Assembly (NCBI GenBank): GCA_023396665.1
Contig: JAEWVL010000133.1
Span: forward strand, 1-32,558
Reading direction: 5' to 3'
Length of the DNA stretch: 32,558 nucleotides
Source: Spirochaetota bacterium
GTDB lineage: Bacteria; Spirochaetota; UBA4802; JAFGJZ01
A model generated the notes under the pieces. It worked only from the letters and a program-made list of their open reading frames with translations, did no database searches and had not been told where the DNA came from. Position numbers and translations under genes: made by a program. This document shows positions 1 through 32,558 of the stretch, one piece after another (the stretch's first letter is position 1; each line of letters starts with the position of its first letter).

Positions 1-317
1 GGGCCGCCATGCGAGCTTCTGTAGGCGATGTAGCGGTCTGACTGAAAGCCGGCTCTGCTGTAGCATTCGTTTGCCCAGGTCCAGCAGGTGCCGGCGATAA
101 TCGCCCTTTCTTCAAGTACCATTTTTCTGCCGGCCTGCAGAACCGCTTTGCCGGCTTCATTTGCCTGCGCTTCGGCCTGTCTGATAGTCATAAGTGTAAT
201 GCCCTGTTTTACCAGTGATTCGTCAAGTTCGACGATTGTGTTTTCGGTAGACTGGCATGAGGCCGACAGGAGGGCTGTGGAAATGAGGGCTGCGAATAGC
301 AGTTTTTGTATCTTCAT
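1..317 (-). CDS. putative lipoprotein, 5' portion only (the gene runs off the left edge of the window)
   Basis: Not in the supplied ORF track because there is no stop in the window. A reverse-strand ATG at 317..315 opens a stop-free frame to position 1: MKIQKLLFAALISTALLSASCQSTENTIVELDESLVKQGITLMTIRQAEAQANEAGKAVLQAGRKMVLEERAIIAGTCWTWANECYSRAGF... It has a basic n-region, a hydrophobic core and an LSAS-C lipobox-like cysteine. The GTCWTWANECY motif loosely resembles a papain-like (CHAP/NlpC-type) nucleophile motif; this is tentative. The + strand ORF 88..324 is its antisense shadow. Confidence 0.5.
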   Translation of the reverse strand, partial: MKIQKLLFAALISTALLSASCQSTENTIVELDESLVKQGITLMTIRQAEAQANEAGKAVLQAGRKMVLEERAIIAGTCWTWANECYSRAGFQSDRYIAYRSSHGG

Positions 318-929
318 AATTTAATATCCCATTAATATGGTAAAAATCAGTATAGTGAACGTACCATATCGGTGAAATTTGTTGGCGCTGCTGACGGTCG
401 GGGAGCCGGGCGAGTATGCATTGATTGGCAGACAGCGGTTCTGATCAGATAATCGCCGGGTTCTTTTCCGAACAATCGCCTGAAAATACGTATTCTAACA
501 TATTTTTCGTCAATTATAGTGAAAAAACACGGTCAAAAACAAGAAAAAAGCGCATTTTCACATCTTTTTAACGCTTATTTCAACAAATAAGCACCATCAT
601 ATATGGCAAGTAAAAAAAAATAGCAAAAATGAAAAAAATACAGCGAATGTTCGGGGAAGACCAATAAATGATGCTTCGGGGGAAACGGGTGAATCGATAC
701 TTATGGGTGAATATTCATCGATTCGGGCTTAATATAATTTCCGATAGCAGTGTCTTAACCTGTTTTTTTCATTGCGTTTTGCAATAGTGAACCTCGAATA
801 TTTTCCACCGGTAACGCTTTTACCTCGTTTTTCATTGGAATTATTCGAGATTCGAGTTGTGATGTTTATTCCTGGAGATTCCCATTTTTGAATTGATATT
901 TCAGTGTATAAAATATAGCGATGTAATCA

Positions 930-1766
930 ATGAAAAGACTCGTGTGTTTATCCCTGTTTTCCGTAATCATAATGCTGTTTCTCCGCTGTTCGGTTGAGAC
1001 CTTTCACGATGATGCCGACTATTCTATAATGATAATCGGCGATATGCGTTCCGGTTATACCGTATATGAAAAACTCCTTTATATCATCAACGTTTTCGAC
1101 AAGGATCCGGTTTTTCTCGCTTCGCTCGGTGATATTGTATCGACGCCCGGCAATGAAATCGAATATCATGAATACGGTGTTCTCAATAAAAAATATATCC
1201 CGGATATTCCACACTATTCCATACCGGGCAATCATGATGTGAACGACGAAGAAAGCGAACAGATATATAAAGAAATAACGAAGATGCCGGGAAACGGCTT
1301 GTATTACTCCGTCACACATGAGAATGTTTTCTGTGTGTTTCTCGATACGGAGATGCCCGGAGCGGTGAATTCCATAAAAGGGGAGCAGTATAGCTGGCTG
1401 GTTGACACGCTTGACGCTGCACAGAAAGACAGCGGGGTAACGACGATACTGATTTTCATGCATCGTCCACTGTATCCGCAATGTGAACACCTGGACAGGG
1501 ATTTTGATGATGCCGATCAGTTGCTGGCGCTTTTCAAGGAACACGGCAAAGTGAAATTCGTTTTTGCCGGACATGATCATTGTTTCAACGCATTGGATCT
1601 CGGCGGCATTTTGCAGATCACAAGCGGCGGCGGAGGCTCTCCTTTTCGGGTAAAGAGCGATAACTATTATCATCTGATAAAGGCGGGGTTTTACCGCAAC
1701 TCGGGTCGTATCAATATCAAAGCGATAGATATGTGGGGGGATACCATTGAAGATTTCGATTATTAG
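930..1766 (+). CDS. calcineurin-like metallophosphoesterase, secreted or lipid-anchored
   Basis: 278-aa ORF with an N-terminal signal sequence (MKRLVCLSLFSVIIMLFLRCS). Metallophosphatase motifs occur in canonical order: IIGDMRSG, LGDIV, PGNHD, FMHRP, AGHDH. Confidence 0.8.
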   Translation: MKRLVCLSLFSVIIMLFLRCSVETFHDDADYSIMIIGDMRSGYTVYEKLLYIINVFDKDPVFLASLGDIVSTPGNEIEYHEYGVLNKKYIPDIPHYSIPGNHDVNDEESEQIYKEITKMPGNGLYYSVTHENVFCVFLDTEMPGAVNSIKGEQYSWLVDTLDAAQKDSGVTTILIFMHRPLYPQCEHLDRDFDDADQLLALFKEHGKVKFVFAGHDHCFNALDLGGILQITSGGGGSPFRVKSDNYYHLIKAGFYRNSGRINIKAIDMWGDTIEDFDY

Positions 1767-2295
1767 TCTGATAGCGCTGCTGTTCATCTGTGTCGGTCTT
1801 CGGGGGAATTCCCTTGGTATCAAAACCGGGATCTATGATTTTACCGATGAGGCGACACGGGATTTCTATAAGGTCGGTTATTCAGTTCTCGGTGATTACT
1901 CGTTCTACACCTCTCCGTTTATTCAGTTTGATATTCAAACCGGACTGACGTACTCAACGACCGATTACAACGGGAAGCGGCATAACCAATTTGTTTTTCC
2001 ACTGCAGGCGACATATATCTCATATATTCTGGGAGACGGCGCAAATCTCGCCCTCGTTCCGTATTTCGGTGTGGGGGTCGGCGCCTATTATAGTCTGGAC
2101 ACCGCCCAGGCGCTGGACAAGGACTACAAGAAGACAACGTACGGCTATCATTTTCTTATGGGTTTTGCGCATGAACTGAGTGAAAAGACGAGTCTGACAT
2201 GTGAGCTGAAAAACAATATCATCATGTCGCATTATCTTGAAGACATTGAAATCAGCGGTATCAATCTTCTTGTCGGTTTACGATATGAATTGTAA
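1747..2295 (+). CDS. small outer-membrane beta-barrel protein (OMP_b-brl / OmpW-like), tentative
   Basis: 182-aa ORF whose first codon at 1747 is TTG, with a GGGGGGA purine run just upstream. It overlaps the phosphoesterase 3' end by 20 nt. A signal-like N-terminus (MKISIISLIALLFICVGL) is followed by alternating aromatic/Gly beta-strand patterns (GVGVGAYYSL, TYGYHFLMGF, LLVGLRYEL). Confidence 0.55.
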   Translation: MKISIISLIALLFICVGLRGNSLGIKTGIYDFTDEATRDFYKVGYSVLGDYSFYTSPFIQFDIQTGLTYSTTDYNGKRHNQFVFPLQATYISYILGDGANLALVPYFGVGVGAYYSLDTAQALDKDYKKTTYGYHFLMGFAHELSEKTSLTCELKNNIIMSHYLEDIEISGINLLVGLRYEL

Positions 2296-2365
2296 ATTTT
2301 TGTGATCAAATTGCCGCAAGTCGCTGATCTTGCCGAAAAACTGAATAAACATCTCATTAGTAAAA

Positions 2366-4846
2366 TCAAAACGTCCGCACAACGCGAAAACCCTTGTCGG
2401 CTATCGTATCGTATGACTCACTTGTGTTTCCTCTGCCGATCCCCTGATAAATGCCAGTCGCAGTAGTATAGGCGCCACCGAAAATGATTTTGTCGCTGCC
2501 CGAAGAATCAAAACAGAATTCATACAGATTGCCGCTCATGTCATAGAGTCCGAGCAGATTCGGCCTTTTGGCCCTGATAGTATGCGTGGTGCCGCCGGCA
2601 TTTCCGGAAAACCAGGCATACTGCTGCGTTTCTACGCTGTTGCTATAGTTCAACCCTGCTGCGCTCGCGGAGTCGCCCTTTGTGTACCATGTGCCGTCAG
2701 AGCCCGGAACGGCGTTGGTGTTATCCGTTCCGCGGTAACGTGCGGCGAATTCCCATTCTATAGCCGAAGGCAGACGAAAGCCTTTTGCGCCTGCTGTTCT
2801 TATAGCAGAATCGCAGTCAGCTGATGTTGAATTTCTTGCAACTGTACCGGCTGTAGTATAAACAATGTCCAGCGTTGGATCAGCAGGGATTTTGTGATCG
2901 TTATAGTATTCTGTCAGGGCGTTGCACCAGACTATTGAGTCACGCCAGGTGATCACGGCAACCGGCTGGTTTTTGCCGGGTGTCGGTGCGATGGATGCGG
3001 CTTTGGGTGTTGCTCCGGTGAAGGCCCCCTCGTTACCGTGATGCGCAAAGGTATAGCGGTTTACGCCTCTGGCCGCATCTGTTGCCCACTGATATACCGC
3101 ATACCACTGCCGGTAGCTGACTTCTGTCTCACCCATAATGAAACGCGCAGGGACATTTTCTTGAACAGCGTCATTCTCGTTTCTCGGAAAGGTTTCGCTT
3201 GTCGCAATATCGGGCATTAAAACGACATACATTTGTTCTCCGCCGAGGCTGTACGATAATGCCGCCACCACCTTGCACGATGCCGTGAAACCCCCGTCTG
3301 AAGTTGTAACGGTTATAATGGCATCGCCCAAAGCGTGCGCCGTCACAAGACCTGTCGCTGAAACCGTTGCGATCGCATTGTCACTGCTCGACCACGTTAC
3401 GCCCAAGTCTTCAGCGTTTGCCGGTAGTACTGTGGCAATCAGCTGTTCGCTCGCGCCTGTCCCTATCGTAGTATGGGTTTTATTCAGCGATACGCCGCTG
3501 ACATGTACAATCTGCCACTGCGCGTAGAGCGTCAGATCGTAACCCGGCATGGAGAAGCCGGCGCCGGGGCCGACCGAGAAAGTTCCCGTGCCGTCGGCGC
3601 TCGAGTTCCAGCCGCTCAGCGCGTAGCCGCTGCGGCTGACGCTTGTTGAGGGAGGATGCAGCAGGACGTTATAGCGCTGCGAGGACGCTGCGGGCAGGCT
3701 TCCCGTGCCCCCGTTGACGTCGTAGGAGAGGGTGAAGCGCTCGACTATCGCCGGGCCGTCGAAGTCCGATTCAAAATCGTCGCTGCCGTCGGGCAGCGGC
3801 GGATTGTTCGGAGGGTTATCGGGATCGTTCGAGGGCGATGCTGTTTTGGTGATGCTGAGCCGGTAGCGGTGCTCAAGCCCCGTCGGGGTGTGCACGGTGA
3901 TGATCATCGGTTTTTTCGACTTATAGTACTTCGCGTAGTCGAGGGCAACGACGCCGCCCGCCGTTTCGGTGCTCGTATCGTCATAACTCAGCTTCGAGCC
4001 CATAAAATCGACCCGTGCCCGCAGTGCCGAAAGATCAGCACTGTAGGGCAGTTCGACTTTCACTTCGTCGTTGATGATACCGTCGCTGTCAGTAAGGCTG
4101 CCGTCCGATATATGGGCTGCGCAGTCGCTTTTATACGATTCGTCGAAGAAAACGAGCGCCGTCAGACGGTAGGCCGAGACCCGGTAGTCCATGAAATCGT
4201 CTTGATTGGCGAAGACGCGGTAGGTGTGCACTGCCGAAAAGTCGAGCGCGTTCATCGAGGGCCGCTGATAGCGCGAGGGGGCGGTGTCGCCGTCAAGCTC
4301 GACCCAGTTGGCGATGAGGCCGTTGCTGAAAGAGGGCACGAGCCCCTTGAGCGAGATGTCGTGCGGCGAATCGAACCATATGGTGTTGCCCCTGATGCTG
4401 CCGTGCACCGTCTGTTTCAGTGCGGGGTTGTCAAGAGGAGTGAAATCGAACGATGAGATGAAGGCGTCGGAGCGCTTGACTTCAACGCTGAAGGTGCTGG
4501 ATTTGCCGTCGCCGGAGTAGATGATGTATTCGGTAACAGCGGAAAAATCGTTTACGGTCGTGCCGCTGATCTGTTCTTTCTTGCCGATAAAAACTGCACA
4601 GCCGGAAAAATCGTATGAGGCGATCATGCGGGATGTGTCGGTGTCGTTCGGAACCAGATAGTACAGATCGGGCTCATTGCGCCGTGTGTCGATATCTTCA
4701 AAAAACGAGGGATTCGCCGTTTTGGAGAAATAGAAACGCTCGAGACCGCGCTTCGAGAGCTCGTCGTAGTAGTTGGAGCGCGAGCATGAAAAGACCAGTG
4801 CCGTTATGTGCAGGAAAATGACGGTTAAGATGATTCTTCGTATCAT
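2366..4846 (-). CDS. large multidomain surface lipoprotein: N-terminal repeat region, Pro/Asn-rich linker, Listeria-Bacteroides (Flg_new) repeat, Big_2 Ig-like domain, C-terminal FGE-sulfatase (SUMF1, C-type-lectin-like) domain
   Basis: 826-aa ORF. Signal peptide with lipobox-like VFSC (MIRRIILTVIFLHITALVFSCS). Linker SPSNDPDNPPNNPPLPDGSDD. YDVNGGTGSLP...GYALSGWNSSADGTG...YAQW matches the Flg_new repeat. VSGVSLNKTHTTIGTGASEQLIATVLPANAEDLGVTWSSSDNAIATV...ITVTTSDGGFTASCKV matches Big_2. The C-terminus (EVSYRQWYAVYQWA, GFRLPSAIEWEFAAR, GLYDMSGNLYEFCFD, GFRVVR) is typical of the FGE-sulfatase fold. Confidence 0.8.
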   Translation of the reverse strand: MIRRIILTVIFLHITALVFSCSRSNYYDELSKRGLERFYFSKTANPSFFEDIDTRRNEPDLYYLVPNDTDTSRMIASYDFSGCAVFIGKKEQISGTTVNDFSAVTEYIIYSGDGKSSTFSVEVKRSDAFISSFDFTPLDNPALKQTVHGSIRGNTIWFDSPHDISLKGLVPSFSNGLIANWVELDGDTAPSRYQRPSMNALDFSAVHTYRVFANQDDFMDYRVSAYRLTALVFFDESYKSDCAAHISDGSLTDSDGIINDEVKVELPYSADLSALRARVDFMGSKLSYDDTSTETAGGVVALDYAKYYKSKKPMIITVHTPTGLEHRYRLSITKTASPSNDPDNPPNNPPLPDGSDDFESDFDGPAIVERFTLSYDVNGGTGSLPAASSQRYNVLLHPPSTSVSRSGYALSGWNSSADGTGTFSVGPGAGFSMPGYDLTLYAQWQIVHVSGVSLNKTHTTIGTGASEQLIATVLPANAEDLGVTWSSSDNAIATVSATGLVTAHALGDAIITVTTSDGGFTASCKVVAALSYSLGGEQMYVVLMPDIATSETFPRNENDAVQENVPARFIMGETEVSYRQWYAVYQWATDAARGVNRYTFAHHGNEGAFTGATPKAASIAPTPGKNQPVAVITWRDSIVWCNALTEYYNDHKIPADPTLDIVYTTAGTVARNSTSADCDSAIRTAGAKGFRLPSAIEWEFAARYRGTDNTNAVPGSDGTWYTKGDSASAAGLNYSNSVETQQYAWFSGNAGGTTHTIRAKRPNLLGLYDMSGNLYEFCFDSSGSDKIIFGGAYTTATGIYQGIGRGNTSESYDTIADKGFRVVRTF

Positions 4847-5091
4847 TCAGAGTAACCGGTCCCTGTTCAGGTTCTGAAAAACGGCTCTGCGGCCGCAGCC
4901 CTGCGATGAAGAAACGATGCGCTAAAGAGCCGGATTCTTTGCACAAGTGTTCTTACAGATATATTTATCAGAAAAAAAAAGCCCTGTCGTCCGGATTTTT
5001 AAAATCAGGAGAGATTTATTGGCGGGGGGATACTAAAATCACGGTAAAAAAACATACGCGTGAAGGAGATGGCGCTAGCGCTTGTACCAAA

Positions 5092-6213
5092 TCATGCCTG
5101 TTGCTCTGTCGATTTGTCCTTTGGTTCTTTGCCACAGTGCAGCTTTCGAAAGGTGCTTGGTGACTGGCCGCTTTGCTGTTCAAACGAGGTGTAAAATGAG
5201 GACTTGGAGTTAAAACCGACAGCAAACGCGATTTCGAGGATGTTCATGTCCGAATTATGAAGGAGCAGCGCTTTTGCCTCATTGATGCGGTATGAGTTGA
5301 CGAATGTATTGAAGTTCTGATTGAAACGATCGTTCAGCAGGCGCGAAAGCTGGTGGGGTTTCACCATGAGGGTGTTGCTCAGCGATTGTATGGACAGTTC
5401 GGGGTCGCGATAGAGAAGATCATCCTGCATGAGCTGTACGAGGCGCGCTTCGACAAGCGTATCTCCCGGATTGCTTTTCATCATCGTTTTGTAACGGATC
5501 GTCTTCGCCTCCTTGACGACCTTCTGGCTCAGTTCAGGGTAGCGGAAACAGAAGAGGATGTAGTACAGGGGCAGAAGCGAGAACAGGGCGATCGAGATGA
5601 TCAGCATGGTTTCGCTGGCGATGATATTCGCGATCAGGAGCACAAGCGCGTCAAGTGCCAGAAGGCAGAGAAATGCGAGCAGGTTTTTCAGTTCGAAGGT
5701 CATTTTCTTTTCGCGAAAGAAGAAGGCCACCTCTTTTACGGTCATCGAAAAGTAGAGCGCGACGGATATATCACTGAAGAAATTAATCGTTCTGATAATC
5801 GGGTGTAGCGCGTAGTCGGGAACTGTTGCGTTCGATTCGAGATAGTAGGCATAGACCGATGCGTCGAATGTGTTGAGTGCGATTATCAGCGGAAGCGACA
5901 GTAGCGGCAGAATAAAGTGGGGATATAGCAGCCGTATCCCCCCGCTTTTTGCGCCGCTAATGGTACAGAAATACAAATAGAGAAAAGGGCCGATAAAATA
6001 CGAGAAGGCGATTTCGCTGTTGAATAGAAAGATGAGATGGCGCAAAAGCCCCGTACTGAACAGCCAGTAGTAAAAGAACTGATACCCGGTGCACAGATAC
6101 AGACCGGCGAGCAGGTAGTTGAGCGCCAGTTTGGTCTTGTGAAGCGTCTGGACGATAGCGAAAAAGGTAAAGATCACAAAGGTTGTAAACGACAGGTATT
6201 CGAGCAGTGTCAT
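5092..6213 (-). CDS. membrane-anchored AraC/XylS-family transcriptional regulator (multi-TM N-terminal domain + C-terminal HTH_18)
   Basis: 373-aa ORF. The first ~230 aa contain about 6-8 hydrophobic helices (FVIFTFFAIV, LLAGLYLCTGYQFFYYWLF, LAFLCLLALDALVLLIANII and others). The C-terminus SIQSLSNTLMVKPHQLSRLLNDRFNQNFNTFVNSYRINEAKALLL...ILEIAFAVGFNSKSSFYTSFEQQSGQSPSTFRK is a canonical AraC double HTH. Confidence 0.8.
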   Translation of the reverse strand: MTLLEYLSFTTFVIFTFFAIVQTLHKTKLALNYLLAGLYLCTGYQFFYYWLFSTGLLRHLIFLFNSEIAFSYFIGPFLYLYFCTISGAKSGGIRLLYPHFILPLLSLPLIIALNTFDASVYAYYLESNATVPDYALHPIIRTINFFSDISVALYFSMTVKEVAFFFREKKMTFELKNLLAFLCLLALDALVLLIANIIASETMLIISIALFSLLPLYYILFCFRYPELSQKVVKEAKTIRYKTMMKSNPGDTLVEARLVQLMQDDLLYRDPELSIQSLSNTLMVKPHQLSRLLNDRFNQNFNTFVNSYRINEAKALLLHNSDMNILEIAFAVGFNSKSSFYTSFEQQSGQSPSTFRKLHCGKEPKDKSTEQQA

Positions 6214-6304
6214 AAGTACCCCGGTGGTTTAGCGCCTGTATACCGGTATGTTTTGCATTTTGCCTGCGCTGTGTCAACACAGATATTGGCAGGCGCAGCG
6301 ATGC

Positions 6305-6817
6305 TCAGGGCTTCGGGATGCTGTTTGTTTCAGAACCGGCATTCTTTTCACCGGCTTCTGCAAGAATGTCATAGAGGGCCTGCGTGGTTTCCGTGACGAC
6401 TCTGCGGCAGATGATCTGGTGATGTTTGCGTTGTGTGACATCGTCGGTGCTTTTGACGTATTTTTTCAGAATGTCCGCGCAGTTGGTGCAGCCCAGACTG
6501 TCGTTTATTGTCGCGTCAAGATCACGCACCCGCTTGTACGCGGCGAGCTTGGTTTTCATATCGAGCGGATCGCTGTTGCCGAAGGCCAGCCCCAGCACCA
6601 TGAAGGCGCCTGTGAGCGCGCCGCATTTTTCGCGCAGCCGTCCCATGCCGCCCCCGAAGGTCGCGGATATGCGTTTCGCGGTCTGTTCGTCTAGTCCGAA
6701 ATCTTTCGCGAAGGCGAGCAGTACCGCTTGCGAGCAGGCGTATCCCCCGTCGAAAAAATCAAGTGCCCGTTGTGTGTAGTATGCCTTGTCTTGCGCAGTG
6801 AATGTGTGTGGGGTCAT
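6305..6817 (-). CDS. C_GCAxxG_C_C family putative redox-active protein
   Basis: 170-aa ORF with the family hallmarks GYACSQAVLLAF near the N-terminus, GGGMG...CGALTGAFMVLG in the centre, and further Cys residues (CTNCADIL, IICRR) toward the C-terminus. Confidence 0.75.
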   Translation of the reverse strand: MTPHTFTAQDKAYYTQRALDFFDGGYACSQAVLLAFAKDFGLDEQTAKRISATFGGGMGRLREKCGALTGAFMVLGLAFGNSDPLDMKTKLAAYKRVRDLDATINDSLGCTNCADILKKYVKSTDDVTQRKHHQIICRRVVTETTQALYDILAEAGEKNAGSETNSIPKP

Positions 6818-6895
6818 TTTGTTTTCCGGTAATAGGGATTAACAGTAACTGTTTTATCGGGGCTTAATCCGATTACTAAGCACACTTAATGCAAG

Positions 6896-6920
6896 TTTTG
6901 GCAATTTCTTTTTGCCAAAA
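6896..6920. promoter_or_regulatory. perfect 9-bp-arm palindrome TTTTGGCAA-N7-TTGCCAAAA, about 80 bp upstream of the C_GCAxxG_C_C gene
   Basis: Read directly: 6896..6904 TTTTGGCAA, spacer TTTCTTT, 6912..6920 TTGCCAAAA. It sits in the 227-bp gap between the ORP-like operon end (7045) and the next gene start (6817). Confidence 0.35.
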
Positions 6921-6979
6921 CGTATCCGCTTGACTACAGGAATTAGTTAGGCGGGAGATTGCCGATAGATCGTACTTTG

Positions 6980-7028
6980 TCGTTAGTACCCGTCTGGACC
7001 TGGCGATATACCGGGCGGGTACTAACGA
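6980..7028 (-). terminator. 13-bp perfect stem hairpin 17 bp downstream of the ORP-like operon stop; possible terminator but no U-tract
   Basis: TCGTTAGTACCCG (6980..6992) pairs perfectly with CGGGTACTAACGA (7016..7028), with a 23-nt loop. On the minus strand it follows the stop codon at 7045. The downstream sequence is not T-rich, so it is not a canonical intrinsic terminator. Confidence 0.35.
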
Positions 7029-7044
7029 GCAATTTGCCGGCCGA

Positions 7045-7383
7045 TCAATGATCGCAGGCGTTCGTTCCTGTAACGAGACTGCCTGCGAAATAATCTTTTA
7101 CGAGCTGCTCGGCCTCTTCGCAGGGTGCGCCCACGATCACTTCAATGCCCTGAGACTGAAATAACTGCTGCGCGCGGCCGCCCATGCCGCCGGCGATGAC
7201 GAGCCCGACATTGTGTTCCTTGAGCCATGCGGGAAGCACACCCGGCTCGTGCGGGGGAGGGGTCAGTTCGCTTCTGGAAAGAATTTTTTTTTCGTTCGGA
7301 TCGGTCTCGAACACCGAGAACTTGTCACAGTGTCCGAAATGCAGATTCAGTTTTCCGTTTGCTGTTGGTATTGCGATTTTCAT
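7045..7383 (-). CDS. NifX/NifB-like dinitrogenase iron-molybdenum cofactor-domain protein (Nitro_FeMo-Co family), copy 3
   Basis: 112-aa ORF. MKIAIPTANGKLNLHFGHCDKFSVFE...VGLVIAGGMGGRAQQLFQSQGIEVIVG is the typical signature of this small-protein family. Confidence 0.8.
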   Translation of the reverse strand: MKIAIPTANGKLNLHFGHCDKFSVFETDPNEKKILSRSELTPPPHEPGVLPAWLKEHNVGLVIAGGMGGRAQQLFQSQGIEVIVGAPCEEAEQLVKDYFAGSLVTGTNACDH

Positions 7384-7479
7384 AGTCGCTCCTTTTTTTT
7401 ACTGTAATGCCGGCAATTACTGCCTTGTAATCGTGACAGGTCAAGCAGCTCGTTTAATTTGCTGCTCTTATCTTTCTCT

Positions 7480-8364
7480 TCAGTTTTTTATCATCGCCTG
7501 AAGTTTTGTCCATATGTTTGTGATCTCCTCTGTGACCATGTTATTCGTGTATTCTATCAGGCTTTTGCCCTGTATCTGTGCGGCAGTTACACTTTTGTCG
7601 AAGGAAATTTCACCGAGAAACTCTATGGCATTCGCTTCACAATAAGTCCTGATGTCCCCGCTGATTTCGGGATTGATGTCGAATTTATTGACGCATACAT
7701 AGGCCGGAATCCTGAAATGATGCGCAAGATCGAGAACCCGTTGCAAATCATGTTTGCCTGAGAGCGTCGGTTCGGTAACGACGACAACGGCGTTTGCTCC
7801 TGTGATTGATGCGATGACCGGGCACCCGGTTCCCGGAGGGCCGTCGGTGATGATCATCGGGGCACCCGTTTCGCGGGCGATTTTGTGCGCTTCGTTTCGC
7901 ACAACGCTAACCAGCCTTCCGGAATTTTCGGCCTGCGCGTTCAGCTGGGCGTGAACGAGGGTGCCGAAGCGCGACGAAGATACATACCACTCGCCGCATA
8001 CACGGTCTTCGAAATCGATTGCCTTCGCCGGACAAAAATGAACGCATACTCCGCAACCTTCGCATGCGGTCTCGTCGACCTGGAATTTTCCCGATTGCAA
8101 AGGGATAATGGCGTCATAACGGCACAATTGTGCGCATTTTCCGCAGCCTATACAATCTTCTTCTCTGACGTGTGCTTCCCGGCCGCTGATAAAGGTATGT
8201 GTCTTTTGCACCTCGGGTGCGAAAATAAGATGAAGATCTGCGGCATCGACATCACAATCTGCAAATACCGTTGTATCGTTTTGCGCCGCAATTGCGGCAA
8301 ACGAAGCGGACAAACTGGTCTTTCCCGTTCCGCCCTTTCCGCTGACAATAACGATTTCGTTCAT
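7480..8364 (-). CDS. MinD/ParA-type P-loop ATPase with inserted double 4Fe-4S ferredoxin motif, paralog B
   Basis: 294-aa ORF. Deviant Walker A at VSGKGGTGKTSLS. Two ferredoxin motifs, CIGCGKCAQLCRYDAI and CEGCGVCVHFCPAKAI, are inserted after the P-loop. The 4-nt start/stop overlap with the upstream paralog (8361..8364) indicates translational coupling. Confidence 0.85.
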   Translation of the reverse strand: MNEIVIVSGKGGTGKTSLSASFAAIAAQNDTTVFADCDVDAADLHLIFAPEVQKTHTFISGREAHVREEDCIGCGKCAQLCRYDAIIPLQSGKFQVDETACEGCGVCVHFCPAKAIDFEDRVCGEWYVSSSRFGTLVHAQLNAQAENSGRLVSVVRNEAHKIARETGAPMIITDGPPGTGCPVIASITGANAVVVVTEPTLSGKHDLQRVLDLAHHFRIPAYVCVNKFDINPEISGDIRTYCEANAIEFLGEISFDKSVTAAQIQGKSLIEYTNNMVTEEITNIWTKLQAMIKN

Positions 8365-9206
8365 GCCGCCCCCCCCTTGAGTGAAACGATCCGATCAAGA
8401 AGTGCGCTGAATCTTGCACGGTATGACTCGTCCGCGTCGAGAATTGTCTTTCCCCGCGAGATAGCCTCTGCGATTTTTCTTTCGTCGGGAATCTTCATCA
8501 GAATTTCAATGTTCTCTTTAGTGCAGTAGGTATCCACCCGCCCGTCACCCGAGTCGCAGCGGTTAATAATCACGCCGAAAGGAATACCGAGCATGCGCAC
8601 GGTTCGCACCGCAAGAACAAGGTCGTGTAATCCGAAGGGTGTCGGCTCGGTGACCAGTATCGCGAAATCGCTTCGTTTGACGGCGTTTATCATCGGACAC
8701 GATGTTCCGGGTGGCGAGTCGATAATGTTGATACCCTGCGCTGTGATATGTTTTTTAACTTCGTGAATTACCGGTGGTGACATTGCACGACCGATTTCAA
8801 GTTCGCCGCTGACGAGTGTCACAGCGCCCTTTTTGCTTTTCGTTATTGTTCCGATGCGAACAGGGTTTTCCTGTATCGCCTTTTGCGGGCAGACGAGGGC
8901 GCATCCTCCGCAGCTGTGACACAGTTCCGGATAGACACGCGCTTTTTTCGCGATAATGACAATCGCATTGTATTCGCATAGGGCCTGACATTTTCCACAG
9001 CCGTCGCACAGATCAGTGCTTACTTCGGGGATGGGCACCGTGACTGCAGTAAGCTCTTCTTCGGCGCTACCGAAGAAGAGCTCGTCGTTCGCTCCCTCGA
9101 CATCACAGTCAAGAAGCGTGATTTCTTTTCGTGCGGAAATCGAGAGTGCGGTCGAGACCGTAGTCTTGCCGGTTCCCCCTTTCCCTGAAGCTACAGCGAT
9201 GACCAT
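8361..9206 (-). CDS. MinD/ParA-type P-loop ATPase with inserted double 4Fe-4S ferredoxin motif, paralog A
   Basis: 281-aa ORF. Walker A at ASGKGGTGKTTVS. Ferredoxin motifs CDGCGKCQALCEYNAI and CHSCGGCALVCPQKAI. Confidence 0.85.
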   Translation of the reverse strand: MVIAVASGKGGTGKTTVSTALSISARKEITLLDCDVEGANDELFFGSAEEELTAVTVPIPEVSTDLCDGCGKCQALCEYNAIVIIAKKARVYPELCHSCGGCALVCPQKAIQENPVRIGTITKSKKGAVTLVSGELEIGRAMSPPVIHEVKKHITAQGINIIDSPPGTSCPMINAVKRSDFAILVTEPTPFGLHDLVLAVRTVRMLGIPFGVIINRCDSGDGRVDTYCTKENIEILMKIPDERKIAEAISRGKTILDADESYRARFSALLDRIVSLKGGAA

Positions 9207-9264
9207 TGTATACCTCTGCCTTGTCCTGGCTTAAACTTTCTTATGGGCTCAGTCGCATACAAGA

Positions 9265-9624
9265 TCACCAGTGCCCCTCCACATCAGCGGTATCGGCACA
9301 GCTCAGCTTGCCCTCTTTCAACAGGTCAAGCGCCTGCTGAATGCTGACATTTTCGATATTGTATATCGCAATCTCTGCCGATCTGAGAACATCGAAAGCC
9401 TTCGGCCCCGTATGCCCTGTAATAAGAACCTTCGCGCCGCTATTGATAACATTTTGTGCCGACTGGATGCCGGCACCCTGTGCGGCGTTCAGATTCTGTG
9501 TGTTGTCGACCAGTTGAAAATCACCGTTTTCACTGTCGAAAATCAGGAAACGGGGGGCACGACCGAAACGGCTGTCGACCGGACTGGAAAGATTCTCACC
9601 GCTTGTGCTCACCGCTATAATCAT
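9265..9624 (-). CDS. NifX/NifB-like Nitro_FeMo-Co family protein, copy 2
   Basis: 119-aa ORF. MIIAVSTSGENLSSPVDSRFGRAPRFLIFD...AQGAGIQSAQNVINSGAKVLITGHTGPKAFDVL is the family signature. The start overlaps the upstream DUF5320 stop by 4 nt (9621..9624). Confidence 0.8.
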   Translation of the reverse strand: MIIAVSTSGENLSSPVDSRFGRAPRFLIFDSENGDFQLVDNTQNLNAAQGAGIQSAQNVINSGAKVLITGHTGPKAFDVLRSAEIAIYNIENVSIQQALDLLKEGKLSCADTADVEGHW

Positions 9625-9965
9625 TGATTACCTTCCAGTTTGTTGAGACGTTCGTTGAGCGCTTCGATCTGTGAGTTAAGATAGTCTTTCTGGCTGGCAA
9701 GCATATCGCGTTCCTGTTGCGGCGTCATTTCCTGGCGAATTCCGTTATTGTACGCGCCGACGCCGCCGAAACCGAAAAAACCATTGCCGAAAAAGCCGCG
9801 AAACCCTCTTCCGAATCCGCCGCCCCGGCGTCCACCGCCGAAACCCCAAAAACCGCCGCCCGGTCTTGTCATGTAACCCGGCTGTGAATTACCTGAACAA
9901 AAACCCAAACCTCTTCCTGTCATGGGTCCCATTCCCGCAGGACCTGTTCCGTTTCCACCTGGCAT
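9621..9965 (-). CDS. DUF5320-type protein: N-terminal MPGGNGTGPxGMGPMTGRGxGxC motif, Gly/Arg/Phe-rich low-complexity core, C-terminal coiled coil
   Basis: The track ORF 9621..10088 is trimmed to the ATG at 9965..9963, which has a strong AAGGAGG Shine-Dalgarno 6 nt upstream. The resulting N-terminus MPGGNGTGPAGMGPMTGRGLGFCSG matches how this family normally begins. The extension upstream overlaps the preceding gene. Confidence 0.7.
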   Translation of the reverse strand: MPGGNGTGPAGMGPMTGRGLGFCSGNSQPGYMTRPGGGFWGFGGGRRGGGFGRGFRGFFGNGFFGFGGVGAYNNGIRQEMTPQQERDMLASQKDYLNSQIEALNERLNKLEGNQ

Positions 9966-9987
9966 ATGCTGCCTCCTTGTTTGGAAT

Positions 9988-10377
9988 CTATACATTATCA
10001 GAAAACTGCCGCCATCCTCCGCGTCGTCGTCGTCCGCATCTGCGGCGGGGACAACTGCATCCGGGCATTGAAAAACGCTGTTCGACAAGTGCGCCTGTTT
10101 TTATCGCGTCGACTACTTCGTCCAGAGATCCCGCGACAAAAGAAACGATCTCAATGCCTTTGCACAGAAGTAATTGCTCTGTTTCCCGGCAGATCGCGCC
10201 GCAAACAAGTCGATCAATTTCGTTTTGCATAACAAACTGCTGCGCGCTGCTGCCGCCGTTTATGATGCGCACTTCACTTGCTTGCGTATTCGCAGCGTCT
10301 TCGATTACCAGAAAGCTTCTGGCAGAATCGAATACCGGAGCGATGCGATTATTCCAGGTTGCTATTGCAGTCTTCAT
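9988..10377 (-). CDS. NifX/NifB-like Nitro_FeMo-Co family protein, copy 1, with a basic Cys/Arg-rich C-terminal tail
   Basis: The track ORF starts at TTG 10386. The in-frame ATG at 10377 gives MKTAIATWNNRIAPVFDSARSFLVIED, the usual N-terminus of this family. The tail is PGCSCPRRRCGRRRRGG. No Shine-Dalgarno precedes either start. Confidence 0.7.
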   Translation of the reverse strand: MKTAIATWNNRIAPVFDSARSFLVIEDAANTQASEVRIINGGSSAQQFVMQNEIDRLVCGAICRETEQLLLCKGIEIVSFVAGSLDEVVDAIKTGALVEQRFSMPGCSCPRRRCGRRRRGGWRQFSDNV

Positions 10378-10389
10378 GTCTGACAATAC

Positions 10390-10404
10390 GCATAAGTCGT
10401 GCCA
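10390..10404 (-). promoter_or_regulatory. candidate sigma-54 (-24/-12) promoter for the ORP-like operon
   Basis: The minus strand reads cTGGCACGACTTATGCg, against the consensus TGGCACG-N4-TTGCW. The GG-to-GC spacing is exact and there is one mismatch in the -12 element. It lies directly downstream of a sigma-54 activator gene. The predicted +1 falls about 1 nt before the ATG at 10377. Confidence 0.5.
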
Positions 10405-10473
10405 GAATTAGCAGTGAAAACTCTATTGATTATGACGAAAAACGGGGCTTTTTATTGCAGAAAAAATATAAAT

Positions 10474-10509
10474 GTCGCATAAATGCGAATGAAGTCGCAT
10501 TTATGCGAC
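10474..10509. promoter_or_regulatory. tandem dyad repeats (TCGCAT-AA-ATGCGA and TCGCAT-TT-ATGCGA, centres 20 bp apart): candidate enhancer (UAS) for the sigma-54 activator and/or terminator hairpin of the activator gene
   Basis: 10475..10488 and 10495..10508 are each self-complementary and are also mutual inverted repeats. They lie about 80 and 100 bp upstream of the -24 element. On the minus strand the structure is followed by ATTTATATTTTTT, so it could also act as an intrinsic terminator after the stop at 10539. Confidence 0.45.
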
Positions 10510-10538
10510 TTCAGTACTGTTGAAAACGGGGATGTTTT

Positions 10539-11897
10539 TCAGATTGTGATGCCGTAGCGTTTCATCTTGCGGTAGAGCGTGGCCCTGTCGATGCCCAGCT
10601 GTTTTGCACTTTCGCTGACATCATTGCCGTTTGTCTCAAGTGTTTGCAGTATCGTGCTTTTCTCCGCCTCGCTTCTTGTCTGTCGTATTGATGTCGCCGC
10701 TGTTTCGGGGGAGGGCCTGTGCTGTGTGCTGAATTGTTCGCTTTGCAGATGCTCTTTTCGTATCTCTTTTTTGTCGCACAACACAACGGCGCGCTCGATC
10801 ACGTTTTCCAGCTCACGGATGTTTCCGGGCCAATCGTAGTTGTATAACAGAGAAAAAACTTCGGCTTGTATCGTGCTGACCTGTTTGTCCATAATTCGGG
10901 CGAATTTGTGCAGGAAACCCTCGGCAAGCAAGGGTATGTCCTCTTTACGCTCGCGCAGCGGCGGCAGTCGCAGTTCAATCACGTTGATGCGGTAATAAAG
11001 ATCTTCCCTGAAGGCGCCTTCTGAAACCATCTGTTTGAGGTTCTTGTTGCTTGCGCAGATAACGCGGAAGTCACAGTGTTCTGACTTTAGCGCGCCGAGC
11101 GGTTCGTATTCGCGCTCCTGCAGAACACGCAAGAGTTTCACCTGCAGGGGCAGGGGCATCTCGCCGATCTCGTCGAGAAAGACCGTTCCGCTTTTCGCAA
11201 GAGCGAAGCGGCCGGGTTTATCTTTTTCTGCGCCGGTAAAGGCTCCTTTTTTGTAGCCGAAAAGTTCTGATTCAAGTAGGGTGTCGGGCAGGGCTGCACA
11301 GTTAACGGCGATGAAAGGGCCTTTTTTGCGTCCGCTTAAATCATGGATGCTGTGGGCGAGCAATTCCTTTCCCGTTCCTGTTTCACCCTGAATCAGAATG
11401 GTGCTTTCGGTAGGGGCGGCCGCGTTCACCACTTCGAAGAGCTTTTCCATCGCGGCATTGTTTGACGAGATGCTTCCGAGCACGGCGCGGCTTTTGAGCT
11501 CGCTTTTGAGCATCTCGATTTCGCGCAGATCTCTGAAGGTCTCGGCACCGCCGATCACCGTCCCGGTTTCGTCAATGAGCAGGGCGGTAGAAACACTCAC
11601 GGGAATGCGTTCGCCTTTGACGGTGATTATGTATCCCGCCTTATTGATTATGGGTTTGCCGGTTTTCAGTGTATGGCGCAGAGGGCATTCACTTTCGCAC
11701 ATATTCGATTTGAACACTTCACAGCACAGGGCTCCGATCGCTTCGCTGCGCCGGATTCCGGTGATATTCTCGGCAGCCCGGTTAAACGAGGTGATGCGCC
11801 ATTGCGGGTCTACCGTAAAAACGCCGTCGGAGATGCTTTCAAGAATGTTGTCTGTTTTGTGCAATCCCAACCCCCTTTTGAGGAAAGCCCGCGTCAA
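10539..11897 (-). CDS. sigma-54-dependent transcriptional activator (PAS sensor + AAA+ domain + Fis-type HTH)
   Basis: 452-aa ORF with a TTG start and AGAGGA 6 nt upstream. PAS region ILESISDGVFTVDPQWRITSFNRAAENITG with a Cys cluster (CCEVFKSNMCESECP). Walker A GETGTGKE, ESELFGY, the sigma-54 contact motif GAFTGA, and a C-terminal HTH SAKQLGIDRATLYRKMKRYGI. Confidence 0.9.
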   Translation of the reverse strand: MTRAFLKRGLGLHKTDNILESISDGVFTVDPQWRITSFNRAAENITGIRRSEAIGALCCEVFKSNMCESECPLRHTLKTGKPIINKAGYIITVKGERIPVSVSTALLIDETGTVIGGAETFRDLREIEMLKSELKSRAVLGSISSNNAAMEKLFEVVNAAAPTESTILIQGETGTGKELLAHSIHDLSGRKKGPFIAVNCAALPDTLLESELFGYKKGAFTGAEKDKPGRFALAKSGTVFLDEIGEMPLPLQVKLLRVLQEREYEPLGALKSEHCDFRVICASNKNLKQMVSEGAFREDLYYRINVIELRLPPLRERKEDIPLLAEGFLHKFARIMDKQVSTIQAEVFSLLYNYDWPGNIRELENVIERAVVLCDKKEIRKEHLQSEQFSTQHRPSPETAATSIRQTRSEAEKSTILQTLETNGNDVSESAKQLGIDRATLYRKMKRYGITI

Positions 11898-12054
11898 TAA
11901 TGTCCTCTTTCATGCCGTATCTGTCAAGGGTTTCACGGGACATGAATATCTATACACCTTTACGTGATACAATCTGGCGTTTCGGGATGATTACTTCGTA
12001 GCAAATTTGACTTTCGGAGGAACCGGAGCTACGGGCAGGTCGCTGTACGCTTAT

Positions 12055-12639
12055 TCAGCCTTCTGTGTTTCGCAACATGTCGATAAAGCAGTGATAATCC
12101 GGTACCGAGCTGCTTCCATGCCAGAAGAGCGCTTCCGCGACTCCCTGCAGCGATCCCCAGAATGCCAGAGCCAGCGAATGGGGATCACCCGGCTTTATCG
12201 ATTTGTCATTCTGGCCTTTTTCAATTACCGAGACCGACAACCTGATTCGTTTTCCGGATTTTCTGACCATCTCGGAATGAAAGGGGATGGATTTCTGTGT
12301 CAGTATCTGATTGAGCAGGAGAAAATGATGCTTGGTGTCTTTTTCAAGAAACGACTCCAGTGTAAGCCGGGCTATTTCGGAAAAAACCGCAAGAGGGGCA
12401 TCAGCGGAGCCGAGAAGTTTTTCAAACAAGGCGTTTCCCTTGTCTGTTTCCTTCAGCAACTCTTCGAGAATATCCTGCTTGGTCGGGAAATAATGAAAAA
12501 TAAGTCCGACACTGATGCCCGCCGCTTTCGCGATATCCCTCACTGTCGTTCCGTGATACCCGTTCGTTACAAAAAGAGTGAGGCTGGCGGAAAGCATCTT
12601 ATCCTTCTGTTTCGCCACCTGTTCCGATCTTTTACCCAT
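12055..12639 (-). CDS. TetR/AcrR-family transcriptional regulator
   Basis: Trimmed to the ATG at 12639, which has GGGGGA 5 nt upstream. The N-terminal HTH MLSASLTLFVTNGYHGTTVRDIAKAAGISVGLIFHYFPTKQDIL is canonical TetR_N. Confidence 0.85.
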   Translation of the reverse strand: MGKRSEQVAKQKDKMLSASLTLFVTNGYHGTTVRDIAKAAGISVGLIFHYFPTKQDILEELLKETDKGNALFEKLLGSADAPLAVFSEIARLTLESFLEKDTKHHFLLLNQILTQKSIPFHSEMVRKSGKRIRLSVSVIEKGQNDKSIKPGDPHSLALAFWGSLQGVAEALFWHGSSSVPDYHCFIDMLRNTEG

Positions 12640-12795
12640 TGTTTCCCCCTGAACAAGAATCGCATCATGCAGGCGGCTTGTCAATTATATTGATAGGCCC
12701 TTTGTGTTTTGAGAATTTCACAGCGGATTGTCCGGCTCGTTTTAAGGGGGGATGACAATCTGCTGTGTTGTAAGACATATGAGCATATCAAATTT

Positions 12796-12817
12796 TTATT
12801 GAGCAAACGATCAATAA
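12796..12817. promoter_or_regulatory. 22-bp palindromic operator-like site A (TTATTGAGCAAACGATCAATAA)
   Basis: One of four related sites sharing TTATTGA(G/A)CA-N2-TG-N-T(C/T)AAT(A/G)A. It lies in the TetR / secreted-protein divergent intergenic region, immediately upstream of a TTGACA -35 box at 12822..12827. Confidence 0.55.
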
Positions 12818-12847
12818 TAATTTGACAAAATTGTACGGTGATATTTA

Positions 12848-12869
12848 TTATTGAACATATGCTCAATAA
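12848..12869. promoter_or_regulatory. 22-bp palindromic operator-like site B (TTATTGAACATATGCTCAATAA)
   Basis: 20 of 22 positions are self-complementary. It overlaps the predicted -10/TSS region of the + strand promoter, 19 bp upstream of the ATG at 12888. Confidence 0.55.
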
Positions 12870-12887
12870 TAAATAGAGGATAAAACT

Positions 12888-13430
12888 ATGCAGAAAAAAT
12901 CAGCTTATGTACGTTTTCTATGCCTTGTTGTGCTGCTGCTTCTCTTTGTCGCTGTACTGGCAGCCGGGGAAAAAGCAGAGGTAAAGGTGTATGAGAATTC
13001 AGAACCGGAGTTCACAATAATGATCCCGGCTGACTGGAAAGGCGGGCCGGAATCGGCATCGAGAGAGAAGGGTGATTACCTGTTTAAATGGACGGGCGAG
13101 TGGAAAATGCCGGGCCTAATGGTTAGCAGGGCCGATTATTTTACCGAAGGCACTACGGCCGATGATCTTGCCGAAAAGGCAACAAAACTGTTGAAAGAGA
13201 AATTCAAAGGGAAAAATTTCGAAATTCTGTACACGAAAGAAATCAAATTTGTCGACGGAAGGTCGGGATATGAAGCCGGAACAAGATGGAAACATCCGAT
13301 GAACTTTGCCATCTTCACCACATTTGTGTGGGGAAAGAAAGGTGATACGGCTCTCGTGTGCGCAATGAGTGATATGAAACAGATTGATCAGACGCTTGTA
13401 AATTACATGTATACGCTTAGCATTAAATAA
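12888..13430 (+). CDS. secreted hypothetical protein
   Basis: 180-aa ORF with AGAGGA upstream and a signal peptide MQKKSAYVRFLCLVVLLLLFVAVLAAG. I recognise no family with confidence. Confidence 0.6.
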   Translation: MQKKSAYVRFLCLVVLLLLFVAVLAAGEKAEVKVYENSEPEFTIMIPADWKGGPESASREKGDYLFKWTGEWKMPGLMVSRADYFTEGTTADDLAEKATKLLKEKFKGKNFEILYTKEIKFVDGRSGYEAGTRWKHPMNFAIFTTFVWGKKGDTALVCAMSDMKQIDQTLVNYMYTLSIK

Positions 13431-13438
13431 ACGGGAAA

Positions 13439-13465
13439 GCGGCGGGAGAGTTAATCTCCCGCCGC
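13439..13465. terminator. GC-rich hairpin between convergent genes (likely bidirectional terminator)
   Basis: GCGGCGGGAGA (13439..13449), loop GTTAA, TCTCCCGCCGC (13455..13465): an 11-bp perfect stem. On the minus strand it is followed by CTTTCCCGTTTATTT. Confidence 0.6.
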
Positions 13466-13532
13466 TGATCTGCTGACTGCCGGCACAATGCATCCCGTAG
13501 TCACCCGGCAACTGTTGATTCCGCCGCTTCGA

Positions 13533-15788
13533 TTATTTCGTCCAGGCAAAGGTATGGCATCCTCTGATGTTATTGAATATGAGAAAATCCCCGTTTCGTG
13601 AGGCGCTGTAACCATTACGGGCTTGTCCCTCTTGCCAGGCGATCTTTCCGTCAATTGCGATCAGGCGTCTGCCTCCGAACAGTGGTATCGCAATGTCCCC
13701 TTCGACATGCTCCGGTGCTTCAACTGTCATCACAAAGCGGCTGTTCCTGTTATCCCTCTTCCATCTGACAGAGATGACCCCGCCGGGAACGGGCACCTTT
13801 CCCTGAGCCCACGCAAGATCAGCAGTGTGCGGACGCACAACGAATTTTCTGAAGCCGTCATCGAGCGGCCTGACGCCGACGACATTCATGGAAAGTGCCG
13901 GAACAGCCGTACTCCATGCGTGGGCCATTCCGAGAAAACCGGTTCCCTGGCCCACGGCGCGCGGATTGAGCGGTTTCCCGTCCGTACCGATCTCCTCCCA
14001 GGGGGTAGGCCCGTACTCGAGCATGTTGCCCCAGGCGCGGCGTATCAGATCAAGCGCTCCCCGGTCATCACCGTAATTGCATCTGCCGATCGCCTCATTC
14101 GCCATCAGATACGGCGAGATGTATCGGGCCATATAGGGATTGTCTGAAAATTCCGAAGTCAGTGTCCCGTACTTGCTTCCCAGTTTTGTATTCAAATGCC
14201 TTATCACCCGGTTCGCCATTCTCTCGTCCAGCATTTCGAAAAGCAGGGCACCGACGTTCGATTCGGCCGCATGATCCGGCACAGGACACTTTGAGTTCTG
14301 CAGCATGGCTCCGGCTTTTTCATCCCAGAACCGGTCAAGCAGTTCACGCTTTACCTTTTGTGCGAGTTTCTCCAGCCTCTGCGCTTCGACCTCATCATTC
14401 GCGATGACACTTTCAAGTCTTGCCATGGAAAGCAATGCCGCGTAGTAAGCCTCGTTTCCGTATACGTCTATACCGATACATTCATCCGCCGGATGCCAGT
14501 TGTAGGGTATTTTCCCGTCATAGGCATCGCTTACCCAGAGCACTCCACCCTTTTCGCTATGCTTGCTGAAAAAATCCATCAAACGCCTTGCGCATGGCAG
14601 CAGCGGTCTGACAGCCGCAACATCGCCGCTGTATCGCAGATAATCGTCGAGCTGAATCACCCACCACAGTGAAAAGCTGTCAATCCGCAGAAATTCATCC
14701 CAGGCCATGGCGTATCCGTCCGGAACACCGTCCGCTGGTCCCGGATCCATATATGGTTCAAAAGGAGTGTCAATTCTGCTTGAAAATGTCATTACGCCCT
14801 CGGGCAGCTGCTGCACGGCAAACAGATAGAGGCAATCCCTGATAATGTCATGATACGCGATACCCTGATAGAAAGCCGAAAGACCGGCAATCCGCAGATC
14901 ATTGTTCCACACCGTCCTGTCGCGCTTCGGGCCATCCATGATTATCCATCCCGCTTTCGGGTTAAATCGCGTGTCCTTCGCCGTTGACAGATCGACGGAG
15001 AAGGCGCTCGCATACCATGCCCTGTTGAGCGTTTCATCGCTTGAAAGAAAATGGCCGTCGTATTGTGCCTGAAAATTGGTTTTTCGAATGCGGACAAAAT
15101 CGAATGTAGCCGATCCGGGACCGTCCAGTGTTATCGCGATATAACGCTGCGAGCCGCGTATACCCGGGCTGATCAGAACCGTATGGGGTTTCGGTTTTGA
15201 AATTATCGGTACAGAAAAAACATCGGCCCTTCCGTCGGGGTTGTCGTCCGGGCCGTCCGATGAACCGAATTTGAAGTACAGACTGTCTTCCCTTGCGTCA
15301 CCGTCGCCCCATTTTCCCAGCATGGGCAGATACTCGGCGTATGACATTCGTATCGGAGCTCCCGATGATGCGACGACGCCGAGTTCGACGAAGCCGCATC
15401 CCAGAGTGCCCAGATCAATCACCAGGCGGGAACTGCCTTCTGAAGAAGTGGTGATGGTAGCGGTTTGCTCGTCGCCGAATTTTTCGCTTATGTCGGCTCG
15501 CAAAATTCCCTTCGGGTTTCTCACCTCGGCGCTATTGCCTTCGACGCGAACCGTTTCGGGAAATACGAAATCTCCATCTCTATTCAATACATACTTTTTC
15601 CATGAATCGTTTTCACTGACTGGTTGTGCCGACAAAGCTTCCGATGATGCAAGCGTCGGCAGAGGCAGAAACAGCCATGAAAGATACCATACTGCTGTCA
15701 GCAACATCATCTTGCTTTTGTGCCCTGCGCATTTCCCCGATGCGTTCCTGCAACCGGAAGAAACGCTTATGCCATTACAAATACACAT
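13533..15788 (-). CDS. six-hairpin (alpha/alpha)6 glycoside hydrolase, alpha-L-rhamnosidase (GH78)-like
   Basis: 751-aa ORF. The ATG at 15788 has GGAGA 6 nt upstream; an alternative start is MM at 15710, just before the hydrophobic signal segment LLTAVWYLSWLFLPLPTLASS. MDGPKRDRTVWNNDL, WWVIQLDDYLRYSGD, NEAYYAALLSMARLE, and the C-terminal GMAHAWSTAVPALSMNVVGVRPLDDGFRKFVVRPHTADLAWAQGKVPVPGGVISVRW resemble the Bac_rhamnosid-type catalytic and C-terminal domains. Family assignment is from memory only. Confidence 0.6.
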   Translation of the reverse strand: MCICNGISVSSGCRNASGKCAGHKSKMMLLTAVWYLSWLFLPLPTLASSEALSAQPVSENDSWKKYVLNRDGDFVFPETVRVEGNSAEVRNPKGILRADISEKFGDEQTATITTSSEGSSRLVIDLGTLGCGFVELGVVASSGAPIRMSYAEYLPMLGKWGDGDAREDSLYFKFGSSDGPDDNPDGRADVFSVPIISKPKPHTVLISPGIRGSQRYIAITLDGPGSATFDFVRIRKTNFQAQYDGHFLSSDETLNRAWYASAFSVDLSTAKDTRFNPKAGWIIMDGPKRDRTVWNNDLRIAGLSAFYQGIAYHDIIRDCLYLFAVQQLPEGVMTFSSRIDTPFEPYMDPGPADGVPDGYAMAWDEFLRIDSFSLWWVIQLDDYLRYSGDVAAVRPLLPCARRLMDFFSKHSEKGGVLWVSDAYDGKIPYNWHPADECIGIDVYGNEAYYAALLSMARLESVIANDEVEAQRLEKLAQKVKRELLDRFWDEKAGAMLQNSKCPVPDHAAESNVGALLFEMLDERMANRVIRHLNTKLGSKYGTLTSEFSDNPYMARYISPYLMANEAIGRCNYGDDRGALDLIRRAWGNMLEYGPTPWEEIGTDGKPLNPRAVGQGTGFLGMAHAWSTAVPALSMNVVGVRPLDDGFRKFVVRPHTADLAWAQGKVPVPGGVISVRWKRDNRNSRFVMTVEAPEHVEGDIAIPLFGGRRLIAIDGKIAWQEGQARNGYSASRNGDFLIFNNIRGCHTFAWTK

Positions 15789-15809
15789 GATTTGTCTCCA
15801 TCATTTTTT

Positions 15810-15831
15810 TTATTGAGCAAATGATTAATGA
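15810..15831. promoter_or_regulatory. 22-bp operator-like site C (TTATTGAGCAAATGATTAATGA), with a degenerate right half
   Basis: Same motif as sites A and B. It lies 22 bp upstream of the hydrolase ATG and overlaps the predicted -10 of the minus-strand promoter (TTGACA, reverse complement of 15848..15853). Confidence 0.5.
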
Positions 15832-15848
15832 TTGACGAGTTCGGGCTT

Positions 15849-15888
15849 GTCAACAAATTATTGAACAAATGCTCAATAATTTGTTGAC
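15849..15888. promoter_or_regulatory. operator-like site D (core TTATTGAACAAATGCTCAATAA, 15858..15879) embedded in a 40-bp palindrome with perfect 16-bp arms
   Basis: GTCAACAAATTATTGA (15849..15864) and TCAATAATTTGTTGAC (15873..15888) are exact reverse complements. The arms contain -35-like boxes for both divergent genes: TTGACA on the minus strand and TTGACG at 15884..15889 on the plus strand. Confidence 0.6.
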
Positions 15889-15945
15889 GAATCATTACTA
15901 CAGAGATGAACGTCGCGAAATGAAAGGCATAAAAAGGAGATGAAC

Positions 15946-16845
15946 ATGTTTAAAAAACGGAATAATGGTACAAGCGTTTCGCCTTGCGAACGAAAGGGGG
16001 GGGATACGGCGAAGTGCAAGGCTCATGCTGATTGTGCGATGATACTCCTCGGTTTACTATTGCTGTCTCTGCCGTCATTCGCGTATGCCGGCACGAAAGC
16101 GACGATGGCCAGCTGGCAGTATTCAGCGGGAGAAGTGATGGCGAAAACCTCAGGCCCTGTCGCAAAATGGAGATTTACCGGAGGCATTACGGGAGTCGTG
16201 ATGCCGGCCTACGAAGGAAGTGATAAGATGGAAATCGCTCCCGGAGCCTTTTTTGATCTTCGTTACCGTGATATCGCCTTTCTTTCTTCAGGCGAGGGTA
16301 TCGGTATCAATCTTCTCAGGGGAGACACTTACAGAGCCGGAGTAGCGATGAATTATGATCCCGGCAGAGATGAGGACTCCGATTCTCACATCGACAACAT
16401 GGGGGATATTGCCTTCGCGCCGGAAGCGAATGCTTTCGCTCAGATCTACGTCATGCCGCTGGCTCTGACGCTGGATGTAAAAAGAACGATCGGAGGAATA
16501 GACGGCTGGTCGGGAAATCTGGGCGCATATATGCCTCTGTCCTTTGGCAGAAAGTTTCTGCTCTTTGCCGGTCCGTCACTGTCTGTAGCGGATCAAAACT
16601 ATATGAACAGAGGATTCGGCGTCACCGAGTCACAGTCCGCCGATTCGGGATTAACAGAATATGACGCAAACGCGGGCATTAAAAATGTGAATTTCGGGAT
16701 AACAGCCATATTCTTTCTTACGGAGCGCTGGTTTATCAGTGCGGAAATAGCCTATGAAAGACTGCTTTTCGATGCGGCAGACAGCCCGCTCACACAGAAT
16801 AAGAATCAGCTTGCGGGGGATATCAGTATAGCTGTTTGTCTGTGA
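15946..16845 (+). CDS. MipA/OmpV-family outer-membrane scaffold protein
   Basis: The start is moved to the ATG at 15946, which has AAGGAG at good spacing (the 15940 ATG abuts the SD). Signal peptide ILLGLLLLSLPSFAYAG. MipA-like features: FAPEANAFAQIYVMP..., GPSLSVADQNYMNRGFGVT, YDANAGIKNVNFGITAIFFLTERWFISAEIAYERLL..AADSPL. Confidence 0.75.
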   Translation: MFKKRNNGTSVSPCERKGGDTAKCKAHADCAMILLGLLLLSLPSFAYAGTKATMASWQYSAGEVMAKTSGPVAKWRFTGGITGVVMPAYEGSDKMEIAPGAFFDLRYRDIAFLSSGEGIGINLLRGDTYRAGVAMNYDPGRDEDSDSHIDNMGDIAFAPEANAFAQIYVMPLALTLDVKRTIGGIDGWSGNLGAYMPLSFGRKFLLFAGPSLSVADQNYMNRGFGVTESQSADSGLTEYDANAGIKNVNFGITAIFFLTERWFISAEIAYERLLFDAADSPLTQNKNQLAGDISIAVCL

Positions 16846-16971
16846 TTTCACATGTGTATTGAGCGATTGTCAGCACTGTGCGTTTGGCCGACTCAGGATA
16901 GTGGTTTGTGCGTTAAAAAGGCAAAAAAATCATTCAATCCTATACGATAGCTGTATTTCCGGACAGTGTTA

Positions 16972-16980
16972 TGTTATAAT
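16972..16980 (+). promoter_or_regulatory. extended -10 promoter element (TGTTATAAT) upstream of the GH30 gene
   Basis: TGnTATAAT is read at 16972..16980, about 38 nt before the ATG at 17018, which has an AAAGGAG Shine-Dalgarno. Confidence 0.35.
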
Positions 16981-17017
16981 TTCTCCTGTATCTGAGGAAT
17001 AGTCAAAAGGAGATTTC

Positions 17018-18445
17018 ATGAAACGGTTGATAGCAACTCTTGCTTCGTTACTATTTGCTGCCGCCTGTTCGGAAACAGGAGCAGAAGCGGGAAGCACAAT
17101 TGCGGAAAAAAATGTAACATTCATAATTACAAGCGGTGATACAATTCGTGCCGAGAAAAACAATCTCGTAAAATCACCCGCATCGGCGAAAGCTGATTTC
17201 AGCGTCGATACAACGGCAGTGAAACACGCAATTACGGGGTTCGGAGCTTCGTTCAACGAACAGGGCTGGGCTGCGCTCGGAGTACTCGACGAGAACAGCA
17301 GGCAAAAGGTTCTTGCCTCGATATTCGGCGCGGGTGAAGCGAACCTCTCGTACGGAAGAATTCCCGTAGGTGCCAGTGATTATGCGCTCGAGCGCTATAC
17401 GCTCGCACCCGTCAAAGACGATTTCGAAATGGCGCATTTCACGATCGAGCGCGATCAGAAATATCTGATCCCCTATATCAAGGCGGCACAGGCGATCCGC
17501 CCCGACATCAAGCTCTGGGCCTCTGCGTGGAGCCCTCCTGTCTGGATGAAAGATAACAACGAATACGAGGGGGGAAACTTTATCGATGATCCGAGGTACT
17601 ATAAGGCCTACGCGCTCTATCTCGCGAGCTTCGCCGAAGAGTACGCAAAGCTGGGCATGAACATCACGTCTATCGCCGTACAGAATGAACCGACGGTTGT
17701 GACCGGTTACCCGAACGGGGGCTGGAAGCCGGAACAGTACCGCACCTTCATAAAAGATTTTATGGGCCCGCTTTTCACCGGGCGCAAGCTTTCCACCAAG
17801 ATCATGCTCGGAACATTCAATGATCCGCAATATGAAACCTTCGCAAAAACCGTTCTCGACGATGCGGAGGCAAAAAAATATGTCGGCATCATCGGGCTGC
17901 AGTGGGACGGCGATCAGCAGATTGCAGCCATTTTGAAAAATCATCCCGGAATTCCCATCATGCAGACCGAGACTGACTGCGGCAACTGGCACTGGAAGCC
18001 CGGTTTTATTCCCGACAAAGCCCCGAATGATTTCAAATATGCCGCCTACACATGGACCCGCATGAAAAGTTACCTTTCCGCCGGGGCAGAAAGCTATATG
18101 CTCTGGAATATTGTACTGGATCAGGATGGAAAGAACATCGATAAGATCAGGCGCTGGCCGCAGAACAGCGGCATAGTCATCAATACGAATACCAAAGCGA
18201 TTACCTATACGCCGATGTTCAGGGCATTCGAACATTTCAGCCGCTATATACCGGCTGGATCAAGATATGCCGTCACAAAGGGCCCGTATGCTGCAGCGCT
18301 CGCCTTTGTCACTCCCGACGGCAGCATTGTCGTGGAACTGATGAACGCCGCTTCGAAAAAGCGGACTGTCACCGGCAGTATAGACGGAAAACTTTATTCG
18401 GTGGAGATGCCTCCCGAAAGCTTTGCGACGCTTATTGTGAAATGA
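17018..18445 (+). CDS. glycoside hydrolase family 30 (glucosylceramidase / beta-1,6-glucanase / xylanase-type) lipoprotein
   Basis: 475-aa ORF with lipoprotein signal MKRLIATLASLLFAAAC. GH30 hallmarks: ITGFGASFNEQG, IPVGASDY, LWASAWSPPVWMK, ITSIAVQNEP (acid/base Glu region), and MQTETDCG (nucleophile Glu region). Confidence 0.85.
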   Translation: MKRLIATLASLLFAAACSETGAEAGSTIAEKNVTFIITSGDTIRAEKNNLVKSPASAKADFSVDTTAVKHAITGFGASFNEQGWAALGVLDENSRQKVLASIFGAGEANLSYGRIPVGASDYALERYTLAPVKDDFEMAHFTIERDQKYLIPYIKAAQAIRPDIKLWASAWSPPVWMKDNNEYEGGNFIDDPRYYKAYALYLASFAEEYAKLGMNITSIAVQNEPTVVTGYPNGGWKPEQYRTFIKDFMGPLFTGRKLSTKIMLGTFNDPQYETFAKTVLDDAEAKKYVGIIGLQWDGDQQIAAILKNHPGIPIMQTETDCGNWHWKPGFIPDKAPNDFKYAAYTWTRMKSYLSAGAESYMLWNIVLDQDGKNIDKIRRWPQNSGIVINTNTKAITYTPMFRAFEHFSRYIPAGSRYAVTKGPYAAALAFVTPDGSIVVELMNAASKKRTVTGSIDGKLYSVEMPPESFATLIVK

Positions 18446-18465
18446 TTGAGACATGAATTGATTTT

Positions 18466-18502
18466 CCGGCAATGCGGACAAAACACAATTTCGCATTGCC
18501 GG
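18466..18502. terminator. 11-bp stem hairpin downstream of the GH30 gene (no clear U-tract)
   Basis: CCGGCAATGCG (18466..18476) pairs with CGCATTGCCGG (18492..18502), with a 15-nt loop, 21 nt after the GH30 stop. Confidence 0.4.
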
Positions 18503-18613
18503 TCCGTCGTGATATCCGGGATATTTTTCTTGTAATTTTTCGGGGTAGATCTGCGTAGAGTCTAATCAAAGAAAATTCCTTACTAAATTACTGAAAAAAT
18601 GCCGGAGACATGT

Positions 18614-18758
18614 ATGGAGCCTCTTTCTGTTCTGAAACAGCAATATGAAGACTTGATCGCGAAAGGCCTCAACCTTAACATCGAAAGGGGACAGCCAGCC
18701 GACGAGAACTTCGATATTGCCAACCCCATGCTCACCATTGTTGATGAAGACGATTCGC
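18614..18758 (+). pseudogene. possible 5' remnant (about 48 codons) of a PLP-dependent aminotransferase gene, truncated at the 3' end of cysK
   Basis: ATG at 18614 with GGAGA 5 nt upstream. MEPLSVLKQQYEDLIAKGLNLNIERGQPADENFDIANPMLTIVDEDDS resembles, from memory, the N-terminus of a class I/II aminotransferase subfamily (...YEEFKAKGLKLDMSRGKP..EQLDLSN.ML.). From 18759 onward the frame is simply antisense to cysK. Confidence 0.3.
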
Positions 18759-19682
18759 TTACTCTTCAAACAGCCAGGTGGAAAGGTAGCGCTCGCCTGA
18801 ATCGGGCAAAAGCGCAACAATGGTCTTTCCGCTTGTTTCGGGGCGTTTCGCCACTTCAAGAGCCGCCCACAAAGCCGCGCCGCTTGATATGCCCACGAGA
18901 ATTCCCTCTTTCGCCGCAAGTTCCCGCGCTGCCGCACCTGCATCGCTGTGTGTGACCTGAATTATCTCATCTATGACATCCGTATTGAGTACGGCGGGAA
19001 CAAAGCCCGCGCCTATGCCCTGAATCTTGTGCGGTCCGGGATTTCCCCCCGAAAGAACCGGCGAATCGACCGGTTCAACGGCAATGACCCTGATTTCCGG
19101 TTTTTTCTTTTTCAGCGCTTCACCGACACCGGTGATGGTGCCGCCGGTGCCGACGCCGCTGATAAATATATCTATGGCGCCGTCGGTATCGCGCCAGATC
19201 TCTTCGGCGGTCGTTCTGCGGTGCATCCCGGGGTTGGCGGGGTTATCAAACTGTCCGGGAATATAGCTGTTCGGAATCTCTGCGGCGAGCTCATCGGCTC
19301 TGGCAATGGCGCCTTTCATCCCTTTGGCGCCTTCTGTCAGAACCAGTTCCGCACCGAGAATCTTCAGCAGCTGACGACGTTCAAGGCTCATCGTGTCGGG
19401 CATGGTCAGAATCAGCCGGTATCCCTTCGCAGCCGAGATAAAAGATAGCGCGATGCCGGTATTGCCGCTGGTCGGTTCAATGATTGTCGTATCTTTGTTT
19501 ATCAGGCCTTTTTTTTCGGCATCTTCGATGAGTGCCATTCCGACGCGGTCCTTCACGCTTGAAAGAGGGTTAAAGGATTCGAGCTTCACCAGCAGCGTCG
19601 CGTTCGATTGGTTAAAACGTTTGATCTTTACAAGCGGAGTATTGCCGATTGTTTCTGTGATGCTGTTGAATATTCGTGACAT
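18759..19682 (-). CDS. cysK: cysteine synthase A (O-acetylserine sulfhydrylase)
   Basis: 307-aa ORF. Contains [10 protein letters not shown], the PLP-lysine motif [38 protein letters not shown], and the C-terminal [11 protein letters not shown]. Confidence 0.9.
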
Positions 19683-19759
19683 AAAGCCTCCCGTGCCGCT
19701 GTGTACCTGTAATTGTATGGAAATACTTGTAAATCCGGTAAATCAATATAATTACTATC

Positions 19760-19787
19760 ATAATAGTAGAGAATAAAGGATTGTCAA
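19760..19787 (-). promoter_or_regulatory. sigma-70-type promoter for cysK (TTGACA-N16-TATTAT)
   Basis: On the minus strand, TTGACA is at 19787..19782 and TATTAT at 19765..19760, about 78 nt upstream of the cysK ATG. Confidence 0.45.
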
Positions 19788-19791
19788 CAAC

Positions 19792-19916
19792 TATAGCATT
19801 TCACGAATGAAAAAAAGAAACGGAACTGCGCAGGAATAAATTTTCTACATGATTTACTACCAAATTCAAGATATTCCGTAGAGCAGTTCGGTTTCTTCTA
19901 ATCGTGAAATGCTATA
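19792..19916. repeat. ~125-bp imperfect inverted repeat (long composite hairpin) in the cysK / metY divergent intergenic region
   Basis: The outer arms TATAGCATTTCACGA (19792..19806) and TCGTGAAATGCTATA (19902..19916) pair at 15/15. The inner arms AGAAACGGAACTGC (19816..19829) and GCAGTTCGGTTTCT (19883..19896) pair at 13/14. The innermost GGAATA (19833..19838) pairs with TATTCC (19872..19877), leaving a 33-nt AT-rich loop. Confidence 0.6.
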
Positions 19917-20012
19917 AGCGTAAATCAGCGGCGTCGGCGCGCTTAATTTTTACCATTTTAGATTATTCCGGGTGTTTCAATGATTTATTTACTATTAAAA
20001 CGATAATATTAC

Positions 20013-20041
20013 TTGACATTAAATTGTCCCGCTTCTTATAT
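20013..20041 (+). promoter_or_regulatory. sigma-70-type promoter for the O-acetylhomoserine sulfhydrylase operon (TTGACA-N17-TTATAT)
   Basis: TTGACA at 20013..20018 and TTATAT at 20036..20041, leaving a leader of about 70 nt with an AAGGAG Shine-Dalgarno before the ATG at 20119. Confidence 0.5.
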
Positions 20042-20118
20042 ACCGGATATACGCTGGCATGAAAAGGATCGATAGACCTTTATAGCAGGCGACTGTCAGA
20101 GTATAAAGGAGCACTGCC

Positions 20119-21417
20119 ATGTCAGAAAAAAAATACGGATTCAACACACTCTCTCTGCATGCCGGACAGGTTCCTGATCCGGCTACCGGAGCACGCGGCC
20201 TTGCGGTCTATCGCACTTCCTCGTTTGTATTCAACAGCACGCAGCATGCGGCAGATCTTTTCGCGCTCAGGGAACCCGGCAACATTTACTCGCGGCTCGG
20301 ACACCCGACAAACGATGTGCTCGAACAGCGTGTGAGCGCACTCGAGGGCGGGGCGGCCTCTGTCGCCGTCGCATCGGGCACCAGCGCGATACACTATACC
20401 ATTATCACCATCGCCGCCCATGGTGATGAAATCGTTTCAGCGAACAATCTTTACGGCGGAACCTATACCATGTTCGATTCGATACTGCCGCAGTTCGGTA
20501 TCAGCACGAAATTCGTCGATCCGAAAGATCCGCAGAATTTCGAGAAGGCGATCACCCCGAAAACGAAACTTCTGTATCTTGAGGCGATCGGCAACCCGGT
20601 GCTTGATTTCGTCGATGTGAAGGCGATCGCCGATATTGCGCATAAGCACGGCCTGCCGCTTGTCGTCGATTCGACCTTCACCACACCCTATCTTTTCAGG
20701 GCGATCGAGCATGGCGCCGATATCGTCGTCAATTCGCTGACCAAGTGGCTCGGCGGCCACGGCGCGGCGATCGGCGGCATAGTTACCGATTCGGGCAGGT
20801 TCAACTGGAAGAGTGAAAAATTTCCCCTGTTCGATCGGCCCGATTCAAATTATCACGGTCTTCGATGGGCGCATGATCTGCCCGAACCGCTGGCTCCCAT
20901 TGCTTTCGCGCTGCGTTTCCGCACGGTACCCTTGCGAAATCTCGGTGCATGTCTTTCTCCCGACAACGCATGGATTTTTCTGCAGGGCATCGAGACGCTC
21001 GCCCTGCGTGTCGCGCGGCATTGCGAGAACGCGCAGAAGGTCGCCGAGTATCTCAAAAATGATTCCCGGGTTTCATGGGTGCGCTACCCGGGGCTTCCGG
21101 GTGATCCCTCGCATGAGCTTGCGAAGAAGTATCTGAAAAAAGGTTTCGGCGGTATGGTGGTTTTCGGCATCAGGGGGGGATACCAAGCCGCGGTGAAATT
21201 CATCGATGCTGTGAAGCTCTTCTCTCATCTGGCCAATGTCGGTGATGCGAAAAGTCTGGTGCTGCATCCCGCGTCGACCTCCCACTCGCAGCTCAGCGAG
21301 GAGCAGCAGCTTTCGGGCGGTCTCAGTCCCGATCTGATTCGTCTTTCGATAGGTCTTGAGGATATCGAAGATATCATCGATGCGCTCGACGCGGCGCTCA
21401 CCATTTCACAGAAATAG
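20119..21417 (+). CDS. metY: O-acetylhomoserine (thiol)-lyase / O-acetylhomoserine sulfhydrylase (Cys/Met-metabolism PLP enzyme)
   Basis: 432-aa ORF. Contains GFNTLSLHAGQ.PD..TGA....YRTSSFVF, the PLP-lysine context VNSLTKWLGGHG, HLANVGDAKSLVLHPASTSHSQL, and LIRLSIGLEDIEDII. Confidence 0.9.
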   Translation: MSEKKYGFNTLSLHAGQVPDPATGARGLAVYRTSSFVFNSTQHAADLFALREPGNIYSRLGHPTNDVLEQRVSALEGGAASVAVASGTSAIHYTIITIAAHGDEIVSANNLYGGTYTMFDSILPQFGISTKFVDPKDPQNFEKAITPKTKLLYLEAIGNPVLDFVDVKAIADIAHKHGLPLVVDSTFTTPYLFRAIEHGADIVVNSLTKWLGGHGAAIGGIVTDSGRFNWKSEKFPLFDRPDSNYHGLRWAHDLPEPLAPIAFALRFRTVPLRNLGACLSPDNAWIFLQGIETLALRVARHCENAQKVAEYLKNDSRVSWVRYPGLPGDPSHELAKKYLKKGFGGMVVFGIRGGYQAAVKFIDAVKLFSHLANVGDAKSLVLHPASTSHSQLSEEQQLSGGLSPDLIRLSIGLEDIEDIIDALDAALTISQK

Positions 21418-21462
21418 GTTTTAAGTGATTACTTTGTTCAATTCCGTACAATCCGGAGGAAT

Positions 21463-21909
21463 ATGAAATTATCCACGCGTTCGCGTTACGGTCTGCGGCT
21501 GCTCGTTGATCTTGCGATGAAACAGAATGAGGGACCGGTGCAGCTTTCATCAGTCGCGAGAACTGAAAATATTTCTGAAAAATATCTCGGGCAGCTTGTC
21601 ATACAACTGAAAACCGCCGGTCTTATACGCTCCGAACGCGGTAAAAACGGGGGCTATTATCTTGCCCGTAAACCAAAAGAGATGAATCTGCGCGAGATTG
21701 TCGAGAAGCTCGAAGGTGATCTGTGCATCGTGGAATGTGTCGGGAATCCGCAAGACTGCGAGCGCATCGCCTTCTGCGTTACCCGCGATGTCTGGAAAGA
21801 CATCGCCGATCTTATCGCAAAAAAACTCGAGAAGATCAGCCTGCAGGATCTTGTCGACAGAATTCACAAGTCGGGAAATGCCAATCATTACGACAGTTTG
21901 CGGTTTTGA
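21463..21909 (+). CDS. Rrf2-family transcriptional regulator with an IscR-like Cys set (C88, C92, C99, C105)
   Basis: 148-aa ORF. MKLSTRSRYGLRLLVDLA....GPVQLSSVARTENISEKYLGQLVIQLKTAGLIRSERGKNGGYYLAR is a canonical Rrf2 wHTH. CIVECVGNPQDCERIAFC supplies candidate Fe-S ligands. It lies 45 nt downstream of metY and is probably co-transcribed. Confidence 0.85.
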   Translation: MKLSTRSRYGLRLLVDLAMKQNEGPVQLSSVARTENISEKYLGQLVIQLKTAGLIRSERGKNGGYYLARKPKEMNLREIVEKLEGDLCIVECVGNPQDCERIAFCVTRDVWKDIADLIAKKLEKISLQDLVDRIHKSGNANHYDSLRF

Positions 21910-22023
21910 TTGCCGGGTATAGAAACCGCATCTGTTGGCGTATCAGTTCAAAGAGGCGGGGGGATACGTATCCGCCCCTTCCTGGTGTGATATGCGATCA
22001 ATCCCTGGAAGGGGTGAGCTTCT

Positions 22024-24132
22024 TCAGCCTTGATTTTCGATGTATTCGATGAGACCCTCAAGATTTGTGCGCGATTCAAGAAGTTTGATGAAGGCTTCCT
22101 GCGAGCACAGGCGACCCATCGTTGAGAGCGTTTCCAGATGCGATTTCGCGTTCGAAGAGACAAGAAAAATTGCGCAGAACGCGGCAATTCCGTCGGGAGC
22201 TCCGAAATCGACCGCTGAATCGAGGTAGCAGACCGATATAAACTCGGGAATATCTTTTGCGGCAATCGGGTTTCTCGGGTGAGGAAACGCGATTCCTTTT
22301 CCCATACCGGTGCCCATCATCAATTCACGCTCGAGAATCGCATCGCTGAGCTGTGAGCGATGCTCTTCCCGTTGAATGCCGAAAAGCGGAATCGCCTCTC
22401 GAATCACCTCACACGAGTCTTTGCCGCCGGCCAGTGTATGCACGCCGCCGAGGCGGAGTTTTGAACTTATTGTCGGAGCTTCGATACCGAGCACCAGTTT
22501 CGCGCGATCAATCGCCTCGTGAATATTGGCTTTGATGTTATCTATGCCGATTGTCTTGTCGAGTCCCGTCTGCCTGATGACATCCAGAGTCTGACTGTGA
22601 ACACCGGAGAGGATCAGCGTGACACCACGTTTTGCCGAGTCTTTGCAGATGTCTTCGAGAAGGCGAATGCCCGACGAGTCGATCGCCTGTACGTGGCGCA
22701 TGCGAAGAATGCGCACCTTCGGAGGTTTCTCGACGCGCAGCATCTCGTCCTTGAATTTCTCGGCCGCACCGAAGAAAAAGGCGCCGTTGATCTCGTATAT
22801 CTCCACACCGGCGGGCACGTCGATGCGGGCTATCGAGAGGGGATCGTTGATCTCTTTTTCTTCTATATATTCATCACGTATGACACTGATGCTCGCGACC
22901 TGACTCATTCGGCGCATGAAAAGAAACAGCGCGAGCAGCATGCCGACCTGTATCGCTACGGTAAGATCGAGAATGACGGTAAGAAAAAATGTTGTGAGCA
23001 GTACCAGCACATCGCTTTTCGGACATCGCAAAATAGCCTTAAACGAGCGCCACTCACTCATGTTGTACGAGACGATCAGAAGTATTCCCGCAAGACACGA
23101 CATCGGAATGAGCGCCGCAAGATTGCCGAGAAACAGGAGTACGAGCAGCAGTACGATTGCGTGAACGATACCCGCAACCGGCGTTCGTCCGCCGTTTTTA
23201 ATGTTGGTCGCTGTTCTGGCGATGGCGCCGGTCGCCGGTATCCCCCCGAATAAACCGGAGCCGATGTTGGCAAGCCCCTGTGCGATGAGTTCGGTATTCG
23301 AGTTGTGTTTTTTGCCGATCATGCCGTCGGCGACGACCGCCGAAAGCAGCGATTCGATACCCGCAAGTATCGCTATCGTAATCGCCGGAGAGATAAGCTG
23401 TTGAATGCGCTGCATGCTGAGTGCTGGAAAAACCGGCATCGGCAGCGATGTGGGTATGGCGCCGAAGCGTTTGCCGATCGTTTCGACGGGTATGTTAAAA
23501 ATGCTTACGACGGCGGTGGCGATGATGAGGGCGATGAGCGCGCCGGGAATCTGTTTGTTGAATCTCTGCCACACGACGATGATGATGATCGTGCACGCGC
23601 CGATAGCCAGCGACCAGGGGTCGATGTGGTTTATCATTTTTGCGTATGCAATCCATTTATGTATAAATTCGGCGGGAACCTTGTCGATGCCGAGGCCGAA
23701 AAAATCGTTCATCTGCGTACTGAAAATGGTCAGTGCGATACCGCTGGTAAAGCCGACAACCACAGGGTAGGGAATAAACTGTATTACCGATCCGAACTTC
23801 ATCAGTCCCATCAGTACGAGCAGTATGCCGGCCATGATGGTGGCGATGATTAGGCCGTCGATACCGTGGTTCAGGAGAATACCGTAGACTATGACGATGA
23901 AGGCTCCGGTCGGACCGCCGATCTGTACGTCACTGCCGCCGAGCAGGGCGATGATGAATCCCGCGATAATCGCGGTGAAGAGTCCTTTCTCGGGACCGAC
24001 CCCGGAGGCTATTGCGAAGGCGATAGCGAGGGGTATGGCGACGACACCGACGATTACTCCGGCGATGACATCGTTGAAGAACTGTTTTCTTGTGATAGTC
24101 CGAATGCTGTCAAAGAACCTGGGACGAAACAT
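22024..24132 (-). CDS. SulP-family anion transporter fused to STAS and a C-terminal PTS EIIA type-2 (Ntr/fructose-type) domain
   Basis: 702-aa ORF with AGGAGG upstream. The N-terminal ~400 aa are polytopic, with SulP signatures (AGVIVGVVAIPLAIAFAIASGV, GPTGAFIV, GGIPATGAIARTATNIKNGGRTPVAG). The STAS region is YEINGAFFFGAAEKF...LRMRHVQAIDSSGIRLLEDI...GVTLILSGV. The last ~150 aa (ILERELMMGTGMGKGIAFPHPRNP...AIFLVSS) look like PTS_EIIA_2 with a candidate phospho-His in FPHPR. Confidence 0.85.
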   Translation of the reverse strand: MFRPRFFDSIRTITRKQFFNDVIAGVIVGVVAIPLAIAFAIASGVGPEKGLFTAIIAGFIIALLGGSDVQIGGPTGAFIVIVYGILLNHGIDGLIIATIMAGILLVLMGLMKFGSVIQFIPYPVVVGFTSGIALTIFSTQMNDFFGLGIDKVPAEFIHKWIAYAKMINHIDPWSLAIGACTIIIIVVWQRFNKQIPGALIALIIATAVVSIFNIPVETIGKRFGAIPTSLPMPVFPALSMQRIQQLISPAITIAILAGIESLLSAVVADGMIGKKHNSNTELIAQGLANIGSGLFGGIPATGAIARTATNIKNGGRTPVAGIVHAIVLLLVLLFLGNLAALIPMSCLAGILLIVSYNMSEWRSFKAILRCPKSDVLVLLTTFFLTVILDLTVAIQVGMLLALFLFMRRMSQVASISVIRDEYIEEKEINDPLSIARIDVPAGVEIYEINGAFFFGAAEKFKDEMLRVEKPPKVRILRMRHVQAIDSSGIRLLEDICKDSAKRGVTLILSGVHSQTLDVIRQTGLDKTIGIDNIKANIHEAIDRAKLVLGIEAPTISSKLRLGGVHTLAGGKDSCEVIREAIPLFGIQREEHRSQLSDAILERELMMGTGMGKGIAFPHPRNPIAAKDIPEFISVCYLDSAVDFGAPDGIAAFCAIFLVSSNAKSHLETLSTMGRLCSQEAFIKLLESRTNLEGLIEYIENQG

Positions 24133-24270
24133 GGCATGCCTCCTGGAAGCTTACGGGGCGCATGGTAGAAGCGGCGGCTTATCTGTCAATGAGATATGGT
24201 AATTATATGCAAAAAAGCCATCGCCCTTTGGTGTTAATTGTAATTGAATTTTTTTTAGCGGGCTGTGTGA

Positions 24271-24996
24271 ATGGTGTACGTTATGGAAAATTACATTAAA
24301 GACAATTACGATCGTATCTGTGAACTGGCTGCGAAGGCGGCAGAGGGTTGCGGGCGCAGTGCCGCTGAAATCAGCGTGCTTGCCGTGTCGAAAACCTTTC
24401 CCCCCGAAGCCGTTCAGCTGGCGATTGACGGCGGGCTGCGCCTTTTCGGCGAAAACCGCGTTCAGGAGGCGCAGCGTAAAATTCCCCTGCTGCGCGGTGA
24501 TTTTGAATTTCATCTGATCGGTCATCTGCAGTCGAACAAGGCCAAAGCCGCCGTTTCGCTCTTCGCGCTGATCCATTCGATTGATTCGCTTTCAATACTT
24601 GAAGCGGTGAACAGGGAAGCTGCTAAAATCGGCAAAGTTCAGAAGATACTCGTGCAGGTGAACACTTCGGGCGAAGTCTCGAAGAGCGGTTGTACTCCCG
24701 ATGAGGCTCCGGCTGTCTGCGAAGCTGCGCTCTCCTGTGCGAATGTAGATTTGCAGGGACTCATGACGATAGGTCCGCTGACCGACGATGTGCCTGCGAT
24801 TCAGCATTCATTTTCACTGCTGGCGCAGCTCGCCGGCTCGATCAGAAAACAGCTCGCAATGCCGCTTCCCCTTCTGTCGATGGGGATGTCGGGTGACTTT
24901 CCCCTGGCGATAGAGCGGGGGGCAACAATGATTCGTGTCGGTTCGGCCATTTTCGGTAAACGCGATTATGCCATAGCGCCGGCCGCAGAAGAATAA
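24271..24996 (+). CDS. yggS: YggS-family pyridoxal-phosphate homeostasis protein
   Basis: 241-aa ORF; the start could instead be the ATG at 24283. Contains LAVSKTFP, FGENRVQEA..K, FHLIGHLQSNKAK, LSMGMSGDF..AIE.GATMIRVGSAIFG. Confidence 0.85.
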   Translation: MVYVMENYIKDNYDRICELAAKAAEGCGRSAAEISVLAVSKTFPPEAVQLAIDGGLRLFGENRVQEAQRKIPLLRGDFEFHLIGHLQSNKAKAAVSLFALIHSIDSLSILEAVNREAAKIGKVQKILVQVNTSGEVSKSGCTPDEAPAVCEAALSCANVDLQGLMTIGPLTDDVPAIQHSFSLLAQLAGSIRKQLAMPLPLLSMGMSGDFPLAIERGATMIRVGSAIFGKRDYAIAPAAEE

Positions 24997-25017
24997 ACCA
25001 CGCCAAGGATTGCAAGC

Positions 25018-25788
25018 ATGAAAACAATTGGATTTATCGGAATGGGAAATATGGGTGCCGCACTCGCCAAGGCTTTCAGCGGCCTCTCAGATGTGACACT
25101 CACCGGATTTGATACCGATACGAAAAAACTTTCCGCGTCGCCGGTAAAGGTCTGCGCTTCGGTGGACGAATGTGTCAAAGGGGCGGATGTGATCATAGTG
25201 GCGCTGAAGCCGAATGTCGTGACAGCTGTGCTCGAAAAAATTCAGACGGGGGGAAAGCTTGTCATTTCGATTGCCGCGGGAGTAACGATAGAAAAGATGA
25301 AAAATTCCGCCGCACCCGGAACACGCATCGTGCGTGTCATGCCGAACACTCCGGCCTTAGTGAACGAGTCGATGTGTGTGCTGTGCCCTGACGCAAGCTG
25401 TACCGACGATGACATCTCGCTGACGCACAGACTCTTTCAGACGGCCGGCCTTACTCTGCAGCTGCCCGAAACCCAGATCAATGCGGTGACGGCCCTCTCG
25501 GGCAGCGGTCCCGCCTACGTTTTTACCTTCATACAGGCTCTGGCCGATGCAGGGGTAATGCTCGGCCTATCAAGACAGGATGCCCTTTTGCTTGCCGCAC
25601 AGACCGTGAAGGGTTCAGCCGCATTGGTTCTTTCGGGATACGCCGAACCGATAGCGCTTCGAAACATGGTCTGCTCGCCCGGCGGTACGACGATCGATGC
25701 GGTGCACAGCCTTGAGCGGGCGGGTTTTTCGGGAACGCTAATGGATGCGGTGAAGGCTGCGTATGACAAGGCGGGAAAACTCGGATAG
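25018..25788 (+). CDS. proC: pyrroline-5-carboxylate reductase
   Basis: 256-aa ORF. Rossmann motif IGFIGMGNMGAALAK, then VRVMPNTPALV, ALSGSGPAYVF, and CSPGGTTI.A...LE..GF. Confidence 0.9.
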   Translation: MKTIGFIGMGNMGAALAKAFSGLSDVTLTGFDTDTKKLSASPVKVCASVDECVKGADVIIVALKPNVVTAVLEKIQTGGKLVISIAAGVTIEKMKNSAAPGTRIVRVMPNTPALVNESMCVLCPDASCTDDDISLTHRLFQTAGLTLQLPETQINAVTALSGSGPAYVFTFIQALADAGVMLGLSRQDALLLAAQTVKGSAALVLSGYAEPIALRNMVCSPGGTTIDAVHSLERAGFSGTLMDAVKAAYDKAGKLG

Positions 25789-25824
25789 GGACTGCTCTGA
25801 TTACAGTATCTGCGTGAGTTTTCG

Positions 25825-25846
25825 AGCCGCGCTTTTCAGCGCGGCT
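25825..25846 (+). terminator. intrinsic terminator-like hairpin after proC
   Basis: AGCCGCGC (25825..25832), loop TTTTCA, GCGCGGCT (25839..25846), followed by ATTTT. Its right arm overlaps the stop codon of the convergent miaB gene. Confidence 0.5.
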
Positions 25847-27167
25847 ATTTTGCGGGATCCGGCAGTACCCGTCCTCTGAGTGTCGCGCCGGTGAGACTTT
25901 CGATTTTTACGCTGACAGGCACGCCGATGAGCGATTCGGGGGCTTCGATTATGACCTGATGGTTGAGCATAGATCGACCGATCAGTTCGCTTTCGTTTTT
26001 TTTGCTGCGTGTTTCGGGGATTAGCTCCGTTTCCGTGCCGATCTGCGCTTCAAGCTTTCTGACGGTTATCGTGCGTTGCAGGCTGATCAGTTCGGCAAGG
26101 CGCTCCTTCTTTATCTTCGTTTCGATCTGCTCCGGCATGTCGGCTCCCGGTGTACCGCTTCGGGGTGAATAGGCGTACATATAGGCCTCGTCGTATCCGA
26201 TCGTCTCGACCGCCCTCAGTGTTGTTTTGTAATCCTCATCGCTCTCGCCGGGAAAACCTACAATCAGATCGGTCGAAATCGAGTGTCTGCCGACAGTGTC
26301 GAGCATTTCCACGATGTGCATGTAGTGTGCGAGCGTGTATTGACGGTTCATCCCTTCGAGTATTCTGTCAGAGGCGCTTTGCAGCGGCAGGTGCACCGAT
26401 TTGGCGATCGAATCGTGATCCCTGATGACACGTATCAGATCGTCCGAAAAATCTTTCGGATGCGAGGTAAGAAAGCCGATTTTTCTGAAGCCCTTAATCT
26501 GCGCACATTTCTCAAGAAGTGTGCAGAAGGGAATATCCCCGGTGTCCTGACCGTACTGGTTTACGTTCTGTCCGAGCAGCATTATTTCGCGTACCCCTTT
26601 GTCGGCGATTCGGCGCAGGTACTCGAGTATCGTGTCAGAGGGAAAGGAATGCAGCACCCCGCGAACATAGGGGACGATGCAGTAGGTGCAGAAATTTTCG
26701 CAGCCGTGAGTGATGGTGATCCACTGCTGCCAGGGCTTGTCGCTGTCGATGAGCGGCAGTGAGGGGTGTATGCGTTCCTGGAAATCGTCGCGCTGCTGCG
26801 AAAGAAAAAGCTTTTGCTTTTTACTCAGATAGTTCTCGATGATCTCGACGATATTGGGCGACTCGTAGGGGCCTATAGCGATGTGTGCGAGCTTTCTTTC
26901 GACGAGTTCTTTGCCCCGGAACTGTGCGACACAGCCGGCGCAGATGACAAGCTGACGGCGCCGCTTCGCGTAGGACATCGCCTCGGTGATGCGGGCGACA
27001 GCCCGGCGTTCGGCGTTGTTGCGCACGGCGCAGGTGTTGAATATGATGACCTCGGCGAATTCTTCGCTAGTGCCGCGGTATCCCGCCTCTTCGAGTTTTG
27101 CCTGAATAAGCGCCGAGTCGCTCTTGTTCATCTGACAGCCGAAAGTTTCAATGAAAAAAGTCTTCAT
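25845..27167 (-). CDS. miaB: tRNA methylthiotransferase (MiaB-type radical SAM, UPF0004 + radical SAM + TRAM)
   Basis: 440-aa ORF. N-terminal TFGCQMNKSDS, radical-SAM cluster motif GCENFCTYCIVPYVRG, and a C-terminal TRAM-like region. I cannot distinguish MiaB from RimO or MtaB by eye; the N-terminal motif and the length favour MiaB. Confidence 0.75.
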   Translation of the reverse strand: MKTFFIETFGCQMNKSDSALIQAKLEEAGYRGTSEEFAEVIIFNTCAVRNNAERRAVARITEAMSYAKRRRQLVICAGCVAQFRGKELVERKLAHIAIGPYESPNIVEIIENYLSKKQKLFLSQQRDDFQERIHPSLPLIDSDKPWQQWITITHGCENFCTYCIVPYVRGVLHSFPSDTILEYLRRIADKGVREIMLLGQNVNQYGQDTGDIPFCTLLEKCAQIKGFRKIGFLTSHPKDFSDDLIRVIRDHDSIAKSVHLPLQSASDRILEGMNRQYTLAHYMHIVEMLDTVGRHSISTDLIVGFPGESDEDYKTTLRAVETIGYDEAYMYAYSPRSGTPGADMPEQIETKIKKERLAELISLQRTITVRKLEAQIGTETELIPETRSKKNESELIGRSMLNHQVIIEAPESLIGVPVSVKIESLTGATLRGRVLPDPAK

Positions 27168-28471
27168 TCTCGCCCGCTGTCGATGCCGGTCTTTGTGAAT
27201 ATGTAATCGATGTTTTCGAAATACCTGTTCAGGTCGAAGATTTCATCTATCTGTTTTTGAGTAAGCAAATTGGAAATATCTTTGTCCATCGATACGAGAT
27301 CTTTGAGCGTTCCTTCCCGCTGCCATGCGCGCATTGAGTTTGACTGAACTTTTTTATAGGCCTCTTCGCGGGAGAGCCCCTTGTCGATAAGAGCAAGAAG
27401 CAGGGACTGTGAAAAGAACAGTCCGCCGGTCTTGTTGATGTTGTCGAGCATCGCGTCCTCGTAGACGTGCAGGCTTCCGATCACGAAAGTGAGTTTGTCG
27501 AGTATGTAATCAAGCGCGATGCTCGAGTCTGGCAGAATGATGCGTTCGGCCGATGAGTGCGAAATGTCGCGTTCGTGCCAGAGCGTGACATTGTCGAGCG
27601 CGGCCTGCAGGTTCGACTTGATGACACGCGCGATGCCCGAAACGCGCTCGCAGAGAATGGGATTGCGTTTGTGCGGCATCGCCGATGAGCCCTTTTGTCC
27701 CTTCTGAAAGGGCTCTTCGGCCTCGCGAACCTCGGTGCGCTGCAGATGGCGTATTTCGGTCGCCAGCTTGTCGCAGCTCGCCGCGCAGATAGCGAGCGCG
27801 GCCATGAATTCGGCGTGACGGTCGCGCTGCACCACCTGGGTCGATATCGGATCAGGTGTCAGATTGAGTTTTTTACAGACCATCTCCTCGACGCGCGGCG
27901 ACATCTGGCTGAAGGTGCCCACCGCGCCCGAGAGCTTGCCGAACGAGACGTTCTCGATCGCCCGTTCCATTCTGGCCCGGTTTCGTCTGAATTCTGCCCA
28001 GTACAGCAGCATCTTCGTGCCGAAGGTGGTCGGCTCGGCGTGTACGCCGTGCGAGCGGCCCATACAGGGGGTATATTTGTACTGCTTCGCCTTTTCGGCA
28101 AGTTTATCGATGAGGGCGTCTATATCTTTGAGCAGAATGTTACCCGCATCGCGCATCTGCATGCAAAGCGCCGTATCGCCGATATCGCTTGAGGTCATGC
28201 CGTAGTGGATATGACGCGAGGGCTCGCCGACCTTTTCCGCGACACTGGTAAGAAAGGCGATTACATCGTGGTGTGTCTCTGCCTCGATCTCGTTGATTCG
28301 CGCAACGTCGAAAGCCGCTTTTTCCCTGATGACGGCGAGCTCCGCATCGGGAACGATGCCGAGCTCGTTATGGGCCTCGCAGGCCGCTATCTCAATTTCC
28401 AGCCAGAGCCGGTATTTATGTTCGAGTTCCCAAATGTCGCGTATTTCCTTTCGCGAGTAGCGCTCTATCAT
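27164..28471 (-). CDS. purB: adenylosuccinate lyase
   Basis: 435-aa ORF. Contains MIERYSRKEI..IW....K...WLEIE, HYGMTSSD, the signature loop GSSAMPHKRNP, and a C-terminal ADSL_C-like end. The stop overlaps the miaB start by 4 nt. Confidence 0.9.
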   Translation of the reverse strand: MIERYSRKEIRDIWELEHKYRLWLEIEIAACEAHNELGIVPDAELAVIREKAAFDVARINEIEAETHHDVIAFLTSVAEKVGEPSRHIHYGMTSSDIGDTALCMQMRDAGNILLKDIDALIDKLAEKAKQYKYTPCMGRSHGVHAEPTTFGTKMLLYWAEFRRNRARMERAIENVSFGKLSGAVGTFSQMSPRVEEMVCKKLNLTPDPISTQVVQRDRHAEFMAALAICAASCDKLATEIRHLQRTEVREAEEPFQKGQKGSSAMPHKRNPILCERVSGIARVIKSNLQAALDNVTLWHERDISHSSAERIILPDSSIALDYILDKLTFVIGSLHVYEDAMLDNINKTGGLFFSQSLLLALIDKGLSREEAYKKVQSNSMRAWQREGTLKDLVSMDKDISNLLTQKQIDEIFDLNRYFENIDYIFTKTGIDSGRE

Positions 28472-28779
28472 GGCGGCCTCTCCAGTGCTGTGTTTTTTTC
28501 CATGCTCTGATATGGCTGTCTGTGAACAAGTCTTTTTTTGTCGACTATCCGGGGCTGTTCGGGCTTTTTTTTATAGTGCATCTAAAGGCCCGGGCAATTT
28601 TTCTCAGCGGTTTTACGACAGCGATAAAATCCTTTACAGGGTGATCATTGCGGCAGATGAGTACTCCCGTGACTAAACGCTTGTCCTTCGTGTGTTTTTT
28701 GTGACACGAAGCACTTGCCGCTTGTACCGGCGCAACTGGGTGCCGGCCGGGTTTCAGGTGCAAGGCGAGAGGGGGGGAT

Positions 28780-29514
28780 ATGCGCTACAACTATCTTTTC
28801 GGGCCGCTGCACTCACGCCGTCTGGGCTTGTCATTGGGCATTAATCTTTTTACTGAGAAGACCTGCTCTCTGAACTGTGTCTACTGCGAGTGCGGTCCAA
28901 GCGCGACAACGACAGTCGAACGTCGTGAGTATGTGCCGACTGCCGATGTGCTTGCCGAAATCGATCACTTCTTCGCTTCAAATGAAACACACCCCGATTC
29001 GCTGACCTTTTCCGGGCTGGGAGAGCCGACTCTTCACAGCGGCATCGGCGGGATAATCACTCATGTCAAAAACCGTTACCCTTCGCAGCGGGTGACTCTT
29101 TTGACAAATGCGACGCTGTTCTACGATCCCGCTGTGCGCCAAGAGGTTCTGGGTTGTGACATGATCGTTCCTTCGGTTGACGCGCTGTCACCTGCCGTGT
29201 TCGCGAAAATGTACGGCAAGCCCCATCCTTCGCTCGATCCCGAATGTTTCAAACGGGGGCTTCTGGCGCTTAAACAAGAGTACCGGGGAGAACTGGTTGT
29301 CGAGCTTTTTGTTATCGGCGGCTTAAATGACACTGAAAGCGAGCTTACGCTGCTGCGTGATTTTTTCCGTCAGCTTGCTCCGGATCTGATACAGCTAAAC
29401 ACCCTCGACAGACCCGCCGCTTACGACTGGGTAAGGGAGGCGGGTGATGATGCGCTGCTCTATGTCAAATCGTTTCTGGCTGAGTTCAAAGTGCAGGTGG
29501 TTCGCGAACTCTAA
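28780..29514 (+). CDS. radical SAM protein of unknown specificity
   Basis: 244-aa ORF with a GAGGGGGGG Shine-Dalgarno. GPLHSRRLGLSLGINLF..KTCSLNCVYCECG contains the CxxxCxxC motif, and FSGLGEPTL is a SAM-binding GGE-like motif. Confidence 0.75.
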   Translation: MRYNYLFGPLHSRRLGLSLGINLFTEKTCSLNCVYCECGPSATTTVERREYVPTADVLAEIDHFFASNETHPDSLTFSGLGEPTLHSGIGGIITHVKNRYPSQRVTLLTNATLFYDPAVRQEVLGCDMIVPSVDALSPAVFAKMYGKPHPSLDPECFKRGLLALKQEYRGELVVELFVIGGLNDTESELTLLRDFFRQLAPDLIQLNTLDRPAAYDWVREAGDDALLYVKSFLAEFKVQVVREL

Positions 29515-29686
29515 TTATTGTACTGCACTGCAGTGTATCCCCCCGTATTCGTGCGTGGCTTATTGTGCCTTTGCCCCGCCCGCATTACATGAGCCGGCTA
29601 TTCGAAAAGGCTGCCGAAACTCAAAAGAAATCTTGACACCGAAGGGCTCTCGATTACCCTCTCATCAACGTAAAAGGAGCATCATC

Positions 29687-30814
29687 GTGGCCCGAGAAAT
29701 AGCAGAAATACGCAGGGAGATTGAACAGATTCGCACACGGCTTGCCGATCTGTACCGTTCGGTAAATATCGGAGCTGAAAAGACACGTCTGGCCGATCTT
29801 GAACAGCAGACCTACGCCGATAACTTCTGGGGTGACCAGGAAAACAGCATGAAGGTCAATCAGGAGATCAGCCGTTTGCGAAAGAAACTGGAACCCTGGA
29901 ACTCTCTGGAACGTGAAATCGACGATGCGATGACCCTTCTCGAAATAGCGCAGGAAGAAGGTGACAGTTCGGTTCTCGCTGAAATCGAAGAGCAAATCGG
30001 ATCGTTTGCGAAGCGTTTCGACGATCTTGAAAATATTGAACTTCTGTCCGGTACTGACGATCTGCTGAACGCCTATCTCACCGTACATGCCGGCGCAGGC
30101 GGTACAGAATCACAGGACTGGGCGAGTATGTTGCTGCGCATGTACATGCGCTGGGCAGAGAAGCAGGGCTACTCCTGTGATCTTTTCGATTACAGTGCGG
30201 GTGAAGAGGCCGGCGTCAAACAGGCGACGATTCTCGTGAAGGGCGATTATGCTTACGGCTTTCTCAAGGGCGAGATGGGTGTTCACCGGCTGGTGCGCAT
30301 ATCCCCCTTCGATGCGAACAAACGCCGACATACATCCTTTGCCTCCGTCGAGGTGAATCCGGAAATTGACGATACGATCAACGTCGAGATCAACGAATCC
30401 GATTTGAAGATCGATACCTACCGTTCATCGGGAGCGGGCGGGCAGCATGTCAATACGACCGACTCTGCCGTTCGAATAACGCATATACCGACCAATACGA
30501 TAGTGGCATGTCAGAACGAGCGATCGCAGCACAAGAACAAGGCCTCGGCTATGAAAATGCTTATGTCCAAACTTTATGAATTGCAGAAGCGCGAACTCGC
30601 CGACAGAATCGATGAGAAAAACGGCGAAAAGAAGGATATCGCCTGGGGAAGCCAGATTCGTTCATATGTCTTTCAGCCCTATACCATGGTAAAGGATCAC
30701 CGCACGGGTGAAGAGACGGGCAGTGTCGAGTATGTGCTCGACGGTGACATCAGTCCCTTTATCTACGCCTGGCTGAAATCCAATACGGCAAAAAAAGGCG
30801 CTGGTGATGAGTGA
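29687..30814 (+). CDS. prfB: peptide chain release factor 2, encoded in a single frame (no programmed +1 frameshift)
   Basis: GTG start at 29687 with AAGGAG 7 nt upstream gives 375 aa. SPF tripeptide at RISPFD, GGQ motif at SSGAGGQHVNTTDSAVRITHIPT. The N-terminal helix region (IRTRLADLYRSVNIGAEKTRLADLEQQ) is in the same frame as the body. The track ORF's upstream 81 codons overlap the radical-SAM gene and are taken as non-coding. Confidence 0.9.
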   Translation: MAREIAEIRREIEQIRTRLADLYRSVNIGAEKTRLADLEQQTYADNFWGDQENSMKVNQEISRLRKKLEPWNSLEREIDDAMTLLEIAQEEGDSSVLAEIEEQIGSFAKRFDDLENIELLSGTDDLLNAYLTVHAGAGGTESQDWASMLLRMYMRWAEKQGYSCDLFDYSAGEEAGVKQATILVKGDYAYGFLKGEMGVHRLVRISPFDANKRRHTSFASVEVNPEIDDTINVEINESDLKIDTYRSSGAGGQHVNTTDSAVRITHIPTNTIVACQNERSQHKNKASAMKMLMSKLYELQKRELADRIDEKNGEKKDIAWGSQIRSYVFQPYTMVKDHRTGEETGSVEYVLDGDISPFIYAWLKSNTAKKGAGDE

Positions 30815-31628
30815 AGGGGGGAAAAAGGAAGCTCTTTCCTTTGATACATCCTCATGGGTTTTTGATACCGATAAGGCGGATACCCGTTTTCTCGGTCTGC
30901 ACACGCTCGATGACATCAAGTTTCTGATCGTCAAGTCGGGTCTTGACGGACATCTCCGGAAAAAGGGTCTGCATCCCTATGATGTGAGGATCGGTGTGGA
31001 CGATGAAGGTTTGTGGCTGCTTTTGATAACGATGCCCGGAGAGGAAGGGCTGCCGCTGGTAGACTTCAGGGTATCGCGAGTTCGAAAGTGCGGTATTTTT
31101 TCAAATACGCCCTTCGATTTCCTGAAGATCGAGTGGCTCTCGACCTACGATCCCACCATGACCGGTTTCAGCCTTAATCGCCCCCGTCTGCCCGGACAAA
31201 AGGTGCCGGGACTGGGCTGCCTTCGCCATCTGCTGCGGATGATGCATTATTCTTCGCAAACCCTGCGCATGGACGGATTTCTCGATATTCCCGAGCATCT
31301 GCATCTGGCGATAATGTACGCGAAGAGTTTTTGTTTTCTTGATCCCGAATTTGAAAAAACCATTCGTACACTGCTCTCCGATTTGAAACGGGAGACACTC
31401 TTTCGGATATCGTGGGCATCTATCGCCGGCGCGATATATGACCGATCAAGCGGACAGCCCTGGATCTATACGCCTTCGGAACAGGCTTTCGCGATCAGTA
31501 AAAATCTGAAAACCTATTTTGCCTCGAAGATGTACACCGCGAAGATGAAATCTCTGCACGTCTCTTCCTATTACATTAACGAAGATGTCTACAACATGAA
31601 GCTGGCTTCCGTGATGAGTGAGGGCTGA
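30804..31628 (+). CDS. hypothetical protein, probably translationally coupled to prfB
   Basis: 274-aa ORF whose start overlaps the prfB stop by 11 nt. Coding-like composition and no recognisable motif. It contains RPRLPGQKVPGLGCLRHLL and several His/Cys residues. Confidence 0.55.
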   Translation: MMSEGGKKEALSFDTSSWVFDTDKADTRFLGLHTLDDIKFLIVKSGLDGHLRKKGLHPYDVRIGVDDEGLWLLLITMPGEEGLPLVDFRVSRVRKCGIFSNTPFDFLKIEWLSTYDPTMTGFSLNRPRLPGQKVPGLGCLRHLLRMMHYSSQTLRMDGFLDIPEHLHLAIMYAKSFCFLDPEFEKTIRTLLSDLKRETLFRISWASIAGAIYDRSSGQPWIYTPSEQAFAISKNLKTYFASKMYTAKMKSLHVSSYYINEDVYNMKLASVMSEG

Positions 31629-31658
31629 TAGCGGAGAGAGGGATTGCTGTGTGCGGCC

Positions 31659-32120
31659 TTATTCGAAGTTCCCTTTTGTCATTTCCTTTACCTTTCGGAT
31701 TTCTGAAAGCGAATCGATTTGTGCCTGTGTTTCGGCGGCGCTTTTTTCCATTGTTCGGCAGAGTTCATCGTAGTGATGGCAGGCCTTTGTCTTCAGCGCT
31801 TCAATCTCCCGCTCATATTCGCTGACTTTTTCGTATTCGCCGCTTTTGACCGAAGCGAAGTGTCTGCTGAAATCGGTTTCGCCGATACCGCAGAGTACAC
31901 ATATGGTTCTCTTGTTTTCCGCTATCGGCTGACTGAGCGCCCCTATCTCTTCGATCAGGTGGGCGTTCTGTTTCAGCAGCACCGATATCTCACCCTCGAT
32001 CCCGTGATCGCTCGAAAAACGCATGCGCGCACTGTGCTCAAGAATAGTCCGAAAAAGTTCGAGCTTTTTCAACAGAAGGGTGTTTAACGATGTAAACAGT
32101 TGCTGCAGATCAACCCTCAA
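31659..32120 (-). CDS. hypothetical all-helical protein downstream of fliS; possible FliT/FlgN-like export chaperone (speculative)
   Basis: The track ORF 31659..32192 overlaps fliS by 83 nt. The most conservative start is TTG at 32120 (AAAGGG 11 nt upstream, 11-nt overlap with fliS). The sequence is rich in Leu/Glu/Lys heptad-like stretches. Its position after fliS mirrors the fliS-fliT arrangement in other bacteria. Confidence 0.4.
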   Translation of the reverse strand: MRVDLQQLFTSLNTLLLKKLELFRTILEHSARMRFSSDHGIEGEISVLLKQNAHLIEEIGALSQPIAENKRTICVLCGIGETDFSRHFASVKSGEYEKVSEYEREIEALKTKACHHYDELCRTMEKSAAETQAQIDSLSEIRKVKEMTKGNFE

Positions 32121-32535
32121 CGGTAAAATTACCCTTTGCGCTCGCATACGAGCTGTTTTCCGAGTCGCTGGCGGCGATCTGCTCCCAGGCATCGCAGAGC
32201 TGTGTAAGAAGAACGATCACTTCGTCAAGAATGGCGGCGTCTTTTTTCATGTTTGCTTCGAGCAGTCTTTTCTTGAAGTATACGTATAATGAGAGAAGGT
32301 TTTTTGCTATATCACCGCCCTGATCCATGTTCAGCGAGGTCATCAGTTCAGAGATTATGTCCTGTGCTTTCTGTATGTTCGTGTTGACAATCTCGTATTT
32401 TTTCGGGGTCATGTTCTCTTGCGCGATTTTAAGAAACTTGATCGCTCCCTCATACAGCATTACGATTAGCCGGCCCTGTGTGGCGGTGCTGATCTGTGTC
32501 TGCTTGTACTGGTTATACGGATTTGATAGAGCCAT
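32110..32535 (-). CDS. fliS: flagellar export chaperone FliS
   Basis: 141-aa ORF with a GGAGGA Shine-Dalgarno. NPYNQYKQTQISTATQGRLIVMLYEGAIKFLKIA is the conserved FliS N-terminal signature, and the size is typical of the four-helix-bundle protein. Confidence 0.85.
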   Translation of the reverse strand: MALSNPYNQYKQTQISTATQGRLIVMLYEGAIKFLKIAQENMTPKKYEIVNTNIQKAQDIISELMTSLNMDQGGDIAKNLLSLYVYFKKRLLEANMKKDAAILDEVIVLLTQLCDAWEQIAASDSENSSYASAKGNFTVEG

Positions 32536-32558
32536 TATTCCTCCGGGCGGTAACAGGT

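What the first reader, a model, noticed from the sequence alone, without database searches (positions are those of the whole stretch)
7045..11897. ORP ('orange protein' complex)-like operon: 3 NifX-like proteins + DUF5320 + 2 Fe-S MinD-like ATPases under a dedicated PAS/sigma-54 activator
Six tightly packed minus-strand genes run from 10377 to 7045, with two 4-nt overlaps. They encode three small Nitro_FeMo-Co (NifX/NifB-like) proteins, a Gly/Arg/Phe-rich DUF5320 protein, and two paralogous MinD/ParA ATPases, each with two CxxCxxCxxxCP clusters inserted after the P-loop. No nitrogenase structural genes are nearby. Immediately upstream on the same strand is a PAS-AAA+(GAFTGA)-HTH activator. This composition matches the anaerobe-specific ORP loci of Desulfovibrio vulgaris Hildenborough (DVU2103-DVU2109), which are co-regulated by sigma-54 and the EBP DVU2106 and whose disruption affects cell morphology and division. 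The biochemical function, the physiological metal cluster and the signal sensed by the PAS domain remain unknown. This locus differs in being a single operon, in carrying DUF5320, and in having a Cys-rich PAS region (CCEVFKSNMCESECP), which hints at a redox or metal input. It is the best candidate in the window for a poorly understood multi-protein system.
Basis: partly seen in the sequence, partly recalled or inferred. Interest (0 to 1): 0.7.

Follow-up and report, generated by a model that had tools for sequence, protein, structure and literature searches.

The report
Complete orange-protein (ORP) operon with OrpR
This is a complete, single-operon copy of the known but functionally unsolved "orange protein" (ORP) metal-sulfur system of anaerobes, together with its redox-sensing sigma-54 activator, so it is a new member of a known kind and not a new system.

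Summary
The ORP interpretation is correct. Each product has a one-to-one best match in a canonical Desulfovibrio-type orp cluster that I recovered from a Nitratidesulfovibrio genome: Orp7, Orp5, Orp8 (the orange protein), Orp4, Orp3, the C-terminal domain of Orp9/MrpORP, and OrpR.

- DUF5320 is the Orp5 equivalent, not an addition.
- The Cys-rich PAS motif is the conserved OrpR triad (C-x-E/D-x6-C-x3-C), which has been shown experimentally to hold a redox-sensing [4Fe-4S] cluster. The sensed signal is therefore known.

The single-operon layout is the usual one outside Desulfovibrio; the same gene order occurs in Geobacter sulfurreducens and in metagenomic loci. The only canonical part missing here is the Mrp/NBP35 ATPase domain. 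No nif structural genes lie in the window.

A unique -24/-12 promoter and two TCGCA-N4-TGCGA palindromes are conserved across related loci. The promoter sits 12 nt before the start codon, which implies a near-leaderless transcript. The host is probably an uncultured spirochaete.

The parts
10539..11897 (-). OrpR-like sigma-54 enhancer-binding protein (PAS / AAA+ with GAFTGA / Fis-type HTH). The true start may be the TTG at 11864.
   Evidence: Pfam domains. It is 46% identical over 441 aa to Nitratidesulfovibrio OrpR, E 1.6e-137. C58, C67 and C71 are invariant and E60 is conserved as E/D in 7 homologues. This reproduces the C52/C61/C65 + D/E54 pattern of DvH OrpR (PMC8359166).
10474..10509 (.). 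Two 14-bp palindromes, TCGCATAAATGCGA and TCGCATTTATGCGA, 20 bp apart. They are the candidate OrpR binding sites (UAS). Together they can also form a 15-bp hairpin followed by a T-rich tail, which could terminate the activator gene.
   Evidence: They are the only two matches to TYGCA-N4-TGCRA in the window, against 0.26 expected. The same motif lies in the equivalent intergenic region of L001, L004, L127, L129 and Geobacter L003. The hairpin is reported.
10390..10404 (-). Sigma-54 -24/-12 promoter TGGCACGACTTATGC, ending 12 nt before the ATG at 10377.
   Evidence: It is the only exact match to TGGCAC-N5-WTGC in the window. The same element sits at the same 12-14 nt distance from the first-gene ATG in L001, L004, L127 and L129.
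9988..10377 (-). Orp7-like small NifX-fold protein (129 aa) with a conserved SMPGC motif and a Cys/Arg-rich basic tail.
   Evidence: Pfam Nitro_FeMo-Co, 31 bits. Its best match in the canonical cluster is the uncalled ORF at the orp7 position, 26% over 120 aa, E 1e-8. The alignment shows the conserved CG(A/G), (S/A)MPGC and basic tail. The tail has pI 11.9.
9621..9965 (-). Orp5-like DUF5320 protein (114 aa). It has an N-terminal MPGGNGTGPAGMGPMTGRGLGFC motif, a Gly/Arg/aromatic-rich stretch and a C-terminal coiled-coil-like segment.
   Evidence: Pfam DUF5320, 87.5 bits. It is 56% identical over the N-terminal 36 aa to the protein at the orp5 position of Nitratidesulfovibrio, which itself hits DUF5320. 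Alignment. Residues 1-73 have pI 11.7, 41% Gly, 18% aromatic residues and no acidic residues.
9265..9624 (-). Orp8, the orange protein proper (119 aa).
   Evidence: Pfam Nitro_FeMo-Co, 75 bits. PDB matches: D. gigas ORP 2WFB at 1.9e-18, MTH1175 at 1.7e-18, 1RDU at 1.9e-19. It is 44% identical to Nitratidesulfovibrio Orp8, E 1.6e-31. The RFGRA, QNLNAxQGAGIQ, ITGHxGPKA and C-terminal EGHW motifs are conserved.
8361..9206 (-). Orp4-like MinD/Mrp-class ATPase (281 aa) with an inserted 2x[4Fe-4S] ferredoxin domain.
   Evidence: Pfam. Best match is Orp4, 35%, E 3e-53. The Walker A SGKGGTGKT, eight ferredoxin Cys, and C34 (in DCDV) and C170 (in PPGxxC) are invariant in 34 sequences. The AlphaFold model has pLDDT 91 and its best PDB folds are archaeal MinD, Cfd1, ATPase-type HypB, ApbC and NifH.
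7480..8364 (-). Orp3-like paralogous ATPase (294 aa) with an inserted 2x[4Fe-4S] domain.
   Evidence: Pfam. Best match is Orp3, 43%, E 1e-86. It carries the same invariant residues.
7045..7383 (-). Free-standing Di-Nase domain (112 aa), equivalent to the C-terminal domain of Orp9/MrpORP. It has HFGHC, PPPHEPG, GGMG and a C-terminal CDH.
   Evidence: It is 55% identical over all 112 aa to residues 347-458 of Nitratidesulfovibrio Orp9, E 8e-42. It matches NCBIfam MrpORP NF041136 at positions 265-365 of 365, 128 bits. Alignment. The motifs are those described for the MrpORP Di-Nase domain in PMC6345978.
6980..7028 (-). Stable hairpin 17 nt after the stop codon of the last gene. It is a possible transcript end or stabiliser and has no T tract.
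   Evidence: Inverted repeat with 18-nt arms, 89% complementary. RNA fold gives -27.6 kcal/mol, z = -2.67.
6305..6817 (-). C_GCAxxG_C_C family protein immediately downstream. It is a possible accessory gene, but the link is unproven.
   Evidence: Pfam, 104 bits. A 68%-identical copy lies 3 kb downstream of the orp operon in L001. Small proteins with faint C_GCAxxG similarity sit inside the operon in L004 and L127, but pairwise similarity to the window protein is not significant.

Best explanation
**Identity.** The region is a complete orp (orange-protein complex) locus. It consists of an OrpR-type activator gene followed by a six-gene sigma-54-dependent operon, in the order orp7-like, orp5-like (DUF5320), orp8 (orange protein), orp4-like, orp3-like, and a free Di-Nase domain equivalent to the C-terminus of Orp9/MrpORP.

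**Regulation** (homology to an experimentally characterised regulator, supported by conserved sites).
- OrpR binds the two TCGCA-N4-TGCGA palindromes about 70-120 bp upstream of the -24/-12 promoter.
- Its PAS domain carries a [4Fe-4S] cluster on C58, C67 and C71, possibly with E60.
- Oxidation damages the cluster and the PAS domain then blocks activation.
- Transcription should start at or 1-2 nt before the ATG of the first gene, giving a near-leaderless mRNA. The 4-nt overlaps couple translation of some of the downstream genes.

**Products** (inferred from DvH biochemistry and domain families).
- The two paralogous MinD/Mrp-class ATPases, each with two [4Fe-4S] clusters, form a complex with the orange protein.
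- The small NifX-fold proteins hold metal-sulfur clusters.
- The complex as a whole performs ATP-dependent handling (assembly, holding or hand-over) of an anionic metal-sulfide species, and only under strongly reducing conditions.
- The physiological cluster and its final client are not known.
For: **Domain content:**

**One-to-one best matches to the canonical cluster.** I recovered this cluster using the published OrpR operator. It carries that operator, GGGCGYRTTTTGCGCCC, upstream of both of its operons.

**Other protein evidence.**
- ORP structure match 2WFB.
- MrpORP model match for the 112-aa protein.
- Invariant OrpR Cys triad, matching the residues tested by mutagenesis in PMC8359166.

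**Regulatory sites.** The -24/-12 box and the palindromes are unique in the window and are conserved in position across loci with 54-66% protein identity.

**Synteny.** The same collinear gene order occurs in L001/L002, G. sulfurreducens L003, L004, L127 and L129.

**Published biochemistry.** Orp3-Orp4-Orp8 co-purify and receive Fe-S clusters from MrpORP (PMC6345978). The OrpR regulon consists of the orp operons only (PMC8359166).
Against: - No experiment exists for this organism.
- The Mrp/NBP35 ATPase domain, which in DvH matures Orp3/Orp4, is absent from the window.
- The UAS sequence differs from the DvH operator.
- No canonical IHF site was found between the UAS and the promoter.
- The Orp7 correspondence rests on 26% identity plus shared motifs.
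- My Orp labels for the reference cluster come from gene order in a congeneric genome, not from DvH itself.
- The biochemical role of the complex is unsolved even in DvH.
Confidence: 0.88

Rival explanations
1. The system is an IssA-like iron-sulfur storage and mobilisation machine. The Gly/Arg/aromatic-rich half of DUF5320 (Orp5) and the Cys/Arg tail of the Orp7-like protein wrap an anionic linear metal-sulfide chain (thioferrate-like). That chain is held on the NifX-fold domains. The two Fe-S ATPases couple ATP hydrolysis to reductive release of clusters. This refines the biochemical part of the best explanation and does not compete with the identification.
For: - The 119-aa protein matches MTH1175 at 1.7e-18. 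MTH1175 is the tail-less member of the IssA clade that was used to model IssA.
- The IssA tail is described as unstructured, cationic, aromatic and glycine-rich, with pI 10.7 and one Cys. It is proposed to bind anionic thioferrate electrostatically (PMC5524996).
- Residues 1-73 of the window DUF5320 have pI 11.7, 41% Gly, 18% aromatic residues, no acidic residues and one Cys. The Orp7-like tail has pI 11.9.
- The DUF5320 gene overlaps the ORP gene by 4 nt.
- From my own knowledge: the cluster reported on purified ORP, [S2MoS2CuS2MoS2]3-, is itself a short linear anionic thiometallate.
Against: - The comparison is of composition only, with no detectable sequence homology between DUF5320 and the IssA tail.
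- The Desulfovibrio Orp5 proteins are Gly/Arg-rich but poor in aromatic residues.
- An Orp5 homologue was reported to bind [2Fe-2S], not a polymer (cited in PMC6345978).
- No electron-dense particles have been reported for ORP.
Confidence: 0.2
2. The system is a MinD-like spatial regulator. The two ATPases act mainly as a redox-gated positioning or cell-division device, and the Fe-S domains serve as sensors rather than as parts of a cluster-handling enzyme.
For: - The best structural matches of the ATPase model are archaeal and bacterial MinD and FlhG/FleN.
- DvH cells with inactivated OrpR show morphological defects, and MrpORP localises to a cell pole (PMC8359166, PMC6345978).
Against: - The scores against the MinD equivalog models are far below their cut-offs: 38-50 bits against 213.
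- No MinC or MinE partner is found among the neighbours.
- The operon is dominated by NifX-fold cluster carriers.
- Cfd1, ApbC, HypB and NifH match the fold about as well as MinD does.
Confidence: 0.12
3. The system is an ordinary nitrogenase accessory cluster, in which NifX/NafY-like carriers and a NifH-like ATPase serve FeMo-cofactor maturation.
For: Three products hit Pfam Nitro_FeMo-Co. NifH and BchL appear among the structural matches of the ATPase.
Against: - There are no nifH, nifDK, nifEN or nifB genes in the 32.5 kb window. The neighbours are glycoside hydrolases, sulfur assimilation genes and housekeeping genes.
- None of the eight related loci inspected shows nif structural genes next to the cluster.
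- The proteins match the ORP, MTH1175 and MrpORP lineages.
- The activator is OrpR-type and not NifA. The NifA model score is 349 bits against a 529-bit cut-off.
Confidence: 0.02
4. The system serves molybdenum/tungsten/copper thiometallate homeostasis or detoxification. The orange protein would sequester Mo-Cu-S species that form spontaneously in sulfidic cytoplasm, and the ATPases would load or unload them.
For: The only cofactor ever isolated on an orange protein is the Mo-Cu sulfide cluster (cited in PMC6345978). The window protein is a clear homologue of that protein.
Against: - No Mo, W or Cu transport genes and no Moco genes lie next to the operon, in the window or in the related loci inspected.
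- The likely host is a fermentative, spirochaete-like organism rather than a sulfide producer.
- Regulation responds to redox potential, not to metals (PMC8359166).
Confidence: 0.08

Closest known systems
orp gene cluster of Desulfovibrio (Nitratidesulfovibrio) vulgaris Hildenborough, DVU2103-DVU2109 (Orp3, 4, 5, OrpR, Orp7, 8, 9)
   Same: Every component type is present and each is the specific best match: Orp7, Orp5 (DUF5320), Orp8, Orp4, Orp3, the Orp9 Di-Nase domain and OrpR. The control logic is also the same, with a sigma-54 promoter plus palindromic activator sites.
   Different: - There is one collinear operon downstream of the activator instead of two operons flanking it.
- There is no Mrp/NBP35 P-loop domain.
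- The operator is TCGCA-N4-TGCGA rather than GGGCGYRTTTTGCGCCC.
- No operator lies upstream of the activator gene, so the DvH-type autorepression is not evident.
- The loop is GAFTGA instead of GAFTDA.
- The first gene is near-leaderless.
OrpR (DVU2106), a sigma-54 activator with a [4Fe-4S]-binding PAS domain
   Same: Same domain order, 46% identity, and the identical C-x-(D/E)-x6-C-x3-C pattern.
   Different: Cluster binding and redox response have not been tested for this protein. It has an extra Cys (C59) next to C58.
Orange protein of D. gigas (PDB 2WFB), with MTH1175 and the IssA clade of NifX-fold proteins
   Same: The 119-aa protein aligns end to end with both, at E about 1e-18.
   Different: The metal content is unknown here. 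IssA carries its cationic Gly/aromatic tail in cis. In this locus a comparable stretch sits on the separate DUF5320 protein.
MrpORP (Orp9; NCBIfam NF041136)
   Same: The 112-aa protein is the Di-Nase domain, with the HFGHC and C-terminal CDH motifs.
   Different: It is free-standing and lacks the first Cys of the CxHFGHC motif (Asn here). The Mrp/NBP35 ATPase half is missing from the window. Related loci show all three states: fused (L004, L125), split into adjacent genes (L127), or Di-Nase alone (L001, L003, L129).
Collinear orp-type operon of Geobacter sulfurreducens (locus L003) and metagenomic loci L001, L127 and L129
   Same: Same gene order and same activator. L001 comes from a relative of the window's organism: its PurB is 90% identical and lies on the same contig.
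   Different: Protein identity is only 54-66%. Geobacter has a 33-nt leader with a Shine-Dalgarno sequence. A Lactamase_B gene follows the operon in those loci but not here.

Membership tests
ORP (orange protein complex) system | An Orp8-type orange protein: a small NifX-fold protein homologous to D. gigas ORP. | tested here: met
   2WFB at E 1.9e-18. 44% identity to Nitratidesulfovibrio Orp8. Conserved motifs including the C-terminal EGHW.
ORP (orange protein complex) system | Two paralogous MinD-class ATPases, each with two [4Fe-4S] ferredoxin motifs (Orp3 and Orp4). | tested here: met
   Pfam CbiA/ParA + Fer4. Reciprocal best matches to Orp4 (3e-53) and Orp3 (1e-86). Eight invariant ferredoxin Cys.
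ORP (orange protein complex) system | An Orp5-type small Gly/Arg-rich protein. | tested here: met
   The window protein hits DUF5320 at 87.5 bits. The protein at the orp5 position of the canonical cluster also hits DUF5320 (28.4 bits against a 27-bit cut-off) and shares the N-terminal motif.
ORP (orange protein complex) system | An Orp7-type small protein as the first gene after the activator. | tested here: met
   26% identity, E 1e-8, to the ORF at the orp7 position, with shared CG(A/G), (S/A)MPGC and basic tail. This is the weakest of the correspondences.
ORP (orange protein complex) system | Orp9/MrpORP Di-Nase domain with the HFGHC...CDH motifs. | tested here: met
   55% identity over 112 aa. 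NF041136 positions 265-365. Alignment.
ORP (orange protein complex) system | Orp9/MrpORP Mrp/NBP35 P-loop domain encoded in the cluster. | tested here: not met
   No Mrp/NBP35-type ORF occurs in the window. It is also absent from the operon in L001, L003 and L129, so it does not appear to be obligatory in cis.
ORP (orange protein complex) system | A dedicated OrpR activator: PAS with the Cys triad, a sigma-54 AAA+ domain and an HTH. | tested here: met
   Residue roles are taken from PMC8359166.
ORP (orange protein complex) system | A sigma-54 promoter with upstream palindromic activator sites. | tested here: met
   The elements are unique in the window and conserved across loci. The operator sequence differs from that of DvH.
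ORP (orange protein complex) system | Physical Orp3-Orp4-Orp8 complex, bound metal clusters, and a redox-dependent expression switch. | not testable with these tools
   These need anaerobic purification, spectroscopy and expression assays.
nif accessory cluster (NifX/NafY/NifB-type) | Genomic and regulatory association with nifHDK/nifEN/nifB and a NifA activator. | tested here: not met
   No such genes occur in the window or in the eight related loci. The NifA model score is below its cut-off. The rest of the genome has not been seen.
MinD septum-site ATPase | Score above the MinD model cut-off, with MinC/MinE partners. | tested here: not met
   minD_bact scores 38-50 bits against a 213-bit cut-off. 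No MinC or MinE was found among the scanned neighbours. Only the fold is shared.

The most novel reading that the evidence does not exclude
The ORP system may be a split, ATP-driven relative of the IssA thioferrate store.
- DUF5320/Orp5 would supply, in trans, the cationic Gly/aromatic wrapper that IssA carries as a tail.
- The NifX-fold proteins would hold a linear anionic metal-sulfide.
- Orp3/Orp4 would form a NifH-like heterodimer. Its two additional invariant cysteines (in D-C-D-V and PPGxxC) would ligate an inter-subunit cluster used to reduce and release Fe-S units.

In this lineage the whole device would be switched on from a sigma-54 promoter positioned to make a leaderless mRNA. That combination of promoter type and leaderless transcript would be unusual.
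Probability: 0.15. Interest if true: 0.65.

Novelty: new member of a known kind. Interest (0 to 1): 0.3.

Why it matters
The ORP complex is widespread in anaerobes, and more than 8000 relatives of its ATPase were retrieved in a single search. Its regulation is well described, but what it does is still not known. This locus does not change that picture. It adds a spirochaete-like member.

Compared with its relatives, the locus does yield three practical points:
1. Pfam's 'unknown' family DUF5320 corresponds to the ORP component Orp5.
2. The single collinear operon with a free Di-Nase domain is the common layout. It also occurs in the genetically tractable Geobacter sulfurreducens, which offers a better model than the divergent DvH arrangement.
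3. The activator sites, the promoter and the near-leaderless start are conserved enough to be used for finding orp regulons in other genomes.

Tried and rejected
- **Operator scan of genome contigs.** I scanned for the published DvH operator. It returned 120 stretches. Nearly all of the 80 listed are evidently chance matches in unrelated taxa. Only L057 (Nitratidesulfovibrio) was useful.
- **L035 (Desulfovibrio sp. W18).** It carries the operator and an OrpR-like gene with the Cys triad, but no orp genes lie within the 8 kb held.
- **Fievet 2011 paper (PMC3133258).** This paper first compared orp clusters, but it is not held. Its content is cited only second-hand.
- **Link between the downstream C_GCAxxG_C_C gene and in-operon Cys-rich proteins.** I tested whether the small proteins of L004 and L127 are related to it. 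Pairwise similarity is not significant, so the association is left open.
- **IHF site.** No WATCAR-N4-TTR site was found between the UAS and the promoter.
- **Rfam.** Nothing was found in the window.
- **PDB.** There are no relatives of DUF5320, and only weak ones for the Orp7-like protein.
- **Structure prediction of the ATPase.** The model is confident but does not discriminate between MinD-like and Mrp/HypB/NifH-like roles.
- **nif accessory reading.** Rejected for lack of any nif gene, here or in the related loci.

Full report

Pfam gives the following:
- Nitro_FeMo-Co for 7045-7383 (72 bits), 9265-9624 (75 bits) and 9988-10377 (31 bits, just above the cut-off).
- DUF5320 for the ORF ending at 9621 (87.5 bits). 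The match begins at the ATG at 9965.
- CbiA/ParA plus several Fer4 models for 8361-9206 and 7480-8364.
- PAS, Sigma54_activat, AAA_lid_14 and HTH_8 for 10539-11897.

The two 4-nt overlaps are real (8361-8364 and 9621-9624). Each ATPase has two CxxCxxCxxxC motifs, but only the second is followed by proline. All other ORFs of 250 aa or more in the window were scanned. They encode glycoside hydrolases, an FGE-sulfatase-domain protein, MipA, a SulP transporter, CysK/MetY-type enzymes, an Rrf2 regulator, PurB, ProC, RF-2 and radical-SAM proteins. There is no NifH, no NifDK and no Mrp/NBP35.

**Recovering a canonical reference.** The DvH chromosome is not in any annotated collection available here. 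I therefore scanned genome contigs for the published OrpR operator GGGCGYRTTTTGCGCCC (PMC8359166). Most matches were chance, but one lay in Nitratidesulfovibrio sp. 1201_IL3209. The full locus (L125) has exactly the published organisation:
- an OrpR-type gene;
- a divergent operon of a small protein and two Fe-S ATPases (orp5-orp4-orp3);
- downstream of the activator, a small ORF missed by the gene caller, a 132-aa Nitro_FeMo-Co protein and a 458-aa ParA + Nitro_FeMo-Co fusion (orp7-orp8-orp9).

The operator occurs upstream of both operons. The Orp labels I use for this locus rest on that gene order, not on DvH accessions.

**One-to-one correspondence.** BLASTP of the window proteins against this cluster gives a single specific partner for each.

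| Window protein | Partner | Identity | E-value |
|---|---|---|---|
| 129 aa | Orp7 position | 26% over 120 aa | 1e-8 |
| DUF5320 | Orp5 | 56% over the N-terminal 36 aa | 7.5e-10 |
| 119 aa | Orp8 | 44% | 1.6e-31 |
| 281-aa ATPase | Orp4 | 35% | 3e-53 |
| 294-aa ATPase | Orp3 | 43% | 1e-86 |
| 112 aa | Orp9 residues 347-458 | 55% | 8e-42 |
| activator | OrpR | 46% | 1.6e-137 |

Further points support these assignments:
- The 119-aa protein also matches the D. gigas orange protein structure 2WFB (1.9e-18) and MTH1175 (1.7e-18).
- The 112-aa protein matches the C-terminal 100 positions of NCBI's MrpORP model. It carries the HFGHC and terminal CDH motifs described for the MrpORP Di-Nase domain (PMC6345978; alignment).
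- The protein at the orp5 position of the reference cluster itself hits DUF5320 above threshold and starts MPGMNGTGPLGQGPGTGRGMGRC. The M. salexigens equivalent has the same architecture.

DUF5320 is therefore the Orp5 family and not an addition to the system.

**The activator.** DvH OrpR senses redox potential through a [4Fe-4S] cluster in its PAS domain. C52, C61 and C65 are required, and D/E54 is conserved (PMC8359166). In an alignment of seven homologues, the window residues C58, C67 and C71 are invariant and position 60 is always E or D, with identical spacing.

**Regulatory DNA.** The sequence between the activator's stop codon and the first orp gene contains three elements:
- Two palindromes, TCGCATAAATGCGA and TCGCATTTATGCGA, 20 bp apart. 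They are the only matches to TYGCA-N4-TGCRA in the window, against 0.26 expected.
- The only exact TGGCAC-N5-WTGC element in the window.
- The same palindrome type and a -24/-12 box occupy the equivalent positions in L001, L004, L127, L129 and Geobacter.

In the window, L001 and L127 the GC of the -12 box lies 12 nt before the ATG. The distance is 13 nt in L004 and 14 nt in L129. No Shine-Dalgarno sequence occurs in between, and the N-terminus MK(T/I)A(I/V) is conserved from the first residue. With the usual sigma-54 geometry the transcript would begin 0-3 nt before the start codon. Geobacter and Nitratidesulfovibrio instead have 33-55-nt leaders with a Shine-Dalgarno sequence. The leaderless start is an inference and needs transcript-end mapping.

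The two palindromes can also pair as a 15-bp hairpin followed by a T-rich stretch, which could end the activator's own transcript. No operator lies upstream of the activator gene, so DvH-style autorepression is not evident.

**Synteny.** The order activator, Orp7-like, DUF5320, ORP, ATPase, ATPase, Di-Nase is found in the following loci:
- Metagenomic loci L001/L002, at 64-73% identity.
- G. sulfurreducens, where the first two small genes are uncalled but present.
- L127, with a separate Mrp gene before the Di-Nase gene.
- L129, which has no DUF5320 call.
- L004, which has the same orp genes but no activator gene called in the stretch held, an MrpORP fusion, and an extra small Cys-rich gene.
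- L128, which replaces the activator with a DUF134 protein.

The single operon is therefore the usual form and the Desulfovibrio split is the variant. The ATPase family is very large, with at least 8000 hits below 1e-10.

**Host.** The window's PurB has its best named matches only in Spirochaetota MAGs (67-75% identity). Its 90% match lies on the same contig as L001. Together with the glycoside hydrolase neighbours, this suggests an uncultured anaerobic spirochaete.

**Mechanism.**
- *Shown by homology to tested proteins and by conserved sites:* redox-gated, sigma-54-dependent expression through an OrpR-type activator.
- *Inferred from DvH biochemistry (PMC6345978):* the two ATPases and the orange protein form a complex that carries Fe-S clusters, and the Di-Nase domain binds its own cluster.
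- *Unknown:* the physiological cofactor and the client.

In 34 sequences the ATPases keep the deviant Walker A motif, the eight ferredoxin cysteines and two further invariant cysteines, in D-C-D-V and PPGxxC. The AlphaFold model is confident (pLDDT 91). It resembles MinD, Cfd1, ATPase-type HypB, ApbC and NifH about equally, so the fold alone does not decide between a positioning role and a cluster-handling role.

**A lead worth recording.** IssA stores iron and sulfur as anionic thioferrate, using a NifX-fold domain plus an unstructured cationic, aromatic, glycine-rich tail (PMC5524996). Residues 1-73 of the window DUF5320 have the same chemical character: pI 11.7, 41% Gly, 18% aromatic residues, no acidic residues and one Cys. 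The Orp7-like protein ends in a Cys/Arg tail of pI 11.9. The adjacent ORP protein is a close relative of MTH1175, a tail-less IssA-clade member. This resemblance is one of composition and not of homology. I rate the IssA-like reading at about 0.15-0.2.

**Verdict.** The ORP interpretation is right in substance, but two of its three claimed distinctions are not real and one statement is out of date. The locus is a new member of a known, incompletely understood system, and its interest is modest.

Noticed in passing
window 10375-10404 (-); also L001 6781-6810, L004 6356-6387, L127 5528-5557, L129 5687-5720: The sigma-54 -12 element lies only 12-14 nt before the first-gene ATG, with no Shine-Dalgarno sequence. 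This is conserved in five loci and implies a near-leaderless sigma-54 transcript. In L129 the called start codon lies inside the -12 box and is probably wrong.
   Followed up: partly
window 10474-10509: The two activator-site palindromes can pair with each other as a 15-bp hairpin followed by ATTTATATTT. The same DNA may therefore also terminate the activator gene's transcript.
   Followed up: partly
window 8361-9206 and 7480-8364 (residues C34 and C170 of the 281-aa protein): Besides the eight ferredoxin cysteines, two more cysteines (in D-C-D-V and PPGxxC-P) are invariant in 34 Orp3/Orp4-type ATPases. They could form an extra metal site, perhaps between subunits. I found no mention of this in the papers read.
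   Followed up: partly
window 9621-9965 and 9988-10077: The Gly/Arg/aromatic-rich half of DUF5320 and the Cys/Arg tail of the Orp7-like protein resemble, in composition, the thioferrate-binding tail described for IssA.
   Followed up: partly
window 6895-6921 and 6305-6817: A perfect 10-bp palindrome, GTTTTGGCAA-N7-TTGCCAAAAC, lies upstream of a C_GCAxxG_C_C gene that directly follows the orp operon. A 68%-identical copy of that gene lies 3 kb downstream of the orp operon in L001.
   Followed up: partly
L001 10330-11160, L003 10113-10958, L004 12308-13054, L127 10026-10871, L129 13404-14258: A Lactamase_B (metallo-hydrolase) gene recurs just downstream of orp operons in five related loci, but is absent from this window. 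ARMT1-like (DUF89), NifU_N, CGGC-domain and UbiE-type methyltransferase genes also recur nearby.
   Followed up: no
L128 5509-5871; L128 6526-7008 and L129 6621-7004: One related locus has a DUF134 protein where the others have the sigma-54 activator. Two loci carry a TrmO_N-domain gene inserted before the ATPases.
   Followed up: no
L003 6930-7355 and 7376-7609; L125 6257-6688: In the public annotations used by the tool, gene callers missed the Orp7-like and DUF5320-like genes of Geobacter sulfurreducens and the orp7 gene of Nitratidesulfovibrio. In L125 a spurious opposite-strand ORF was called instead.
   Followed up: yes
L035 3405-4880: A Desulfovibrio sp. MAG has an OrpR-like gene with the Cys triad and the published operator upstream. 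Its neighbours within 8 kb are a PAS histidine kinase and unrelated genes, not orp genes.
   Followed up: partly
window 18759-24132: This is a sulfur-assimilation neighbourhood. It contains a PALP (CysK-like) enzyme, a Cys/Met PLP enzyme, an Rrf2-family regulator, and a SulP transporter fused to STAS and PTS-EIIA-2 domains.
   Followed up: no
window 27164-28471: The best named relatives of PurB are all Spirochaetota MAGs (67-75% identity). A 90% match sits on the same 128-kb JGI contig as locus L001, so L001 comes from a fairly close relative even though its Orp proteins are only 64-73% identical.
   Followed up: yes
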